Shown here piece by piece: positions 1 through 64,000 of a stretch of 64,000 nt of DNA (position 1 is its first letter; each line of letters opens with the position of its first letter). The stretch is from an uncultured Prevotellaceae bacterium (GTDB lineage: Bacteria; Bacteroidota; Bacteroidia; Bacteroidales; Bacteroidaceae): assembly GCA_902799765.1 (NCBI GenBank), contig CADCBZ010000002.1, positions 39,967-103,966 of the forward strand. Direction: 5' to 3'. A program made the translations under genes and the position numbers. Below the pieces are notes generated by a model. The model ran no database searches, was not told the DNA's origin, and saw only the letters and a list, made by a program, of their open reading frames with translations.

Positions 1-401
1 AGTTCTGCGAAATACTGAATGAAGTCGCACTTTGACCTTTCGTTTTGTGCAGCTTGCTCTGCCTCCGTATCTGTGTACAAAGCCTGATTGTCGTATTCGT
101 GCTGACGGAGGTCACGTACTTTGTCGGCAAAGATACAAGCCTCCTGGTCTTTTTGTGAGCGGCACATGATGATTCCATTGGTATCACGCTTGGGACGATA
201 GTATGCCTTGCCATCGGATAATGTTCTTCCAGAACTATTCTTATCAAAGATGGGGGTCGTTATATAGCGACCAAGTGGCTCATGCTTGCGAAGTGGTTTG
301 TCTTTGCCAGGCTCAAAGACAGGAAAACTTTCAATGAGCAATGACCACTGCTCTTTGTATTCGGATTTGCGGAGTATTACCTTGAATACCGTACGCTTCA
401 T
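1..401 (-). CDS. Tyrosine recombinase/integrase, N-terminal part only; the gene runs off the left edge of the window
   Basis: My own translation of the minus strand from the ATG at 399-401 gives MKRTVFKVILRKSEYKEQWSLLIESFPVFEPGKDKPLRKHEPLGRYITTPIFDKNSSGRTLSDGKAYYRPKRDTNGIIMCRSQKDQEACIFADKVRDLRQHEYDN...CDFIQYFAEL, open to position 1. The ORF track omits it because no stop lies in the window. It resembles the arm-binding N-terminus of Bacteroidota integrases as I remember them. The catalytic domain is not visible. Confidence 0.55.
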   Translation of the reverse strand, partial: MKRTVFKVILRKSEYKEQWSLLIESFPVFEPGKDKPLRKHEPLGRYITTPIFDKNSSGRTLSDGKAYYRPKRDTNGIIMCRSQKDQEACIFADKVRDLRQHEYDNQALYTDTEAEQAAQNERSKCDFIQYFAE

Positions 402-888
402 AGATGGAGAACTTGCGGATATGCGCCCATACGGATGAATCATGAATTCTGAACTTCTTCGAGATTTCTCCGATGGTATAGCAATTCTCTGGTTCCATAT
501 TATAGGTCTTAGGAATGGGCTTTTGAGCGGCCTTTCTTACTTTCTTTCTTCTTGGATAACGCTGTTCAAGGTCTGCACGATTCAACCTCAATTGCTTTGT
601 ACCAAGATTGACAGAAGGAATCTTGCCCTTGCGAATCTCGCGATACAAGGTGTCACGCTCTACACAATAAATGGCAACGGCTTCTTGAACAGAAAGGAAT
701 TCTCTAATTTCTGGAATCTCTTTCGCCAATTGCTCATACCTGGCTTCTTTAGCCTCTCGATCCTTCTTCCTTTTGTAGGCAACATCGGAGCATTGTTTGG
801 AACAGTACACCGAGTCGATGGTGCGTATCTGGAACACCGCACCACAGATAGGGCATTTTCTTCTGATTTCGTATTTCGCTTGTGCCAT
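331..888 (-). CDS. Zinc-ribbon plus double helix-turn-helix (excisionase/MerR-like) DNA-binding protein of a mobile element
   Basis: 185-aa ORF. It has an N-terminal CPICG...CSKQC zinc-ribbon-like motif. Two HTH-like segments follow: LSVQEAVAIYCVERDTLYREIRKGKIP and YTIGEISKKFRIHDSSVWAHIRKFSI. It lies directly upstream of the integrase and overlaps it by 71 nt. Confidence 0.6.
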   Translation of the reverse strand: MAQAKYEIRRKCPICGAVFQIRTIDSVYCSKQCSDVAYKRKKDREAKEARYEQLAKEIPEIREFLSVQEAVAIYCVERDTLYREIRKGKIPSVNLGTKQLRLNRADLEQRYPRRKKVRKAAQKPIPKTYNMEPENCYTIGEISKKFRIHDSSVWAHIRKFSIYEAYGIQGNTPQIRIQRAVVIAH

Positions 889-1021
889 ATATTATATATA
901 ATAAGGTATATTATTATATTTGTTGAACTTCACCGACCAATGTATCGCGTGAACGATTTGGTGCAAATTTACGATAAAAATCCGAAATCAGAGCCAAATA
1001 TACAAAGTTTAACTAAAAACA

Positions 1022-1055
1022 AAATCCCGCATAACTACTTGAGTTATACGGGATT
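1022..1055 (-). terminator. Rho-independent terminator of dnaK
   Basis: Hairpin aaatcccgcataac/gttatacgggattt with one G-U position, about 30 nt downstream of the dnaK stop. A T-rich run follows on the minus strand. Confidence 0.6.
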
Positions 1056-1086
1056 TCTATAATTGCTTGTTATTTGCTTATCAAAC

Positions 1087-3006
1087 TTACTTCACCTCCT
1101 CGAAGTCAGCGTCCTGGATATCGTCGGCTTTTGGACCGGCATTCTGCTGGGTCTGCTGCTGACCTCCCTGATAGGTGTCGCCACCAGGCTGACCGGCTGC
1201 GCCGCTCTGCTGATACATCTGCTGTGAAGCAGTCTGCCAAGCGTTGTTCAGGGCTGCGATAGCGGTGTCGATAGCGTTGATGTCACCAGCCTTGTGGGCA
1301 TCCTTCAACTGCTGGAGAGCCTGTTCGATGGCGGGCTTGTGCTCTGCAGGAATCTTGTCGCCGATCTCCTTCAACTGGTTCTCAGTCTGGAAGATCATCG
1401 AGTCGGCCTGGTTCAGCTTATCCACGCGCTCGCGCTCCTTCTTATCGTTCTCGGCATTCTGCTCAGCCTCGGCCTTCATGCGGTTGATCTCGTCCTGTGA
1501 CAGACCAGATGAAGCCTCGATGCGGATGGCCTGCTCCTTACCAGTGGCCTTATCCTTGGCAGATACCTTCAGGATACCGTTGGCATCGATATCGAAGGTC
1601 ACCTCGATCTGAGGAATACCACGACGGGCAGGTGCGATACCTGTCAGGTTGAACTGACCGATACTCTTGTTCTGAGAAGCCATCGGACGCTCACCCTGCA
1701 GCACGTGGATCGTCACTTCTGTCTGATTGTCAGCTGCAGTAGAGAAGGTCTCACTCTTCTTGCAAGGAATAGTAGTGTTGGCCTCGATCAACTTGGTCAT
1801 CACACCACCCATGGTCTCGATACCCAGTGTCAGCGGAGTCACGTCGAGCAGCACGATGTCGCCTACGCCACCTTCCTTGTTCAGGATAGCACCCTGGATA
1901 GAAGCACCAACGGCTACCACCTCGTCAGGGTTCACACCCTTTGAAGGCTCCTTGCCGAAGTAGTTCTTCACGAGGGTCTGCACGGCAGGGATACGGCTTG
2001 AACCACCTACGAGGATCACCTCGTCGATATCGGAAGTATTCAGCTTGGCATCTGCCATGGCCTTCTGACAGGGAGCCAGACAAGCCTGGATCAGATCGTG
2101 AGCCAGCTGCTCGAACTTCGCACGAGTCAGGGTCTTCACCAAGTGCTTAGGTACACCGCCTACAGGCATGATGTAAGGCAGGTTAATCTCTGTAGAGGTA
2201 GAAGAAGACAACTCAATCTTAGCCTTCTCGGCAGCCTCCTTCAGACGCTGCATAGCCATCGGATCATCCTTCAGGTTAGCACCCTCGTCGTTCTTGAACT
2301 CCTGAACGAGCCAGTCGATGATCACCTGGTCGAAGTCATCACCACCAAGGTGGGTATCACCATTGGTAGAGAGTACCTCGAACACACCACCACCGAACTC
2401 GAGGATAGAGATATCGAAGGTACCACCACCAAGGTCGAACACAGCGATCTTCATATCCTTGTTGGCCTTATCGACACCATATGCCAAAGCGGCAGCTGTG
2501 GGCTCGTTGACGATACGCTTCACATCAAGACCGGCAATCTGACCAGCCTCCTTGGTGGCCTGACGCTGAGAGTCAGAGAAGTAGGCAGGTACAGTGATGA
2601 CAGCCTCTGTTACCTCCTGTCCGAGATAATCCTCAGCGGTCTTCTTCATCTTCTGCAGCACCATGGCGCTGATCTCCTGCGGTGTATATTTACGTCCGTT
2701 GATGTCAACACGGGGATAACCACCCTCGTTCACAACAGAATAAGGTACGCGGGCAATCTCCTTCTCGGTCTGCTGCCAGTTCTCACCCATAAAACGCTTG
2801 ATTGAATAAACCGTGTTCTTTGGGTTGGTAATAGCCTGACGCTTGGCAGGATCACCGATCTTTCTCTCACCATTCTCTACAAAACCAACGACTGAAGGTG
2901 TTGTACGCTTACCCTCGCTGTTGGCAATTACTACTGGCTCGTTACCTTCGAATACGGCAACGCAGCTGTTCGTAGTTCCTAAATCAATTCCAATAATCTT
3001 TCCCAT
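1087..3006 (-). CDS. dnaK: Molecular chaperone DnaK (Hsp70)
   Basis: 639 aa with canonical Hsp70 signatures: [35 protein letters not shown], and an acidic tail ending DADFEEVK. Confidence 0.98.
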
Positions 3007-3064
3007 AATTCTTATATTTTATTTGTTATTAATTTCAAAATGTCAGTAACCGTTGTGCAAACCA

Positions 3065-3120
3065 TGTGCCAAAATGGCGAAAATGAGGAAATTTATCACC
3101 TGTCACGTCATTTTGGCACA
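3065..3120. promoter_or_regulatory. Perfect 12-bp inverted repeat with a 32-nt spacer in the dnaK upstream region
   Basis: tgtgccaaaatg (3065-3076) and cattttggcaca (3109-3120) are exact reverse complements. They lie 59-114 nt upstream of the dnaK start. Confidence 0.3.
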
Positions 3121-3149
3121 AATTATTTGGGAGTTTAGCTGATTTATGT

Positions 3150-3157
3150 TATCTTTG
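3150..3157 (+). promoter_or_regulatory. Bacteroidota -7 promoter box (TAnnTTTG)
   Basis: TATCTTTG ends 37 nt upstream of the ATG at 3195. Confidence 0.45.
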
Positions 3158-3194
3158 CACACAGAATTCTATTTTTATAAAACTGTCGATAGTC

Positions 3195-4598
3195 ATGAAA
3201 AGAACGCTTTTAGCAACCTGTTTGGCTTTCCTCTTGACGACAGCCTATGCGCAGGAGAACTCCTATATCGTGAAGACGAGTGGGGTGCTGGATGGCACGC
3301 GCCTGGAGGCTGCGAACCAGGAGGAGGAGACCGCCATCGATTTCATCAGTCAGAACTTCAAGTTCCAAAGCCTTTGCGACTGGCAGGAAGGTATGAAGTT
3401 CATGGTGATCCCCGATGAGTATGATATGGTGGTGAAGACTTTCACGGATGCTCGCACCGATAAGGATGTGAGCAATGTGAAGTTGCGTCATAAGATCATG
3501 GTCTATTTGGGCCACGAGGAGGATAAGGATGGCCATGAGCGAATTAATTTCCGCTGTCAGGACGATAAACGAATCTACTATTATGAGATTCCGAGTGAGA
3601 CGTTCGACGATTATTGCTTTAATAATCTGGGTGTGCCCACTTTGGCCTATCTGGGTGATGTGGATATTGCCCGTGAGAAACTGGTCGGTAAGGATGTCTA
3701 TACGAAGACTAACCTCTATCGGGTTGACACCGAGATAGATGGTGATGGCTATTTAGACGTGCTGGTGGACAAGGATATGGTGGTAAAAGTGAAGACCGTC
3801 GGCGTCGGTACGCGTGATTTCCCCGTGAAGATCATCGTGGAAGATCAGGATGGTAATGAGTTCTATCAGAATGTCGCTATCTCAAAGACCAACTGTAGTC
3901 TGAACGACGATGACTTTGTGAATGAGAATGCCAAGTATCTGTTTGGCAATTCCTTCGAGCTGGTAGAGGATGTGCTGAATATCAACAGTGTCAACTACAA
4001 ACAGTTCCTGGGTAAGATTATCCACACGAAGTTCCCCACGAAGCTGTTGAACGAATTCTCTAAGAAGATGCAGTCGATTCCCCGTCTGACCGAATATCAG
4101 ATAGAGGCGATGAACCCGCATAAGAACGATGATAAATTCACGCTGAAGTTGAAGAATACGACACTGGGTACTTATTTTTATATCGACATGCTGTTGGATG
4201 AGCATCTTGCACAGGATCAGTCGGAGTATTTCGGTTATATCTTCGCTCTTGGTCCTGGAAAGAAGATCGAGACTTCTGAGGGTAGTCGTGCAATGATGCG
4301 TGCCGGACACGTCGGCATCGGCTTCACTGAGGATGAGACGATGATGGCTGCCGGTGAACCTGACAGGGTGATCAATGGCGAAAACGGTCTTTATACCTGG
4401 GTTTACCAGCGTTCGAACAATAAGCTGCTCTATGTGGATTTTAATGGTTCTGGTGTTGTGACGAAGACCTATACCCGTGATAATAATGCCAAACCGGGAG
4501 GTGGTGCTGCTGCAACTAGTCGTCATAGTAGTAGTGCTGCCAGACAGGCTGCCAGATCATCTATGGGCTGGGGTGGTAAAGGAACGCCTATCGAATAA
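3195..4598 (+). CDS. Secreted hypothetical protein
   Basis: 467-aa ORF with a signal peptide (MKRTLLATCLAFLLTTAYAQ) and a low-complexity Gly/Ala/Ser/Arg tail. I recognise no family. Confidence 0.7.
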   Translation: MKRTLLATCLAFLLTTAYAQENSYIVKTSGVLDGTRLEAANQEEETAIDFISQNFKFQSLCDWQEGMKFMVIPDEYDMVVKTFTDARTDKDVSNVKLRHKIMVYLGHEEDKDGHERINFRCQDDKRIYYYEIPSETFDDYCFNNLGVPTLAYLGDVDIAREKLVGKDVYTKTNLYRVDTEIDGDGYLDVLVDKDMVVKVKTVGVGTRDFPVKIIVEDQDGNEFYQNVAISKTNCSLNDDDFVNENAKYLFGNSFELVEDVLNINSVNYKQFLGKIIHTKFPTKLLNEFSKKMQSIPRLTEYQIEAMNPHKNDDKFTLKLKNTTLGTYFYIDMLLDEHLAQDQSEYFGYIFALGPGKKIETSEGSRAMMRAGHVGIGFTEDETMMAAGEPDRVINGENGLYTWVYQRSNNKLLYVDFNGSGVVTKTYTRDNNAKPGGGAAATSRHSSSAARQAARSSMGWGGKGTPIE

Positions 4599-4605
4599 AC
4601 AATAT

Positions 4606-4643
4606 AAAAAGAATTCCCAACCAAGCGGTTGGGAATTCTTTTT
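4606..4643. terminator. Bidirectional rho-independent terminator between convergent genes
   Basis: Perfect 17-bp stem aaaaagaattcccaacc / ggttgggaattcttttt with loop aagc. A/T runs flank both sides. It sits between the 3195-4598 gene and recA. Confidence 0.8.
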
Positions 4644-4646
4644 TGT

Positions 4647-5672
4647 CTATGCCTTATCGGTGATGGCCTGCATGATCTTGGCCTCCAGCTCGTCGCAGAG
4701 CTCCGGGTTGTCCTGCAACAGCGCCTTGGTGGCATCACGGCCTTGTGCCAATCTGGCATCTTCATAAGAGAACCAGGAGCCGCTCTTCTTGATGATGTTA
4801 TACTCCACACCTAAATCGACGATCTCACCGACCTTTGAGATGCCCTCGCCAAAGGTGATCTCAAACTCTGCCTTGCGGAAGGGGGGCGCTACCTTGTTCT
4901 TCACCACCTTCACCTTCACCAGGTTACCAATCACATTGTCACCGTCCTTGATCGACTGTGACTTACGGATGTCCAGACGGACAGAAGCGTAGAACTTCAG
5001 GGCGTTACCACCAGTGGTCGTCTCAGGGTTGCCGAACATCACCCCGATCTTCTCTCTCAACTGGTTGATGAAGATACAGGTGGTGTTGGTCTTCGAGATC
5101 GTTGAGGTGAGCTTACGCAGGGCTTGACTCATCAGACGTGCCTGCAGACCGACGGCAGAGTCGCCCATGTCACCCTCGATCTCCTTCTTAGGTGTCAGGG
5201 CTGCCACAGAGTCGATGACGATAATGTCGATGGCACTTGAACGAATCAGCTGATCGGCAATCTCCAGGGCCTGTTCACCATTGTCCGGCTGAGAGATATA
5301 CAGGTTGTCGATATCCACACCCAGGTTCGCGGCATAGAAACGGTCGAATGCATGCTCTGCGTCGATGAAGGCTGCGATACCACCAGCCTTCTGACACTCG
5401 GCAATGGCGTGGATGGCCAAGGTGGTCTTACCGGATGACTCCGGACCGTAGATCTCGATGATACGTCCCTTGGGGTAGCCACCTACGCCGAGTGCTGCAT
5501 TCAGACCGATACTACCTGTGGGGATCACCTCCACATTCTCTATCTTCTCTTCACCCATGCGCATGATGGAGCCTTTGCCGAAGTCTTTTTCGATTTTCAA
5601 CATGGCAGCCTGCAGCGCCTTCATTTTCTCCTGTTGCGGGCTCAAAGCCTCGCCTTCTTTTTCTTTCGCCAT
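4647..5672 (-). CDS. recA: Recombinase RecA
   Basis: 341 aa with Walker [10 protein letters not shown] and typical RecA blocks ([20 protein letters not shown]). Confidence 0.98.
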
Positions 5673-5703
5673 AGCTTTTAGAAATTTAAGCGTTAATAAT
5701 TAA

Positions 5704-6939
5704 TTATAATTCGAGGTCGCCATCAAACACTTCGTGCCAAGGCAGACCTTGTTTGTTCAGTTGTTCCATAAACGGATCGGGATCGAAGTCCTCTACGTTC
5801 CATACACCGGGCTTCTTCCAGAGTCCCTTCACGAACATCATCGCACCGATCATGGCAGGTACGCCCGTGGTGTAACTCACGCCCTGCATACCCGTCTCCT
5901 TGTAAGCCTCCTGGTGCTTGCAGTTGTTATAGACATAGTAGGTGTGCTCCTGACCATCTTTGATACCACGGATACGACAGCCGATAGAGGTCTCACCCTC
6001 GTAGTTCTCACCCAGATCCTGGGGGTTGGGCAGTACAGCCTTCAGGAACTGCAGGGGGACGATCTTCACCTTGGCTGTACCTGAACCATCAGCCAACGGT
6101 GCTTCATATTCGATCTCGTCGATGCGGCTCATGCCGATGTTCTGAATCACGTCGAGGTGCTTTAGATACTGCTCGCCGAAGGTCATCCAGAAACGCCCCT
6201 GTTTGATGGTGGGGTAGTTCTTTACCAAGCTCTCCAGCTCCTCATGATGCAGCAGATAGCTCTCACGCGGTCCGATGTTGGGATAGGTGAGGGGCTTGTG
6301 GATCTCCAACGGCTCAGTCTCAATCCACTGGCCGTCCTTATAGTAGAGGCCCTTCTGGGTGATCTCGCGGATATTGATCTCCGGATTGAAGTTCGTGGCG
6401 AAAGCATGGTGGTGGTCACCGGCGTTACAGTCCACGATGTCGAGATAGTGGATCTCGTCGAAGTGGTGCTTGGCGGCATAGGCGGTATAGACGCCGCTCA
6501 CGCCTGGATCGAAACCGCAGCCGAGGATGGCGGTCAGACCAGCCTGCTCAAAACGGTCCTTGTAGGCCCACTGCCAGGAGTATTCGAAGTGTGCCTCGTC
6601 CTTCGGCTCGTAGTTGGCCGTGTCGAGGTAGTTGCAGCCGCAAGCCAGACAGGCATCCATGATGGTCAGATCCTGATAGGGCAGGGCGAGGTTGATCACG
6701 AGTTCTGGCTGGTAGCTGTTGAAGAGAGCCTTCAACTGCTCCACATCGTCCGCATCCACCTGTGCCGTCTGGATGTCCATCTTGTAACCTGCCTTGTGGA
6801 TAGCCTCCACGATCTTGTCGCACTTCGCCTTTCTGCGACTGGCGATCATAAAGTCGGTAAACACATCAGCATTCTGGGCAATCTTGAATGCTGCTACCGT
6901 AGCGACGCCACCGGCGCCAATCATTAATACTTTTGCCAT
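5704..6939 (-). CDS. Saccharopine dehydrogenase family protein, likely carboxynorspermidine dehydrogenase (polyamine synthesis)
   Basis: 411 aa with an N-terminal Rossmann motif (VLMIGAGGV). Length and sequence resemble the Bacteroidales CANSDH-type proteins I recall. No decarboxylase partner is present in the window. Confidence 0.75.
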   Translation of the reverse strand: MAKVLMIGAGGVATVAAFKIAQNADVFTDFMIASRRKAKCDKIVEAIHKAGYKMDIQTAQVDADDVEQLKALFNSYQPELVINLALPYQDLTIMDACLACGCNYLDTANYEPKDEAHFEYSWQWAYKDRFEQAGLTAILGCGFDPGVSGVYTAYAAKHHFDEIHYLDIVDCNAGDHHHAFATNFNPEINIREITQKGLYYKDGQWIETEPLEIHKPLTYPNIGPRESYLLHHEELESLVKNYPTIKQGRFWMTFGEQYLKHLDVIQNIGMSRIDEIEYEAPLADGSGTAKVKIVPLQFLKAVLPNPQDLGENYEGETSIGCRIRGIKDGQEHTYYVYNNCKHQEAYKETGMQGVSYTTGVPAMIGAMMFVKGLWKKPGVWNVEDFDPDPFMEQLNKQGLPWHEVFDGDLEL

Positions 6940-6966
6940 ATCTTTACTTTTTTACCTTTTTACTTT

Positions 6967-7572
6967 TTACTTCACATTTCTCACTTCATCTCCCTTGATG
7001 CCAAGGGCTGCCATCAGCGAGTAACCCAGGATCTCCTGACGATAATTTCCGCTAGTCAGGGGCTGCATGGCGAAGAGTGTCATACGCTTCTCCTCGTCAT
7101 CTACCTGTCTGAGTGTTTCGCGTACCTTGTTATATATGGTCTCATCCTCCAGATTGGGAACCACCATCACACGCTTCACCTCCTTCTGGGCTGTCACCAG
7201 TGACAATACCTCGGTGAAAAAGTCCTCACCACCGGCGATCTGTTCGATGGGGTAGGCATTGATGGCAAACTCACCCAGATGATCCTTGAAGGCTTTGCCG
7301 TCGAGTTCCTCAAAGGCGCCTGGCACGAAGTTCTCCAGACTTTGCTTTTCTTTCTGGTGGATGAGTACCACCAACGTCTCGTGCTCGCCCTCCCGGATGC
7401 CACCATCCAGTGCCACACAGTCAATCCAGCGGGCAATGTCTGCCTGAGGGATCCTGCGCCCTAACATCCGTTCAAAGTTCACGATGAGGTTGAATGCGAC
7501 CCTGTCGATGTAGTCGGCATCGGCAAGGATTACATTTTCACTCCATCTGACCTCTTGTAAATTGTTGTTCAT
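6967..7572 (-). CDS. Conserved hypothetical protein
   Basis: I start this ORF at the internal Met (MNNNLQEVRW...; 201 aa). The upstream extension in the ORF track runs through a TAACTTTG promoter box and low-complexity sequence. Confidence 0.65.
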   Translation of the reverse strand: MNNNLQEVRWSENVILADADYIDRVAFNLIVNFERMLGRRIPQADIARWIDCVALDGGIREGEHETLVVLIHQKEKQSLENFVPGAFEELDGKAFKDHLGEFAINAYPIEQIAGGEDFFTEVLSLVTAQKEVKRVMVVPNLEDETIYNKVRETLRQVDDEEKRMTLFAMQPLTSGNYRQEILGYSLMAALGIKGDEVRNVK

Positions 7573-7580
7573 ATTGTGTG

Positions 7581-7588
7581 CAAAGTTA
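7581..7588 (-). promoter_or_regulatory. -7 promoter box TAACTTTG for the 6967-7572 gene
   Basis: Minus-strand TAACTTTG lies just upstream of the ATG at 7570-7572. Confidence 0.4.
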
Positions 7589-7662
7589 CAAGATTTTGCA
7601 GACAATACAAAATTATTTTGGCTTTTTTTGTTTTCGAATGTACACTTCTCACTTCTTTTTTG

Positions 7663-7670
7663 TACCTTTG
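7663..7670 (+). promoter_or_regulatory. -7 promoter box TACCTTTG for nhaD
   Basis: TACCTTTG lies about 40 nt upstream of the ATG at 7710. Confidence 0.45.
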
Positions 7671-7709
7671 CATGCAAATTCAAACAATATTTAAAAATTT
7701 GCAAATCAA

Positions 7710-9041
7710 ATGTCAACATTAACAGTTCTGATTGTCTTTGTTTTCTGTGCTGGCTACCTGTGTATAGCCTTGGAGAGCCTGACAAGAGTCAACAAGGCAG
7801 CTGTTGCCCTGCTGATGTGTGTGTGCTGTTGGACCCTGCTCATGATGGGGCCGGCAGCTTATTACCCCGCAGTTCCTGGCGAGGAGGTGGTTCACCACAT
7901 TGCTGAGGTCATTGAGCATCACTTAGGTGATGCCGCCGGTACCTTGTTCTTTCTGATGGGTGCCATGACCATCGTGGAGATTGTTGACTCCAACGGTGGC
8001 TTCAACTTCGTGCGCGACACGATGAAGACGCGCTCCAAACGGAAACTGATGTGGCGTATGGTCTTTATGACCTTCTTCCTCTCAGCCATCCTCGACAACC
8101 TCACCACTTCGATTGTGATGATCATGGTGCTCCGCAAACTTGTGCAGAGTCGTGGCGACCGTCTGATCTATGCGGCGCTGGTGGTGATTGCTGCCAACTC
8201 AGGTGGTGCTTTCTCGCCCATTGGTGATGTCACCACTATCATGCTATGGATCAAGGGTGTCATTACGACGCAGGGTGTGATTACCGAAATCTTCATCCCT
8301 TCACTGGTGTCGATGCTCGTTCCAGCCTTCATCCTGCAGTATCAGCTCAAGGGGAAGTTTGATAAGGAGAACAACTTGCCGAAGGCGGATGTCACCCAGT
8401 TTACGAAGGCGCAGCGCGACATCATCTTCTGGTTGGGTGTCGGTGGTCTCTGTTTCGTGCCGATCTTTAAAACACTCACCCATCTCCCGCCGTTCATGGG
8501 CATCCTCCTTGTCTTAGGCGTGCTCTGGACTGTGACGGAGATCTTCCATTATAACACCGCTGAAGACGATACGATGGCAAAGCGTGTGTCAGACCTCCTC
8601 TCGAAGATCGACCTCTCTACCATCATGTTCTTCTTAGGTATTCTGATGGCGGTAGCTGTGCTGCAGGAAGTCGGTGTGTTGACCATGATGGGCGGTGTGC
8701 TTGATTCAACCTTCGAGGGTAACCATTATCTGGTGACAGGTATCATCGGCGTTTTGTCTTCCATTGTGGACAATGTGCCCTTGGTGGCTGGTTGCATGGG
8801 TATGTATCCTGTCGCTGCAGCCGGTGACATGGCGGTGGATGGCATCTTCTGGCAGCTGTTGGCCTATTGTGCTGGTGTCGGTGGTTCGATGCTGATTATC
8901 GGCTCTGCTGCCGGTGTCGTGGTCATGGGTCTGGAGAAGATCACCTTCGGCTGGTATATGAAGAAGATCACGTGGGTGGCCTTTGCAGGCTACCTCGCGG
9001 GTATCTTCTGCTACTGGGCTGAGAAGACCTTCCTTTTCTAA
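7710..9041 (+). CDS. nhaD: Na+/H+ antiporter, NhaD/ArsB-type permease
   Basis: 443 aa and polytopic. The overall sequence resembles NhaD-family antiporters. Confidence 0.75.
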   Translation: MSTLTVLIVFVFCAGYLCIALESLTRVNKAAVALLMCVCCWTLLMMGPAAYYPAVPGEEVVHHIAEVIEHHLGDAAGTLFFLMGAMTIVEIVDSNGGFNFVRDTMKTRSKRKLMWRMVFMTFFLSAILDNLTTSIVMIMVLRKLVQSRGDRLIYAALVVIAANSGGAFSPIGDVTTIMLWIKGVITTQGVITEIFIPSLVSMLVPAFILQYQLKGKFDKENNLPKADVTQFTKAQRDIIFWLGVGGLCFVPIFKTLTHLPPFMGILLVLGVLWTVTEIFHYNTAEDDTMAKRVSDLLSKIDLSTIMFFLGILMAVAVLQEVGVLTMMGGVLDSTFEGNHYLVTGIIGVLSSIVDNVPLVAGCMGMYPVAAAGDMAVDGIFWQLLAYCAGVGGSMLIIGSAAGVVVMGLEKITFGWYMKKITWVAFAGYLAGIFCYWAEKTFLF

Positions 9042-9087
9042 GGAAGGCTTCTTTCATCATTGAAGGAAATAAAGCGCAGCCAACATC

Positions 9088-9498
9088 AAAAACGTCCTGA
9101 GCTCAGAGGCCGAAACCCTATTTTTTCAAATCACTCAATGAACTCGCTTTGCTCAGACAGCATTTCGTATTTCGTTGCTCAGATTGCTCATCGCAATCAG
9201 AGACTCAATATCGATTCAAAAAAATAGAATTTCTCTGAAGACCTCTTCGTGCGGAATGTTTTTGATATTGGCTACGCTTTGTCGATTACCGTACGATGTT
9301 GCCTGTTTCTTCGAATGAATTCTCAAAAACATTCCGCACGAAGAGGCATTTATAGGATGTACTATTATCGGAATCTTCTTCGATTCTTGTGTCGCGTAGC
9401 GAAACAAGCAAATCAACATGAGAAGCTGTTTGAGCGTAGCGAGTTCTTCGAATGATTACGATAATCGGACAACCGGCCTCCGAGCTCAGGACGTTTTT
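9088..9498. repeat. 411-bp nested inverted-repeat (foldback, MITE-like) element between convergent genes
   Basis: The outer 25-nt arms are 9088-9112 (aaaaacgtcctgagctcagaggccg) and 9474-9498 (cggcctccgagctcaggacgttttt), with 1 mismatch. The inner arms are a perfect 22-nt pair at 9242-9263 and 9325-9346, with a 61-nt loop. There is further imperfect arm-to-arm similarity (gaactcgctttgctcagacagc against gctgtttgagcgtagcgagttc). Confidence 0.6.
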
Positions 9499-9534
9499 GA
9501 GAATTTATTCGAAGAAAAATGCTTAGTCGAGATA

Positions 9535-12303
9535 TCAGCGCTTCTCACAGGGAATCCACATCCAGAAAGTGGAGCCATGGCCTTCACCTTCTGAGGTGAC
9601 GCCGATATGACCGTTACAGCGATCTGTGATGGCCTGACAGATGCTGAGGCCCAATCCTGTACCCTGTACGAAGTCATTCAACTTCACGAAACGCTCAAAT
9701 ACACTGGCCTGCTTCTCCTTGGGGATACCGGCGCCGGTGTCTTCACAATAGAACAACAGACCGTCAGCTTCTCCCTGTTCATCGAGGGTCAGTCTGCGCT
9801 CATAGCGATAGCCTACCTTGATATGCCCCTCGTGGGTATATTTCACAGCATTGGTCGTAAAGTTCGTGAGGATCTGTTGCACACGTCCTTTGTCGAGTGT
9901 TGTAACATAGTGCTCATAGGGATTGTCCTTGATAAATTCTACCCCTGGCTCCTGCACACGTTGGGCGAGGGTCTGACAGATATCATCGAAGACAGTGGCA
10001 AAATCCACTTCCTCGGGTTTGATAGCCAAGGCCTGACCCATGTTCGAGGCTTCGAGGATATCGTTGATGAGGCGCATCAGCATGTCACAGTTGTTGCGGA
10101 TGATACGGATGAACTCCATACGCTCCTCGTGCGTATCCACCATCGGCAACAGGTCGCTGAAGCCCACAATGGCATTCAGTGGTGTGCGGATCTCATGGGT
10201 CATATTCGCCAGGAAGGCACTCTTCATCTTACCGGAGTCCTCGGCACGGGCCGTCTCTTTCAACAGTTTCTGTTGGGCTACGATGAGTTTGGTGATGTCA
10301 CGTGACACACCGAAGTAGCCGATCTGACGTCCCTCTTTGTCGTAGGTTGGGATACCACTGACTGCATGCCAGGCCGGTTTCTTACTGTACTGTGTGTATC
10401 GGAAATGATGGATGATATTAAACGATTTGCTCATCGTGTCCGGATCCTTAAAGGCTTTCAATATTTCCTCTTTTTCATCAGGGAAGATACGGTTGATGTA
10501 GTCGTCGAAGGTTTCCTCGTACTCCGATTGACGCAATGAACGGGAATAGGTCAGCTGACGTGTCTGGAGATTTGAACGCCAAACGAACATCTCACTGTTC
10601 TCCAAAAGATAGGTCAGCTGATGCTCATAGTCATTGATGGCATCATAAGTCTTACGGATCTCGATGTCATGGTGTATCTTCTCAAGATACATCGTACGCT
10701 CAGCAGAGACGTCACGCGAGGTGACTACATAGGAGTGCAGCTCTCCCTCGTCATCTAAGATGGGGCGGATCCTGATTTCGATATATTTGTCGAGACCGAC
10801 TTCGGGGTAGTACATGTGACTGCAGATATGCAGGGGTTCACGGGATCCATGCTCATAGGCACCATGAAGCATGGGGAAATCAAACATATCGGTCTGTCGG
10901 AAGAACGCTTCACTCTTCTCTTCAAACTCACAGAGCTGGCGCATCTTCTCATTCGCATCAATCAGGAAACCGTCCTTATCGTAGAACGACATGGCAATAA
11001 GGTTGGTCTCGAACATCCGGGCGTATTTGTTACTCATCTCCAGGTTAATACGCTCTGACTCCACATCAAGGGTGATGTCTTTCACGGCATAGACGATATA
11101 ACGGGGCTTCCGGTCTTCCTGTTCCACGATGGCAGTACCTTCTAGATGTCGCCAGTCAGGTGCTTCCTCACTACCGATATTAAAGCGGCGGTTGAAATAT
11201 CTATTCTGCTCCTTACCCGCCATCAGCGAATGGGTATGATGTTCGAAATCTTTCTGGATGGCAGGGTCTAACCGTTTGATGAAGTCTTCCAGCGACAGCC
11301 CTTCGTCAGGAATCAACATCCCATAGGTGTTACGCATGTGGTTGGTCTTGATGTCGTATTCAAACACATAGAAATTACCCATCTGCAGAGCCTGTTTCAT
11401 CATACTGTTGATATCCTCGGAACGGTCGGCAGTGGACTTGATTTTGGAATGGATCAACCGACTTAGCAGGAAGGCTATGATGATGGCGATCACAGAACCG
11501 ATCAAGGCAAAGAGGGCGACGGGCGACGAGTCGTTATGAATACGCTCCGGGTTGAACCATTTGTCGTGGATGTGTTGCAACTCTCCCGCCTGTTCGAGTC
11601 GGGCAAAGGTGTCGTCGATCGCTTCGATGAGTTCTTTGTCATAGCCGATGATACGCAACTCACCTGCCGGAATGTCGATGTCATCGAGCAACAGACTGTC
11701 GAGACCATACTCCTTAATCTTCATTCTCAACGGCATCTCACCCCATACATAATAGGTGTTTTGCCCGTGACGGATGGCAGCCAAGGCTTCTCTGGGGGAA
11801 CGATATTCTGTATGGTAGGGTTTGTCGTGGATGGCCTGTACGCGTAGCGCCACATAGTCGTTATTCTTCACCATCAGGGTATCTTGGGGCGTGAGCTCAC
11901 TGAGCCGTTGGATGGCCTTCTGACTTTTCCTTCTGACCAACTTCACGGGATAGTAGGTGATCAGATTCTGTGTCATCACATACGGATGCTTTTTGTAGTT
12001 CATGGTCAGGGCGTGGATAAGGTCAGCCTCATGGTTCTCAAAAGTCTTGGTACAGAGATACCACTCCTGCATTACATACTTATGAGGCACCTTCAGGGTG
12101 TTTAGGATGAGGTCGAGCACTTCCACGTTATAGCCGTCAGCCTCACCGTGGTCATTGCGGAACTCATATGGCGGGAACTCCCAGTCGCTCACAATGACAA
12201 GAGGCTGTTCTTCGGTATATTCACGTGCCCATTGTGCCTCTGCAGGCAAAAGACTGCAGAACACTGTCAGACAGGTGAGGATTATGATTTTTTTTGTCAT
12301 CAT
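9535..12303 (-). CDS. Sensor histidine kinase A: periplasmic solute-binding (SBP_bac_3-like) domain, TM, PAS-like region, HisKA, HATPase; no receiver domain
   Basis: 922 aa with a signal peptide and an N-terminal amino-acid-binding-protein-like domain. The TM segment is VALFALIGSVIAIIIAFLL. The H-box is canonical (MTHEIRTPLNAIVGFSD). N/G1/G2 boxes are TNAVKYT, EDTGAGIP and GTGLGLSI. Confidence 0.9.
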   Translation of the reverse strand: MMTKKIIILTCLTVFCSLLPAEAQWAREYTEEQPLVIVSDWEFPPYEFRNDHGEADGYNVEVLDLILNTLKVPHKYVMQEWYLCTKTFENHEADLIHALTMNYKKHPYVMTQNLITYYPVKLVRRKSQKAIQRLSELTPQDTLMVKNNDYVALRVQAIHDKPYHTEYRSPREALAAIRHGQNTYYVWGEMPLRMKIKEYGLDSLLLDDIDIPAGELRIIGYDKELIEAIDDTFARLEQAGELQHIHDKWFNPERIHNDSSPVALFALIGSVIAIIIAFLLSRLIHSKIKSTADRSEDINSMMKQALQMGNFYVFEYDIKTNHMRNTYGMLIPDEGLSLEDFIKRLDPAIQKDFEHHTHSLMAGKEQNRYFNRRFNIGSEEAPDWRHLEGTAIVEQEDRKPRYIVYAVKDITLDVESERINLEMSNKYARMFETNLIAMSFYDKDGFLIDANEKMRQLCEFEEKSEAFFRQTDMFDFPMLHGAYEHGSREPLHICSHMYYPEVGLDKYIEIRIRPILDDEGELHSYVVTSRDVSAERTMYLEKIHHDIEIRKTYDAINDYEHQLTYLLENSEMFVWRSNLQTRQLTYSRSLRQSEYEETFDDYINRIFPDEKEEILKAFKDPDTMSKSFNIIHHFRYTQYSKKPAWHAVSGIPTYDKEGRQIGYFGVSRDITKLIVAQQKLLKETARAEDSGKMKSAFLANMTHEIRTPLNAIVGFSDLLPMVDTHEERMEFIRIIRNNCDMLMRLINDILEASNMGQALAIKPEEVDFATVFDDICQTLAQRVQEPGVEFIKDNPYEHYVTTLDKGRVQQILTNFTTNAVKYTHEGHIKVGYRYERRLTLDEQGEADGLLFYCEDTGAGIPKEKQASVFERFVKLNDFVQGTGLGLSICQAITDRCNGHIGVTSEGEGHGSTFWMWIPCEKR

Positions 12304-12321
12304 TCGAATCTCTTTTGCCGG

Positions 12322-15111
12322 TTAGTTTCGTTCCATTTCAATCAACTTGCAGGGGATGGTGAACCATACATTGGTGCCTTTGCCTACAGTTGAGGTCAGA
12401 TTGATCTTTCCCCCCATATGCTGGATCAGATCCTGACAGATACTCAGTCCCAGACCTGCACCACTGGTAGTGGAGTCGGTGACGAAACGGTCGAAGATGT
12501 GCGTGATCTGCTCCTCCGGGATACCATGTCCCGTGTCTTCCACTGACACGGCGAGCTGGTCGCCTAAGTAGTCGTAATGCACCAGCACTGTCCCCTCATT
12601 GGTATGTTGCACGGCATTGGTCAGGATCTTCTCCATCACCATACTGATATGATTCATGTCGATATCGACTACCAGTTTTTTGAAAGGTGCCTTCACAATA
12701 TAGGAGACGCCAGGTTTCCGCTGATTCGTCCATATATGCTCACAACGTGCGGTGATACTGGTGGCGAAGTCGGTAGGCTGCGGGTTGATGGTGATCATCT
12801 CAGCATCCAGTCGTGAAAGGAAGAGGATGTCGTTGATGAGTTTCAGCAACTGTGCCGAACTTGATTTAATCTCATCGATGAACACAGCCTCGTCTTCTGC
12901 GCTGTGATCCATCTGGAAGAGCTCTGCGAATCCCACGACGGTCGTCAGAGGGGTACGGATCTCAAAGCTCATGTTGTGAAGGAACGCATTCTTCACCACC
13001 TCCACCTCTTGGGCACGTAAGGTCTCTTGTGCCAGCTTTTCTTCAATGGTCTTCAGTTCACTGATGTCACGACACATACCGAAGTATTCTTTCAGGTCTC
13101 CCTTCTCATCGTGGAAGGGGATGAAGTGGAACTGCAGATGCAGGGGATGGCCTTTTCGTCTGATGGTGGTCCTCACGTCAGCTTGTACGCGAGTGGCGGT
13201 CTTGTTGTCCATGTTGTTCAAGATACGCTCCGTAGCCTTCTTCCACGCCGGGTCGATCAGGTTCAGCATTCTGGTCTGTGTCAGTGAGAGCAAAGCTCTG
13301 TTAGCCTCATTGAAGAGGGTGAGCGTGTGGGTGGTCAGGTCGTATTTCACCAACTTGATACCACCGACTTTCAACACGTAGTCGATATTCTGGATATATT
13401 CCGACACCTCGGCGTTGGCTTTTTGTAGTTCCTGGATATCCTGCAACACATGCTGATAGGACTCTGCCATCTCCGTCACGTTACGGCCTGTACCGAAGAT
13501 GGCGAGTAACTTCCCTTCCGCATCGCGTACTGAGGTCAACTGCAACTCATAGTAGAGCTTGTCGCGCTTCAGCATCCTGTGCAACGGACGGCTATCTTCC
13601 CCTTTGTAAATCTGGGTAAGGTACATATGTTCGAAGTGTTCTATATCAAGGTCGGGATCACCCACCACGTCTTTGATGGAGATCTTCATATTTCTGATTA
13701 CCTGGATGTCAGCCCCTAAGGCCGAGAGGGCCTTCTGGTTGATATCCACAATATAGCCCTGGGCATCATAAGCCACCATATCCACCATGACAGTGTTGAA
13801 GATCGCCTGATAGCGCAACAGCATGTTCTTCGCTTCTATCTGGCGTAGCAGTTCCTTCGTCACGTCACTGCGGGTACAGAGGATGGTCGTGGGATGTCCG
13901 CCCTTGTCGCGGCGCAGGACACTCAGTGCCACGGTATAGTTGTGGGCTTGGGTCTCGTCATTGTTCTCAAACACCTGGATGTCGAGGTTCACATGTTCCT
14001 CCTTCTCACTGCTGATATCGTCGATGGCACGCTGCAGGCGTTGTACGTCCTTGGCTCTGTAGCGATACACAAAGGCATCGAGGGGCATACTCTGCTGACC
14101 TTTGCCTTGTTCGTCCATCCAGGTAAACTGCTTCGTCAGGATGTTATAGGTCCACAGACTTACATGACTCGTCTTCAGGATGAGCGACAAACGGTTATTA
14201 CTCTTACGTACAGCCAAGGTCAGACGTCTCTCTCTGGCGCGGTACACAATGTAATAAAGCAACAGGATGACGGCAATGACAGCGAGGGTGGCAGCCAGAT
14301 ACCATACCCATGCCGGGATACCCGTATCGCGACGGTCAGGGTAGAACCATTTATTCTGAATGGGTTGCAGCTTGTCGGCAGCTCTCAGCACCACATAGGC
14401 GCTATCGATACGTTCCAGCAGATGACGGTCACGCGACATGAACTTATACTCGCCATAGGGCATGTCGATCGGCATCAGTGTCAGTTTGTCAGTCCGGTAT
14501 TTCCGCATGAGCCATTTCAGCGACATCGTGTTCCAAAGGATGATGCCGTTATTCTTGTCTATGACATCCTGAATAGCGCTCTTCATGTCGTCATAGGGCA
14601 CAATCTCCTTGGCCCAACCCTGTTTCTTGAGGTAGTGATGACTGAAGCTGCCGCCATGTACGATGACACGGTAGTTCTTGAGGTCTTTCTCCTGACGGAT
14701 ATGGACAGGCAGGCTCTTAGGTACTAAGATGCTATGTGTAAACAGCTGGACGATGTTCTTGCTGTAGAGACTGTTCTCACGGGAGTACTCTGCATCCATA
14801 CGCAGCATCAGGTCACTCTTCCCGTTCTTTAAGTCTGCCTGAGCCTCCAAAGTGGGCTTCAGTTTGATGACATAGGGGATGTCGAGCTCCTTGAAGATCA
14901 GTTTCAGGAGATCGATGTTATAACCGTCGGGCTCTCCATTCTCATTCAGGAACACGTAAGGCCAGAGATCCCAGGCGTCCTCATAGATCAGGGGACGTTC
15001 CGTGGTGTAGATTCTCGTCGTGTCTGACTGTCCTGTCTGGGCTATCACTGTCTGCCAAGACCACAGACAGGCAAACGCCATGACTATATACCTTATATTA
15101 TATATATTCAT
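12322..15111 (-). CDS. Histidine-kinase-like protein B: SBP_bac_3-like domain, TM, PAS-like region, HisKA-like with Phe in place of the phospho-acceptor His, intact HATPase
   Basis: 929 aa. The H-box reads MSFEIRTPLTTVVGFAE, with the Phe codon at 12964-12966. N/G1/G2 boxes are present: LTNAVQHT, EDTGHGIP and GAGLGLSI. Confidence 0.85.
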   Translation of the reverse strand: MNIYNIRYIVMAFACLWSWQTVIAQTGQSDTTRIYTTERPLIYEDAWDLWPYVFLNENGEPDGYNIDLLKLIFKELDIPYVIKLKPTLEAQADLKNGKSDLMLRMDAEYSRENSLYSKNIVQLFTHSILVPKSLPVHIRQEKDLKNYRVIVHGGSFSHHYLKKQGWAKEIVPYDDMKSAIQDVIDKNNGIILWNTMSLKWLMRKYRTDKLTLMPIDMPYGEYKFMSRDRHLLERIDSAYVVLRAADKLQPIQNKWFYPDRRDTGIPAWVWYLAATLAVIAVILLLYYIVYRARERRLTLAVRKSNNRLSLILKTSHVSLWTYNILTKQFTWMDEQGKGQQSMPLDAFVYRYRAKDVQRLQRAIDDISSEKEEHVNLDIQVFENNDETQAHNYTVALSVLRRDKGGHPTTILCTRSDVTKELLRQIEAKNMLLRYQAIFNTVMVDMVAYDAQGYIVDINQKALSALGADIQVIRNMKISIKDVVGDPDLDIEHFEHMYLTQIYKGEDSRPLHRMLKRDKLYYELQLTSVRDAEGKLLAIFGTGRNVTEMAESYQHVLQDIQELQKANAEVSEYIQNIDYVLKVGGIKLVKYDLTTHTLTLFNEANRALLSLTQTRMLNLIDPAWKKATERILNNMDNKTATRVQADVRTTIRRKGHPLHLQFHFIPFHDEKGDLKEYFGMCRDISELKTIEEKLAQETLRAQEVEVVKNAFLHNMSFEIRTPLTTVVGFAELFQMDHSAEDEAVFIDEIKSSSAQLLKLINDILFLSRLDAEMITINPQPTDFATSITARCEHIWTNQRKPGVSYIVKAPFKKLVVDIDMNHISMVMEKILTNAVQHTNEGTVLVHYDYLGDQLAVSVEDTGHGIPEEQITHIFDRFVTDSTTSGAGLGLSICQDLIQHMGGKINLTSTVGKGTNVWFTIPCKLIEMERN

Positions 15112-17138
15112 ATGTTAGTCTTTATGTCACAAGGGATCCAGAACCAGAAGGTGGAACCATGACCCTGGCCCTCTGAGTTCACACCGATCTTTCCGTGGAA
15201 GCTCTCTACGATGGCTTTCGAGATGTTCAGGCCCAGACCTGTACCCTGTACGTAGTCGTTCAGTTTCACGAATCGCTCAAAGATCTTGTTCTGGTCTTCC
15301 TTCGGGATACCGGCACCCGTATCTTCACAATAGAAGTACAAACCACCATCCTTCTGTTCATAGCCTACCTTGATATGGCCTTCGTTTGTATATTTCACGG
15401 CGTTGGTCACGAAGTTCGTAATCACCTGTTGGATACGCTCTTTGTCAAGTACAGCCATCAGGGTGGTGTAGGGGTTCTCCTTGATAAAGGTGACGTTGGG
15501 ATTATCGATGCGCTGGGCCAGTGACTTACAGATCGCCTCAAAGTCATCTGCGAAGTTCGTCTCCACGGCATGTACATAAATACTGCTACCACCGTCGATG
15601 GCCGATAAGGCTAAGATATCGTTGATCAGTCTGAGCAGCATGTCACAATTGTTCATGATCACCCTCACAATCTCCTTTTTCTCCTCAGGTGTCTCCAACA
15701 TCGACAGCACATCACTGAAACCGACGATGGCATTCAGCGGGGTACGGATCTCATGGGTCATGTTCGCCATGAACACACTCTTCATCCGTCCTGAGTTCTG
15801 GGCACGCTCCGTCTCCTGCTTCAACTGCTCCTGTTTCTGGATAAGCGGTGTCACATTACGGATGATACCATAGGTACCCAACTGTTTACCGTTCATATCG
15901 TGATAAGGCACACCGTCGATGATGTTCCACTGCAGATCCTCGCCTTCATGGAAGAAGGGATGACAGAGTGTCAGCTCGGCTTTAGGCTTTTGCAACTTGT
16001 TCTCCGGGTCGAGCAGGTCGTCCTTGAAGGTACTCTGCACAAAGTGCGCCCGCAGTTCATCGAAGTCCATCGGTGGCATGGCCGTCTTCAGACCTTTATA
16101 GAAAATTACGGTCTTGTCGGCGAAGTTAGTACGCCAGAAACGCATGTCACAGCTGTCCATCAGATACTGGATCTCGTTCTCCAGGTTCTGGATCTCCTCA
16201 TTGGCCTTTCGTATCTCCAGACCGTTCTGTTTGCTCTGAAGATAGAGTTCTCGCTCCTGGGTGACATCACGGATGGAGAAGGTGATATACACCAGTTCGT
16301 CCTGTTCGTCGTGGATGGGGTGTACACGTATCTCCGTATAGCAGTTCACATCCCGGTCTATGATAATCGTCTTCGAACAGAAATAGAGTTCCTCTATATG
16401 TCTGTTTGCCAGCACTTCCCTGAAGGTCGGCATGTCATAGAGTGTCTTCTCAAAGTAATAGGGATCATTCTCCGACTGGAACTTCAAGATTTCTCGCATC
16501 TTCTGGTTGACCGTGAGCAGGTGTCCTTCCTGGTCATAGAAGGCCAGACCCACCAATGACTGCTCAAAGGTCTTGCGATATTTGTCGGTCAGCTCCTGTT
16601 CTTCACGCTCCTGGAGGATCCGTTCGGTCTGGTCTGACAGTGTACAGAAAATATTGATGGGTGTCTTGAGACCTTCTACATATTCTGCCACGCCCTGGTC
16701 GTGCATATAACGCCACTCTCCGGCATGCCGGTCCCCACTGATATCCCAGCGGAAGATGCACTCGGCAGTCTTAGCGCCTTCATTGTAGAGATTGGCGATA
16801 AAGCGGCGATAGTGTTGATGATCCTCCGGATGCATATACTTGTAACTCTCCTCATACCCCATACCTGCCTCAGGCAAGAAATCTCCATGTAAGTTATAAC
16901 CCCAGCGCTGGCGCAGGTCGAGCCTCACCACGTAGTTGGCGTTCACGTCGAGGGTATGTTGCATGATGTCATTGATTTCCTTACTATCCTTCACACGTCT
17001 GCGGATTCGCCGGATACTGAAGTGATTGATACCCCATGTGATGATGAAAGCCATGGTTGTCAGCGTGATCATCAATACCGATGGGGTATCGAGGAATCCT
17101 ATCTGTAGGAGGGTGTTATGTAGGATCATACTGTTCAT
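15108..17138 (-). CDS. Sensor histidine kinase C: N-terminal TM, PAS-like region, HisKA, HATPase; no receiver domain
   Basis: 676 aa. The H-box is canonical (MTHEIRTPLNAIVGFSD; His codon 15753-15755). It has TNAVKYT, EDTGAGIP and GTGLGLNI. ATGA overlaps join it to both neighbours. Confidence 0.9.
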   Translation of the reverse strand: MNSMILHNTLLQIGFLDTPSVLMITLTTMAFIITWGINHFSIRRIRRRVKDSKEINDIMQHTLDVNANYVVRLDLRQRWGYNLHGDFLPEAGMGYEESYKYMHPEDHQHYRRFIANLYNEGAKTAECIFRWDISGDRHAGEWRYMHDQGVAEYVEGLKTPINIFCTLSDQTERILQEREEQELTDKYRKTFEQSLVGLAFYDQEGHLLTVNQKMREILKFQSENDPYYFEKTLYDMPTFREVLANRHIEELYFCSKTIIIDRDVNCYTEIRVHPIHDEQDELVYITFSIRDVTQERELYLQSKQNGLEIRKANEEIQNLENEIQYLMDSCDMRFWRTNFADKTVIFYKGLKTAMPPMDFDELRAHFVQSTFKDDLLDPENKLQKPKAELTLCHPFFHEGEDLQWNIIDGVPYHDMNGKQLGTYGIIRNVTPLIQKQEQLKQETERAQNSGRMKSVFMANMTHEIRTPLNAIVGFSDVLSMLETPEEKKEIVRVIMNNCDMLLRLINDILALSAIDGGSSIYVHAVETNFADDFEAICKSLAQRIDNPNVTFIKENPYTTLMAVLDKERIQQVITNFVTNAVKYTNEGHIKVGYEQKDGGLYFYCEDTGAGIPKEDQNKIFERFVKLNDYVQGTGLGLNISKAIVESFHGKIGVNSEGQGHGSTFWFWIPCDIKTNI

Positions 17139-19252
17139 GTGGCGCTTTCGTTGATGATTTCTGTTTTCTTCTCTCTGCTGATCATCTCACAGGGGATCAT
17201 CAGATAACACGTGGTGCCCTTGCCCTGCTCCGACTGGATCTCAATCTGTCCACCCATCTGCTCCACCAGTTCCTTCACGATGGGCATGTCGAGACCCGTA
17301 CCACTGATTTTGTTCTGGTCATCTTTGACGAAGCGGTCGAAGACATGGGGCAGGACCTCTTTTCTCAGACCTTTACCGGTATCTTCGATGACGATGCTCA
17401 GTTCCCCATGGTGGTATTCGTACTTCGCACGTACCATTCCTTCGCTGGTGTAGCAGGCCGAACAGGTACAGATCTTCTGGATGGCCTGTCCGAGGTGCTG
17501 CTCGTCGATATTCAATACCAGATGGTTATAGGGGTTGTCGATGACGGCTTTCACGTTGGGGCCCAATGCACCCCATCCGAGATAGCACCAGCCGTCGAAG
17601 AGAGACGCGAAGTCACTCGCTTCCTTGGGGAACTCCACCATCTTGGCATCGAGTCGGGAGATGAAAAGAATATCGTTCACGAGGTTCAACAGCTCGTCGG
17701 TATTACGCTTGATCTCTTCTGCGAACACGGGTTCGTCCTCCACGTCGTGGGGACTGTTGAAGAGTTCTGCAAATCCTAAAACGGCATTGAGTGGCGTTCT
17801 GATCTCGTAGCTCATGTTCAGCAGGAAGGTGTTCTTCAACTCCTCAGTCTCCTGTGCTTTCTTACTCTCTTCCATCAGACGCATCTCGGTATAGGTCATT
17901 TCGGTCTCATCGCGACACAGACCGAAATACTGGGTCACATGTCCCTCTTTGTCTGTCATGGGAATAAGACTGAAGCTCATATAGACATCCCGCCTCTGTT
18001 GATCATGGAAGATGGTATGCAGCACCTCCGAGATATTACCTGTTTTGCCCTGATCCATTCTCATGAACAACCCTCTGAGCTTCCTACGATCTGACTCATG
18101 GATGAGTGAAGCACAACGAATCTGCGAGAGACGGTATTGTACCTTGTTCAGGTCACTGAAGATCTGTAGCTCATGGCGTCTTGGGTGATAGGTGATCAGC
18201 CTGACACCACTGGCCCTGAGGGTGTAGTTGATATTCTGGATGTAAGACTGGATCTGTTTGGTGGTATTCTGCAGCAACTGTACCTCTTCCTCCTGTTTAT
18301 GATGCGACTCCACCATCTCTGTGATGTTACGTCCGGCTGCCATTACGCCATGGAGCTGCCCCTTCTCATCGCGGATCGGACTGAGGATGGCTTCGTAGTA
18401 ACAGGTGCCTTTCAGATTCAAGTCAGGGATACGCTCGTCTTCTCTCTTCACCTGGTCGATGTCGGTGATGGATGACAACCGGATGCTGTCATACAACTCA
18501 TTGATGTTGATATGGCGATAAGACGGGATATCGTTGATATGCACGTTCTTCTTCAAGAAACTGTTGCGGTCGGCAATCATAAAGGTTTCACAGGCCTTCT
18601 CGTTCAGATCCATCAGACGGCCGTCAGGACCATAAAAGATCATGTCCACCAACGAGGAGTTGAACACCGTCTGATACTGCAACGACAAGTCATGGGTCTT
18701 CTCCCCTCTACGCTTGCTCTCTGTGATGTCACGCTGAACGCCTAACAGCATCATGGGATGATGCTTCTGGTCCCGTTTTAGTACAGAGACGTTGATTTCA
18801 TATGTTTTCTGCCCATTGTGACTCCTGACGAGCAGCGTCTCAGAGAGACTGTTTTCGATGAGAACGTTCGTGATCTTCGCACGAAGTTGCTCGAAGTCAT
18901 CATGGTTAAAGAATTGTGCAAAGTCGATGGGCGCATAGACGGTCCTTGTGACGGTCTCACTGGAGATTAGGGTGAAGATCTTCGTGACATCATAGGTCCA
19001 CACCTCGGTCTTGTTAGAATTCAGCACGAGTGCCAGTTGGGTGTTCAATTGTTTGGCACGGTTGCTCACTTCCTGTTCACGATAATAATACAGGCGATTC
19101 GAGAAAATCAAGACGAACACACCAATCAACAAGACCGCTACCAGATAGGCAGAGAGGTGATACGGGTCTGCAATCGTGTTCCAGTTCTCAGCTTGGGCAT
19201 AAGCCGTTGCAGAGAAGAGTAGCATCAGCAGGGTCGTTGATATTTTCGTCAT
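17135..19252 (-). CDS. Histidine-kinase-like protein D: signal/TM, PAS-like region, HisKA-like with Tyr in place of His, degenerate N-box
   Basis: 705 aa. The H-box reads MSYEIRTPLNAVLGFAE, with the Tyr codon at 17807-17809. The N-box position reads ICTCSACYT, so the Asn is missing. G1 (EDTGKGL) is present and G2 (GTGLDMPI) is partly degenerate. Confidence 0.85.
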   Translation of the reverse strand: MTKISTTLLMLLFSATAYAQAENWNTIADPYHLSAYLVAVLLIGVFVLIFSNRLYYYREQEVSNRAKQLNTQLALVLNSNKTEVWTYDVTKIFTLISSETVTRTVYAPIDFAQFFNHDDFEQLRAKITNVLIENSLSETLLVRSHNGQKTYEINVSVLKRDQKHHPMMLLGVQRDITESKRRGEKTHDLSLQYQTVFNSSLVDMIFYGPDGRLMDLNEKACETFMIADRNSFLKKNVHINDIPSYRHININELYDSIRLSSITDIDQVKREDERIPDLNLKGTCYYEAILSPIRDEKGQLHGVMAAGRNITEMVESHHKQEEEVQLLQNTTKQIQSYIQNINYTLRASGVRLITYHPRRHELQIFSDLNKVQYRLSQIRCASLIHESDRRKLRGLFMRMDQGKTGNISEVLHTIFHDQQRRDVYMSFSLIPMTDKEGHVTQYFGLCRDETEMTYTEMRLMEESKKAQETEELKNTFLLNMSYEIRTPLNAVLGFAELFNSPHDVEDEPVFAEEIKRNTDELLNLVNDILFISRLDAKMVEFPKEASDFASLFDGWCYLGWGALGPNVKAVIDNPYNHLVLNIDEQHLGQAIQKICTCSACYTSEGMVRAKYEYHHGELSIVIEDTGKGLRKEVLPHVFDRFVKDDQNKISGTGLDMPIVKELVEQMGGQIEIQSEQGKGTTCYLMIPCEMISREKKTEIINESAT

Positions 19253-19344
19253 GTCAGTAATAACCTTATATTGATATTATTGGTAGGTTTTTGGTGGCGA
19301 AATTAATCATTTTTTGCGAAACAACAAAGAAAAATTGCAAAATA

Positions 19345-19376
19345 TTTGGCGGATTGACAGAAAAACGCTACTTTTG
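19345..19376 (+). promoter_or_regulatory. Promoter module (TTTG -33-like element plus TACTTTTG -7 box) for frr
   Basis: tttggcggattgacagaaaaacgctacttttg ends 32 nt before the frr ATG. A copy matching at 25 of 32 positions sits upstream of fabG at 63325-63356. Confidence 0.5.
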
Positions 19377-19407
19377 TCATCAGAAAACGCTAAAACTTAG
19401 TAAGATT

Positions 19408-19968
19408 ATGATAGATGTAAAAGAAACTTTGAAGAAAAGCGAAGAGCGCATGGAGATGGCTGCGATGTTCCTCGAGGAGGAGTTGAATCGTGTTCGAGCT
19501 GGTCGCGCCAATGTCGCCATCCTCGATGGTGTCCGTGTAGAACTCTACGGCAGTAAAGTGCCATTGAACCAGGTGGCAAACGTCAGTGTGCCTGATCCTC
19601 GTACTATCGCCATCAAGCCGTGGGATCGTAAGGAGATCCGTAACATCGAGAAGGCCATCATGGATTCTGATGTAGGCATCACCCCGGAGAATAACGGTGA
19701 GATCATCCGTCTAAACATTCCAGTGCCTACAGAGGAGCGTCGTAAGGATCTTGTAAAACAGTGTAACAAGATCTGTGAGAAGGCCAAGGTTGAGGTGCGT
19801 AATGTGCGTGCCGACATCAAGGACAAGCTGAAGAAAGCCATTAAGGACGGTCTCTCAGAGGATAATGAGAAGGATGCTGAGCTGGAGTTGCAGAAACTCC
19901 ATGATAAGTTCATCAAGAAACTCGACGACTTGATGGCAGCCAAGCATAAGGAAATCATGACTGTATAA
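19408..19968 (+). CDS. frr: Ribosome recycling factor
   Basis: 186 aa from the internal Met ([18 protein letters not shown]...). This is the typical Frr length and sequence. The upstream extension in the ORF track begins at TTG and runs through the promoter. Confidence 0.95.
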
Positions 19969-19972
19969 CCCC

Positions 19973-20887
19973 TTGAAAGGTTTAGTCGTCAAAAACACAG
20001 GCAGCTGGTACACCGTCCGCACGGACGATGGCCAGCTGATTGATTGTAAAATTAAAGGTAACTTTCGCCTCAAAGGCATCCGCTCCACCAACCCTGTAGC
20101 GGTAGGAGACCGTGTGACGGTGGCAGATGCTTTCATCACCGATATCGAAGATCGTCGCAATTATATTATCAGGAAGTCACAAAACCTCTCCAAACAAAGC
20201 CATATCCTTGCCGCGAACGTCGATCAGGCCTTCTTGGTGGTCACCGTCAACTACCCCCAGACTTCCACCACCTTCATCGACCGTTTCCTGGCATCGGCTG
20301 AGGCCTATCGCGTCCCGGTGGTGCTGATCTTCAACAAGACCGACCTTCTCGATGCCGATGAACTTCGCTATCAACAGTTGATGGTCCGGCTCTACGAGAC
20401 GATTGGTTATACCTGTAAACAGATCTCCGCTACCAAAGGTGAAGGTGTTGAAGACTTACGTCCCCTGCTTGAAGGGAAGATCACTCTCCTCAGTGGCAAC
20501 AGCGGAGTGGGTAAATCCACGCTCATCAACTGTCTGGTTCCCCATGTCAACCTGCGCACCGCAGAGATCTCCGATGCCCATAACCTCGGTCAGCACACCA
20601 CCACCTTTTCTGAAATGATACCTCTGGGTGGGGGGTGGGTTATCGATACGCCAGGTATTAAAGGTTTTGGCACCTTCGACATGGAACCCGAGGAACTTAC
20701 CAGTTACTTCCGCGAGATCTTCCATTTCTCGAAAGACTGCCGTTTCTCTAATTGCACCCACACCCATGAACCCGGTTGCGCGGTTCTCAAGGCGCTCGAA
20801 GAGCATTACATCGCTCCAAGTCGCTATCAGTCTTATCTCTCCATGATGGAGGATAAAGATGAAGGAAAATATAGAGAAGGATATTAA
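19973..20887 (+). CDS. rsgA: Ribosome small subunit-dependent GTPase A
   Basis: 304 aa with an OB-fold N-terminus, a circularly permuted GTPase (NKTDL ... GNSGVGKST) and a C-terminal zinc knuckle ([14 protein letters not shown]). Confidence 0.93.
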
Positions 20888-20905
20888 AGGTAAAAAAGTA
20901 AAACA

Positions 20906-22027
20906 ATGTATAGGTTTGCGATAACAATCGTTTTGCTCCTTGGTACGTTGCAGGTCTCTGCCCAAGAGTCCGAGCCCAAGAAACAGTCCTTTATCCTGAA
21001 AGGTCTGTATTGGGTAAAGACCCTTATCGACTCTTCGGCAGTGCGAGGCGTGGACCGTACCTATATTGAACAACCCAAGCGCTCTTGGGCTGTTGAGGTG
21101 CGGACAGATGCCAGCGAGTCCACGCTGAAGATGCATACCGACTACAACTTAGAGAATGATATCAGTACGAAGATGTCCTCGAAGACCAGTAATGGCTTTA
21201 CCACTTCTTTAGGTGCCTGGGTTGGTTATCGTGGTTATGGCCTTGGATGGTCAAAGGAATTGACAGGTGGAGATGGCACTACCTTCTCTATAGGTGCAGC
21301 AGGCGGAAGCTTCGGTATCAATCTGCGTATCCACACTTACCGTAGTAACACACCGGAGTTTATTTATAATTTCAACGACCATGGCGAGCAATATAGTGAA
21401 CGTTTTCGTGAGGAGCTCGACGATCCCATCAAGGTGCGTTCCCTTTTCATCGATGGCTACTATCTCTTTAATCGTAAGCATTTCTCTTACGCAGCAGCCT
21501 ACGACCAGTCCCTGATTCAGCGTCGTTCGGCAGGTTCGTTGATGGCAGGTGCGATGTACCATCATTGTAGTGCCGATTACAGTGCCGACTCCAACTGGGG
21601 TTGGGTCTATGAGATGCAGGGGGTGGGGAAGATCAAGTTCACCCAGGCCAGCATCGGTGTGGGCTATGCCTACAATTGGGTACCTGCCCGGGGGTGGCTG
21701 ATCAATGTGATGGCCATGCCTACGCTCGCCTTATATAACCGTACCACCCTCTATGATTATACCATTTATTGTTACTCAGATAAGGAGACCGATGAGGAGG
21801 CTTTGGAAGACCCGGATGCGATTTTTGAAGTGGAGGACGAGACCGAGATCACCACACCCAATAAGGTGACGTGGAACTTTGACGCGCGAGTGGCCCTGGT
21901 CTATAACTGGCAACGCACTTATCTGCGTGTCTTTGGCCATTTCAACCGCTTTACCTATGGTAGTGACATCACTTGGGGACGACTTTATGACTGGAAAGTA
22001 TATGCAGCATTCGGATTTAGATTTTAA
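20906..22027 (+). CDS. Hypothetical outer-membrane beta-barrel-like protein (possibly DUF4421-type)
   Basis: 373 aa with a signal peptide (LLLGTLQVSAQ). It is rich in aromatic/Gly beta-strand patterns and ends in FGFRF. The family assignment is from memory only. Confidence 0.6.
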   Translation: MYRFAITIVLLLGTLQVSAQESEPKKQSFILKGLYWVKTLIDSSAVRGVDRTYIEQPKRSWAVEVRTDASESTLKMHTDYNLENDISTKMSSKTSNGFTTSLGAWVGYRGYGLGWSKELTGGDGTTFSIGAAGGSFGINLRIHTYRSNTPEFIYNFNDHGEQYSERFREELDDPIKVRSLFIDGYYLFNRKHFSYAAAYDQSLIQRRSAGSLMAGAMYHHCSADYSADSNWGWVYEMQGVGKIKFTQASIGVGYAYNWVPARGWLINVMAMPTLALYNRTTLYDYTIYCYSDKETDEEALEDPDAIFEVEDETEITTPNKVTWNFDARVALVYNWQRTYLRVFGHFNRFTYGSDITWGRLYDWKVYAAFGFRF

Positions 22028-23081
22028 ACGCATCGCCGTCCTGCTCTCAGGAGGCGTTGACAGCAGTGTCGTGGTCTATGAGTTCGCCAAACTCGGACTC
22101 CATCCCGATTGTTTCTATATCAAGATAGGTCCTGAGGAAGAGGAGGAATGGGACTGCTCTTCTGAGGAGGATCTGGAGATGGCGACGGCTGTCTCCCATA
22201 AGTATGGCTGCAACCTCGAAGTGATTGACTGTCATCGTGAATATTGGGATCAGGTCACCCGTTATACGATGGAGAAAGTACGGGCCGGTTTTACGCCCAA
22301 TCCTGATGTGATGTGCAACCGATTGATTAAATTCGGCGCCTTTGATGAGAAACGAGGCCATGACTACGACCTCATTGCCACTGGCCACTATGCCCAGACG
22401 GAACTTGATGAGGCGGGTAGGAAGTGGCTTGTCACCAGTCCGGACCCTGTGAAGGATCAGACCGACTTCCTTGCGCAGATCTACGACTGGCAGTTGCGTA
22501 AGGCCATCTTCCCCATCGGCCATTACGTGAAGGACGAGGTGCGACAGATTGCAGAACGTGAACATCTGGTCAATGCCAAGCGCAAAGATTCCCAGGGCAT
22601 CTGTTTTTTGGGTAAGATCAACTATAACGATTATATCCGTCGTTACCTTGGTGAAAACCCTGGTGAGGTCATTGAGTTTGAGACGGGGCGTCGCATCGGT
22701 GAACACCGTGGGCTCTGGTTCCATACCATCGGTCAGCGCAAGGGTATGGGCTTTTCCGGTGGCCCCTGGTTCGTCGTTAAAAAGGATGTTCCTAACAACA
22801 TTCTCTATGTTTCCCACGGTTATAACCCAGCCACAGCCTACAAAAGTGACTTCCCAGTGCATGACATCCACTGGTTGACGATGCCAGTACAAACGACTGA
22901 TATTACCTTTAAAATCCGCCATACTCCTGAGTACTTACCTGGTACATTGGAGCAAACCTCGGATGATGCTTTCATCATCCATGCCCAGGACCCCATCCAC
23001 GGTGTTGCCCCAGGCCAGTTCTGTGTCATCTACGACCAGAACCATCACCGTTGCCTCGGCTCCGCCGAAATCACAATTTAA
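22002..23081 (+). CDS. mnmA: tRNA 2-thiouridine(34) synthase MnmA
   Basis: 359 aa from the internal Met (MQHSDLDFKRIAVLLSGGVDSSV; PP-loop SGGVDS). It overlaps the previous gene by 26 nt. Confidence 0.9.
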   Translation: MQHSDLDFKRIAVLLSGGVDSSVVVYEFAKLGLHPDCFYIKIGPEEEEEWDCSSEEDLEMATAVSHKYGCNLEVIDCHREYWDQVTRYTMEKVRAGFTPNPDVMCNRLIKFGAFDEKRGHDYDLIATGHYAQTELDEAGRKWLVTSPDPVKDQTDFLAQIYDWQLRKAIFPIGHYVKDEVRQIAEREHLVNAKRKDSQGICFLGKINYNDYIRRYLGENPGEVIEFETGRRIGEHRGLWFHTIGQRKGMGFSGGPWFVVKKDVPNNILYVSHGYNPATAYKSDFPVHDIHWLTMPVQTTDITFKIRHTPEYLPGTLEQTSDDAFIIHAQDPIHGVAPGQFCVIYDQNHHRCLGSAEITI

Positions 23082-23134
23082 TAGTAAAATTATGAATTAT
23101 TAAAGAATAATTTTGCAAATTCAAAAAATATCTG

Positions 23135-23142
23135 TACCTTTG
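23135..23142 (+). promoter_or_regulatory. -7 promoter box TACCTTTG ahead of the polysaccharide locus
   Basis: TACCTTTG lies about 57 nt upstream of the ATG at 23199. Confidence 0.45.
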
Positions 23143-23198
23143 CAACCATCTTTGTGCACTAAGATAATCAAGGTATATAGAAAAATAGCTATTTGATA

Positions 23199-25640
23199 AT
23201 GAAAAAATATCTTTTTACGATGTTTTTGTCGTGCTTAACCCTCATGGTTCAAGCACAAATGAGCGATACGCAGGTAATGCAGCAGATCCAGCGTGAGATG
23301 AAGTCGGGTGCGTCTCAGTCTCAGATTGCGACACGTCTGATGCAGAAAGGTGTCACGATGCAGCAACTCCAGCGCGTGCGTTCACAGTATGAAGCTCTGT
23401 ATGGTGGCAGGTCTTCCCGCTCCTCAGGAAATATTTCCGATGTGCTGGTAGAGGATAGCCGCCTTCGTGATAACAATGGTGCAGTCTTGGTGGACTCGGT
23501 TGGTAATGCCCTTCATACCCAGCAAGTAAGAGCTACTTCTGCAGCAGATTTAGATCGCGAAATGGTGATGAGAACAGGATCGAATGGATATTTGTATAAT
23601 GGTAAAGTCGTTTTTGGTCGAGATATTTTCAATAAAAATGCCCTTTCTTTCGAGCCGAACATGAATATCGCCACCCCGACGAATTATGTCGTAGGCCCTG
23701 GTGATAAGGTGTTTATTGATGTTTATGGTGCTTCTCAGAAGTCGGAACAGTTGCAGGTCTCTCCTGACGGCACGATTCAGGTTACAGGTTATGGTCCCAT
23801 CCATATTGGTGGCTTGTCAGTGGCTCAGGCCAATGCCCGCATCAAGGAGACGCTTGGTACCCGTTATAAGAGTTCCGAGGTTCGTCTGACGGTTGGTCAG
23901 ACCCGCACGATCAGCGTCAATATCATGGGTGAGGTCGTTGCTCCTGGTACCTATACTCTCTCTGCTTTTGCCACGGTATTTCATGCCCTCTATATGGCAG
24001 GTGGTGTCAATGGCATCGGTACACTCCGTAACATCAAGGTCTTCCGTGGTGGTCGCCAGGTCACTTCGGTCGATTTATATGATTATATCCTCAATGGCAA
24101 GCTCACGGGCAATGTCCGTTTGGCTGATAATGATGTGATCATGGTCGGTCCCTTCGACTGCATTGTCGATATCTCAGGTTTTGTGAAACGCCCGATGGCC
24201 TACGAGATGAAGAAGAACGAAAGTGTCGCCACCCTGCTCAAATACGCAGGCGGTTTTGCTTCTGGTGCCTATCGTAAGGCGGTTCGTCTGAATCGTGTGG
24301 CAGGCGACCATTATTCTGCCTATAATGTCCCCGAGTTTGAGATGGCAGGCTTCAAAGTTGCTGATGGTGACTCTGTGACGGTTGATTCCATCTTGGCTCG
24401 TTATGAGAATACGGTAACTGTCGAAGGTGCTGTCTTCCATCCTGGACATTACGACTTAGGTAGTAATCCTACCGTCCGTGCGTTGGTGGAGAGTGCGGGT
24501 GGCGTCACGGAGATTGCCTTCCAAGGTCGTGCCGTGTTACATCGCATGAAACCCGACCGTACTTGGCGTGTTGTCTCTGTGGATCTCGAAGGTATTCTCA
24601 ATGGCACCGTGGCCGATATTCCTCTGGAGAATGAGGATGTCCTCACGATTGCTGTCCGTCAGGATAAGACGAATGAACGCATCGTGACGATCATGGGCGA
24701 GGTGAAAGTGCCTGGCACCTATGAATATGCCGAGAACGAGACCGTCGAGGACTTGATTGTTCAGGCTGGTGGTCTGACAGATGCAGCATCGACTGCTCGT
24801 GTCGATGTCTCTCGTCGTATCATCGATCCGAAGGCGACGACCTTTAGAAAGGATATTGCCCAGAACTTCTCCTTCACCTTGAAGGATGGTCTCTTGATCG
24901 ATGGTGATCGCAGCTTTACGCTCATGCCTTATGATGAAGTGATCGTGCGCAGCAGCCCTGGATATATGCCCCAGCGTAACATCATGGTGACAGGTGAAGT
25001 GCTCTATCAAGGTGCTTATACACTTAATAAGAAAAACCTGCGTCTTTCGGACGTGATTGCGATGGCAGGTGGTGTCACAGACGAAGCCTATGTCCGTGGT
25101 GCTCGTATTGAGCGCCCGCTCAATGAGGATGAGAAGTTCCGATTGAAACATCTGCTGAAGATGGCACAAGTACAGGGCGGTTCAGGCTTAGACGCCAGCA
25201 AGATGGGGCAAGACACCGTTTATTATGTGGGTATCGAACTCGACAAAGCTTTGGCGAACCCAGGCAGTGATTATGATGTCGTCCTCCGAGAAGGTGACCG
25301 TCTCGTCGTGCCGGAATATTCTGGAACTGTCAAGATCAATGGCAATGTGATGCATCCGAATACCGTGGCCTATATGGAGGGTAAGCCCTATAAATGGTAT
25401 ATCAACAAGGCTGGTGGCTATGGCAATGGTGCGAAGAAGTCTAAGGCCTATATCCTTTACCAGAATGGGCTCGTATCTCAGGCAAAAAATGGAAAAATCG
25501 AACCTGGCTGCGAAATCATAGTGCCAAACAAGACGCGTTCGGCTAATCAGAATATAGCGATGATTGCTTCCCTCGGTACTTCACTGGCAACGATGGTAAC
25601 CATGATTGCAACTGTGACGAATCTGATCAAGTCTTTCTAA
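23199..25640 (+). CDS. Polysaccharide export outer-membrane protein (Wza-like, multiple SLBB-type repeats)
   Basis: 813 aa from the first ATG, with a signal peptide. A repeated motif recurs: G.V..PG.Y......T..D.I..AGG. There is a C-terminal hydrophobic helix. This architecture is typical of Bacteroidales capsule export proteins. Confidence 0.85.
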   Translation: MKKYLFTMFLSCLTLMVQAQMSDTQVMQQIQREMKSGASQSQIATRLMQKGVTMQQLQRVRSQYEALYGGRSSRSSGNISDVLVEDSRLRDNNGAVLVDSVGNALHTQQVRATSAADLDREMVMRTGSNGYLYNGKVVFGRDIFNKNALSFEPNMNIATPTNYVVGPGDKVFIDVYGASQKSEQLQVSPDGTIQVTGYGPIHIGGLSVAQANARIKETLGTRYKSSEVRLTVGQTRTISVNIMGEVVAPGTYTLSAFATVFHALYMAGGVNGIGTLRNIKVFRGGRQVTSVDLYDYILNGKLTGNVRLADNDVIMVGPFDCIVDISGFVKRPMAYEMKKNESVATLLKYAGGFASGAYRKAVRLNRVAGDHYSAYNVPEFEMAGFKVADGDSVTVDSILARYENTVTVEGAVFHPGHYDLGSNPTVRALVESAGGVTEIAFQGRAVLHRMKPDRTWRVVSVDLEGILNGTVADIPLENEDVLTIAVRQDKTNERIVTIMGEVKVPGTYEYAENETVEDLIVQAGGLTDAASTARVDVSRRIIDPKATTFRKDIAQNFSFTLKDGLLIDGDRSFTLMPYDEVIVRSSPGYMPQRNIMVTGEVLYQGAYTLNKKNLRLSDVIAMAGGVTDEAYVRGARIERPLNEDEKFRLKHLLKMAQVQGGSGLDASKMGQDTVYYVGIELDKALANPGSDYDVVLREGDRLVVPEYSGTVKINGNVMHPNTVAYMEGKPYKWYINKAGGYGNGAKKSKAYILYQNGLVSQAKNGKIEPGCEIIVPNKTRSANQNIAMIASLGTSLATMVTMIATVTNLIKSF

Positions 25641-25654
25641 AAATTGATACTATC

Positions 25655-26719
25655 ATGGAAGAAAATAAAAAGGAAACTGTTCGTCGGACTGGTGCACCTA
25701 TTGACTTCGGTGCTACTTGGGCTGCCATCAAGAAATATAAAAAGCTCTATTACAAGACGCTGGGGTTTGCTTTCGTCATAGCGCTTATTATAGGCTTCTC
25801 TATACCAAAGACTTATAATTGTCAGATACTGCTAGCGCCTGAAACTGGTGGGGGAAGTAGTAGTTTAGGTACATTAGCTTCTCTTGCTTCGTCTTTTGGT
25901 GTTAGTCTTGGAAGTAGTTCGCAAGGAGGCGATGCCATCAAACCATCCATTTATCCCGATCTCATGAAAAGTGTGGATTTTAAGACCTCGCTCTTTCCGA
26001 TTAAAGTAAAAAAGAAGGGAGATGAGAAAGCTATCTCATATTATAATTATCTCAAATATGAGTGGCGTGAACCTTGGTGGAAGGATATGTTTGGATTGTT
26101 GTCGCCAGAATTGAAAGAAGATACGTTGGTTAATGCATTCGAATTGACTTCCGAACAATCTCGTATTGCAAGCTTAGCTATTAAAAATATCGAATGTACT
26201 ATTGATAAAAAAACAGGTTTAATAACGATTGATGTAACAGCTCAGGATCCCAATATTGCTGCCCTGTTAGCTGATTCTGTTAAGAACCGGTTACAGGATT
26301 TCTTGACTGCCTATCGTACTAAGAAAGCGCGTCATGACTTGGATTTCGCTTTAAAATTGAACAAACAGGCTAAGAAGGACTATGAGCGTATCCGACAAGT
26401 CTATTATGAATATATGGATGCCAATCAGGATGTCTCGCTATTATCGGCAACACAGAGACAAAACGATTTGGAAAACGAAATGCAGCTGCAGTATAATAAC
26501 TTTACAGCCACAAGCGCCCAAGTGTTGGCAGCCAAGGCTAAAGTTCAAGAAACAACCCCCTCATTTACAACTGTTCAGTCTGCCACAGTGCCCTTAAAAC
26601 CTTCTGGTCCTAGGAGACTGGTCATTTTGGCGGTTTGTCTTTTCTTGGCAGCATTAGGCACCACCATCTATGCTCTTGCTAAAGAGCATCAACTGAAGCC
26701 CCTTCTTGGTCTCTCTTGA
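25655..26719 (+). CDS. Chain-length determinant (Wzz-like) protein without a kinase domain
   Basis: 354 aa with N- and C-terminal TM helices flanking a coiled-coil-rich periplasmic region. It lies directly after the export gene. Confidence 0.78.
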   Translation: MEENKKETVRRTGAPIDFGATWAAIKKYKKLYYKTLGFAFVIALIIGFSIPKTYNCQILLAPETGGGSSSLGTLASLASSFGVSLGSSSQGGDAIKPSIYPDLMKSVDFKTSLFPIKVKKKGDEKAISYYNYLKYEWREPWWKDMFGLLSPELKEDTLVNAFELTSEQSRIASLAIKNIECTIDKKTGLITIDVTAQDPNIAALLADSVKNRLQDFLTAYRTKKARHDLDFALKLNKQAKKDYERIRQVYYEYMDANQDVSLLSATQRQNDLENEMQLQYNNFTATSAQVLAAKAKVQETTPSFTTVQSATVPLKPSGPRRLVILAVCLFLAALGTTIYALAKEHQLKPLLGLS

Positions 26720-26842
26720 TGATCACCGTTCCTTCACCCAATACATCAAAGAACCCATCTTCCACGGCTACGTAGAGGAATGTCTATGGTGATTGTGTAA
26801 AATTATTTAGCAACAGTTATTTGAATTGTAAAGACTTGCAAA

Positions 26843-27949
26843 ATGGTGAAATTCTTGGATTTACAGGCTATCACGGCTATGCATGGTGATGAAATCAAGG
26901 CGGCAGTTAATCGCGTCATAGACTCTGGTTGGTTCCTACAGGGAAATGAGAATCAACAGTTTGAATCGGATTATGCAAAATATATAGGCACTGACCATTG
27001 TGTGGCTGTGGCAAACGGCTTAGATGCCTTGAAATTGATATTACGAGGCTATAAAGAAATGGGCATCATGAAGGATGGTGATGAGATCATAGTTCCTGCA
27101 AATACCTACATTGCAACCATTCTTGCTATAACGGAAAATAATCTTGTTCCTATATTGGTTGAACCTACATTTGATCATCTTGAGATGGATATTGATCTGG
27201 TTGAACAGCATATCACGCCAAGAACTAAAGGTGTTATGATTGTTCACCTTTATGGACGTATTGCCTACAATGACAAGTTAGGTGAAATATGTAAAAAGTA
27301 TGGGCTGAAATTGTTGGAAGACTGTGCTCAAAGTCATGGCTGCGCTTGGAAAGGTATAAAGACCGGTGCATTGGGAGATGCTGCTGCCCATAGTTTTTAT
27401 CCGGCTAAAAATCTTGGGGCTTTGGGTGATGCAGGTGCTGTTACGACCAATGACCAGGAACTGGCATCTGTCATCAGGACATTGGCCAACTATGGTAGCC
27501 CACAGAAATATGTTTTTAAGTATGTTGGTATGAACAGTCGTATGGCTGAGACGGATGCTGCCGCTTTGGATGTAAAGTTAAAATATCTGGATGAGGATAA
27601 TCAGGCGCGTCAGAAACTGGCTGCATACTATTATGAAAACATCAAAAATCCACTGATTACCTTGCCCAAGCGCCTTGCTGATGAGAATAATGTTTATCAT
27701 CAATTTCCCATTTTCTGTGAAAAAAGAGATGAGTTGCAAGTATTTTTGAAAGAGAATGATATCCAGACTTTGATCCATTATCCTATTCCTCCTCATAAGC
27801 AGGACTGTTATAAGACATGGAATAATCGTAGTTATCCAATTACAGAGAAGATACATGCTCAGGAATTATCGATACCAATGAATCAGGTGTTAAAAGTGTC
27901 AGAAGCTAAGCTTATTGTTGATAACCTTAATTCTTTCAGACCTTTATAA
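26843..27949 (+). CDS. DegT/DnrJ/EryC1/StrS-family sugar aminotransferase
   Basis: 368 aa with motifs typical of nucleotide-sugar aminotransferases: SFYPAKNLGALGDAGAVTTND and the NSRMAE block. Confidence 0.88.
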   Translation: MVKFLDLQAITAMHGDEIKAAVNRVIDSGWFLQGNENQQFESDYAKYIGTDHCVAVANGLDALKLILRGYKEMGIMKDGDEIIVPANTYIATILAITENNLVPILVEPTFDHLEMDIDLVEQHITPRTKGVMIVHLYGRIAYNDKLGEICKKYGLKLLEDCAQSHGCAWKGIKTGALGDAAAHSFYPAKNLGALGDAGAVTTNDQELASVIRTLANYGSPQKYVFKYVGMNSRMAETDAAALDVKLKYLDEDNQARQKLAAYYYENIKNPLITLPKRLADENNVYHQFPIFCEKRDELQVFLKENDIQTLIHYPIPPHKQDCYKTWNNRSYPITEKIHAQELSIPMNQVLKVSEAKLIVDNLNSFRPL

Positions 27950-27997
27950 AAAGTGAAAATACTTGCAGTTTTCTTTGGTAGATTCCCAAAATAGTCG

Positions 27998-28005
27998 TAC
28001 CTTTG
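27998..28005 (+). promoter_or_regulatory. Possible internal -7 promoter box TACCTTTG
   Basis: It lies in the 188-nt gap between the aminotransferase and the rfbC-like gene. Confidence 0.3.
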
Positions 28006-28137
28006 CGGCATTAAAAGGGAATCGATTCCAAAAGTAGTACCTTTTTGGAGAAATTTTTAAAATTGTAAGGTGCCTAACACTTTGGCTATGAGATTGTTAT
28101 GCCTATGTGTTAGGAAGGTTGTTGCTTGTCTATATTT

Positions 28138-28692
28138 ATGGAATTAATTAAAACTGCCATTGACGGCTTGTATATTATCGAACCACGAATCTTTAAAGAT
28201 TCGCGAGGCTATTTCTTCGAATCCTTCTCTCAACGAGAATTCGATGAGAAAGTTGGTAAGATCACTTTCGTTCAAGATAACGAAAGCAAATCAAGCTACG
28301 GTGTGATGAGAGGCTTACACTTCCAGCGTCCTCCCTTTACGCAGAGTAAATTGGTTCGCTGTGTCCAAGGTGCTGTCTTGGATGTAGCGGTCGATATCCG
28401 AAAAGGGTCACCGACCTATGGTCAGCACGTAGCTGTGGAACTGACAGAGGAAAACCATCGTCAGATTTTTATCCCTAAAGGTTTTGCCCACGGTTTTGCT
28501 GTGCTGTCAGAAACAGCAGTCTTTCAGTATAAGTGTGATGAGTTCTATCACCCTGAAACTGAGGGAGGTATCAATATCATGGATGATTGTTTGGATATAG
28601 ATTGGAGGGTCCCTATCAATAGAGCTGTCCTCTCAGAAAAAGACACAAAGTATCATTCGTTACGAGATTTTTGTAGCCCATTTGTGTATTAA
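28138..28692 (+). CDS. rfbC: dTDP-4-dehydrorhamnose 3,5-epimerase-like (RmlC cupin)
   Basis: 184 aa from the ATG at 28138. RmlC signatures are present: FKDSRGYFFE, RGLHFQ and GFAHGF. Confidence 0.88.
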   Translation: MELIKTAIDGLYIIEPRIFKDSRGYFFESFSQREFDEKVGKITFVQDNESKSSYGVMRGLHFQRPPFTQSKLVRCVQGAVLDVAVDIRKGSPTYGQHVAVELTEENHRQIFIPKGFAHGFAVLSETAVFQYKCDEFYHPETEGGINIMDDCLDIDWRVPINRAVLSEKDTKYHSLRDFCSPFVY

Positions 28693-28706
28693 TCCTATAC
28701 TAAAGA

Positions 28707-30050
28707 ATGAAAAAAGTTATTACATATGGTACATATGACCTGTTGCATCAAGGTCATATTAATCTTTTACGCAGAGCAAAAGAACTTGGGGAATACCTGA
28801 TAGTAGGTGTTACTAATGATAGTTTTGACCGTGACAGAGGTAAATTGAATGTGCGTAATAATGTACTTGAACGAGTAGAAGCAGTCAAAGCGACAGGTTA
28901 TGCCGACCAGATTATTATTGAGGATTATGTCGGTCAGAAAATTGATGATATACAGAAATACGATGTTGATATTTTTGCTATCGGTAGTGACTGGGAGGGT
29001 AAATTTGACTATTTGAAGGAGTTTTGTGAGGTCGTATATCTTCCCCGTACTGAAGGTATTTCAAGTACGATGTTACGAAATGATACGCAGTTAACGGTTA
29101 AGATTGGTATTTTGGGATGTGGACGAGTTGCGTATCGTTTCCCTATCGAGGCTGATGTGGTCAGTGGTATCAATGTTGTTGCCGCTTATGATATAGAAGT
29201 AGATCATGCTCAAAGTTTCTCCACTCAATTTGAAAATGTGATAGCATATACTGAAATAGATAAATTTTACGATGCTGTAGATGCCATATATATAGCCACT
29301 CCCCATTTAGCTCATTATGAAAATATCAAAGATGCGCTGCTACACAAAAAACATGTCTTATGTGAAACGCCCATGGTGTTGAATGGAGGGCAAGCTAAAG
29401 AATTGTATAAAATCGCAGAACAGATGGGGGTTATATTAATGGAAGCCAATAAAACGGCCCATTGCCCTGCCTTTAATCATTTGATCGTGCTTATAAAATC
29501 TGGATTAATCGGTGATATTGTGGATATAGAGGCTTCTTTATCTCAATTGCTGGATAAGTCTGGACGTGAGTTTGATGTAAAACAGGCTGGAGGAGCTCTT
29601 TTTGAACAAGGTTCTTATCCGTTACTGCCAATATTTAGGCTGATGGGGATTCATTATGAAGATCTTATGCTTTTTTCTCGCATGGAGAATGGTGTTGATA
29701 TCTATACACGCGGTGTTTTTAGATATAATAATGCTTCATGTTCTTTCAAAGTGGGACTTGGTGTTAAAACAGAAGGTAATCTTGTCATATCTGGTACAAA
29801 AGGTTATGCCTACGTGCCAGCCCCATGGTGGAAAACTGATTATTTTGAACTTCGATATGAAGACCAGAATGAAAACAAAAAGTTTTTTTATAAATGGGAT
29901 GGTTTCGGATTACGATATGAAATACAGGAATTTGTTTCATGTATATTGAACCATCGTTTCTCTTCTGCTCGTTTACGCAGACGAGAGAGCATCCAGATGG
30001 CATATGTTATGGAACAGTTTGTGAATCAGCAGAATATCTATATTATTTAG
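28707..30050 (+). CDS. Fusion protein: glycerol-3-phosphate cytidylyltransferase (TagD-like) N-domain plus Gfo/Idh/MocA-family oxidoreductase C-domain
   Basis: 447 aa. Residues 1 to about 125 (MKKVITYGTYDLLHQGHINLLRRAKELG...CEVVYLPRTEGISSTMLR) closely parallel B. subtilis TagD as I recall it, including the HxGH motif. The remainder begins with the Rossmann motif KIGILGCGRVA and looks Gfo/Idh/MocA-like. Confidence 0.85.
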   Translation: MKKVITYGTYDLLHQGHINLLRRAKELGEYLIVGVTNDSFDRDRGKLNVRNNVLERVEAVKATGYADQIIIEDYVGQKIDDIQKYDVDIFAIGSDWEGKFDYLKEFCEVVYLPRTEGISSTMLRNDTQLTVKIGILGCGRVAYRFPIEADVVSGINVVAAYDIEVDHAQSFSTQFENVIAYTEIDKFYDAVDAIYIATPHLAHYENIKDALLHKKHVLCETPMVLNGGQAKELYKIAEQMGVILMEANKTAHCPAFNHLIVLIKSGLIGDIVDIEASLSQLLDKSGREFDVKQAGGALFEQGSYPLLPIFRLMGIHYEDLMLFSRMENGVDIYTRGVFRYNNASCSFKVGLGVKTEGNLVISGTKGYAYVPAPWWKTDYFELRYEDQNENKKFFYKWDGFGLRYEIQEFVSCILNHRFSSARLRRRESIQMAYVMEQFVNQQNIYII

Positions 30051-30093
30051 TAACGAGCATCTTTTGTGTTCGTCCTGAATGTGTTTCATAAAC

Positions 30094-31629
30094 ATGGAAC
30101 AGCAACAATATAAAAGCAGTAATAAGAGGATAGCCAAGAATACACTTTATATGTATTTCCGAATGGCCATTCTTATGCTGGTATCCCTCTACACTTCACG
30201 TGTGGTTCTTGCCAATTTAGGTATAGATGATTATGGAATTTACAATGTCGTTGGGGCATTGATTGTTTCATTCACCTTTATTAAAGGCCCTTTAAGCAGT
30301 GCCACTCAACGATTCTTGAATTTTGAGATGGGGGTTAAGACTAACGGAAGACCGAATCTGGTATTCAACGTCAGTCTTTATGTGTATATCGTCATTGCTG
30401 TTTTATTAGTTCTTGTACTGGAGATTGGTGGACTATGGTTCCTAAATAATCAGATGAATATTCCTAATGGTCGCATGTCTGCTACGCAGTTCACTTTTCA
30501 GGTTAGTCTCATTTCATTGCTTTTTAGTTTTGCGCGTGTTCCGTATGATGCATTGATTATTACAAATGAACGATTGTCCTTTTATGCATTACTTAGTTTG
30601 CTGGAGGTAACGTTAAAACTACTCAATGCATTCTCTCTATCATACTTCATGGTTGATAAACTTGAATTGTATGCAATCAATCATTTAGCTATAGATATAA
30701 TAATTACTTCCACATTTATAACCTACACAAAAGTTAAAATTCCCGAGTTTAAGTTTACAGGAGAGTGGGATGGTAAGATTGCCCGTTCGCTTCTCAAATT
30801 CACAGGCTGGGGCTTGTTTGGCTCTTTTACTGCCATGACAGCAGATGAAGGCGTGACAATTATTATTAATATCTTTTGTGGCGTTTTTGTTAATGCATCA
30901 ATGGGTATTGCCCAGCAAATCAATAATGCTATCTGTGGACTTGCATCTAACTTCCAGACAGCATTCCGACCACAAATCATGAAAAGCTATGCCTCTGGTG
31001 ACTGGCAAGATATGAATACATTAATAGAGCGTACTTCCAAATTCTCTTTTCTTCTTATCTTTCTTATTGCCTTTCCTTTTAGTTTAAATTGTGAATTTAT
31101 TCTGGATCTATGGCTAAAAGAGTGGCCGCCGCTGGCGAGGGATTTTTGTATCTTTTTTATGGGCTATTCGTTGATTAATGTTCTTGGTGCGCCATTTTGG
31201 ATGGCTATCTATGCTACCGGGAATATTAGAAACTATCAATTGCTTTATAGTTGTATTTCCCTATTAAATATAGTCTTTTCTTACATCCTTCTTTTATTAG
31301 GCTTATCTCCGTGTTCAGTATTGGTTGTCAAAATCCTTTTGGAGGTTGCTATTCTGACTACAAGAATTGAATTGGTAAGAAGATATGTTAATTTTGTACC
31401 CTCTATATATTCTAAGAAGGTATTGCTACCTTGTACTTTCGTTTTGCTTCTTTCATCCCTACTAATCATACCTTTTTGCTTTCTGATAGGTATAGGATGG
31501 ATCCGGCTAATTGTTACATTGATGTTATTTGTTATTTTGTATCCATTCTTGATTTACTATATATGTTTGTCAAGTTCCGAACGGAAATATGTTTTGGAAA
31601 AGTTATCCATGATTACAATTAAAAAATAA
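30094..31629 (+). CDS. wzx: Wzx-type oligosaccharide flippase (MOP superfamily)
   Basis: 511 aa from the ATG at 30094, polytopic, with an N-terminus typical of polysaccharide biosynthesis flippases (NTLYMYFRMAILMLVSLYTSRVVL). Confidence 0.8.
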   Translation: MEQQQYKSSNKRIAKNTLYMYFRMAILMLVSLYTSRVVLANLGIDDYGIYNVVGALIVSFTFIKGPLSSATQRFLNFEMGVKTNGRPNLVFNVSLYVYIVIAVLLVLVLEIGGLWFLNNQMNIPNGRMSATQFTFQVSLISLLFSFARVPYDALIITNERLSFYALLSLLEVTLKLLNAFSLSYFMVDKLELYAINHLAIDIIITSTFITYTKVKIPEFKFTGEWDGKIARSLLKFTGWGLFGSFTAMTADEGVTIIINIFCGVFVNASMGIAQQINNAICGLASNFQTAFRPQIMKSYASGDWQDMNTLIERTSKFSFLLIFLIAFPFSLNCEFILDLWLKEWPPLARDFCIFFMGYSLINVLGAPFWMAIYATGNIRNYQLLYSCISLLNIVFSYILLLLGLSPCSVLVVKILLEVAILTTRIELVRRYVNFVPSIYSKKVLLPCTFVLLLSSLLIIPFCFLIGIGWIRLIVTLMLFVILYPFLIYYICLSSSERKYVLEKLSMITIKK

Positions 31630-31641
31630 TATGATAGGTTT

Positions 31642-32721
31642 ATGATTAATTTTACAGTTGGTCCTGTGCAGTCAAGTGATGCTGTCCGGGCTATTGGCGC
31701 AGAACAAGTTCCTTATTTTAGAACGACCGAATTTTCTGAGGTCATGTTGGAAAATGAGCGTCTTATTAAGAAGTTTGCTCATGCAACAGATGATAGTAGG
31801 GTCGTGTTTATGACCTGCTCTGGTTCTGGTGGTATGGAGACAGCCGTTATGAATACGCTGACAAAGGATGATAAAGCCTTGGTCATTAATGGTGGTAGTT
31901 TTGGCGAACGTTTTGTGGAATTATTGTCACTTCATGAGATTCCTTTTACAGAAATTAAGTTAGAACATGGCAAAGCTCTGAAACCAGAACACTTGGCACC
32001 ATACGAAGGTAAAGGTTATACCGCATTCTTGATGCAGAAGCATGAGACATCAACAGGTGTTCATTTTGACATTGATATGGTTTCTGATTTCTGCAAACGC
32101 AATCATCTTTTTTTGATTGTTGACACCATCAGTACTTTCCTCTGTGATCCTTTCGATATGGCAGCTACCAATACAGGTATTATGATTACAGGCTCACAGA
32201 AAGCCTTGGCTTGTGCTCCAGGTATCGCGGTGATGATTCTTGCACCTTCTGCGTTGAAGCGTGTTGCGGAGAAAAAGTGTTGCTGCCAGTATCTTGATTT
32301 GAAGCTCGCGTTAAAGAATATGGAGAGAGGCCAGACACCCTGGACTCCTGCTGTTGGTATCCTTCGTCAGATTAATGTTCGTTTGAAAGAAATTGAAGCA
32401 ATGGGTGGTGCAGAAGCTGAAATTGCACGTTGTGCAGGTTTGGCAAAGTACTTCCGTGATAAGTTAGTGGAGTACAACTTGCCATTTGAGATCGTATCAG
32501 AAAGTCTTTCAAATGCTGTAACGCCCCTTCATCCTACAACACAGTCTGCCTACGAAATCTTCCTGAAGATTAAGAACGAGTATGGTATGTGGATTTGTCC
32601 GAATGGAGGTGATATGAAGAATACTATTTTCCGTGTAGGGCATATCGGTGCACTAACTAAAGAAGACTATGACCAATTGATAGATGCCTTTCTGGACTTG
32701 AGAATAAAAGGCTTTATATGA
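31642..32721 (+). CDS. Class V (AGXT/PhnW-like) PLP-dependent aminotransferase
   Basis: 359 aa with an N-terminal FTVGPV...YFRTTEFSEVM block, an internal SGSQKAL block (putative PLP-Lys) and a C-terminal FRVGHIG. Confidence 0.82.
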   Translation: MINFTVGPVQSSDAVRAIGAEQVPYFRTTEFSEVMLENERLIKKFAHATDDSRVVFMTCSGSGGMETAVMNTLTKDDKALVINGGSFGERFVELLSLHEIPFTEIKLEHGKALKPEHLAPYEGKGYTAFLMQKHETSTGVHFDIDMVSDFCKRNHLFLIVDTISTFLCDPFDMAATNTGIMITGSQKALACAPGIAVMILAPSALKRVAEKKCCCQYLDLKLALKNMERGQTPWTPAVGILRQINVRLKEIEAMGGAEAEIARCAGLAKYFRDKLVEYNLPFEIVSESLSNAVTPLHPTTQSAYEIFLKIKNEYGMWICPNGGDMKNTIFRVGHIGALTKEDYDQLIDAFLDLRIKGFI

Positions 32722-32727
32722 TTATTT

Positions 32728-33360
32728 ATGAATCTACGTTACGACATATTAGAGAATACAGGATTTTCTTATGATGATCTCGTGAACCTCCTGCATATTG
32801 CGTTTCATGAAAGGACAAAGCAAGGTCTCTACTTTTCATGTTACAATTTTACAGTTGATGACTATAAAAGAAATACAAAAGGTGGTACCACTTTCATTGC
32901 TTATGATCCTGATAATCATGAGTTGTATGGTATGCTTGCTTTAACCCCACGCAGAGATGAAGAAGGCATCCTATATGGAAATCATGAATATTTAGCAGTG
33001 TTACCAGCATCTCAGCATAGTGGCGTTGCAACCAAACTGTTTCAGCTTTGTGAGAAAAAGTGTATTGAAATGAATGCCAGTTATATTCTTAGCGATACAG
33101 CAATAGGCGCAAAGAGTTCTGTACGATATCATCTTAAACAGGGATTTCAGATAATAGGATATGAGGCGTTTAGTAATACCAATTATTATTCATACATATT
33201 TAAGAAATCACTACCGCCGAATTCTGATTTGAATGGTGGATTGTCAGGGTGGCGTTTATTAAAAGCATATATAATATTTAGGCTCAAATTTCATGTACAT
33301 AAAAAGCCTACTTTACTATATCGCATATATTTAAGATTTTTAAATTTGATATTAAAATGA
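32728..33360 (+). CDS. GNAT-family N-acetyltransferase
   Basis: 210 aa. The acetyl-CoA-binding-type motif is VLPASQHSGVATKLF (Q/R-x-x-G-x-A). An ATGA overlap joins it to the next gene. Confidence 0.65.
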   Translation: MNLRYDILENTGFSYDDLVNLLHIAFHERTKQGLYFSCYNFTVDDYKRNTKGGTTFIAYDPDNHELYGMLALTPRRDEEGILYGNHEYLAVLPASQHSGVATKLFQLCEKKCIEMNASYILSDTAIGAKSSVRYHLKQGFQIIGYEAFSNTNYYSYIFKKSLPPNSDLNGGLSGWRLLKAYIIFRLKFHVHKKPTLLYRIYLRFLNLILK

Positions 33361-34163
33361 AGGAATTGTCCTTAAAGGAAATTCAGGGTGTTGGCCTTGA
33401 TATTCTGAAAAATGTTCATGAGTTTTGTTGTAATCATGACATTAAATATTCAATCTTTTATGGCACTTTAATAGGAGCAGTCCGTCATAAAGGCTTTATT
33501 CCCTGGGATGATGACATTGATATTATCATGCCAAGAGATGATTATAATAAATTCTGTAAGACATATAGCTCAAAAGATGGCTATTGTCTTTTAAAACCAA
33601 AACAAAATTACTTGGCATTTGCTCGTCTCTATGATACTAAAAGAACTACCTCAGAAACATGGCTTCCTGATGCTCCCATCAAAGGTTTGGGAGTGAGTAT
33701 TGATATCTTCCCTGTTGATAAAGTAAGCGATGAGAAATCGGAGTTTGATAAGTGTCTTGCCAAATGTTCTGAAATGTATCTTGAACAGTTGCGTTTCAGA
33801 TATTCCGTTGATTCCATCTCCAAATTGTTAAGAAGGAAAAAACCCATACGTTCAATTATAAAAAAAATTTTATATCATGGTAAAATTGATCAGATATTAA
33901 CAAAGCATGAACAATTGGCTACTATGTTTAATCAGATGGAAACAAATCATTGGAGTCAACTGACTTGTCCTGACCCGTCAAAGGAATATCATTTGATGGA
34001 AGATTTCAATGATACCGTCATGCTTCCTTTTGAGGACTCTGAATTTTGTGCATTGAAGGGGTATGAAAGAGTTCTTACAGAGATGTATGGTGATTATATG
34101 CAATTACCTCCAGTTGAAAAGAGAAAGGGTAGTTTTGGTGAAACGACATTCTTTTGGAAATAA
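33357..34163 (+). CDS. LicD-family phosphotransferase (CDP-alcohol-dependent)
   Basis: 268 aa with the LicD signature GTLIGAVRHKGFIPWDDDIDIIMPRDDY and the C-terminal YGDYMQLPP. Confidence 0.85.
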   Translation: MKELSLKEIQGVGLDILKNVHEFCCNHDIKYSIFYGTLIGAVRHKGFIPWDDDIDIIMPRDDYNKFCKTYSSKDGYCLLKPKQNYLAFARLYDTKRTTSETWLPDAPIKGLGVSIDIFPVDKVSDEKSEFDKCLAKCSEMYLEQLRFRYSVDSISKLLRRKKPIRSIIKKILYHGKIDQILTKHEQLATMFNQMETNHWSQLTCPDPSKEYHLMEDFNDTVMLPFEDSEFCALKGYERVLTEMYGDYMQLPPVEKRKGSFGETTFFWK

Positions 34164-34169
34164 CATCTG

Positions 34170-34970
34170 ATGAAAGAGATTGGAATAGAAGCTTTAAAAC
34201 AGATACAACTTGATATGTTAAAGGATATCCATGCTTTTTGTATGGACCATCAAATCAATTATTCTTTAGCATTTGGAACTTTATTAGGGGCTGTCCGTCA
34301 CAAAGGTTATATTCCTTGGGATGATGATGTCGATATTATGATGCCAAGAGAAGATTATAACCGGTTTATTCGGTCTTATGGTAATCAGATTTATAAGATT
34401 GCAGATATGTTTGTTAATCCAGATTATGTTGATTCGTTTGCCAAGGTTGAGGATACACGAACTGTTATAGAAGAATACGAGGAAGGCGGTTCTTTTGTCT
34501 TTGGTGTATATATTGATGTGTTCCCTGTAGATTATGTTCCTGATAACTTGTCTGAAAGAAAGGCTTTTTACAAGAAAAAGAGGATGTGGAATGTTTTGTA
34601 TGAGCTAAAAAGAATAAAAGTCAAGAAAGGAAGATCCTTTGTTAAGAATCTGGCATTGATGGTTGGGCATCGCCTTCTTTTCTTTATTAGCAGACGACAA
34701 CTCGCTCATAAATTGTCGGAATTAGCTTCTAAGTATCAAGGACAGAAAACTACCTTTATGGGAATTGTTGCTCCTGCGGATAGTCGTATTGAAGAAGCTG
34801 TACCATCCAATTGTTTTGAGGAGTATATAGAATTGCCTTTTGAGAATATCAATGTGATGTCCATAAAGAACTATGATTGCTATTTGTCAGCTGCTTTTGG
34901 TGACTATATGCAATTGCCACCAGAAGAAAAACGTGTATCACATCATGTGTTCAAGGCATATTGGAGATAA
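34170..34970 (+). CDS. LicD-family phosphotransferase (second paralog)
   Basis: 266 aa with GTLLGAVRHKGYIPWDDDVDIMMPREDY and FGDYMQLPP. Confidence 0.85.
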   Translation: MKEIGIEALKQIQLDMLKDIHAFCMDHQINYSLAFGTLLGAVRHKGYIPWDDDVDIMMPREDYNRFIRSYGNQIYKIADMFVNPDYVDSFAKVEDTRTVIEEYEEGGSFVFGVYIDVFPVDYVPDNLSERKAFYKKKRMWNVLYELKRIKVKKGRSFVKNLALMVGHRLLFFISRRQLAHKLSELASKYQGQKTTFMGIVAPADSRIEEAVPSNCFEEYIELPFENINVMSIKNYDCYLSAAFGDYMQLPPEEKRVSHHVFKAYWR

Positions 34971-34982
34971 TTTGTTTGAGTC

Positions 34983-36077
34983 ATGTATCAGCTCATCTTA
35001 TTAATTTTGATTTTTTTTAGCTGCATTGAGATCTTCTCAGGTAAGAGAAGCCAATTGTGGTTTCATATTTCTTACCTATTAATGACCTTTGTTGCTGTTT
35101 TTAGGTATGGGCAGATGGATGACTATTTTAACTATTTCCAGTATTATGAGGATCCCAGTATCTATATGGAGGTAGATATACTCTATGGTGCAATAACTCA
35201 ACTATTTAAGGCTTGCTCGATACATTATATTGTTTTTTCTGCATTCGTTTCGTTGCTCTGTATGGTTCTTGCATATCGTTTTTTTGCGCAAGATTGTGAG
35301 TATAGTTGTTTAAGTTTATTGATATTTTATTGTTATACCTTCCTTTTATGTTGTCCTTTGGGAGCTTTCCGACAGGGCATATGTCTATCCATTTTACTCT
35401 TCTTCTATCACAGAATAAAAGATAATAAGGATAAAGCATTCTATTTCTGGGGCATTGTTGGCAGTTTTATCCATCTCTCTTTTATAGTTCTTTTGATTTT
35501 GCCTTATTTGATGCGTCTGAAGATATACAATGCCTCTTTTGTTGTTTATGCTATTATCGGACTCTCTGCTTTGGCTTTTGTCGGTATAAGTATTGCCCAG
35601 TTCCTGCCATTTGAGAGAATAACGTACTATCAGGAAGGCGAAGGTGTCGGCATTTGGCTAAGAATGGGTTTGAGAATCTTGATGATTGTTCCTGTTCTTT
35701 TATGTAAACCAGATTATGGGAGTGACGGGTATTATGCAAAAGCTATATGTCTTATTGGCTTTGCTCTTTATTGTGTGTTGAGTTTTAATGACTTGGTCGC
35801 TGGGCGCCTGGAGTACTATTTTAGAACATTCCTTTGTTTGTTCGCTGCCTATTATATTGCAAATTATGAATGGAAATTTAGGGCAAGTGTGCAACTGTTC
35901 TTGCTACTTGTAGTCCATCTTGTACTATGGTACAAAAATATGAGTGTGGAAATTGAACGTATGGAATATAAAGAGGGTACCACCGTTCTTAACTTTCCGT
36001 TTATTTCCGTGTTTGATAAATCTGAACTAAAAGAATATAGCGGAATAGATACATTTGGCCTCGATGAAGGAAGATAG
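34983..36077 (+). CDS. EpsG/Wzy-like polysaccharide polymerase (polytopic membrane protein)
   Basis: 364 aa, very hydrophobic with many TM segments. Its position in the locus is typical of Wzy/EpsG-family proteins. Confidence 0.65.
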   Translation: MYQLILLILIFFSCIEIFSGKRSQLWFHISYLLMTFVAVFRYGQMDDYFNYFQYYEDPSIYMEVDILYGAITQLFKACSIHYIVFSAFVSLLCMVLAYRFFAQDCEYSCLSLLIFYCYTFLLCCPLGAFRQGICLSILLFFYHRIKDNKDKAFYFWGIVGSFIHLSFIVLLILPYLMRLKIYNASFVVYAIIGLSALAFVGISIAQFLPFERITYYQEGEGVGIWLRMGLRILMIVPVLLCKPDYGSDGYYAKAICLIGFALYCVLSFNDLVAGRLEYYFRTFLCLFAAYYIANYEWKFRASVQLFLLLVVHLVLWYKNMSVEIERMEYKEGTTVLNFPFISVFDKSELKEYSGIDTFGLDEGR

Positions 36078-36085
36078 CCTTAATT

Positions 36086-37165
36086 ATGAATACTCTATAT
36101 TTTGATAACATCGTATTTGATTTGCAGAAATCTGGTGGTATATCTGTAGTATGGTATGAATTACTGACAAGGATCTGTCATCAGAATGATTTCTGTATAA
36201 GGTTTATTGATAATGAGGGAAGTGTGAATCCATATCGACGAGGATTGAATATTCATCATGATATGATTATGAAGGGTGATTCGTGCATGGCGGTCTCTCG
36301 GTATTTGCCTGTTTCAATAAAAAGAGATAGTCCGTTTTTATTCCATTCTTCATACTATCGTTATTGCAAGAATCCTAATGCTATCAATATCACAACAGTT
36401 CATGACTTTACATATGAATATTACCGAAAGGGATTAGCCAAAAAGTTGCATTGTTGGCAGAAATATAAGGCATTAAGACATTCTCAATATATTGTTTGTA
36501 TATCTGAAAACACAAAACGGGATTTACTAAAGTTTGTACCGGATATTGAGGAGGAAAAAATTAGGATCATCTATAATGGTGTTTCTGATGATTATTGCGT
36601 TTTAGATAAAAGTGAGGCTTCAAGTGCCATCCCATTTGAAAGAAACAAGTATGTAGTATTTGTTGGGAATAGAGGTGGGTATAAGAACTTTGACTTCCTG
36701 AAGAAAACGATCACCAAGTCAAATTTTAACTTAGTGATAGTGGGCTCCCCTTTATCAGACGAAGAAGTTTGTGATCTGGAGAGGTTTCTACCTCGGGAAA
36801 GATATGTATGTACGGGCTTCCTTCCCAACAAGGATTTGAATGTCCTTTATAATCATGCCGCAGCCTTGGTATATCCTTCGGCTTATGAAGGATTTGGAAT
36901 ACCTGTTATTGAGGCTCAGAAAGCTGGCTGCCCTGTGATAGCTTATAATAATTCCTCAATACCTGAAGTAATTGGTGAGACACCCTTGTTAATGAATGAA
37001 CTGACGGAAAAGGAATTGTTGGATAAACTATCTCTGCTGGCAAATGACGACCTGTTAAAAAAGGTACGGGAGGATGGCCTGAAGAATGCTGCGAGGTTTA
37101 GCTGGGATAAAATGTATCAAGGATATTCTAATCTGTATCAAGAAGTTTTTGATCAAGTTAAATAA
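36086..37165 (+). CDS. Glycosyltransferase family 4 (GT-B)
   Basis: 359 aa with the C-terminal motif YPSAYEGFGIPVIEAQKAGCPVI (E-x7-E type). Confidence 0.85.
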   Translation: MNTLYFDNIVFDLQKSGGISVVWYELLTRICHQNDFCIRFIDNEGSVNPYRRGLNIHHDMIMKGDSCMAVSRYLPVSIKRDSPFLFHSSYYRYCKNPNAINITTVHDFTYEYYRKGLAKKLHCWQKYKALRHSQYIVCISENTKRDLLKFVPDIEEEKIRIIYNGVSDDYCVLDKSEASSAIPFERNKYVVFVGNRGGYKNFDFLKKTITKSNFNLVIVGSPLSDEEVCDLERFLPRERYVCTGFLPNKDLNVLYNHAAALVYPSAYEGFGIPVIEAQKAGCPVIAYNNSSIPEVIGETPLLMNELTEKELLDKLSLLANDDLLKKVREDGLKNAARFSWDKMYQGYSNLYQEVFDQVK

Positions 37166-37924
37166 ATGAAGATTTCAATTATTACAGCGACATATAATAG
37201 CGGAAAGACTGTGCGTGATACCCTTGAGAGTGTGTTGCGGCAGACTTTTTCGGACTATGAGTATATCATCAAGGATGGAGGCTCTAAAGATGATACCTTA
37301 GAAATCGTCAAGAACTATGCGCCAAAGTTTGGTGAGAGATTAAAGGTTATCTCAGAACCTGACCAAGGAATATATGATGCAATGAATAAGGGGTTTCAGA
37401 TGGCAACGGGAGATGTGATTGGGATTCTGAACTCCGATGATTTCTATACGTCTGACGATGCCCTCCAGGTGATTGCTGATGCTTTCGCGAACAATGATAT
37501 TGATGCAACGTATGGTGATATCCATTTTGTGAACGATGATGATCTATCAAAGCGCGTCCGTTATTATTCCTCGGCTGTATTCAGACGATCTTTTATGCGT
37601 TTTGGTTTGATGCCTGCCCATCCGTCTTTCTATTGTAAGAAGGCTGTCTATGAAAAATATGGTGCCTTTGATACGTCGTATAAGGTGGCGGCGGATTTTG
37701 AGAACCTCTTGCGTATCATCTATGTAGGAAACATTAAGACTAAGTATATCCCTAAAGACTTCGTGACTATGCGAACAGGTGGTGCTTCCACTGCTGGACT
37801 TTCGAGCAGGACCCAGATCATGAAGGATCATCTTAGGGCCTTGAAGACAAATGGTATATACTCGAATGTGTTTTTGTTGAGTTTGCGGTATATCTATAAA
37901 GTGTATGAGTTAGTGAGGAGATAA
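37166..37924 (+). CDS. Glycosyltransferase family 2
   Basis: 252 aa with an N-terminal ISIITATYNSGKTVRDTLESVLRQTF...IIKDGGSKDDT and the DxD-type motif LNSDDF. Confidence 0.87.
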   Translation: MKISIITATYNSGKTVRDTLESVLRQTFSDYEYIIKDGGSKDDTLEIVKNYAPKFGERLKVISEPDQGIYDAMNKGFQMATGDVIGILNSDDFYTSDDALQVIADAFANNDIDATYGDIHFVNDDDLSKRVRYYSSAVFRRSFMRFGLMPAHPSFYCKKAVYEKYGAFDTSYKVAADFENLLRIIYVGNIKTKYIPKDFVTMRTGGASTAGLSSRTQIMKDHLRALKTNGIYSNVFLLSLRYIYKVYELVRR

Positions 37925-38344
37925 ATGATGAAAATACTGGATAATAGGTTGTTCAATGCGATAGAAGAGGAGGCCAAGGCTTCTTCTCGGCGTCGGATGA
38001 GTCATGATCTGCGGACGCAGGCGATGGATGAGGAGCCCGATTGGCGGGACAGTTCTCAACGTATGCTGAACGTAATGATGACGGATACAGTGATTCCGAT
38101 TCACCGACATACGGCATCATCAGAGACACTCATCGTATTGCGAGGGAGTGGGGATGAGGTAACGTATGATGAGACTGGGAAAGAGACGACCCGCGTGACG
38201 CTGAGGGCTGGTAGCGATTGTATGGCTGTTCAGGTGCCTCGCAATGTGTATCATACCTTTATCCCCCATGAGGATGGTACTACTATCTTTGAGGCGAAGG
38301 ACCGGGCCTATGATCCAGAAAGTACGATATCACTTTGCAAATGA
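37925..38344 (+). CDS. WbuC-family cupin-fold protein
   Basis: 139 aa with RRRMSHDL...IPIHRH, as in WbuC-type cupins of O-antigen clusters (from memory). Confidence 0.65.
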   Translation: MMKILDNRLFNAIEEEAKASSRRRMSHDLRTQAMDEEPDWRDSSQRMLNVMMTDTVIPIHRHTASSETLIVLRGSGDEVTYDETGKETTRVTLRAGSDCMAVQVPRNVYHTFIPHEDGTTIFEAKDRAYDPESTISLCK

Positions 38345-39393
38345 ACGAACAGACATTGCTTTATCCGCTGCTGTTTGAGCCGAATCTGCATACCGTGGTG
38401 TGGGGTGGTGGACAGCTTCGTCCCTACAAGGGGATGGAACCTTCCGACGAACCGATTGGGGAGAGTTGGGAGGTGAGTGCCGTGCCCACCAGTACGAGTA
38501 TCATCAGCAATGGTGCGTGGCAGGGTAGGGATCTGGTGTCGGTGATCCATGGACAGCCCGAAGCCATCCTTGGCAAGAAGGTAAATGAGAAATACCATGG
38601 TCAGTTGCCCCTGTTAGTAAAGTTTATCGATGCCCAAAAGGATCTGAGTATCCAGGTGCATCCCAATGATGAGATGGCGATGCGTGAGCATGGGAAGATG
38701 GGCAAGTCGGAGATGTGGTATGTCATCAAGGCTGATGAGGGTGCCCATCTCTATGCAGGATTCAAACGGGAGATTCAAGTGGGAGAATACTACCGGCGTA
38801 TTGCTGACGGGACGATCACGGAGGTTCTGGCTGACCATCAGGTGAAAGCGGGCGATGTGTTCTATCTGCCGGCGGGACGTGTGCATGCCATCTGTGGCGG
38901 CATCCTCTTGGCTGAGGTGCAGCAGTCGTCGGATGTGACCTATCGGATTTTTGATTATAACCGGCCAGGCTTAGACGGCAAACCGCGTGAGCTGCATACG
39001 GCATTGGCAGCCCAGGCACTAGACTTCCATGTAGAGAAAAATTATCGTACTGATTATCCTGAGTTGGCCAACCGCGCCACTCAGATTATAGATACACCTT
39101 ATTTTGATGTCCGTGTGATGGAGGTGTCGAAACCGTTCCATCGTGACCTTCGAAAGTATGACAGTTTTATCATCACGATGTGCATCGAGGGGGACTGCGT
39201 GATTCATGTGCGAAGCACGGGGGATGAAATCCTGTTAAAAGAGGGGTATAGTACGTTGATCCCGGCTGCAATTGCTGACTTCGATGTCATTCCTCAGCGG
39301 GGTCGAACGCGCATCCTGGATGCCTTTATCGATAATATGGACAGGAGCCTCACCACGATGGTGACTCGTTTCCTACATCTTTCAGAAATTTAA
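38341..39393 (+). CDS. manA: Type I mannose-6-phosphate isomerase
   Basis: 350 aa from the ATG at 38341, with an ATGA overlap onto the wbuC-like stop. Motifs LLVKFIDAQKDLSIQVHPND and SEMWYV are present. Confidence 0.85.
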   Translation: MNEQTLLYPLLFEPNLHTVVWGGGQLRPYKGMEPSDEPIGESWEVSAVPTSTSIISNGAWQGRDLVSVIHGQPEAILGKKVNEKYHGQLPLLVKFIDAQKDLSIQVHPNDEMAMREHGKMGKSEMWYVIKADEGAHLYAGFKREIQVGEYYRRIADGTITEVLADHQVKAGDVFYLPAGRVHAICGGILLAEVQQSSDVTYRIFDYNRPGLDGKPRELHTALAAQALDFHVEKNYRTDYPELANRATQIIDTPYFDVRVMEVSKPFHRDLRKYDSFIITMCIEGDCVIHVRSTGDEILLKEGYSTLIPAAIADFDVIPQRGRTRILDAFIDNMDRSLTTMVTRFLHLSEI

Positions 39394-39402
39394 AATAACA
39401 AT

Positions 39403-39429
39403 GAGAGGTCACCTTCCAGGTGGCCTCTC
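39403..39429 (+). terminator. Putative terminator after manA
   Basis: 11-bp stem gagaggtcacc/ggtggcctctc with one G-U position and loop ttcca, followed by a short T run. Confidence 0.5.
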
Positions 39430-39489
39430 TTTAGGTTAACATGTTTCTTTGTGTGCATCTCTATTACCGAGATACGTGGTGTGTGTGAT

Positions 39490-40341
39490 TCATAGCTCGT
39501 TCGTTATAGTCTTAAAATTGTCAGTTAAGGCTTCAGAACGATTTTTCTTTTTACCTACTTGAGATATGGAGTATATACTGATGGCGGTGAGTCGAGAGAG
39601 TTGTCGTATGCTTGCTCCGAAGTCCTTGGCTGCAATCAGGATCTCACAGCGTTGTTCTTTTGGAAAATGTTGAATGTCTTTGGGTGTTCCTATGTGATAG
39701 GTGGATTTAAGGAAGGCAATCACTTCTTTATCGGGGACTGCTCCCCGATACCTTTCGATTTCGAGAACCTGAGTGTCCTTAGGTAAAGGAGTGTTGACTT
39801 GCTCAATGAGTTCGTTAAGGGGAAAAAGGGCTAATACTTGTTGAATAGAGCAGATTGCAATCATTCTATGGGAGGTGCTGATATATTCACACCAACTGCT
39901 CCAGGCATAATCCTTGACACGACGGCAAAGATTACCTGCCACTGGATTCTGATGGATATGTCTAAGGAGTGTCAGGAAATATGCTTCGTCGTTGACGGGC
40001 TCGCTTTTAAACCGATTTTGAAATAGATGTCCACAATGTTGGTATTTATTGTTGTAATAGATGGCATAGCGCAAAGCAATTTTCTTGACTATTTCTGCGA
40101 TGATTTCACCTTCTTCCTTGATGAGCAGGTGCACGTGGTCGGGCATCAGACAATAGGAAAATAAGACACATCGCGGTGGTAGTGGCTGCTTAAACTCGTC
40201 TTTTAGTGATACCATATCGCGTAAGATGAGGATGAATTTCCTATAATCATTTCCATGTTCGAAGATTTGCTGATAGTTGACGCCTCTGAGCATAACGTGA
40301 TAGATGCCCGTCTGACTACGACCTCTTGCTTTTCTTGCCAT
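39490..40341 (-). CDS. RayT/IS200-like HUH (Y1 transposase fold) protein with a C-terminal DnaA-domain-IV-like HTH; predicted catalytic Tyr replaced by His
   Basis: 283 aa with an N-terminal GIYHVMLRGVN and the HUH motif PDHVHLLI. The expected (R)YIHxNPV block reads LLRHIHQNPV, with His at codon 39958-39960. The C-terminal SIRQLSRLTAISIYSISQV looks like an HTH. Confidence 0.8.
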   Translation of the reverse strand: MARKARGRSQTGIYHVMLRGVNYQQIFEHGNDYRKFILILRDMVSLKDEFKQPLPPRCVLFSYCLMPDHVHLLIKEEGEIIAEIVKKIALRYAIYYNNKYQHCGHLFQNRFKSEPVNDEAYFLTLLRHIHQNPVAGNLCRRVKDYAWSSWCEYISTSHRMIAICSIQQVLALFPLNELIEQVNTPLPKDTQVLEIERYRGAVPDKEVIAFLKSTYHIGTPKDIQHFPKEQRCEILIAAKDFGASIRQLSRLTAISIYSISQVGKKKNRSEALTDNFKTITNEL

Positions 40342-40376
40342 TTTCTATGAGTTTTTATATACATTAAAATTTGCTG

Positions 40377-40384
40377 CAAAGGTA
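40377..40384 (-). promoter_or_regulatory. -7 promoter box TACCTTTG for the RayT-like gene
   Basis: Minus-strand TACCTTTG lies about 36 nt upstream of the ATG at 40339-40341. Confidence 0.45.
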
Positions 40385-40606
40385 TGGCGATTTTTTGTTT
40401 TTGCAAAGAAAAATTCTAATTAAATTTTTGACCATCGTCTGCCCCTGATGGCAAATGCCTATTTATCAAACAGTTAGATCCTGGATTTTTTTTCAAGAAA
40501 AAAACGAGGTGTGTCCCCTGTGTTGAAAAAATCTATAAGCTTGGGCCTGAGCATAGCGGGAGAGATAAAAAAGTAGAGAAATGTTTGGTGGTTTGCGCGA
40601 TTTGAT

Positions 40607-40614
40607 GTACCTTT
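40607..40614 (+). promoter_or_regulatory. -7 promoter box TACCTTTG for the 40660 ORF and the wecA-like gene
   Basis: TACCTTTG lies about 46 nt upstream of the ATG at 40660. Confidence 0.45.
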
Positions 40615-40659
40615 GCAGCCAAATTGAATAAAAATATATAATTTGGTATATATATCTTA

Positions 40660-41007
40660 ATGATTGACAAGGAAATCATAACAAAGAACGAGGCGGAGAA
40701 TGATGGGCAGACCATCCATATTTATTATGATGATATTGCTGGTTTGTACATGGCCTTTGGTTTATCTGCCTATTATACGACGATGGTTACAGACCCGTAT
40801 ATGTCTTATTCGGAGGCTTTCCAGATGCCTGTTGCATTATTGCGTCGTGAACATGTGTTGTACCTTCGACAGGGGTTGACGATCGCTGAGCATAGTGATC
40901 GTTCGTATTACCGTTTTACGATGCGTGAGAAAGTGGGAGAGGCTGGTTATGAGCGTTGGGCCTCTGGTATTCTGACACGTCATGGTCAACTTGCAAAATA
41001 TACCTGA
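40660..41007 (+). CDS. Small hypothetical protein
   Basis: 115-aa ORF with its own promoter box, 6 nt upstream of the wecA-like gene. I recognise no family. Confidence 0.5.
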   Translation: MIDKEIITKNEAENDGQTIHIYYDDIAGLYMAFGLSAYYTTMVTDPYMSYSEAFQMPVALLRREHVLYLRQGLTIAEHSDRSYYRFTMREKVGEAGYERWASGILTRHGQLAKYT

Positions 41008-41013
41008 TATCGT

Positions 41014-42240
41014 ATGGATTTGTCACTCGTTGCCACTATAGTTACCATCGTCGCAATACTCACCTCTGCATTGGTGTTCCCCTTTGCCTTGAAGTATGCA
41101 CGGACGCACAATATCGTCGACCAGCCAAATGCACGAAAGTTGCAGCGTAGTCCTGTGCCAGTCTTCGGTGGCGTGGTTGTGTTCTCGGGAATCTTGGCGG
41201 GCGGCATTGTGCTTCAGTTCTTTTTCTGGAGTCCGATGCTGGCGTGGATTCTTGTTTCCATCATGGTGATGATGGTCATTGGTACCTGGGATGACATCAA
41301 AGGCCTGTCAGCGGTCTTCCGATTACTGATAGAAGTTTTGTTGGTGGGCGGTTTTATTGCCGTGACAGGTGTCTATATCGATAATTTCCATGGCTTGTGG
41401 GGAATATACCAGGTGGATCCATGGTGGGCTATTCCGTTCTCCATTTTTGCTGGTGTGGGTACCATCAATGCGATTAATATGATTGATGGTGTGGATGGCT
41501 ACTCATCAGGCTATGCGATGATCGCCTGTTTTTGTTTTGCCATTGCGTTCCATACAACCTGGACACCAGTCATGGTCTGTCTGACCATGATTGCTGGTGG
41601 TGCTTTGTTGCCGTTCTTCATGCATAATGTCTTCGGTACGCGCTCGCGTATGTTTATCGGTGATGGTGGTACCTTGATGTTGGGTATGCTTCTGACGGTA
41701 CTCGCTTTCTGTGCTTTGTCAAGTAAGGTTGGACTTGATCCTTTGGAGGAAAAGGGCTTGTGTCTTCCAGCTTTTGCTTTGGCCATAGGTTGTATCCCTC
41801 TTTTCGATGCACTTCGCGTGATGTTTACGCGAATGATCCATGGTAAATCACCAATGAAGGCCGATAAGTCACATTTGCATCATTTGTTTATCGATATGGG
41901 CTTCTCTCATTTAGGTGCAGCGATGTTTATCATCCAAATGAATATCCTCGTCCTGCTTGTCTGGCTGTTATCGTGGTATTTAGGTGCTTCACTTGATCTA
42001 CAGCTATATATTGTGATAGCAATGGCTTTAGCTGTGACATTGGGTGTGTATAGTCTGATGCGTGCTCAACAGAATGGTGGCCCTGTGGATGAGGAGGGGT
42101 ATCCTCTGGGTACTCAGTTGTGGCATCTTCTTTGCCGTCTGGGAAAGTGGACTCATAAGGAGGATAAGCGTGTTTGGCGTATCGTACGATATTTCATGGA
42201 TTTCCCGTTGTTAGGGCATCGCTATAAAGTGAAAAACTAA
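41014..42240 (+). CDS. Undecaprenyl-phosphate HexNAc-1-phosphate transferase (WecA/MraY family, initiating transferase)
   Basis: 408 aa, polytopic, with the motifs NIVDQPNARKLQRSPVPVFGG, DDIKGL and NMIDGVDG. Confidence 0.87.
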   Translation: MDLSLVATIVTIVAILTSALVFPFALKYARTHNIVDQPNARKLQRSPVPVFGGVVVFSGILAGGIVLQFFFWSPMLAWILVSIMVMMVIGTWDDIKGLSAVFRLLIEVLLVGGFIAVTGVYIDNFHGLWGIYQVDPWWAIPFSIFAGVGTINAINMIDGVDGYSSGYAMIACFCFAIAFHTTWTPVMVCLTMIAGGALLPFFMHNVFGTRSRMFIGDGGTLMLGMLLTVLAFCALSSKVGLDPLEEKGLCLPAFALAIGCIPLFDALRVMFTRMIHGKSPMKADKSHLHHLFIDMGFSHLGAAMFIIQMNILVLLVWLLSWYLGASLDLQLYIVIAMALAVTLGVYSLMRAQQNGGPVDEEGYPLGTQLWHLLCRLGKWTHKEDKRVWRIVRYFMDFPLLGHRYKVKN

Positions 42241-42253
42241 GAAAGTAATAAAT

Positions 42254-42283
42254 AAAAATTCCCGCCAATCGGCGGGAATTTTT
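42254..42283. terminator. Bidirectional rho-independent terminator
   Basis: aaaaattcccgcc / ggcgggaattttt with loop aatc, between the convergent wecA-like gene and nagB. Confidence 0.8.
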
Positions 42284-42286
42284 ATT

Positions 42287-43081
42287 TTATAGGATCTCAT
42301 CCTGTTCAATGTCCTTGAAGTATTTGTAGGTACTGACTTTCAGTTCGTCGGCAGCCTCTTCGTCACAGACGATGATACCATGCTGGTGCGTCTGGAGTGC
42401 AGAGATGGTCCACATGTGGTTGATGGAACCCTCGATGGCAGCCTGCAGGGCACGTGCCTTAGCATGTCCGTTGGCAAGAATCATCACCTCACGGGCATCC
42501 ATCACCGTACCAACACCTACTGTCAAAGCGTGGGCAGGCACATTTTCAGGTTTGCCACCAAAGAAACGGCTGTTAGCAATGCGTGTATCAGTGGTGAGCG
42601 TCTTCATGCGGGTTCTTGAAGCCAGTGAAGAACCGGGCTCATTGAAGGCAATATGACCGTCAGGGCCGATACCTCCGATAAAGAGGTCGATACCGCCAGC
42701 CTCCTGGATCATCTCCTCATAATGCTTGCACTCAGCCACGAGGTCAGGGGCGTTACCATTCAGAATGTGGATGTTCTCCTTCGGACAGTCGATATGATCG
42801 AAGAGGTTACGGGCCATGAAAGCATGATAGCTCTCGGGATGAGCCTCAGGCAGACCGACATATTCGTCCATGTTGAAGGTGATTACATTCTTGAAAGATA
42901 CCTTACCGGCACGATTGGCCTCGACGAGGGCGTTGTACATGCCCACAGGAGAAGAACCTGTTGGAAGACCTAACACGAACTTGTGATCCGGCGTCGGATT
43001 AAACTTGTTGATACGCTCAATAACGTGGTTTGCTGCCCACTGTGACATTTTCTGATAGTCACTCTGAATAATTACTCTCAT
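42287..43081 (-). CDS. nagB: Glucosamine-6-phosphate deaminase
   Basis: 264 aa from the internal Met ([20 protein letters not shown]...). Motifs are [15 protein letters not shown] and [25 protein letters not shown] -7 box at 43115-43122 (minus strand) lies inside the extension shown in the ORF track. Confidence 0.93.
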
Positions 43082-43142
43082 AATTTTACGTTTTAGTTGG
43101 TTCTGTTTTTGCTGCAAAAATACAACGAAATATTCTTTTTAG

Positions 43143-43172
43143 ACACAGATTAACACGGATTAACACGGATTT
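43143..43172. repeat. Three tandem 10-bp repeats in the nagB/hflX divergent region (candidate operator)
   Basis: The three contiguous units are acacagatta, acacggatta and acacggattt. They lie 62-91 nt upstream of the nagB start. Confidence 0.4.
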
Positions 43173-43213
43173 TTTAATAACTGCCTAAAATTTCCGTATC
43201 TTTGCAAACAAAT

Positions 43214-44536
43214 ATGAAGGAATTTGTAATATCAGAGGCTAAGGCTGAGACAGCGGTGCTGGTGGGACTCATCACCAAGGAACAGGACGAAGCCAAGACT
43301 AAAGAATATCTCGATGAACTGGAGTTCCTAGCTGATACAGCAGGGGCTGTGACGGTGAAGCGGTTTACCCAAAAGGTGGGTGGCCCGAGCCAGACAACCT
43401 ATGTGGGCAGCGGTAAACTCCAGGAAATCAAGGCGTATATCAAGCAATGCCAAGATGCTTATGACGACTGGGTGGATGCTCAGGATGCATCGCTGTGGGC
43501 AGAGGGATTATTGGATGAGACCAACGCTCCACAGCCAGTGGGTATGGTGATTTTCGATGATGAACTCAGTGCCAAGCAGATGCGGAATATCGAGCAGGAA
43601 CTGCAGGTGAAGATTCTTGACCGCACCTCGTTGATACTCGATATTTTTGCCATGCGTGCACAAACGGCCGAGGCCAAGGCTCAGGTGGAACTGGCACAGC
43701 ATCGTTATATGCTGCCCCGCTTGCAGCGTCTGTGGACCCACTTGGAACGCCAGGGCGGTGGTTCTGGATCTGGTGGTGGAAAGGGTAGCGTTGGCCTTCG
43801 TGGACCTGGTGAAACACAGTTGGAGATGGACCGTCGTATCATCCTGCAGCGCATCACCTTGCTGAAACAGCGTCTGGCAGAGATAGACAAACAGAAGACT
43901 ACCCAGCGTAAGAACAGAGGTCGCTTGATCCGTGTGGCTCTCGTGGGATATACCAACGTGGGAAAGAGTACGATGATGAACCTCCTGGCTAAGAGTGAGG
44001 TGTTTGCCGAGAATAAACTCTTCGCTACGCTTGACACGACTGTTCGTAAGATGACCATCGACAACCTGCCTTTCCTCTTGGCAGATACGGTTGGTTTTAT
44101 CCGCAAGTTGCCTTCTGATCTCGTGGAGAGTTTTAAATCGACTTTGGATGAGGTGCGTGAAGCCGATCTGCTGGTACATGTGGTGGATATCTCGCACCCC
44201 GACTTTGAGGAACAGATCCGTGTGGTTGAGGAGACCTTGAAAGAATTAGGTTGCTCTGACAAACCTGCTATGCTGGTGTTTAATAAGATTGATGCCTATA
44301 CGTGGGTGGAGAAAGAGGAGGATGACCTGACACCTTTGACAAAGGAGAATTATACGCTCGATGACTTGAAGAAGACGTGGATGGCCCGTTCTTCCAATTA
44401 TTTAGAGTGTCTTTTCATCTCTGCGAAGCAGAAAGAGAATATTGACGAGCTACGTGACATCTTATATAAGCGTGTGCGTGAGCTCCATGTACAGAAATAT
44501 CCGTATAACGATTTTTTATATCAAGATTATGAGTAA
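43214..44536 (+). CDS. hflX: GTPase HflX
   Basis: 440 aa from the ATG at 43214. It has a Gly-rich block (RQGGGSGSGGGKGSVGLRGPGETQLE), the G1 motif GYTNVGKST, DTVGF and NKID. Confidence 0.93.
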   Translation: MKEFVISEAKAETAVLVGLITKEQDEAKTKEYLDELEFLADTAGAVTVKRFTQKVGGPSQTTYVGSGKLQEIKAYIKQCQDAYDDWVDAQDASLWAEGLLDETNAPQPVGMVIFDDELSAKQMRNIEQELQVKILDRTSLILDIFAMRAQTAEAKAQVELAQHRYMLPRLQRLWTHLERQGGGSGSGGGKGSVGLRGPGETQLEMDRRIILQRITLLKQRLAEIDKQKTTQRKNRGRLIRVALVGYTNVGKSTMMNLLAKSEVFAENKLFATLDTTVRKMTIDNLPFLLADTVGFIRKLPSDLVESFKSTLDEVREADLLVHVVDISHPDFEEQIRVVEETLKELGCSDKPAMLVFNKIDAYTWVEKEEDDLTPLTKENYTLDDLKKTWMARSSNYLECLFISAKQKENIDELRDILYKRVRELHVQKYPYNDFLYQDYE

Positions 44537-46382
44537 CTACAGAAATTTAACACAAACAGAAATTGAGGTTTTGGAGAATAATGTCTGTTGGGCAGAAGAC
44601 TGGCAGCGTGTGATGGTGGCAGAAGGGTTCCGTCCCTATAATTTCCACCGTGTGGTTTTTTATGGCGACATCCGTCTCGGTTCTTTTGAGAAGATGGTTG
44701 AGGTATCAAAGGGCTTTGTGAAGCACTCGGGTATCAATGATGCCACGTTACGCAATGTGACGGTAGGTGATGACTGTCTCATAGAGAAGGTGGGTAACTA
44801 TATCAACAACTATACCATCGGCAACGACTGTTATATCTCGAACATCTGTACACTCGAGACCACAGATGATGCCACCTATGGTGAGGGTAGTGTGATCTCC
44901 GTACTCAACGAGATGGGTGATGGTAATGTGACCATTTTCCGTGAGTTGAACAGTCAGTTGGCAGCATTCATGGTAAAACACGATCGTGACAAGGTGTTGA
45001 AGAAAACCCTCCAGCAGATGATTGAGGATGAGCTTCGTGTATCGCGCCCAGAGCGTGGTTATATCGGTAACAATGTAAAAATCATCAATGCCAAGGATAT
45101 CACCAACACGATCATCAAGGGTGACTGTGAAATCAGCGGTGCAGCCCGCCTGAGTGAGTGTACCGTGATGAGTTCGATGGATGCGCCTGTGTTTATCGGT
45201 ACAGGTGTCATCTGCGAGAACTCGATCATTTGTGACGGTTGTTCGATCAATAACTCGGTGAAGATGCAGGACTGCTTCGTGGGTGAAGCCTGTCAGATCA
45301 CAAATGGTTTTACGGCTGAGGCGAGCCTGTTCTTTGCCAACTCGTTCATGGCCAATGGTGAAGCTTGTGCTGCTTTCTGTGGCCCTTTCTGTGCTTCACA
45401 TCACAAGAGCTCGCTGTTGATTGGTGGTGAGTTCTCGTTCTATAACGCCGGTTCTAACACCAACTTCTCCAATCATGCCTATAAAATGGGTCCCTTGCAC
45501 TATGGTACATTGGAGCGTGGTACGAAGACCGCCTCTGGCGCTTATATCCTGATGCCTGCCACGATTGGTGCGTTCAGTGTCTGCTTCGGTAAATTGATGC
45601 ACCATCCTGACACCCGTAACCTGCCGTTCTCTTATCTCGTGGCCTATGGTGATGACTGTTATCTGGTACCAGGCAGAAACATCACCACGGTGGGTCTCTA
45701 TCGTGATATCAAGAAGTGGCCGAAGCGTGACAAACGTTCGAAACAGTCGCGGAAGAGTATCATCAACTTCGACTGGCTCTCACCTTTTACAGTAGGTGAG
45801 ATTATGGAAGGAATCAAGGTGTTGAAGGCTCTGCGTGAGGCTTCGGGTGATAATGTGTCCAGCTACAATTTCCATGAGTATGTGATCAATGCCTCTTCTC
45901 TGCGCAAAGGTTTGAAGTATTATGATATTGCCCTCCGAATCTATATGGGTGCTGTGTTGAAACGCGCCCAGAAGGAAGGTTTCTTCGGACGTCCGAAGAG
46001 TATCGTAGGTAAGGGCCGGTGGACGGATCTCAGTGGTTTGCTCTTGCCTGAGAGTGAAGAGATGCGCCTCGTCCGTGATATAAACAATGGTGATATTGAT
46101 AACATCCAGCAACTGCTCGACCGCTTCTCTGAGATCAATGATAACTATAGTGATTACCGTTGGTCGTGGTCTTATCAGATGATTCTCGATTACTATGGGC
46201 TCGAGGAGATCACAGAGGAGGATGTGGTCCATATTCATGAGGACTATATCAAGGCCCGTCGTACTTGGATTGCTGAGATCCGCAAGGATGCTGAGAAGGA
46301 GTACTCCATGGGTGATGTGGAGAAGGAGGTCTATGAGGATTTCCTTGAGAAGCTCGATCATGAGATAGACTTCGAGAATTAA
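44529..46382 (+). CDS. Conserved hypothetical protein, DUF4954-like (beta-helix-like repeats)
   Basis: 617 aa from the internal Met (MSNYRNLTQTEIEVLENN...). It overlaps the hflX stop by 8 nt. The family name is from memory. Confidence 0.65.
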   Translation: MSNYRNLTQTEIEVLENNVCWAEDWQRVMVAEGFRPYNFHRVVFYGDIRLGSFEKMVEVSKGFVKHSGINDATLRNVTVGDDCLIEKVGNYINNYTIGNDCYISNICTLETTDDATYGEGSVISVLNEMGDGNVTIFRELNSQLAAFMVKHDRDKVLKKTLQQMIEDELRVSRPERGYIGNNVKIINAKDITNTIIKGDCEISGAARLSECTVMSSMDAPVFIGTGVICENSIICDGCSINNSVKMQDCFVGEACQITNGFTAEASLFFANSFMANGEACAAFCGPFCASHHKSSLLIGGEFSFYNAGSNTNFSNHAYKMGPLHYGTLERGTKTASGAYILMPATIGAFSVCFGKLMHHPDTRNLPFSYLVAYGDDCYLVPGRNITTVGLYRDIKKWPKRDKRSKQSRKSIINFDWLSPFTVGEIMEGIKVLKALREASGDNVSSYNFHEYVINASSLRKGLKYYDIALRIYMGAVLKRAQKEGFFGRPKSIVGKGRWTDLSGLLLPESEEMRLVRDINNGDIDNIQQLLDRFSEINDNYSDYRWSWSYQMILDYYGLEEITEEDVVHIHEDYIKARRTWIAEIRKDAEKEYSMGDVEKEVYEDFLEKLDHEIDFEN

Positions 46383-46414
46383 GTATTAGAGATAAGATTT
46401 AAGAATATAGAATA

Positions 46415-49315
46415 ATGAAATTGAAGTTCCTGATAGTGGCAGCTTGCGTGATGTTGAGCATTGGGGCGCAGGCGAAGAAGTATGAGTACCAGTGCGTAGA
46501 GGGCGATTTGACTAAAACCCGTATTTATACGTTGGACAACGGACTGAAGGTGTATCTCTCCGTCAATAGTGAGAAGCCGCGTATTCAGACGTATATCGCT
46601 GTGCGGACAGGTTCGAAGAATGACCCTGCCGAGACCACAGGTCTGGCCCATTATCTGGAACATCTGATGTTCAAGGGTACTACCCACTTCGGTACGACCA
46701 ATGCAGAGGCCGAGGCCCCCTTGTTGAAGGACATTAAAGACCGTTATGAGCGTTATCGTCTTTTGACAGATCCTGCCCAGCGTATACAAGCCTATCACGA
46801 GATCGACTCCGTGAGTCAGGTGGCTGCCCAGTACTTTATCCCCAATGAGTATGACAAACTCATGGCGGCGATCGGTGCAGAGGGTACGAACGCCTTTACC
46901 TCGAACGATGTAACCTGCTATACCGAGGATATCCCCTCAAACGAGATCGAGAACTGGGCGAAGATTCAGAGTGATCGCTTCCAGCATATGGTCATCCGTG
47001 GTTTCCATACTGAGTTGGAGGCAGTATATGAGGAGTATAACATCTATCTGACGAATGATAACGATAAGGTGTGGAGTGCCTTAGGTAAGAAACTGATGCC
47101 GACTCATCCTTATGGTACCCAGACTACCATCGGAACACAGGAACACTTGAAGAACCCTTCGATTGTGAATATCGAGAATTACTTCAAGAAGTGGTATGTG
47201 CCTAATAATGTGGCCATCTGTATGGCTGGTGACTTTGATCCAGACAAGATCATCGCGATCATCGACCAGTACTTTGGCGGTTGGAAACCTGGTGCAGACG
47301 TGGCACAGCCCGTGTTCCCTGTACAGAAGCCTCTCACGGCTCCAACAGACACAACAATCATTGGTCAGCAGGCTGAGCAGGTGTGGATGGGATGGTTATC
47401 AAAGAAGGCCGCTGATCTGCAGACTGACACCCTTGATGTGATTGCCTCTATGCTGAACAACGGTAAGGCTGGTCTCTTCGACCTGAATCTGAACCAGGCG
47501 ATGCGTGTGCAGGGCGCTGGCTGTATAAATCAGTCGCTTCAGGACTATTCGTCTTTCGTCATGATGGGTATGCCCAAACCTAACCAGAGTCTGGAGGAGG
47601 TACGTACGCTGATATTAGGAGAGATCGAGAACCTGAAGAAGGGCAATTTCTCCGATGATCTGTTGCCGGCGGTGATCAACAACCTGAAACTCGATTACCA
47701 GCGTGCGTTGGAGAGCAATCGTTGGCGTGTGAATGAGCATCTTGATGCTTTTATCAATGGTGAGAGTTGGGCACAGCAAGTCGGTAGTATCGATCGTATG
47801 TCGAAGTTCACAAAGCAGGATATTGTGGATTTCGCCAATCGTTTCTTCACCGATGGCTATGCTACCATCTTTAAGCGTCAGGGTGTGGATACCCTGCAGA
47901 AGAAGATCGACAAACCTGCCATCACCCCGATTCCTACGAATCGTGACTATGTGAGTCAGTTTGTGAAAGATATCCAACTCAGTCAGGTGGAGCCGATTCT
48001 TCCGGAGTTTGTGGACTTTAAGAAGGCTCTAACCATCTCAGAGATAAAAGGTTTACCATTACTCTATGTGAAGAATACCACTGATGGCCTGTTTAACCTC
48101 ACTTTCCGTTATGAGTTCGGTCATGAGGACGACAACCGCTATGACATGGTGAGCGACTATCTGGATGTGGTGGGTACTAAGAAACTCACGGCGACACAGG
48201 TGAAGCAGCAATTCTATAATCTCGCCTGTAGCTACAGTGTGAATGTGAATGCTGACAATCTGAATATCTCGCTCTCAGGTTTGAGTGAGAACATGCCGGC
48301 AGCCCTTGAGTTGTTGGAGGATCTCCTGCAGAATGCCCAGGGTGATTCCGATTCTTACAACAGTTTCGTGGATGTGATCCTGAAAGCCCGTGAGAACCGC
48401 AAACAGGACCAACGTACTTGTTTTGACTATTTGTATCACTACGCCCTCTATGGCCCGCATAACCTGCGTCGTGATGATATGACTGAACAGCAGTTGCGCG
48501 AGACCAATCCCCAGGATCTGCTAAACCTGTTGAAGGAGCTCCGTTGTATGACCCATAGCGTACTCTATTACGGTCCTATGAGTACTGAGGAGCTCTCCAC
48601 CCTGTTGACCAAGACACATCCCACACCAGAGGTGCTGAAACCCGTACCTGCAGGTCAGCCTTACACCCGTGAACTGACCCCGAAGAATGAGGTGTGGATC
48701 GCCCCTTATGATGCGAAGAACATCTATATGCGCATGTACCATAATGAGAACCGCGCGTGGAACCCTGATGAGAATGCGGTGCAGACATTGTTCAACGAGT
48801 ATTATGGTTCAGGCATGAATGGTATCGTGTTCCAGGAGATGCGTGAGGCTCGCGGTCTGGCGTATAATGCAGGTGCTGTTTATTTCCGTCCAGACCGTCA
48901 GGGTGAGAAGGAGTTCTTCTTCACGCATATCATCTCGCAGAACGATAAGATGATGGACTGCATCAACCAGTTCAACCAGATCTTAGACACCATTCCGCAG
49001 AGTGAGGCTGCCTTTAAGATTGCGAAGGAGAGTGTGCTGAAGCTAATGGCCACCAGTCGTGTCCGTAAGGGTGGTATCATCAGTCGCTATCTCATGACGA
49101 AACGTTTGGGACTGGAGAACGATCTTGCTGAGGCGACCTATCAGGCCATCCAGAAGCTACAGCTGAAGGATATTGTGGCCTTCGAGCAGGCTAACATGTC
49201 GCACAAGCCCTTCCGTTACATCATCCTCGGCGATGAGAAGGAACTCGACATGCCTGCCCTTGAGAAGATTGGCCCGATCAAGCGCCTGACCCTTGAAGAA
49301 GTGTTCGGATATTGA
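46415..49315 (+). CDS. M16 (pitrilysin/insulinase) family zinc peptidase
   Basis: 966 aa with a signal peptide and the inverted zinc motif HYLEHLMFKGT (HxxEH). Confidence 0.88.
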   Translation: MKLKFLIVAACVMLSIGAQAKKYEYQCVEGDLTKTRIYTLDNGLKVYLSVNSEKPRIQTYIAVRTGSKNDPAETTGLAHYLEHLMFKGTTHFGTTNAEAEAPLLKDIKDRYERYRLLTDPAQRIQAYHEIDSVSQVAAQYFIPNEYDKLMAAIGAEGTNAFTSNDVTCYTEDIPSNEIENWAKIQSDRFQHMVIRGFHTELEAVYEEYNIYLTNDNDKVWSALGKKLMPTHPYGTQTTIGTQEHLKNPSIVNIENYFKKWYVPNNVAICMAGDFDPDKIIAIIDQYFGGWKPGADVAQPVFPVQKPLTAPTDTTIIGQQAEQVWMGWLSKKAADLQTDTLDVIASMLNNGKAGLFDLNLNQAMRVQGAGCINQSLQDYSSFVMMGMPKPNQSLEEVRTLILGEIENLKKGNFSDDLLPAVINNLKLDYQRALESNRWRVNEHLDAFINGESWAQQVGSIDRMSKFTKQDIVDFANRFFTDGYATIFKRQGVDTLQKKIDKPAITPIPTNRDYVSQFVKDIQLSQVEPILPEFVDFKKALTISEIKGLPLLYVKNTTDGLFNLTFRYEFGHEDDNRYDMVSDYLDVVGTKKLTATQVKQQFYNLACSYSVNVNADNLNISLSGLSENMPAALELLEDLLQNAQGDSDSYNSFVDVILKARENRKQDQRTCFDYLYHYALYGPHNLRRDDMTEQQLRETNPQDLLNLLKELRCMTHSVLYYGPMSTEELSTLLTKTHPTPEVLKPVPAGQPYTRELTPKNEVWIAPYDAKNIYMRMYHNENRAWNPDENAVQTLFNEYYGSGMNGIVFQEMREARGLAYNAGAVYFRPDRQGEKEFFFTHIISQNDKMMDCINQFNQILDTIPQSEAAFKIAKESVLKLMATSRVRKGGIISRYLMTKRLGLENDLAEATYQAIQKLQLKDIVAFEQANMSHKPFRYIILGDEKELDMPALEKIGPIKRLTLEEVFGY

Positions 49316-49372
49316 TGAAAGGTAAAAAGGTAAAAAAGTAAAATAGTACCAATAATTAATCATTTTACAATT

Positions 49373-51019
49373 ATGGCAAAAACAGTTGAATTTAAGTACG
49401 CACCGATGTTTCAGGTGGGTGAAGACAAAACCGAGTATCGCCTTTTGACAAAAGATGGCGTGACAACCGCCGAGTTTGAAGGTAAGCAAATCGTAAAGGT
49501 CTCTAAGGAGGCCCTGACCCTCTTGGCCCAGCAGGCCTTCCACGATGTGGAGTTCATGCTGCGCCGCGAGCATAATGAGCAGGTGGCTCAAATCCTGACC
49601 GATCCTGAGGCCTCAGAGAATGATAAGTACGTGGCCCTGCAGTTCCTGCGTAATGCCGAGACTGCTGCCAAGGGTATTCTGCCTTTCTGTCAGGATACAG
49701 GTACAGCCATTATCCATGGTGAGAAGGGACAGCAGATCTGGACGGGCTTCGAGGATGAGGAAGCCCTGAGTCTGGGTGTGTTCAACACCTTTACACAGGA
49801 CAACCTGCGCTATTCTCAGAATGCCCCGTTGAACATGTACGACGAGGTGAACACCCGTTGTAATCTCCCTGCCCAGATTGACATCGAGGCTACCGAGGGT
49901 GCTGAGTATAAGTTTGTGATGGTGGCTAAGGGTGGTGGTTCGGCCAACAAGACCTATTTCTACCCCATGACCAAGGCGACCATCCAGAACGAGGGTACCT
50001 TGATTCCTTTCCTGGTAGAGAAGATGAAGAGTCTGGGTACTGCCGCTTGTCCGCCATACCATATTGCCTTTGTGATTGGTGGCACTTCTGCTGAGAAGAA
50101 CCTGCTGACCGTGAAACTCGCTTCGATTAAGTTCTATGATGGTCTGCCCACAACCGGTGATGAGACGGGGCGTGCTTTCCGTGATATTGACCTGGAGCAG
50201 AAACTGATTAAGGAGGCTCAGAAGATTGGTCTCGGTGCGCAGTTCGGTGGTAAGTACTTGGCTCACGATATCCGTGTGATCCGTCTGCCACGTCATGGTG
50301 CTTCTTGTCCGATTGGTATGGGCGTCTCTTGTTCTGCCGACAGAAATATCAAGGCGAAGATCAATGCCGACGGTATCTGGTTGGAGAAGATGGATGCGAA
50401 TCCCACAGAACTGATTCCTGAAGAGTTGCGTAAGCCCGGCGAGGGTGGCAAGGGTATAGAGATCGACCTGAACGAGGGTATCGATGCCGTTCGTAAGGAA
50501 CTCTCTAAGTATCCTGTTAGTACCCGCATCAACCTGAAGGGTACCATCATTGTGGCTCGCGATATTGCACATGCCAAGCTGAAGGCTCGTCTGGATGCCG
50601 GCGAGGGTTTGCCCGATTACTTCAAGAAATATCCTGTGCTCTATGCCGGTCCAGCCAAGACCCCAGAGGGCTATCCTTGTGGTTCGATGGGTCCGACCAC
50701 AGCCAACCGTATGGATCCATACGTAGACGAGTTCCAGGCAAATGGTGCCAGTCTCGTAATGATTGCCAAGGGTAACCGCAGTGATGTAGTGACTGAGGCT
50801 TGTAAGAAGCATGGAGGCTTCTATCTCGGTACCATCGGTGGTGTGGCTGCAGTGCTCTCTCAGAGCTCTATCAAGAGTATCGAGTGTGTGGAGTATCCTG
50901 AACTCGGTATGGAGGCTGTGTGGAAGATTGAGGTAGAGGACTTCCCTGCCTTCATCCTTGTGGATGATAAGGGTAACGACTTCTTCAAGACTTTGAAGCC
51001 TTGGTGCCCGAAAAAATAA
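49373..51019 (+). CDS. Class I (Fe-S dependent) fumarate hydratase
   Basis: 548 aa. Length and blocks ([16 protein letters not shown], and a C-terminal GP.TA.RMD-type block) match FumA/FumB-type hydratases. Confidence 0.92.
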
Positions 51020-52443
51020 TCTTTAGTTTATGCCTGGCGCTGGCTGTGGGAACAGCCAGCGCTCAGCGCTTAGGTTGTCTGGTTCATGGGGATCAGGGAA
51101 CAACACGTGGTAGTGGCGTGTCTTTGCCTGAACCGATTGATTTCGATCCTCAGAAGACCTATCGGATGCCTATCGTGCTGATCTCGTTTGACGATACGGA
51201 TTTCTCGATGGCAGATCCCAAGTCCTATTACCATCGTGTGTTCAATGAACAGGGCTATAACGAGGGGGCAGGGCTGGGGTGCCTTGCCGATTATTTCCGT
51301 GACCAGTCGGATGGTCGCCTGAATATGCAGTTCGATATCTATGGGCCTTACAAGGTCAGTCAGTCAGCTGGCGGACATGGAGGAAACTACTATGGTACGG
51401 ATGTCATCTCAGATGCTGTAGCGCAGTTGTATAAGTCTGAATCGACAGATTTCTCCATCTACGACTGGAATGGTGATGGCGAGGTGAACCTGGTGTTCTT
51501 CGTGGCAGCGGGTTATGGTGGGCATCAGGTCACAGGCTATATCTGGCCTAACTCTCAGTTTTTGGATGTGAAGTTGCCGGGTAACAGGGGAGCCTATTTC
51601 TGTTCTATCGCCACCGAGTTGTGGAAAGACGGTTCTTTAAATGGTTTTGGCACCATTGCCCATGAGATCTGTCATGGGTTGGGGTTGCCTGATATCTATC
51701 CTTTAGGGACTGCAACTGCTTTCTCTGCTGTCGATGAATGGGATCTGTTGGATGGTGGAAATTATACTAACAAAGGATGGTGTCCGCCTAACTTCTCGGC
51801 GATGGAGAAGATGTACCTGGGGTGGGATCAGCCTGAGGAACTGACGCAGACCACTACGATCACAGGTATGAAACCTGTCAGTAAGGGCGGACAGACTTAT
51901 CTCATCCGCTGTTCTGACAATAGTGATGAATTTTATCTTTTGGAGAACCGCCAGCAGGAGGGCTGGGACTATGGGAGTCCGGGACATGGGCTGCTTATTT
52001 TTTATGTGGATTATTCAAAGTCCAGTTGGGAATATAATGAGGTGAATATCTCCGACGCTCATTATCGCTTTGACCTCTCCCATGCCGATGGGAAAGACTA
52101 TCTGGCCTGGGATCCCGCTAATGATGGTAAAGACCCCAATAAGTGGTCCATGCCTAATTGTCTGCGTAATATCTATCTCAGTACCTCACCTTATCCTTAT
52201 GGGGAAAACCAGAGCCTAACAATCAATAGTTCAAATATTATCTCAAACATCCGCCAGGCTACCGATGGTACCATCTCCTTCGACTTTGTGAGGGACACAT
52301 CTGGCATCCATAGCCCTTCAACAGAGGCTGTGCCAGTGGCTTATTATGACCTGAAAGGCAACCTGTTGCCAGGGTTACCATGGAATCCTGGTATCTATAT
52401 CATCCAATATGCCGATGGCACCACGAAGAAATGCATCCGTTGA
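51001..52443 (+). CDS. M6-like (immune inhibitor A-type) metalloprotease with a T9SS C-terminal sorting domain
   Basis: 480 aa with the zinc motif [11 protein letters not shown], a signal peptide ([13 protein letters not shown]) and a C-terminal CTD-like segment (YYDLKGNLL...[18 protein letters not shown]). No ATG is available, so the start must be TTG (51001) or GTG (51004). It overlaps the fumarase 3' end by 19 nt. Confidence 0.72.
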
Positions 52444-52451
52444 TGCATTTC
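52428..52451 (+). terminator. Putative terminator overlapping the protease stop codon
   Basis: Perfect 10-bp stem gaaatgcatc/gatgcatttc with loop cgtt, followed by T-rich sequence. Confidence 0.55.
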
Positions 52452-52515
52452 TCTTTATTTGTATAAAAAAAGTTAAACTATGGTGCGTAGATTCTTCTCG
52501 AAAGAAGATAAGTTG

Positions 52516-52523
52516 TAACTTTG
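52516..52523 (+). promoter_or_regulatory. -7 promoter box TAACTTTG
   Basis: It lies about 59 nt upstream of the ATG at 52582. Confidence 0.4.
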
Positions 52524-52581
52524 TAGCGGTGATATTATAAAAAACATCTTTTATTTCTTTAACATTTTAAATCTAAGTAAA

Positions 52582-53445
52582 ATGAAAACTTATTTTCGTT
52601 TGATTGTTGCACTTTGTGCAATGGTATCATGTGAGCGACCGATTATCGGTGGAGAAGAGTCAGAAGCGATTAATGGCAACCTGATGGTGCGTGTTTTTCA
52701 GATTGAGAAAACATCGTTTGCGAGTTTGACCCGTAGTGCAGAGCCTGTGGGTGATGTGTGTACGCGACTGAACTACGCGGTGTATGATCAAGAAGGATCG
52801 CGCGTGAAGCAAGTGAACCAGACGTCGGATGCCCCGGACTTTGGTTCGGTCTCGTTCCGATTGGAGGAGGGTGACTATATGTTGGTGGTTATGGCCCATA
52901 GTGCGAATGGCAATCCAACGATGACCAATTCGGCGAAGATTCAGTTTACCAATGCGACGGGGTATGCTGACACGTTTCTCTATAGGGATGAAGTGAGCAT
53001 TGACGAAGAGCCGGTGGAGATGCAGGTATCGTTAGAGCGTATTACGTCATTGTGCCGCTTTGTGATTACCGACGAGAGTATCCCGGTAGAGGTGAAGAAG
53101 ATGCGGTTCTATTATACGGGCGGCTCTGGCGCATTCGATGCTTCGACGGGGTTGGGATCGGTGAATAGTAAGCAGGTGATGACATTTGATGTCGACCAGA
53201 ATCAGAAACAGTTCGATCTGTACACCTTCCTTCACGAGTCATCCAGTGCCATCAGCCTGAAGGTGACAGCACTGGATGCCAATGATAATGTGTTGTATGA
53301 ACGGGAGTTCGACGTGCCGATGGAACAAAACCACATCACGTGGTTGTCGGGTGCATACTTTAACGGAAGCGGTTCGTCGGCATCGACAAACATCGGTGTG
53401 ACAGTGAATACCGACTGGGCTGGCGATATACACCTGACATTCTAA
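52582..53445 (+). CDS. Lipoprotein, FimB/Mfa2-like fimbrial anchor family (tentative)
   Basis: 287 aa with a lipobox (LCAMVSC). The overall sequence resembles Mfa2/FimB-type proteins as I recall them. No other fimbrial genes are adjacent. Confidence 0.5.
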   Translation: MKTYFRLIVALCAMVSCERPIIGGEESEAINGNLMVRVFQIEKTSFASLTRSAEPVGDVCTRLNYAVYDQEGSRVKQVNQTSDAPDFGSVSFRLEEGDYMLVVMAHSANGNPTMTNSAKIQFTNATGYADTFLYRDEVSIDEEPVEMQVSLERITSLCRFVITDESIPVEVKKMRFYYTGGSGAFDASTGLGSVNSKQVMTFDVDQNQKQFDLYTFLHESSSAISLKVTALDANDNVLYEREFDVPMEQNHITWLSGAYFNGSGSSASTNIGVTVNTDWAGDIHLTF

Positions 53446-53448
53446 GCT

Positions 53449-55956
53449 TTAGTTCCTGAAGACCAGGCCTTCGCCAAATTCGTCGATGATGATCGGTTTG
53501 TCACGATCGACCTCATCGGCCAGAAGCTTCTTGGAGAGGTCGTTGAGCACGAACTGTTGGATGGCACGTTTGACAGGACGGGCTCCAAAGTCGGGGTCGT
53601 AACCCTCTTCTGCCAAGTAGGCAATGGCCTGCGGCGTGATCTCCAGACGGATACCCTGAGGTTCCAGCATCTCCGATACCCGCTTCATCTGCAGACGGAC
53701 CACGTCGCTGATCTGCTCCTTCGTGAGCGGCGTGAAAGTGATGATCTCATCGATACGGTTCAGGAACTCCGGACGCATGTTCTGGCGCAGTTGCTCCCGT
53801 GTCGCATTTGAGGTCATGATGATGATCGTGTTCTTGAAGTTGGCGGTACGTCCCTTGTTGTCCGTCAGACGACCATCGTCCAATACCTGCAAGAGGATGT
53901 TGAACACATCGGGATGTGCCTTCTCGATCTCATCGAAGAGCACGACAGAGTAAGGCTTACGGCGCACAGCCTCCGTGAGCTGACCGCCTTCGTCGTAGCC
54001 GACATAGCCTGGAGGCGCACCAATCAGGCGGGAGACACTGTACTTCTCCTGATATTCCGACATATCGATACGCGTCATCATCGTCTCATCGTTGAACAGA
54101 TAGTCTGCCAAGGTCTTGGCAAGTTCAGTCTTACCGACACCTGTTGTACCTAAGAAGATGAAGGAGGCAATCGGTCGCTTCGGATCCTGTAAGCCTGCAC
54201 GTGAACGGCGCACGGCATCAGAGACGGCTGTAATGGCTTCGTCCTGACCGATCACACGTTTATGTAGCTCTGCTTCGAGGTGAAGCAGCTTCTCACGCTC
54301 ACTCTGCATCATCTTCGTGACAGGGATACCCGTCCAGCGGGATACCACTTCTGCGATGTCGTCAGCCGTCACTTCTTCACGAACGAGCGAGTCACCATTC
54401 TGAGCTGAGGCCAGTTGATTCTGGATGGCCTTAATGTCATCTTCCAAGGCCTTCAGCTTAGAGTAGCGAATCTCGGCCACCTTGCCATAGTCACCCTCGC
54501 GTTCTGCCCGTTCGGCCTCGAGTTTCAGACTCTCCATCTCCTGTTTGTCCTGCTGGATCTTGTTGATGAGTTGGCGCTCGCCCTCCCATTTGGCACGGAA
54601 CTGTGTCTCTTGCTCCTTCAGTTCTGCGATATCCTTGTCGAGTTGGGCAATCTTTGGCTCATCGCCCTCGCGCTTGATGGCCTCGCGCTCGATTTCGAGC
54701 TGAGCCAGACGACGGGTGATCTCATCGAGTTCCTCAGGTACGGAGTCACGCTCCATACGCAGTTTGGCGGCGGCCTCATCCATCAGGTCGATGGCCTTGT
54801 CAGGCAAAAATCTTTCTGAGATATAGCGCTCAGAGAGCTGCACGGCGGCGATACAGGCATCATCCTGGATACGTACCTTGTGGTGGTTCTCATACCGCTC
54901 CTTCAGACCTCGCAGGATAGAAATGGCACTGAGTTCGTCCGGCTCGTCCACCATCACCGTCTGGAATCGACGCTCCAGGGCCTTGTCCTTCTCGAAGTAC
55001 TTCTGGTATTCGTTCAGGGTCGTAGCACCAATGGCTCTGAGCTCACCACGAGCCAAGGCTGGTTTTAGGATGTTGGCAGCATCCATCGCACCCTCACCAC
55101 CACCAGCACCTACCAAGGTGTGAATCTCATCGATAAAGAGGATGATGCGTCCATCGGCTTTCGTCACCTCGTTGATGACGCTCTTCAGACGTTCCTCAAA
55201 CTCACCCTTATACTTCGCACCAGCCACGAGCGCACCCATGTCGAGCGAATAGAGTTGTTTGTCCTTCAGGTTCTCGGGCACATCACCCCGTACAATACGA
55301 CCAGCCAGTCCTTCCACAATGGCAGTCTTACCCGTACCGGGCTCACCAATCAGAATCGGGTTGTTCTTCGTACGACGTGAGAGAATCTGCAAGAGACGGC
55401 GGATCTCATCATCACGACCGATGACAGGGTCGAGTCTGCCTTGACGGGCGAGATCCACGAGGTTCTTAGCGTATTTCTCCAGCGACTGATAGTTGTCATC
55501 AGCCGACTGTGACTGTACCTTCTGTCCCTGGCGCAGGGCCTGAATGGCCTGCTGCATCTCCTTTTCCGTGCAGCCGGCATCCTTCATAATGCGCGAAGCG
55601 GTAGAGTTGACAGTGAGAAGCGCTTGTAACACTGGCTCACATGCCACGAACTCGTCGCCCTGTTTCGTGGCGATCTCTTGTGCACGCACGAGTACATTAT
55701 TACTATCATGAGAGAGATATGGCTGACCGCCCTGTACCTTCGGCAGATGCTGGATCTCTTGATCAACGAGCATCTCTATCTGTTGGGCGTTCACGCCGAG
55801 TTTCTGGAAGATGAAGGTGCATACGTCCTTCGCCTTCTCCAACACACCCTTGAGGATGTGAACAGGTTCTATCACCTGCTGACCGTTCAGCTGTGCGGTG
55901 TTCACTGCCTGCTGTACGGCCTCCTGTGCTTTGATTGTAAATTTGTCGAGTGTCAT
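53449..55956 (-). CDS. clpB: ATP-dependent chaperone ClpB
   Basis: 835 aa with two AAA+ modules (GEPGTGKTA and GTTGVGKTE Walker A motifs), a coiled-coil middle domain and a Clp N-domain. Confidence 0.97.
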
Positions 55957-56019
55957 ATCTTTGTCCTCCTTTTTTCTTTTGTCTAAAAATCAACAAAGGA
56001 TGTGCCTGAGGGATAATTA

Positions 56020-56055
56020 CCGACAATTTGTCGGGGTTTGCTGACGATTCGTCAG
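56020..56055. promoter_or_regulatory. Two adjacent related 15-nt palindromes in the clpB / M28 divergent region (candidate operators)
   Basis: CCGACAAtTTGTCGG (56020-34) and CTGACGAtTCGTCAG (56041-55), 6 nt apart. The shared pattern is C-Y-GAC-R-A-t-T-Y-GTC-R-G. Confidence 0.4.
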
Positions 56056-56108
56056 TGTGATTCTTAAAATCCACATAAATAGGGATTGTGTAATTGGCTG
56101 AAAGGTTG

Positions 56109-56116
56109 TACCTTTG
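56109..56116 (+). promoter_or_regulatory. -7 promoter box TACCTTTG for the M28 peptidase operon
   Basis: TACCTTTG lies 27 nt upstream of the ATG at 56143. Confidence 0.45.
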
Positions 56117-56142
56117 CAGCCGATAAAAGTAAAAAAGTAAAT

Positions 56143-57441
56143 ATGAAGAGATTATTTTGTAAAGTAGAGGTAATGGCAAAATGGGTGATTGTTTTACCCT
56201 TTTACCTTTTTACCTTTTTACCTTTACATGCGCAGCAGGATGAGATGCGTCAGACGGTGGCATATCTGGCTTCGCAGGAACTTGGGGGCAGATACCCAGG
56301 CACAGCAGGTGACAGCCTTGCCTCTGATTATATTGTCGGTCAGCTTCGCAGTCTGAAGTTCAAACCTGTCATCAAGGCCAAGAAAGATAAGGGTTACTAT
56401 CAGGACTTCAACTTTACCAAGAAGGAACAGGAGATCAGAACCCATAACATCATCGCGGTGCTGCCTGGCAAGGACAAGCATCTGAAACACGAATATATTG
56501 TGGTGGGTTCGCATTACGACCATTTAGGATTGGGCGGTCAGGGCTCCGGTTCACGTCGTCCAGACACGTTGGCCGTACACCCTGGTGCTGATGATAATGC
56601 CAGCGGTGATGCCGTGGTACTTCAGTTGGCCAAGTATTTCAAGCAGAAGGGTTCCCCCCGAAGCATCATCTTTGCTTTCTTTGGGGCAGAGGAACAAGGA
56701 CTGATTGGCAGCAAGCAGTTCCTGGAATGGATGAAAAAGGCAGATGCCCAACGCATCAATCTCCCTGCCGATCCCAAAGGGATCGTAGCCATGGTGAACT
56801 TGGATATGGTGGGACGTATGCGCGACAGTGCCATGAGTGTCTCAGGAACTGGTACCAGTAGTACCTTTAAGGCGATCGTAGAACAGGTGGCAGAACAGAC
56901 CAAACTGAATGTCAGTTGTACGCCCGACGGTTACGGTCCGAGTGATCATGCGTCGTTTGTGGCTGCAGAGATTCCTGTACTCTTCCTCACTACAGGTGGG
57001 CATATGGAGTATCACACCCCAGACGATCTGCCTCCCACCTTGAACTATGACGGTCTGCAACAGACCCTGACATTCTCGGAGGCATTGATTGACCGTCTGG
57101 CCAGTCTGCCCACAACTCCTGATTATATCAGTGTGCCCAGCAGCAACACGATGAAGCATGCCAAGTTTAAGGTGACCTTAGGACTGATGCCCGATGTCAT
57201 GGGTGCCAGTCGTATTCCCGGTCTTCGTGCCGACATTGTGGTGGCAGGTAAACCTGCCTATCAGGCTGGTATCAGAAGTGGTGACATCATTCAAGAGATC
57301 GATGGTAAGCCAGTGAGTAATATTAATGAATATATGGAGCGTCTGTCGGAGCTTCAGCCTGATACCACCATTCCGGTAAAGGTGCTGAGAGGTGAAGAGA
57401 TAATCACGTTTGACGTTCACTTAGCTCCTGCGAAGAAATGA
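56143..57441 (+). CDS. M28-family aminopeptidase with a C-terminal PDZ domain
   Basis: 432 aa from the ATG at 56143; an alternative start is Met 56176 (MAKWVIVLPFYLFTFLPLHAQ). It has the M28 blocks HYDHLG and GADDNASG, and a PDZ-like C-terminus (GIRSGDIIQEIDGKPV). Confidence 0.8.
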   Translation: MKRLFCKVEVMAKWVIVLPFYLFTFLPLHAQQDEMRQTVAYLASQELGGRYPGTAGDSLASDYIVGQLRSLKFKPVIKAKKDKGYYQDFNFTKKEQEIRTHNIIAVLPGKDKHLKHEYIVVGSHYDHLGLGGQGSGSRRPDTLAVHPGADDNASGDAVVLQLAKYFKQKGSPRSIIFAFFGAEEQGLIGSKQFLEWMKKADAQRINLPADPKGIVAMVNLDMVGRMRDSAMSVSGTGTSSTFKAIVEQVAEQTKLNVSCTPDGYGPSDHASFVAAEIPVLFLTTGGHMEYHTPDDLPPTLNYDGLQQTLTFSEALIDRLASLPTTPDYISVPSSNTMKHAKFKVTLGLMPDVMGASRIPGLRADIVVAGKPAYQAGIRSGDIIQEIDGKPVSNINEYMERLSELQPDTTIPVKVLRGEEIITFDVHLAPAKK

Positions 57442-58223
57442 AGAAATCTGTCTATTGGTTGTTAGCGGTTGTCATCACGTTGGTACTGAGTGTTTATCAG
57501 CGCATGACGGGGCCGACGCATCCCAAACGGGTGACCGTCGAACTGAATGGGGAGAGTTACCAACAGAAATTGCCTCGGAGTGGGGTGCAGCAGGATGAGA
57601 TCGTGACTTTGAAGGATCTTCCGGAAGATGCGATCGTGCAACTGCATTACCGTCGTTTCCCGACGAAGGATGATTATACCACGGTGGATTTCTGTTGGAT
57701 AGACAGTACCTGGCAGGCGACCTTGCCTGTACAACCTGTGGCGGGCAAGTTGCAGTATTATATCTCCGTCAATGGCAAAAAATATCCGGCCGATGAGCCC
57801 TTGCTGATCCGTTTCCGTCATGATGTGCCTGCTTCTATTCTGGTGCCGCATATCCTGTTTATGTTTGCATCGATGCTGTTTGCAGTCTATAGCTTCCTGT
57901 TGGTGATAGCGCGTAAGCCTTACAAAAAATGGTTGTGGATCACGGTGGGAACGCTATTCGTCGGTGGTTTTGTCTTAGGTCCCCTCGTACAGCATGTCGC
58001 ATTCGGCCCTTGGTGGGCAGGCTATCCTTATGGGACAGACCTGACAGACAATAAGACCCTGCTGAGTTTCCTGTTCTTCCTGCTGGCCCTTGCGACCATG
58101 AAGTGGAAGTGCAACAGGTGGATCGTCGGTTTGGCGGTGTTGTTTATGATTGCCATTTTCAGTATTCCGCACAGTGCCTATGGCTCGGAGTATGATTACG
58201 AGAAACAAGAATTAAAAAAGTAA
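57438..58223 (+). CDS. Hypothetical integral membrane protein
   Basis: 261 aa with an N-terminal TM, a soluble segment of about 120 aa and several C-terminal TM helices. An ATGA overlap joins it to the M28 gene. Confidence 0.7.
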   Translation: MKKSVYWLLAVVITLVLSVYQRMTGPTHPKRVTVELNGESYQQKLPRSGVQQDEIVTLKDLPEDAIVQLHYRRFPTKDDYTTVDFCWIDSTWQATLPVQPVAGKLQYYISVNGKKYPADEPLLIRFRHDVPASILVPHILFMFASMLFAVYSFLLVIARKPYKKWLWITVGTLFVGGFVLGPLVQHVAFGPWWAGYPYGTDLTDNKTLLSFLFFLLALATMKWKCNRWIVGLAVLFMIAIFSIPHSAYGSEYDYEKQELKK

Positions 58224-58241
58224 ATATTAAATTTAGAAGTT

Positions 58242-58721
58242 ATGAAGATTAAGCATTTTATGATGATGACGATGGCTGCAGTGGCCCTCGTGTTTGGTGT
58301 GAGTTCATGTGGTGGTGATGACGATGTACCTGAGGCACCGGTTGCTGCACAGGTGGCAGGTTCCTATACAGGTACAGAAGTTCTTACTGTTAGTGGAGAG
58401 GCAGATGAAAGTACTGAGACATTTGTTTTTACTAAAGCCACAGATGTATCAGTTGATGTGACGCTTCCCGAATATGGTGAGGGTATGATGACGATCCCTG
58501 CACTTCCTGTGAAAGGTATTATGCTGACCAAGAGTGGCAATACTATTACCGGCAAGCTTGACAAATACGAAGGTACTACGGAAGCAGGGAAGGCCTATAC
58601 CATTAGTAATATTGTAGTCAGCTTCAGTGACAAGACCGTTGTGATGACATTTGAAATGAAGTACGGCAGTATGCCCTTTGGTTTTGATGGTCAGTTTACG
58701 GGCAATAGGTCGGTGAAGTAA
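58242..58721 (+). CDS. Small lipoprotein, lipocalin/calycin-like (tentative)
   Basis: 159 aa with a lipobox (FGVSSC). Beta-rich sequence follows the AGSYTGT motif. It lies immediately upstream of the TonB-dependent receptor. Confidence 0.65.
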   Translation: MKIKHFMMMTMAAVALVFGVSSCGGDDDVPEAPVAAQVAGSYTGTEVLTVSGEADESTETFVFTKATDVSVDVTLPEYGEGMMTIPALPVKGIMLTKSGNTITGKLDKYEGTTEAGKAYTISNIVVSFSDKTVVMTFEMKYGSMPFGFDGQFTGNRSVK

Positions 58722-60722
58722 GTGGAAAGCGTGCGTATCAAAAACTTCCTTTTAGCTGGCATGGCGTTGCTCATGCCAGTTATAAGTGTTTCTGCACAGT
58801 CTTTCCGCGACTCTGTGGAGTTGGAACCCATCGTGGTGACGGCTTCACATACGCCTAAGGCGTTGAAGGATGCTCCTGTGGTGACACGTCTGATTACACG
58901 CCATGACATCAAGATCACGGATGCAACTAATATTCAGGAGCTGTTGACACAGGAAATTCCTGGTTTGGAGTTCGGCTTTGCCATGAGTCAGGAGACCGCA
59001 CTCCACATGAGCGGCTTCGGTGGTAATGCTGTCCTCTTCCTGGTGGACGGCGAACGCCTGTCGGGTGAGACGATGGACAACACTGACTATAACCGCCTGA
59101 ACCTCGACCATGTAGGACGTGTCGAGATTGTGAAAGGGGCATCGTCGGCCCTCTATGGCTCCAATGCCGTCGGTGGGGTGGTCAACATCATCAGTCAGGA
59201 GAATCTGGCTCCTTGGGCGGTCAATGTAAATTCCCGTTACAACACCTTCGGGCATGAATGGCGTAACGGCGCCAGCTTTTCATTCAACACGGCGAAATGG
59301 AACTCACAGACGAGTTTCCAACATACCAAGATCGACCCTATCGATCTGCCGAAACGCTACTCTCCTGAAGAAATTGTCGCAGAACTGATGAAGAAGGCAC
59401 AGGGTCTGCCTTATAACGAGGATGTGTTGAATGATGATTCCAACATCAGTCGTCTTTACGGTCAGAAGACTTACAATGTCAAAGAGCGCCTGATCTGGCG
59501 CGCTACAGACCAGTTGACCCTGACAGGTCGGGGCGGCTATTTCTTCCGTACCAGTGAGCGCGACACATACAACTACCATTTCAATGCCTATAGTGCCGGT
59601 CTGAAGGGCAGGTATTCTTGGGATCAGGGGCGTCATCTCGAACTGTCGTATGCCTACGACCAGTACGACAAGGCGAACTTTACGCCTGACGGCACCCGTA
59701 CCCATGACCATGACTACAGCAACCGGCAACATGTGGGGCATGCGCTCTACAACCATGCGTTTGGCAAGAACACCCTGATTGTCGGTGCCGACTATATGCA
59801 CGATTATCTTACGACCTATCAGTTTGAGGATAATGCGAGTCATTCTCAGAACAATATCGACGGTTATGCCCAGTTCGACTGGAACATCACGGACCAGTTG
59901 AATCTCGTGGGAAGTGTACGCTATGATTATTTCTCCGCTTCTTCTAACCAGGCATTTACCGGACGACTTGCCGTTGTCTATAAATTCCCTTGGATGACCT
60001 TCCGTGCCAACTACGCCAGTGGCTTCCGTGCGCCTACGCTCAAGGAGATGTATATGTACTTCGACATGGGTAATATGGGCTATATGATTCTCGGTAATCC
60101 CGACTTGGAACCAGAGCGGAGTCATAACTTCAATCTCGCCATCGAACGGACGAACCGCATCCGGAACAGTGGCTTCCTCGACGGACGCTATAACTTCACC
60201 TTGATGGGTTATTGCAATATCTTCGACAAACGTATCACCACCATCGATGGACCTGAGATCCATGGGATGGAAAGTGCGATCTACTGGAACGAAGACGGTG
60301 TGACGGTCTGGGGTATTGATGCCAGCATCGGTCACATCTGGGATTGCGGGTTGTCGATTCGCTTTAACTACTCCTGGATGAAGGAGACGGGGCACGTGTA
60401 TTACTCGGACTTCAACCAGCCCCGTAATCACTCCATGACTTGGCGACTCGGCTATGAGCATCGTTTCTCACGCTACTATGCCCTGGATGCAGCACTATCG
60501 GGTCGTAACCAAGGCAAGCCACAGTCAGGTCGTACGGATGTAGATCAGGGTTATACCATATGGAAGCTGATGCTCCAGCACCATTTCTGGAAAGGAATCA
60601 CGCTCAACACCGCTATCGACAACCTCTTCAATTATAAGCCCAACGGTTATTATTATAATTCGCCGCTGACGACTGGAACCTCCTTCAGCGTCGGTTTGTC
60701 GATTGACGTCAATCAATTATAA
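58722..60722 (+). CDS. TonB-dependent outer-membrane receptor (no SusD partner)
   Basis: 666 aa with a GTG start directly after the upstream stop. It has a signal peptide, a plug region (EPIVVTAS...DAPVVTRLITRHDI...VEIVKGASSALYGSNAVGGVVNII) and a C-terminal barrel. Confidence 0.87.
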   Translation: MESVRIKNFLLAGMALLMPVISVSAQSFRDSVELEPIVVTASHTPKALKDAPVVTRLITRHDIKITDATNIQELLTQEIPGLEFGFAMSQETALHMSGFGGNAVLFLVDGERLSGETMDNTDYNRLNLDHVGRVEIVKGASSALYGSNAVGGVVNIISQENLAPWAVNVNSRYNTFGHEWRNGASFSFNTAKWNSQTSFQHTKIDPIDLPKRYSPEEIVAELMKKAQGLPYNEDVLNDDSNISRLYGQKTYNVKERLIWRATDQLTLTGRGGYFFRTSERDTYNYHFNAYSAGLKGRYSWDQGRHLELSYAYDQYDKANFTPDGTRTHDHDYSNRQHVGHALYNHAFGKNTLIVGADYMHDYLTTYQFEDNASHSQNNIDGYAQFDWNITDQLNLVGSVRYDYFSASSNQAFTGRLAVVYKFPWMTFRANYASGFRAPTLKEMYMYFDMGNMGYMILGNPDLEPERSHNFNLAIERTNRIRNSGFLDGRYNFTLMGYCNIFDKRITTIDGPEIHGMESAIYWNEDGVTVWGIDASIGHIWDCGLSIRFNYSWMKETGHVYYSDFNQPRNHSMTWRLGYEHRFSRYYALDAALSGRNQGKPQSGRTDVDQGYTIWKLMLQHHFWKGITLNTAIDNLFNYKPNGYYYNSPLTTGTSFSVGLSIDVNQL

Positions 60723-60759
60723 ACAATAATCCCTCGCAGCTGCGAGGGATTATTTGTTT
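60721..60759. terminator. Bidirectional rho-independent terminator
   Basis: Near-perfect palindrome aaacaataatccctcgcag/ctgcgagggattatttgttt between the convergent receptor and GH94 genes. Confidence 0.8.
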
Positions 60760-63227
60760 TACATCGTTACCTCTACGACGTGCTTGCCAGCAGAGTAGGG
60801 GATGACTGTGCCCTCAACAGGCTTGCCATCGAGCGTGATGCTCTTCACACCCTTCTGAGCGCCATTCGGATGGATGGTGATCTCATACTCTGCGTCACGG
60901 AACTTACGGTTCACGGTGTAGTCGTTAGCCGTCTCAGGCAGACATGGATCAATACGGATACCATCGTAGTCGGGTTTGATACCGAGGATGAACTCAGATA
61001 CCGTGTACCACATCCAGGCAGCTGTACCTGTGAGCCAGGAGTTCTTACCCTCACCAGGCTTGAAGGCATCCTTACCAGCCACCATCTGACAGTTCACATA
61101 AGGCTCTACTTTATGCAGGGTCTGGTATTTCTCCTCGACATAACTCGGCAGGATCTTCGCATAGTGTGCCCAGGCATCATTACCACGACCAGCCAGGGTC
61201 TCACCGATGATCACCCACGGGTTGTTGTGACAGAAGATACCGGCGTTCTCCTTATAGCCCTCGGGATAAGAGGAGATCTCACCATACTCATAGATATACT
61301 TTGAGAAAGCGGGATTGTTGAGTACCATACCATGCTCACACTCGAGGTACTTCTTACAAGAGTCGAGACTCTTAGCCACCATACCGTCCTCAGCACCGAT
61401 CTCAGCCATCGTACACCAGCCCTGTGACTCGATGAAGATCTTAGCCTCGTCGTTCTCGTTGGAACCGATCTTACGGCCGTAGAAGTCATAGGCACGGAGG
61501 TACCATTCACCATCCCAACCGTCCTTCTTCACGGCAGCGATCATGGCATCGACAGCCTTCTGCATACGGGCTGCCTCCGTTGTGTATGTGGCGATGGCAT
61601 CGCCACATGCTCGACTGGCTAACGCATGACAGAGGGCGACATAATCCTTACCTGTCACGACAAACAGACCGGCGATCATCAACGACTCAGCCTTTGTGCC
61701 TTCAGAGACGTTCTCAGTCGTCTGGAAACTCTCGTTGGGATCCCATGAGAAGCAGTTCAGGTTCAGACAGTCGTTCCAGTCGGCACGACCGATCAACGGC
61801 AACAGGTGAGGACCAAGGTTCTCAATCACGTGATTCATTGAGATCTTCAAGTGTTCGAAGAGCGTCACCTCTGTACCAGGCTGGTTGTCGAAGGGCACCA
61901 TCTCATCGAGGATCGAGAAGTCGCCCGTCTCCTTGATGTAAGCCACCGTACCGAAGATGAGCCAGCAGGGATCGTCGTTGAAGCCACCGCCGATGTCGTT
62001 GTTACCGCGCTTCGTGAGAGGCTGATACTGGTGGTAGCAACCGCCGTCGGGGAACTGTGTCGAAGCGATGTCGATGATACGCTGACGGGCACGTGGCGGA
62101 ATCTGATGCACGAAGCCCACGAGGTCCTGATTACTGTCACGGAAGCCCATGCCACGACCCACACCACTCTCGAAGAACGAAGCCGAACGCGAGAAGTTGA
62201 AGGTGACCATACACTGGTACTGGTTCCAGATGTTCACCATGCGGTCGAGTTTGTCGTTGCCAGTCTTCACCTTGTAGATATTCAGGAGGTTGTCCCAGAG
62301 GGCGCAGAGCTCTGCAAACGCCTTGTCCACCTTCTCAGTGGTGTCGAGTTCAGCGATGAGGGCATGTGCCTTCTTCTTGTTGATCACCTGTGGTGCCTCG
62401 AATTTCTCGTCCTGTTCATTCTCGATGTAACCGAGCAGGAAGACGAAGTCCTTGCTTTCACCTGGCTTCAGGGTTACCTCGATATAATGAGAGGCAATGG
62501 GGCTCCAGCCATGCGCATGACTGTTACGGGGCTTGCCCTCCATCACTGCCTGCGGATCGGCAAACGCGTTGTATAGGCCTACGAAGGTCTCACGGTCGGT
62601 ATCAAAGCCCTGAATGGGAGCGTTGACATGATAGAAAGCGTAGTGATTACGACGCTCACGATACTCGGTCTTGTGATAAATCGTAGAACCCTCGATCTCG
62701 ACTTCACCTGTCGAGAAGTTACGCTGGAAATTCTCCATATCGGTAGCGGCATTCCAGAGACACCACTCCTCGAAAGAGAAGAGCTTCAGTGACTTCGTTT
62801 CGCTGGATTCGTTCTTCAGGGTGAGTTTCTGCACCTCGCACCATTTCTTCAGAGGTACGAAGAAGAGCACTGAGGCCTCCACGCCGTTCTTCTTACCAGT
62901 GATACGGGTGTAGCTCATACCATGACGGCACTCGTAGAAGTCGAGCGGCGTCTTACAGGGTTTCCACCCTGGGTTCCACACGGTCTCACCATCCTTGATA
63001 TAGAAGTAGCGGCCACCGTTGTCCATCGGTACGTTGTTGTAGCGATAGCGGGTGATACGACGGAACTTCGCATCCTTATAGAAGCTGTAACCGCCGGCGG
63101 TGTTGGAAATCAGAGAGAAGAAATCCTCGTTGCCCAGATAGTTGATCCAGGGCCAAGGGGTCTGCGGGTCTGTGATGACATACTCGCGATGTTGGTCGTC
63201 GAAATGACCGTAACGTTTCTGTTCCAT
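60759..63227 (-). CDS. GH94 glycoside phosphorylase (cellobiose/cellodextrin/chitobiose phosphorylase family)
   Basis: 822 aa from the internal Met ([32 protein letters not shown]...[13 protein letters not shown]). It closely parallels the cellobiose phosphorylase N-terminus as I recall it. Substrate specificity cannot be assigned. Confidence 0.9.
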
Positions 63228-63256
63228 AAATGTTTCAGTTAGATGTAAATTTCTGG

Positions 63257-63264
63257 CAAAGATA
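63257..63264 (-). promoter_or_regulatory. -7 promoter box TATCTTTG for the GH94 gene
   Basis: Minus-strand TATCTTTG lies about 30 nt upstream of the ATG at 63225-63227, inside the extension shown in the ORF track. Confidence 0.45.
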
Positions 63265-63324
63265 CAAAATCTTTTGGATATATATCGCATTTTATGGAAG
63301 AAAAAGTAAGTTTTGGGTTGTTTT

Positions 63325-63356
63325 TTTGGATAATTGACAGAAAAGGATTACTTTTG
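63325..63356 (+). promoter_or_regulatory. Promoter module (TTTG element plus TACTTTTG -7 box) for fabG
   Basis: tttggataattgacagaaaaggattacttttg ends 36 nt before the ATG at 63392. It matches the frr module at 25 of 32 positions. Confidence 0.5.
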
Positions 63357-63391
63357 CACATTATTTTATAATCAAGTAGAGAGAAAACGTA

Positions 63392-64000
63392 ATGAAGTAC
63401 GCATTAGTGACGGGTGCATCCCGAGGTATAGGAAAGGCTGTAGCCCTGCGCCTTGCTGCTGCAGGTTGGCCTGTCGTGATTAATTTCCTGAGTAACAAAG
63501 CGGCTGCCCAGGAGGTGGCTGACGAGATTGCTGCCAACGGCGGCACAGCAGAGCTGTTGCCCTTCGACACCAGTGATCCCAAGGCTATTGAAGCAGCTCT
63601 GACACAGTGGGAGGAAGCTCATCCTGAGGACTGGTTCGGTTGTTTGGTGAACAATGCCGGTATCCGTCGTGACAACGTGCTGTTCATGATGTCGGATGAA
63701 GACTGGCACCGTGTGCTCGACACAACCTTGAACGGCTATTTCTATATCACCCGTCATCTGCTGAAGCACATGATGCCGCGTAAACGTGGCGGTCGTATCA
63801 TCAATATGGCTTCGCTCTCAGGCGTGAAGGGCCTGCCCGGACAGGCTAACTACAGTGCTGCGAAGGCTGCCATCATCGGTGCCACGAAGTCACTGGCCCA
63901 GGAGGTAGGTCCCCGTAACATCACCGTGAATGCCATTGCACCGGGATTCATTGAGACCGACATGACGAAGGATCTGCCTGTGGATGACCTGAAGAAGATG
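63392..64000 (+). CDS. fabG: 3-oxoacyl-[ACP] reductase (SDR), partial; runs off the right edge
   Basis: My translation gives MKYALVTGASRGIGKAVALRLAAAGW...NNAGI...YSAAKAAIIG...PGFIETDM, open to position 64000. The ORF track omits it because no stop lies in the window. Confidence 0.9.
   Translation, partial: MKYALVTGASRGIGKAVALRLAAAGWPVVINFLSNKAAAQEVADEIAANGGTAELLPFDTSDPKAIEAALTQWEEAHPEDWFGCLVNNAGIRRDNVLFMMSDEDWHRVLDTTLNGYFYITRHLLKHMMPRKRGGRIINMASLSGVKGLPGQANYSAAKAAIIGATKSLAQEVGPRNITVNAIAPGFIETDMTKDLPVDDLKKM

Follow-up and report, generated by a model that had tools for sequence, protein, structure and literature searches.

Histidine kinases are usually viewed as homodimers in which each subunit is a phosphodonor. 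An operon of an uncultured Prevotellaceae bacterium raises the question of what two kinase-like proteins lacking the phosphoacceptor histidine might do beside two complete kinases. The operon lies in a 64-kb stretch of DNA, hereafter the window (assembly GCA_902799765.1, contig CADCBZ010000002.1, positions 39,967–103,966 of the forward strand), and consists of four HisKA/HATPase_c genes arranged head-to-tail on the minus strand, to which all coding features below belong, and transcribed in the order D-C-B-A. Gene D (17135–19252, 705 aa) opens the operon and encodes a signal peptide/transmembrane (TM) anchor, PAS, an acceptor-less HisKA and a degenerate HATPase_c. It is followed by gene C (15108–17138, 676 aa), with a TM anchor, PAS and canonical HisKA/HATPase_c, by gene B (12322–15111, 929 aa), with a signal peptide, SBP_bac_3, TM segment, PAS, an acceptor-less HisKA and HATPase_c, and by gene A (9535–12303, 922 aa), which closes the operon with a signal peptide, SBP_bac_3, TM segment, PAS and canonical HisKA/HATPase_c. 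The D/C and C/B junctions are 4-nt ATGA overlaps, the start of C lying within the stop of D, and B and A are spaced by 18 nt; the ORF list reproduced exactly the coordinates, strand, overlaps and B/A gap given in an original prediction for this locus. The stretch separating the divergently oriented D and frr genes (19253–19420), where frr/rsgA synteny is kept, is the presumed promoter region of the operon; a scan of it with a sigma-70 model, which is not applicable to Bacteroidota, scored no better than shuffles.

Domain architecture and the phosphoacceptor column

Pfam searches detected HisKA, HATPase_c and PAS in all four proteins, each passing the gathering scores of PF00512 and PF02518, and SBP_bac_3 in A and B only, as had been predicted. 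HATPase_c forms the C-terminal end of every protein, with no receiver or Hpt domain detected after it by Pfam. The absence of a response regulator from the 64 kb, also part of the original prediction, was upheld by both scans used: six-frame segments of the window searched with a small receiver HMM (E≤1) yielded no receiver domain, and neither did 30 of its larger ORFs with Pfam. No Hpt domain was found among the same 30 ORFs, for which only the Pfam scan applies.

The sensory parts of the four proteins differ. A hydropathy scan of D revealed a single TM helix (aa 33–51, 19100–19156) preceded by a signal-peptide-like N-terminus, and no periplasmic sensor domain. The periplasmic SBP_bac_3 domain of B (14344–14964) is the best-conserved sensor segment among the four proteins, with conservation values of 0.94/0.87/0.80 over aa 41–100 of B. 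Its AF2 model (pLDDT 82) has as top fold match 3h7m, a histidine-kinase PBP-like sensor domain, followed by Gln/Arg/His/Glu-binding proteins. The corresponding domain of A spans 11551–12201. In addition, B and D carry multiple PAS domains between the membrane and the DHp domain, and the AF2 model of the D core (pLDDT 84) matches WalK/HK853 at TM scores of 0.78–0.84.

The acceptor column was set by alignment of A–D with EnvZ and HK853. It is occupied by His in A (His703, codon CAT, 10195–10197) and C (His462, CAT, 15753–15755), by Phe in B (Phe716, TTT, 12964–12966) and by Tyr in D (Tyr482, TAC, 17807–17809). The four codons had been placed correctly to the base, and the alignment agrees that B and D are His-less. 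In D, the H-box reads NMSYEIRTPL and is otherwise kept. As the acceptor His is absent from B and D, both are best regarded as family homologs and not as catalytically functional members. The N, G1, F and G2 boxes are fully intact in A and C. The ATP-binding boxes of B had also been described as apparently intact, which holds for the N-box Asn, G1 and G2 and fails for the usual N-box Lys, replaced by Gln (TNAVQHT, 12601–12621). Degeneration has gone further in D than was first noticed: besides the anticipated loss of the Mg-ATP-coordinating Asn, replaced by Cys in the N-box remnant TCSACYT (17447–17467), the third Gly of the G2 box is Asp (GTGLDMP, 17282–17302).

Over the C-terminal 260 aa, A and C are 61% identical and B and D 44%, compared with 36–38% for the cross pairs. 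A/C and B/D are thereby set apart as sister classes, in line with the duplication of a pseudokinase-kinase pair that was first proposed. Stand-alone two-gene versions exist for both halves, with Tyr and His acceptors in D-C loci (L146, L149, L154 and L162) and with Phe and His in B-like/A-like loci (L167 and L169). The alpha1 positions for response-regulator specificity are almost the same in all four proteins (N-A-G-F-D/E-L/V).

Conservation and gene coupling in related arrays

In a metagenome survey, the complete D-C-B-A order was found in 38 distinct Prevotella-type arrays, and the His-less substitutions are conserved over hundreds of orthologs, so that neither a sequencing error nor a strain quirk can account for them. 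Sister orthologs being His-less and the gene order recurrent, the sequence comparisons gave no ground for rejecting the original prediction. Among 120 D orthologs the acceptor is Tyr in 114 and His in 3, and the 67 D-type sequences of the survey comprise 60 with Tyr and 7 with His. In B the acceptor is Phe in 72, Tyr in 46 and His in 2 orthologs, and in the survey Phe in 24, Tyr in 6, His in 6 and, in locus L002, Ser. Parsimony indicates that the acceptor state of B/D switched independently several times. His-less relatives form at least 60 separate clusters at 50% identity; Gln also occurs at the acceptor position, deeper members are changed at +1 and +4 (NMSYSIRQPL), and full-length ORFs are retained down to about 27% identity.

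The catalytic columns scored in the A/C class (His, E+1, T+4, N-box Asn/Lys, G1, F and G2) are all invariant, in 57/57 C-type and 38/38 A-type sequences. In the D type, the N-box Asn is kept in 21/67 and missing in 46/67 sequences, including six of the seven that have His at the acceptor position, and the third Gly of G2 is Asp in 60/67. E+1 is invariant in B and D, and T+4 is kept in 36/36 B and 62/67 D sequences. The CA domain shows lower conservation in B and D than in A and C; the DHp domain is the best-conserved segment of B and D (0.83–0.92). Values of dN/dS are about 0.06–0.16 over all four genes, with 0.07–0.13 for D and 0.07–0.16 for B, and indicate purifying selection. In 9 of the 38 arrays B combines His with a CA domain that looks complete; these orthologs may be active kinases. 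As some B orthologs keep both features, the B-type role cannot strictly need the His-less state. No array has His in all four proteins (0/38), a deficit that is not significant, since about 1.4 would be expected under independent D and B states.

A class motif occupies positions +20 to +33 relative to the acceptor, at the DHp hairpin tip of B and D. It reads H502-D-V-E-D-E-P-V-F-A-E-E-I-K515 in D (17708–17749) and H736-S-A-E-D-E-A-V-F-I-D-E-I-K749 in B (12865–12906). In the D type, H, D-E, F and I-K are each present in 67/67 sequences, and in the B type H in 36/36, D-E in 37/37 and F in 37/37. The +20 His is thus invariant in 103/103 B/D sequences; the motif persists in deep 50%-cluster representatives, where 48 of the 60 non-His ones keep this His, and the remote B-like protein of L167 has Lys. 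The classes differ in H(+20), D(+24) and E(+25) for B/D versus K/R at +25, E at +27 and I/V at +31 for A/C, and the alpha2 specificity position +31 is E/Q in B/D. In the AF2 model of D, the alpha1-alpha2 loop contains His502, and the first turn of alpha2 contains E505-D506-E507. The hairpin loop of EnvZ tolerates most substitutions (PMC10160972). The charge differences at the tip would favour heterodimers under one particular bundle geometry only.

In every readable context a canonical sister-class kinase gene lies directly 3' of the His-less gene. The median gap is 11 nt for D to C (n=63 distinct arrays) and 12 nt for B to A (n=42 distinct arrays), with junctions spanning from −4 to about 20 nt and frequent 4-nt overlaps. 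The same adjacency is found in the two-gene loci and in the remote relatives L167 and L169, at 27–30% identity and in unrelated neighbourhoods. Moreover, six stable natural fusion proteins, from different samples, join C to B and not D to C or B to A, the proposed partners, so the assembly may comprise all four proteins or take yet another form. Within ±10 kb, most related loci have no receiver domain. An OmpR-type regulator adjoins L003 and L167, paired in each case with its own short kinase of differing specificity residues.

Possible roles of the His-less proteins

We tentatively favour, at slightly short of an even chance, the reading that selection maintains B and D as pseudo-histidine kinases, acting through their DHp domains as non-phosphorylatable partners of C/A and adding inputs to a regulator encoded elsewhere. 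The operon would then consist of two tandem pseudokinase-kinase receptor pairs, D with C and B with A. In this scheme, C and A, as complete HisKA kinases, would be the sole carriers of phosphoryl on the canonical His. D and B would not be phosphorylatable at the acceptor site, given their Tyr and Phe, and D would lack normal Mg-ATP binding, while the conserved DHp helix pair kept by both would allow them to pair with the neighbouring C/A, as heterodimers or in a higher hetero-oligomer. Sensory input would enter through the PAS domains of D and B and the periplasmic amino-acid-type Venus-flytrap domain of B; it would determine the kinase/phosphatase output of C/A and thereby reach a response regulator whose gene lies in another part of the genome. 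This reading draws on the conserved loss of the acceptor beside invariant kinases, purifying selection with relaxed CA domains, the tight gene coupling, the near-identical alpha1 specificity positions and the precedents discussed below, with the C-B fusions and the tip motif as indirect hints of heteromers. How B/D pair physically with A/C, which way regulation runs and which regulator is addressed are the parts of this scheme that we infer. Against pairing counts the fact that A and C possess all the parts needed as ordinary homodimeric kinases.

A bolder version, possible if on the unlikely side, would make B/D a large, hitherto unrecognised family of obligate heteromeric receptor kinases, in which an acceptor-less and a catalytic subunit form an asymmetric DHp bundle and recognize each other by their tip residues. 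If this were true, the system would be a bacterial counterpart of HER3/HER2 or of the two ethylene-receptor subfamilies; in this operon two units, which C-B contacts might link into one four-protein complex, would bring together two ligands from the periplasm and several PAS signals from the cytoplasm in a single phosphorylation output.

Alternatively, B and D could be stand-alone phosphatases or sinks in a push-pull arrangement, homodimers that, never phosphorylated themselves, dock the regulator of A/C and, as directed by their own sensors, remove its phosphate or sequester it without contacting A/C. We consider this explanation unlikely, if a serious contender. The E-x-x-T-P motif is kept in B/D, including the T+4 counted above, and T/N at this position is needed exclusively for HisKA phosphatase activity, for which the acceptor His of EnvZ is "not required but enhances" (PMC3510030). 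Their alpha1 specificity residues equal those of A/C, and a highly conserved DHp with a free choice of His, Tyr or Phe as acceptor and a relaxed CA domain is the pattern expected of a kinase-off, phosphatase-on protein; such an activity could be common to B orthologs with His and with Phe or Tyr. However, DivL, with the H-box Y-E-L-R-T-P-L and all other boxes, has neither kinase nor phosphatase activity (PMC4211667), and PleC H610A is without phosphatase activity, so the motif is no proof of it. In addition, E+1 is dispensable for phosphatase activity and nonetheless invariant, deeper family members are changed at +1 and +4, and alpha2 position +31 differs between the classes. Finally, this model would leave unexplained the tip motif, the C-B fusions and the fact that the His-less genes strictly adjoin, and are translationally coupled to, a canonical kinase gene, all of which led us to prefer a partnership of B/D with C/A.

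Distinctly less probable is a reversed flow of signal, in which the dead cores of B/D would sense the phosphorylated regulator, as DivL does, and control C/A via their PAS domains. D resembles DivL in its Tyr acceptor and B in keeping all other boxes, both have multiple PAS domains between membrane and DHp, and DivL shows an ordinary family-level likeness to them in sequence and fold. Yet WalK and HK853 rank above it in both kinds of search. The strongly conserved periplasmic ligand-binding domain of B itself argues for forward signalling from outside and not only for sensing of the phosphorylated regulator, and the Phe, Ser and Gln variants imply that Tyr itself is not required.

It is very improbable that B/D are phosphorylated at a non-canonical site (the Tyr, the loop His at +20 or a His at −4 in B) by their own or the partner's CA domain. 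The near-universal +20 His and the His at −4, which accompanies Phe in 72/72 B orthologs, would suit such a site, and the N-box Asn, G1 and G2 kept by B suggest that some nucleotide use is still selected. However, Phe, which interchanges with Tyr among orthologs, cannot be phosphorylated; the −4 His is ancestral, being present in B orthologs with an acceptor His, and is Arg in 46/46 orthologs with Tyr; and the Mg-coordinating Asn is missing from most D sequences. As for the +20 position, it is Lys in L167, and the AF2 model places its His at the distal end of the bundle, within the loop of the hairpin. In HisKA structures the hairpin tip is remote from the site where CA presents ATP.

Functionless decay, with B/D as slowly decaying duplicates carried in the operon, is effectively ruled out: the lost acceptor and the lost ATP-binding residues of D do have the look of early decay, but B/D have the dN/dS of A and C, full-length ORFs in distant orthologs, an invariant class motif, and the DHp and the B ligand-binding domain as best-conserved segments, on which evidence they are selected paralogs and not decaying ones.

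Comparison with known systems

To our knowledge, pseudo-histidine kinases are represented by only a few individually studied cases, such as DivL, RetS, FasC and PsmA. The claim that no arrangement of this kind had been described was nevertheless overstated, as FasBC (PMC12675982), DivL and RetS/GacS are precedents. In the FasBCAX system of group A Streptococcus, FasB and FasC are encoded by tandem sensor-kinase-like genes of one operon, contact each other and not themselves in two-hybrid assays, and are both required for the full signalling unit, with one partner a proposed pseudokinase (PMC12675982). The D-C and B-A pairs are alike in having adjacent kinase-like genes of which one is catalytically incomplete. 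However, FasC retains its acceptor His and has a dispensable CA domain, unlike the acceptor-less B/D beside complete A/C; the Fas operon contains one pair and encodes the regulator FasA, whereas the present locus has two alternating pairs and no regulator; and the Fas sensor domains are unrelated to those found here, with no specific sequence relationship.

DivL, of Caulobacter and other alphaproteobacteria, needs no phosphorylation for its action, in which it binds a regulator and controls the real kinase CckA (PMC4211667). It shares with D the Tyr acceptor, an otherwise intact H-box and multiple PAS domains. B/D were rejected as its orthologs, as DivL (4q20) was only 12th by sequence (E 3e-20 versus 1e-24 for WalK) and 21st by fold; since WalK/HK853 outrank it, the Tyr of the B/D class, hosted by Prevotella (Bacteroidota) and not by alphaproteobacteria, is convergent with that of DivL. 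Moreover, the DivL gene is not beside its kinase gene, the protein has no periplasmic ligand-binding domain, its Tyr hardly varies, in contrast to the exchange among Tyr, Phe, His, Ser and Gln seen here, and it keeps the N-box and G2 that D has lost.

RetS of Pseudomonas aeruginosa, a kinase-like sensor, is described, as cited in PMC12675982, as modulating the genuine kinase GacS through a DHp heteromer. RetS was detectable as a structural relative in sequence and fold searches. Unlike the proteins of this operon, RetS and GacS are hybrid/unorthodox kinases with receiver domains and are encoded apart; each also homodimerises, and RetS is inhibitory. Among plant ethylene receptors, those of subfamily 2 (ETR2, ERS2 and EIN4) have a degenerate histidine kinase domain without the His and work in heteromers with subfamily-1 receptors that retain the kinase motifs. 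This is an analogy only, these receptors being eukaryotic, with another ligand domain, CTR1 output and no operon. A and B also resemble BvgS/EvgS-type kinases in combining periplasmic SBP_bac_3, TM, PAS and a HisKA core, which in A/B scores best against hybrid kinases (TorS, LuxQ, ArcB, BarA and EvgS). BvgS/EvgS, however, have a receiver, an Hpt domain and two flytraps, compared with neither receiver nor Hpt and one flytrap in A/B, and one of the two flytrap proteins here, B, is His-less.

Prevotella-type Bacteroidales are dominant gut and rumen bacteria, and in them the family is apparently built on a fixed gene pair, a dead sensor and then a live kinase. Hundreds of entries now labelled "sensor histidine kinase" or "PAS domain S-box protein" would correspond to proteins unable to be kinases. 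The clean contrasts between the classes, in invariant catalytic residues versus a varying acceptor and in a class-specific DHp-tip motif, would give an unusually direct handle on how non-catalytic kinase paralogs are retained and on how multiple signals come together before they reach a single regulator. Set against the systems above, the precedents are known in concept; the B/D family of dead sensor partners, probably steering their live neighbours, is undescribed.

Layout and acceptor residues of the kinase array

The four minus-strand reading frames lie exactly where they had been placed: in transcription order, D (17135-19252, 705 aa), C (15108-17138, 676 aa), B (12322-15111, 929 aa) and A (9535-12303, 922 aa), with ATGA overlaps at the D/C and C/B junctions and 18 nt between B and A. 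Pfam searches detected PAS, HisKA (the helix hairpin, DHp) and HATPase_c (the ATP-binding domain, CA) in each of them above gathering scores, and SBP_bac_3 was, as expected, limited to A and B among the four. A hydropathy scan gave one transmembrane helix per protein, with a signal peptide and a periplasmic domain of ~230 aa in A and B, and C and D as simple membrane anchors. Alignment with EnvZ and HK853 put the acceptor column at His703 in A, His462 in C, Phe716 in B and Tyr482 in D, so that the non-His acceptors read from B and D held, their codons at the very coordinates first given. The N-box Asn was indeed gone from D, where Cys takes its place and the third glycine of the G2 box is Asp; B retained Asn, G1 and G2, with the N-box Lys replaced by Gln. 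Over the C-terminal 260 aa, identity was 61% between A and C and 44% between B and D, compared to 36–38% in the cross pairs, supporting the proposed A/C and B/D pairing. The original observation was confirmed in full. The alignment shows that B and D would be unable to take phosphate at the canonical site, and that D would be unable to bind Mg-ATP normally. Retention of the nucleotide-binding residues in B without an acceptor of its own would fit either partner trans-phosphorylation, which had been suggested at the outset, or nucleotide-dependent conformational control.

Scans for sigma-70 promoters and terminators gave no more matches than shuffled sequence, the sigma-70 model not being applicable to Bacteroidota, and no Rfam family matched between positions 8900 and 19600. 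The 490-bp convergent spacer from the stop codon of A to that of the CitMHS gene contains nested inverted repeats (9071-9522), among them one with 27-nt arms at 9086-9112 and 9474-9500 (96% complementary) and one with 33-nt arms at 9233-9265 and 9323-9355 (88% complementary); a core (TCAAAAAC..) is present in four copies of alternating orientation. This motif has no other copy in the window and no Rfam family match, and possibly represents an element of the REP/BIME or MITE type. Positions 26000-38000 form a block of low GC content (0.36–0.39 vs ~0.49 elsewhere) with co-directional polysaccharide-biosynthesis genes, including a DegT aminotransferase, a cytidylyltransferase/oxidoreductase and an EpsG polymerase; a Wza-like Poly_export gene (23193-25640) lies upstream, and a minus-strand ORF with an IS200-like Y1 transposase domain (39490-40341) lies at the edge of the block. 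This block probably represents a capsule or O-antigen locus subject to horizontal exchange.

Conservation of the array and turnover at the acceptor position

Homolog searches retrieved 120 proteins each of the D and B types, 57–100% identical and annotated with nothing more specific than 'PAS domain S-box protein [Prevotella sp.]' or 'signal transduction histidine kinase'. Among these, the D-type acceptor was Tyr in 114 and His in 3, and the B-type acceptor was Phe in 72 (all with His at -4, counted in residues from the acceptor), Tyr in 46 (all with Arg at -4) and His in 2. More than 80 loci were gathered by contig look-ups and by a metagenome scan with an N-terminal D alignment. The D-C-B-A order is kept across related loci and the substitutions recur in homologs; the His-less acceptors are neither a sequencing error nor strain-specific. 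Upstream of the array lie the divergent frr/rsgA genes, and downstream the convergent CitMHS transporter gene.

In 38 distinct complete arrays, the acceptors of D, C, B and A were, in that order, Y-H-F-H in 20, Y-H-H-H in nine, and H-H-Y-H, Y-H-Y-H and H-H-F-H in three each. All-His arrays were absent (0/38), with ~1.4 expected if the states were independent; as this difference is not significant, a rule by which each array requires at least one His-less member was discarded. C (n = 57) and A (n = 38) were 100% invariant at His, E+1, R+3, T+4 and P+5, at the N-box Asn and Lys, and at G1, F and G2. In the same survey, the acceptor of B was Phe in 24, Tyr in six and His in six, with Ser in locus L002, and Asn, G1 and G2 were retained. 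That of D was Tyr in 60 and His in seven; its N-box Asn was present in just 21/67 (and absent in six of the seven variants with His), and the third G2 Gly was Asp in 60/67. Parsimony on a tree of concatenated arrays gave Tyr as the ancestral state of D at the root, with two independent switches to His, both single TAY-to-CAY transitions, and required at least four changes at the acceptor of B. Such turnover in B and D, compared to the invariance in A and C, indicates that the position varies freely among planar residues in the former and is frozen in the latter. One mosaic operon (L171:5154-14885), with an A gene 92% identical to that of the window and D, C and B genes just 54–62% identical, suggests recombination inside the array between lineages.

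The dN/dS ratio was 0.06–0.16 for all four genes, with purifying selection on B and D equal to that on A and C. The DHp was the best-conserved segment in B and D (0.83–0.92), and conservation of the CA domain was 0.56–0.79 in B and D vs 0.78–0.93 in A and C. The core of the periplasmic domain of B reached 0.94, the highest among the sensor segments of all four; the confident model of this domain (pLDDT 82) best matched 3h7m, a PBP-like histidine-kinase sensor domain, followed by Gln-, Arg-, His- and Glu-binding proteins. These values show that selection on B and D acts mainly on the DHp and, in B, also on the ligand-binding domain. The transmembrane helix of D was rejected as an intramembrane contact, its conservation being merely average (0.55–0.67).

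Loci with only a Tyr-bearing D and a His-bearing C were also found (L146, L149, L154, L162). An exhaustive profile search was run over 1.84 billion cluster representatives; among the best 150 matches examined, those with a non-His acceptor made up at least 60 distinct clusters at 50% identity, reaching down to 25–30% identity to B or D, with an H-box that was mostly NMSYEIRTPL and with Phe, Ile, Arg, Gln or Ala at the acceptor in others. The H-boxes of deeper B-class relatives (P0368-P0402; e.g. P0383, P0390, P0369) are degenerate to a greater extent, as in NMSYSIRQPL and NMVQEIRTPM; replacement there extends to the +1 Glu and +4 Thr, so that part of the family no longer carries the HisKA motifs for catalysis and phosphatase activity at all. 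In the two remote Phe-type members whose surroundings could be read (L167/L168, 30% identity; L169, 27%), the His-less SBP protein likewise precedes a canonical SBP kinase, overlapping by 4 nt or 1 nt, in unrelated neighbourhoods. Median gaps over distinct arrays were 11 nt for D>C (n = 63), 6 nt for C>B (n = 42) and 12 nt for B>A (n = 42). Moreover, natural in-frame C-B fusions of about 1585–1600 aa occurred in six sequences from different samples (e.g. L141:4840-9594 and L142:12061-16824; proteins P0122, P0203, P0216 and P0231), each placing a live and a dead kinase core on a single polypeptide. At the junction, C lacks its stop codon and last ~8 residues and runs into the signal anchor of B ('...FWMWIPT-MVKILVL...'), the signal peptide of B becoming an internal hydrophobic segment; since the internal Met is kept, B might also be produced separately from these genes. 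A B-like protein from another locus (L003:9185-12160) keeps the acceptor His, but its N-box is without the Asn (MCRLASQFT) and its G1/G2 boxes are unrecognisable: the opposite, FasC-like disablement at the same place in the pair.

Possible roles of the His-less proteins

Every B and D sequence carries the invariant motif H(+20)-x-x-x-D(+24)-E(+25)...F(+28)...E(+31)-I-K(+33), with His in 103/103 sequences and D-E in 104/104. At the same offsets, all A and C sequences carry D/E/S/T at +20, E at +24, K/R at +25, E at +27 and I/V at +31, and this contrast between classes also holds in deep cluster representatives. In the AF2 model of the D core (pLDDT 84), His502 falls within the alpha1-alpha2 loop, with E505-D506-E507 belonging to the first turn of alpha2, the predicted location of the motif being the membrane-distal tip of the bundle. 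As the corresponding loop of EnvZ tolerates a wide range of substitutions (PMC10160972), an invariant, class-specific loop in B and D is unusual, and the motif suggests a dedicated contact. The specificity set of EnvZ comprises T250, R251, L254, A255, E257 and M258, together with S269, K272 and D273 (PMC2991266); by homology, the alpha1 regulator-contact positions are near-identical in all four proteins (N-A-G-F-D/E-L/V), and alpha2 position +31 differs between A/C and B/D.

The likeliest mechanism, which we put forward tentatively and at slightly less than even chances, is that B and D are non-phosphorylatable partner subunits of C and A that relay sensory state through the DHp. They would assemble with the adjacent canonical kinases through this domain, and their sensory state would feed into the balance between kinase and phosphatase activity in C and A. 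Pointing to such a role are the strict adjacency and coupling of the genes, the fusions, the tip signature and the contact of known pseudo-histidine kinases with a real kinase, as characterised for FasBC (PMC12675982) and DivL/CckA (PMC4211667) and, as cited in PMC12675982, for RetS/GacS.

The main rival, that B and D constitute a stand-alone phosphatase or sink arm, is unlikely though still to be reckoned with. The E-x-x-T motif is intact in both proteins, T/N at +4 being the phosphatase-specific residue and the His being dispensable in EnvZ (PMC3510030); however, DivL has the same motif and yet no phosphatase activity (PMC4211667), and both the tip motif and the C-B fusions would stay unexplained. 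A DivL-like reversed flow of signal seems improbable; the D core has an ordinary class I kinase fold whose closest solved relatives are WalK/YycG and HK853, and DivL ranks lower, so that the Tyr is convergent with that of DivL and D is not its ortholog. Lower still stands a non-canonical acceptor in B or D: the His at -4 in B, considered as a relocated acceptor, was rejected, as it is ancestral and is Arg in every Tyr-bearing B ortholog. Finally, neutral decay of B and D is scarcely credible for genes under purifying selection.

Output regulator and comparison with known systems

The predicted lack of a response regulator in the window was borne out: a receiver HMM run on all six-frame segments gave no match at E<=1. 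In 30 of the larger other ORFs, Pfam detected neither receiver nor Hpt domains; its matches there included dnaK, recA, frr, rsgA, clpB, a polysaccharide locus and a GH94 gene. The operon has no linked regulator gene. In two remote lineages (L003:6990-9115, L167:7257-9368), a classical OmpR-type regulator, 76% identical between both, and a short kinase (465–469 aa) are located just upstream of the pseudo-kinase/kinase pair. This regulator was rejected as the cognate partner, given that the specificity residues of its own short kinase are S/A-S-G-Y-E-T vs N-A-G-F-D/E-L in the array proteins, and probably belongs to a separate system. A gene with AraC_binding and HTH_AraC domains directly follows A in 9/46 related loci (including L083:19789-20658, L128:19765-20634, L141:12418-13290, L167:15509-16378, L170:15586-16455), an adjacency that recurs at the 30% and 60% identity levels, and in L167 and L170 it precedes rhamnose-utilisation genes (FGGY kinase, RhaA, RhaT). 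On account of this limited occurrence, its absence from the window and the rhamnose genes, it was rejected as the array output and is probably a RhaR-like rhamnose regulator. The HisKA cores had their highest scores with hybrid kinases (TorS, LuxQ, ArcB, BarA and EvgS among them), and the partner of the array may therefore be encoded elsewhere, either as a stand-alone receiver or as a Rec-Hpt protein.

The literature searched contained no account of this Prevotella family, nor of four kinase genes alternating in one array, the concept itself being already known. The closest functional precedent is FasBC, which differs in that the dispensable CA domain sits in the acceptor-bearing partner, and in having its regulator in the operon and a single pair, neither of which applies to the array. 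What the array represents is a large, conserved, operon-encoded pseudokinase/kinase receptor family, whose scale, clean evolutionary contrasts and class-specific DHp-tip motif make the function of a dead kinase paralog directly testable.

Follow-up and report, generated by a model that had tools for sequence, protein, structure and literature searches.

Gene content of the locus

The window, the whole stretch of DNA analysed here, comprises 64,000 nucleotides from an uncultured Prevotellaceae bacterium. All six open reading frames that the sequence-only reading had predicted from position 28707 to 34970 are present at those coordinates on the + strand. They and their neighbours are as follows.

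26843-27949, + strand: DegT-family sugar aminotransferase (Pfam DegT_DnrJ_EryC1, E 1.7e-98)
28126-28692, + strand: RmlC-like epimerase (Pfam dTDP_sugar_isom, E 5.9e-72; TIGR01221 rmlC above cut-off)
28707-30050, + strand: TagD::Gfo fusion, 447 aa (Pfam CTP_transf_like, GFO_IDH_MocA and GFO_IDH_MocA_C3)
28707-29084, + strand: TagD-like cytidylyltransferase domain of the fusion, residues 1-126 (Pfam CTP_transf_like)
29097-30050, + strand: Gfo/Idh/MocA-type NAD(P) oxidoreductase domain of the fusion, residues 131-447 (Pfam)
30079-31629, + strand: multi-pass membrane protein, 516 aa (MatE below threshold; several long hydrophobic stretches)
31642-32721, + strand: AT5, a class V fold-type I PLP aminotransferase (Pfam Aminotran_5, E 8e-14)
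32728-33360, + strand: GNAT N-acetyltransferase (Pfam Acetyltransf_1, E 5.6e-8)
33357-34163, + strand: LicD-family phosphotransferase 1 (Pfam LicD, E 2.7e-41; DDDID motif visible)
34170-34970, + strand: LicD-family phosphotransferase 2 (Pfam LicD, E 6.7e-48)
34983-37924, + strand: EpsG-family membrane protein, GT4 and GT2 (Pfam EpsG, Glycos_transf_1, Glycos_transf_2)

The intergenic gaps are 28 nt or less throughout from the RmlC-like gene to PMI, and the GNAT and LicD1 reading frames overlap by 4 nt, indicating that these genes form one operon. The operon that holds the six genes is low in GC and tightly packed. Pfam searches bore out the domain calls made earlier for the six, including those of the class V aminotransferase, the GNAT and the two LicD proteins; the flippase was the weakest call. 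The 30079-31629 protein is a plausible Wzx-type flippase of the locus: its hydrophobic stretches agree with this assignment, but MatE scored only 21 bits against a Pfam cut-off of 24.9, and there was no other match. ORFs 29-38% identical to it occur in 6 of 80 related loci, and in locus L177 a 511-aa protein without a Pfam match lies directly upstream of AT5, in the position of the Wzx-like protein.

LicD1 and LicD2 are paralogues, 37% identical by pairwise comparison, and LicD2 probably handles another acceptor site or another donor. The DegT and RmlC-like genes (26843-28692) point to an amino-deoxyhexose as part of the same glycan. Downstream, the EpsG-family protein is a probable Wzy-type polymerase, and from their context the GT4 and GT2 glycosyltransferases would build the acceptor glycan.

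The TagD::Gfo fusion and the class V aminotransferase

CTP_transf_like matched residues 5-125 of the fusion (E 3.6e-18), and the N-terminal domain shares 52% identity with S. aureus TarD (PDB 2b7l) and 51% with B. subtilis TagD (PDB 1coz), confirming the TagD likeness noted before. With TagD/TarD, which make CDP-glycerol for teichoic acids, it shares similarity over the full length, HxGH, RTEGIS(S/T)T and the R/K44-x-K46 loop, and its catalytic and phosphate-binding residues are the same as in the TagD that uses glycerol-3-phosphate. All of 140 fusions have H14, G16, H17, R44, G45, K46, D95, W96, R114, T115 and S119. Unlike TagD/TarD, the domain is fused to an oxidoreductase, scores 124 bits against TIGR01518, under the cut-off of 165, and diverges from bona fide TagD in segments 40-60 and 68-76. 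Because of the low score and the divergent segments, glycerol-3-phosphate is, judging by sequence, a likely but unproven substrate of this domain. The AlphaFold model was of poor quality (pLDDT 63).

The predicted Gfo/Idh/MocA C-terminal domain was also found (GFO_IDH_MocA, residues 131-246, E 4.3e-19; GFO_IDH_MocA_C3, residues 262-368), but it is of a non-canonical type. Its closest solved structures are 3e9m, 4iq0 and 3evn (function unknown), the sugar 3-ketoreductase KijD10 and dihydrodiol dehydrogenase. E220-T-P222 stands in place of EKP, so that the catalytic lysine of the family is missing; 137 of 140 sequences have one of T, S, I and A at this place (221), and K ranks outside the four most frequent residues. 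E300-x-G-S-Y304 is kept, with Tyr304 replaced by Thr in a Firmicutes clade, and the signature W374-W-K-T-D-Y-F-E-x-R-Y-E385 is nearly invariant. Given the missing EKP lysine and the Tyr304 substitution, the catalytic mechanism of the domain, and even its activity, is not assured. In other proteins, members of this Gfo subfamily recur as fusions with LicD and with glycerophosphodiester phosphodiesterase (GDPD) domains, a link to glycerophospho-diester substrates.

In AT5 the S-Q-K PLP-lysine motif does not vary. AT5 is 60% identical over its full length to PDB 3f0h (E 1e-141), a structural-genomics aminotransferase without an assigned function, and PDB 6pd1 is also among its structure matches. 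A 2-aminoethylphosphonate clade had been named in advance as a finding against the pathway; the best NCBIfam match is indeed PhnW-AepZ, but at 147 bits, far under the cut-off of 361, AT5 is not a PhnW/AepZ equivalog. Contigs L093-L096 encode a protein 100% identical to 3f0h, and the three that are long enough carry a module like that of the window, with a TagF-like gene, AT5, TagD::Gfo, LicD and GNAT. This is a Firmicutes-type version, whose Gfo domain is ~40% identical to that of the window and differs from it in having Ser for Thr221 and Thr for Tyr304.

Partner genes of the fusion across genomes

We surveyed 80 species-level genomes, for which the presence of the fusion was the sole criterion. 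The neighbour of the fusion was a FabG-like ketoreductase (classical SDR) in 60 genomes, AT5 in 14 and a HisC-like aminotransferase in two; one genome had the SDR and a nearby HisC-like gene, and three had neither. The SDR and the aminotransferase were almost mutually exclusive beside the fusion (Fisher p = 5.8e-13, uncorrected for relatedness). In a neighbour-joining tree, partner type follows the phylogeny of the fusion with only ~3 switches, so that fewer independent events underlie the co-occurrence than its statistics suggest.

A second sample consisted of 80 metagenome loci found via AT5 (55-67% identical to the window AT5). A TagD domain (61-74% identity) lay within ~4 kb of AT5 in 74 of them, mostly immediately downstream, and in the six loci without one the contig ends close to AT5 (~200 nt away in five, ~800 nt in L125). 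The AT5 family was met only beside a TagD::Gfo gene and depends on the fusion. Gene orders varied: Fus-Wzx-AT5-GNAT-LicD-LicD in the window, GNAT-LicD-AT5-Fus (L081), TagF-Fus-GNAT-AT5 (L087), TagF-AT5-Fus-LicD-GNAT (L095), AT5-LicD-GNAT-Fus (L178) and Fus-HisC-LicD (L009). An uncharacterised gene set is conserved between a Prevotella capsule operon and Eubacterium rectale, Fibrobacter and other gut bacteria.

The expectation that the five non-flippase genes travel together held for the fusion and the aminotransferase, which form a tight pair, but not universally, since LicD is exchanged for a TagF-like gene and a GNAT occurs in a minority. Of 167 loci, 100 had a LicD or TagF-like (Glyphos_transf) gene close to the fusion. 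These are the transferases of the module across loci; both kinds use CDP-alcohol donors, which we count in favour of the explanation preferred below. A GNAT was present in 13 of 75 aminotransferase-type loci vs none of 60 SDR-type loci, and at least three unrelated GNAT subfamilies occur, all confined to aminotransferase-type loci. The GNAT family of the window is rare (13 matches); homologues with 54, 40 and 44% identity lie within AT5/LicD/fusion modules, where the region returned contained no DegT gene, and one with 41% identity lies in an unrelated context. The GNAT is an optional member of the module. As most aminotransferase-type loci have no GNAT, the usual product of the aminotransferase branch would carry a free amine, and the window GNAT could instead acetylate the amino sugar from the DegT aminotransferase.

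The TagD domain of the window is 93% identical to that of SDR-type fusions and contains no partner-specific column, so that the two branches probably share one cytidylyltransferase substrate. In the Gfo domain three columns (280, 286 and 301) discriminate fully by partner, 301 lying within the E-x-G-S-Y active-site motif, so that the Gfo step appears to be the one tuned to the partner. Four Fibrobacter loci have an additional stand-alone cytidylyltransferase adjoining AT5, which could activate the amine after transamination.

A candidate route, its alternatives and known systems

On balance, we think it somewhat probable that the window genes are the aminotransferase branch of a widespread, uncharacterised CDP-glycerol-tailoring system. 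The most likely function of the module is to turn CDP-glycerol into an amino-propanediol (serinol-type) phosphate in CDP-linked form, which is then placed on a surface polysaccharide. The TagD-like domain would make CDP-glycerol from glycerol-3-phosphate and CTP, and the fused Gfo/Idh/MocA domain would use NAD+ to oxidise this product, most likely at C2. The resulting carbonyl intermediate, probably CDP-dihydroxyacetone, would then undergo either reduction or amination. In the aminotransferase branch, AT5 would turn the ketone into the amine, giving CDP-2-amino-1,3-propanediol (CDP-serinol), which in the window the GNAT would N-acetylate. The two LicD paralogues would transfer the phospho-(N-acetyl)amino-propanediol to the repeat unit of the neighbouring glycosyltransferases, after which the Wzx-like protein would flip the decorated unit and the EpsG protein would polymerise it. 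In the SDR branch of most other genomes, the FabG-like ketoreductase would reduce the keto intermediate; if DprE1/DprE2 are a guide, the outcome would probably be the opposite enantiomer of glycerol phosphate. Observed are the identities of the domains, the layout of the operon, the conservation of the module and the near exclusivity of its partners; we infer the substrates, that of the GNAT included, the order of the steps, the oxidised carbon and the products.

SDR, AT5 and HisC-like genes alternate as partners, as expected if oxidation is followed by either reduction or amination. The HisC-like alternative fits a C2 ketone, because the ketone used by histidinol-phosphate transaminase adjoins CH2-O-phosphate. 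The logic of CDP-glycerol oxidation and amination proposed from the sequence alone thus stands in part: the domains, the pairing of AT5 with the fusion and the alternation of partners support it, but the Gfo catalytic lysine is missing and the GNAT is optional. The literature searched contained nothing on CDP-serinol or CDP-dihydroxyacetone, and a route from CDP-glycerol to CDP-amino-propanediol was absent from it.

Alternatively, AT5 may transaminate free DHAP to serinol phosphate, as the characterised (S)-serinol-P transaminase Cj1437 does (PMC11800397), with the TagD-like domain then making CDP-serinol and the Gfo domain supplying DHAP from glycerol-3-P or having a side role. Such an order has a parallel in a phosphonate-tailoring class V aminotransferase that acts ahead of its fused cytidylyltransferase (PMC6697681), and the extra cytidylyltransferase adjoining AT5 in the four Fibrobacter loci is compatible with it. 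We nevertheless regard it as rather unlikely: DHAP is a central metabolite, which would make a strictly conserved fused dehydrogenase redundant, and the TagD substrate would differ by branch (amino-alcohol phosphate vs glycerol phosphate), yet the TagD domain lacks partner-specific positions and keeps the catalytic and phosphate-binding residues of the glycerol-3-phosphate enzymes. Oxidation at the terminal carbon to CDP-glyceraldehyde, leading by transamination to a CDP-3-amino-1,2-propanediol (1-amino-1-deoxyglycerol phosphate) decoration, would suit the aldehyde substrates of the nearest named AT5 relatives, AEP transaminase and alanine-glyoxylate aminotransferase. It appears quite improbable, since oxidation by Gfo/Idh/MocA enzymes typically takes place on secondary alcohols or hemiacetals, an SDR would reduce the aldehyde back to the starting compound and make the common SDR branch futile, and the HisC-like alternative uses ketones beside CH2-O-P.

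LicD might also attach glycerol phosphate to the lipid-linked unit before oxidation, amination and acetylation take place on it at the cytoplasmic face, and the LicD and GDPD fusions of the Gfo subfamily suggest recognition of glycerophospho-diesters generally, beyond CDP-glycerol. The direct joining of TagD to Gfo, however, favours successive reactions on a nucleotide-linked compound, and the known oxidise/aminate/acetylate routes use nucleotide-activated substrates, which makes tailoring after transfer very improbable. We judge no more favourably the view that the Gfo domain is a reductase which, as in Bcs1/TarIJ, forms the polyol phosphate ahead of cytidylylation, while AT5 and the GNAT serve another glycan component. 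Fused reductase-cytidylyltransferases for CDP-alditols do exist (Bcs1), and the product of the window DegT aminotransferase needs an acyltransferase; but AT5 occurs only beside TagD::Gfo in varied gene orders and phyla, including loci without DegT in the region returned, the exclusivity of SDR and aminotransferase is left unexplained, and the TagD domain is close to enzymes of glycerol-3-P, a substrate needing no dedicated reductase. It is extremely doubtful that AT5 is a 2-aminoethylphosphonate transaminase with AEP as the decoration and the fusion supplying CDP-glycerol for a separate substituent. PhnW-AepZ is the best NCBIfam match and ~24% of PEP mutases carry fused CTP_transf_like domains (PMC6697681), but the score of 147 against 361 speaks against such a function, and the operon contains neither PEP mutase nor phosphonopyruvate decarboxylase. 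The lack of PEP mutase at the locus counts against an aminoethylphosphonate pathway; the motif of that enzyme, EDKxxxxxNS, occurs nowhere in the whole window and in only 2 of ~170 related loci.

The preferred CDP-glycerol-tailoring route has several partial precedents. WbpB/WbpE/WbpD and WlbA/WlbC/WlbB carry out 3-oxidation, transamination and N-acetylation of UDP-GlcNAcA, with a Gfo/Idh/MocA-type dehydrogenase acting first. The window route as proposed would share this three-step logic and such a dehydrogenase on a nucleotide-activated substrate, but with a CDP-polyol instead of a UDP-sugar, a class V or HisC-like instead of a DegT-type aminotransferase, a GNAT instead of a left-handed beta-helix acetyltransferase, and a dehydrogenase without the EKP lysine. 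DprE1/DprE2 epimerise in two steps, oxidation and then SDR reduction, a layout like that of the fusion with the FabG-like SDR; DprE1 belongs to another, FAD-dependent oxidase family and its substrate is a lipid-linked ribose, and the pair is relevant to the aminotransferase branch of the window only as an analogue of the sibling branch. In Bcs1, TarI-TarJ (CDP-ribitol) and AbpA/AbpB (CDP-arabinitol), as proposed for the window, a redox enzyme is coupled or fused to a cytidylyltransferase to give a CDP-polyol, and the redox step of AbpA/AbpB acts on the CDP-linked compound; these systems differ in their IspD-type cytidylyltransferase, their SDR or MDR reductase, the reductive direction and the lack of amination. 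Cj1437 of the C. jejuni HS:2 capsule makes (S)-serinol phosphate from free DHAP, which an ATP-grasp enzyme joins to glucuronate by an amide before dephosphorylation (PMC11800397). Both that route and the one proposed here would yield 2-amino-1,3-propanediol phosphate for capsule decoration, but the former has neither CDP activation nor LicD transfer. PntC-AEPT and LicC/LicD (CMP-AEP, CDP-choline) share with the window the association of a class V aminotransferase with a cytidylyltransferase (PMC6697681) and, as proposed for it, the decoration of surface glycans with a small zwitterionic phospho-head-group, and differ from it in using a LicC/MobA-type rather than a TagD-type nucleotidyltransferase, in lacking an oxidoreductase step and in requiring the PEP mutase that the window locus does not encode.

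The capsule operon and the domains of the fusion

The six genes of interest lie in a capsule operon, between an RmlC-like epimerase gene and an EpsG-family gene.

Genes of the capsule operon
23193-25640, + strand: Wza-like exporter, first gene of the operon
25655-26719, + strand: chain-length-determinant-like gene, second gene of the operon
26843-28692, + strand: DegT aminotransferase and RmlC-like epimerase, just 5' of the fusion
28707-34970, + strand: the six genes, namely the TagD::Gfo fusion (447 aa, 28707-30050), the Wzx-type candidate (30079-31629), the class V aminotransferase AT5 (31642-32721), GNAT (32728-33360), LicD1 (33357-34163) and LicD2 (34170-34970)
3' of the six genes, + strand: EpsG-family membrane protein, GT4, GT2, DUF6016 and PMI, in that order

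Intergenic gaps from the RmlC-like gene to PMI were at most 28 nt, and GNAT and LicD1 overlapped by 4 nt. The GC content per gene was 34-42% across 25.7-37.9 kb (25655-37924) vs ~49-51% in the flanks, a difference that fits horizontal exchange of the cassette. Rumen metagenome assemblies contained identical copies of the locus. The low-GC island is the serotype-specific part of the operon, and an IS200/IS605-type Y1 transposase gene (39490-40341, - strand) lies directly 3' of the operon. Pfam and NCBIfam reproduced every domain call of the sequence-only reading except Wzx. The candidate flippase fitted in size, hydrophobicity and operon position, but its only profile match was a sub-threshold MatE hit (21.2 bits, Pfam cut-off 24.9), and NCBIfam returned no match.

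The TagD-like domain of the fusion (residues 1-126) showed 52% identity to S. aureus TarD and 51% to B. subtilis TagD, and it contained the TagD/TarD nucleotide-binding motifs H14-Q-G-H17 and R114-T-E-G-I-S-S-T. Among 140 non-identical fusions, H14, H17, R114, T115 and S119 were invariant, as were HxGH, D95-W96, RTEGIS and R44-G-K46, the last with a conservative change of TagD's K44 to R; the Lys44/Lys46 loop of TagD presumably functions in catalysis and glycerol-phosphate binding. Against the equivalog TIGR01518 the domain scored 124.2 bits, missing the cut-off of 165.4.

The Gfo domain (residues 131-447) exceeded the cut-offs of PF01408 and PF22725 and contained the glycine-rich dinucleotide motif G134-x-x-G137-x-G139, in keeping with an N-terminal Rossmann fold and a C-terminal alpha/beta domain. 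Its closest solved relatives were KijD10 (a dTDP-sugar 3-ketoreductase), dimeric dihydrodiol dehydrogenase and three structural-genomics orphans. It departs from the family canon: where the solved relatives have the catalytic lysine (E-K-P motif), the window's fusion reads E220-T221-P222. Residue 221, tallied over the 140 fusions, was T in 77, S in 48, I in 9 and A in 3 (137 together), with K outside these four commonest residues. The D-x-x-x-H/Y acid/base motif is E300-x-x-x-Y304 in the window and the Bacteroidota clade, and Tyr304 is replaced by Thr in 44/140 fusions, within the clade closest to 3f0h, a structural-genomics aminotransferase structure that has no assigned function and is a close relative of AT5. 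K249-T-A and W374-W-K-T-D-Y-F-E-x-R-Y-E were nearly invariant across the 140 fusions. An AlphaFold2 model of the fusion, built from a shallow alignment (at least 80% identity), was set aside (mean pLDDT 63, pTM 0.53).

Prevalence of the fusion and its partner genes

The fusion gene is very common. A protein search found at least 8000 clusters of relatives, the best 120 of which were all fused and at least 80% identical, and an exhaustive representative search gave 415 clusters (at 50% identity) with E values of 1e-30 or better. Of the 599 matched stretches listed for species-level genomes, at least 579 encoded a relative; the matches listed included Fibrobacter, Prevotella, Bacteroides, Alistipes, Muribaculaceae and Akkermansia, and the best among them were from Fibrobacter (80%).

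We examined the gene beside the fusion in 80 genome loci (L001-L080) for which the fusion was the sole selection criterion. A classical SDR (239 aa, adh_short, FabG-like) was found directly 3' of the fusion in about 58-60 loci (for example, L008 10001-12100 and L064 11344-12063), and AT5, 67-86% identical to that of the window, occupied this position in 14. In two loci the fusion adjoined a gene for a HisC-like class I/II aminotransferase (TIGR01141, 229 bits), one further locus contained an SDR and a nearby HisC-like gene, and three had neither partner. The tally (both, 1; aminotransferase only, 16; SDR only, 60; neither, 3) gave a Fisher p of 5.8e-13, ignoring relatedness. Since the partner switched only ~3 times along the neighbor-joining tree of the fusion, we took these statistics as supportive of mutual exclusion of aminotransferase and SDR and not as independent counts. 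In four aminotransferase-type Fibrobacter loci (L002, L005, L006 and L010), a stand-alone 140-aa CTP_transf_like cytidylyltransferase (L006 8427-8849) was accompanied by two or three LicD genes; it may provide a second CDP-alcohol donor or act in activation after transamination.

Fusions of the two types were up to 81% identical, and the TagD domain of the window was 93% identical to those of the SDR-type loci L008 and L011. Column-by-column comparison detected no partner-discriminating position in the TagD domain (lowest residue-distribution overlap, 0.53) and three fully discriminating positions in the Gfo domain, at each of which the window's fusion has the aminotransferase-type residue.

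Discriminating columns of the Gfo domain
Column 280: Q/S/T in aminotransferase-type, K/R in SDR-type
Column 286: G in aminotransferase-type, L/R/T in SDR-type
Column 301: Q/W/E in aminotransferase-type, L/M/S in SDR-type; inside the E300-x-G-S-Y304 active-site motif

These patterns could be read as a cytidylyltransferase substrate common to both branches and a redox step that communicates with the partner, and they favor the order cytidylylation, oxidation, partner enzyme.

Among the best 150 representative clusters, proteins 38-50% identical to the Gfo domain were fused to glycerophosphodiester phosphodiesterase (GDPD) domains, LicD or calcineurin-like phosphoesterases, in architectures such as Gfo::GDPD, TagD::Gfo::GDPD, LicD::Gfo::GDPD and Metallophos::TagD::Gfo::GDPD. 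The fusions with GDPD and LicD would further tie the domain to glycerophospho-diesters. Stand-alone GDPD genes were found alongside five SDR-type loci. Such fused relatives also lie beside TagD::Gfo genes in L182 (5645-9724), L185 (4634-7782) and L186 (1569-5089). The second Gfo protein comes after the TagD::Gfo gene in L182 and L185, in the former within a flagellin locus (FliD/FliS/flagellin), hinting at use in flagellin glycans.

Conservation of the aminotransferase, acetyltransferase and LicD genes

A reverse test was carried out on 80 metagenome loci retrieved through the AT5 relatives closest to 3f0h (55-67% identical to the window's AT5); ranking by similarity to 3f0h over-represents one clade among them. 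A TagD domain (61-74% identical) was located within ~4 kb of AT5 in 74 of the 80, immediately 3' in most, and the contig ended shortly past AT5 in the remaining six. A Gfo domain (29-45% identical) could be detected in 64 loci. Thus, in the loci examined AT5 was never seen without TagD::Gfo. Of the five non-flippase genes that the sequence-only reading had grouped together, the fusion and AT5 formed the tight pair; a TagF-like transferase can replace LicD, and GNAT was detected in 13/75 aminotransferase-type loci. The gene set survives reshuffling of its order.

Gene orders (Fus, fusion)
Window: Fus-Wzx-AT5-GNAT-LicD-LicD
L081-86: GNAT-LicD-AT5-Fus
L087-92: TagF-like-Fus-GNAT-AT5
L095: TagF-like-AT5-Fus-LicD-GNAT (AT5 100% identical to 3f0h)
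L177: AT5-GNAT-LicD-GNAT-Fus-LicD
L178: AT5-LicD-GNAT-Fus
L009: Fus-HisC-like-LicD
L024: GNAT-HisC-like-Fus

Several neighboring genes were also observed. An ATP-grasp gene (4512-5798 in L081-L086) lies directly 5' of GNAT-LicD-AT5-fusion, and its product might transfer an acyl or aminoacyl group onto the amine. In L178 (793-4114) and L180 (783-4105), AT5-LicD-GNAT-fusion is directly preceded by genes for an LtaS/EptA-like member of the sulfatase family and a Metallophos protein of 508 aa. Shorter variants (268-269 aa, at least 90% identity) of the window's aminotransferase (31642-32721) occurred on many contigs, up to 120, and reflect either truncation of the allele or another choice of start codon in some strains.

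The window's GNAT scored 33.5 bits against PF00583 (cut-off 20.7), and its Q-H-S-G-V-A matches the Q/R-x-x-G-x-G/A acetyl-CoA motif. Its family is rare, with 13 matches. In context look-ups, homologues with 54, 40 and 44% identity were inside AT5/LicD/fusion modules that had no DegT gene across the region retrieved, and one with 41% identity was located outside such modules. A tblastn search with the window's GNAT found none in the 80 loci, which reflects the rarity and divergence of this family and not an absence of GNATs. The modules contain GNATs from at least three unrelated subfamilies. With a crude home-made iterated HMM, a GNAT was detected within 5 kb in 13/75 non-identical aminotransferase-type loci vs 0/60 SDR-type loci (p = 5e-4, ignoring relatedness), suggesting that GNAT is an optional extra confined to the aminotransferase branch. 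Judging from gene content, most aminotransferase-type loci would leave a free amine. The operon has DegT and RmlC-like genes (26843-28692) but lacks RmlA and RmlB; the two genes present imply that the glycan contains an amino-deoxyhexose, a possible alternative substrate of the GNAT.

The two LicD domains scored 143 and 164 bits against PF04991 and contained the acidic motifs PWDDDIDI and PWDDDVDI, respectively. By analogy with characterized LicD enzymes, both would take a CDP-activated alcohol as donor. LicD or Glyphos_transf (TagF-like) genes, whose families use CDP-alcohol donors, were at most 6 kb from the fusion in 100/167 loci.

An aminoethylphosphonate (AEP) pathway was rejected. The top NCBIfam match of AT5, PhnW-AepZ, scored 147 bits, well short of the equivalog cut-off (360.8), and neither PEP mutase nor phosphonopyruvate decarboxylase genes were found in the operon. 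A regex search of the window in all six frames did not find the diagnostic PEP mutase motif EDKxxxxxNS (PMC6697681), which was present in only 2 of ~170 related loci. These were ORFs containing EDKVGLKQNS a few kilobases from the module in L147 (6271-7581) and L159 (12728-14038), where AEP tailoring and the TagD::Gfo module may coexist.

A candidate CDP-dihydroxyacetone pathway

We tentatively propose, with somewhat less than even confidence, that a widespread, undescribed pathway with two branches centers on CDP-dihydroxyacetone, in which an SDR leads to the opposite glycerol-phosphate enantiomer and an aminotransferase to CDP-serinol, yielding a free-amine zwitterionic phospho-amino-alcohol where GNAT is absent. 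The TagD domain would convert glycerol-3-phosphate and CTP to CDP-glycerol, and the Gfo domain would oxidize it at C2 with NAD+ to CDP-dihydroxyacetone. AT5 would transaminate this product to CDP-2-amino-1,3-propanediol, GNAT would N-acetylate it, and the two LicD enzymes would transfer the phospho-alcohol to the glycan. By analogy with DprE1/DprE2, a known two-enzyme epimerization, the SDR-type loci suggest an undescribed two-enzyme inversion of CDP-glycerol at C2.

Other orders and chemistries were weighed against this proposal. The aminotransferase could instead prepare the substrate of the cytidylyltransferase, and transamination of free DHAP before activation has precedents in Cj1437 (PMC11800397) and, for the order of steps, in PntC-AEPT (PMC6697681); the discriminating columns, all in the Gfo domain, favor cytidylylation first, and we regard the free-DHAP route as unlikely. 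Oxidation at C1 is considerably less probable, because the common SDR branch would serve no purpose with an aldehyde at C1 and because the aminotransferase that can stand in for AT5 belongs to the histidinol-phosphate type, which naturally acts on a ketone next to CH2-O-P; both points favor C2. Tailoring after transfer to the glycan is slightly less probable again, level with a reductive, Bcs1-like function of the Gfo domain.

In the non-subscription full-text literature, we found no mention of CDP-serinol or CDP-dihydroxyacetone, no relevant paper on a Gfo/Idh/MocA enzyme acting with CDP-glycerol or on a CDP-glycerol epimerase, and no serinol-phosphate (serinol-type teichoic or capsular) substituent outside the C. 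jejuni amide route; 3f0h was cited only once, as a structural neighbor. If the CDP-dihydroxyacetone proposal is correct, CDP-serinol, N-acetylated or free, is a new nucleotide-activated building block and the pathway a new way to diversify glycerol-phosphate decorations, with unusually broad prevalence. It would also give a function to 3f0h, together with thousands of entries annotated as "alanine--glyoxylate aminotransferase family" or "glycerol-3-phosphate cytidylyltransferase". Carriers in gut and rumen would include Prevotella, Bacteroides, Alistipes, Muribaculaceae, Akkermansia, Fibrobacter and E. rectale-type Firmicutes. The free-amine phospho-amino-alcohol would decorate capsules and possibly flagellin glycans, as a surface charge motif comparable to phosphoethanolamine or AEP. 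Zwitterionic capsule motifs, which matter for immune recognition and phage adsorption, would thus be predicted in abundant gut commensals, and the pathway can be tested directly using four soluble enzymes.

The logic of oxidation, amination and acetylation is known for UDP-sugars. The WbpB/WbpE/WbpD pathway matches the window's system in its dehydrogenase family (Gfo/Idh/MocA) alone: it acts on a UDP-sugar with a DegT-family aminotransferase and an LbH acetyltransferase, whereas the window encodes an Aminotran_5 enzyme and a GNAT. The window's system would resemble WbpB/WbpE/WbpD in how it works without belonging to that pathway.
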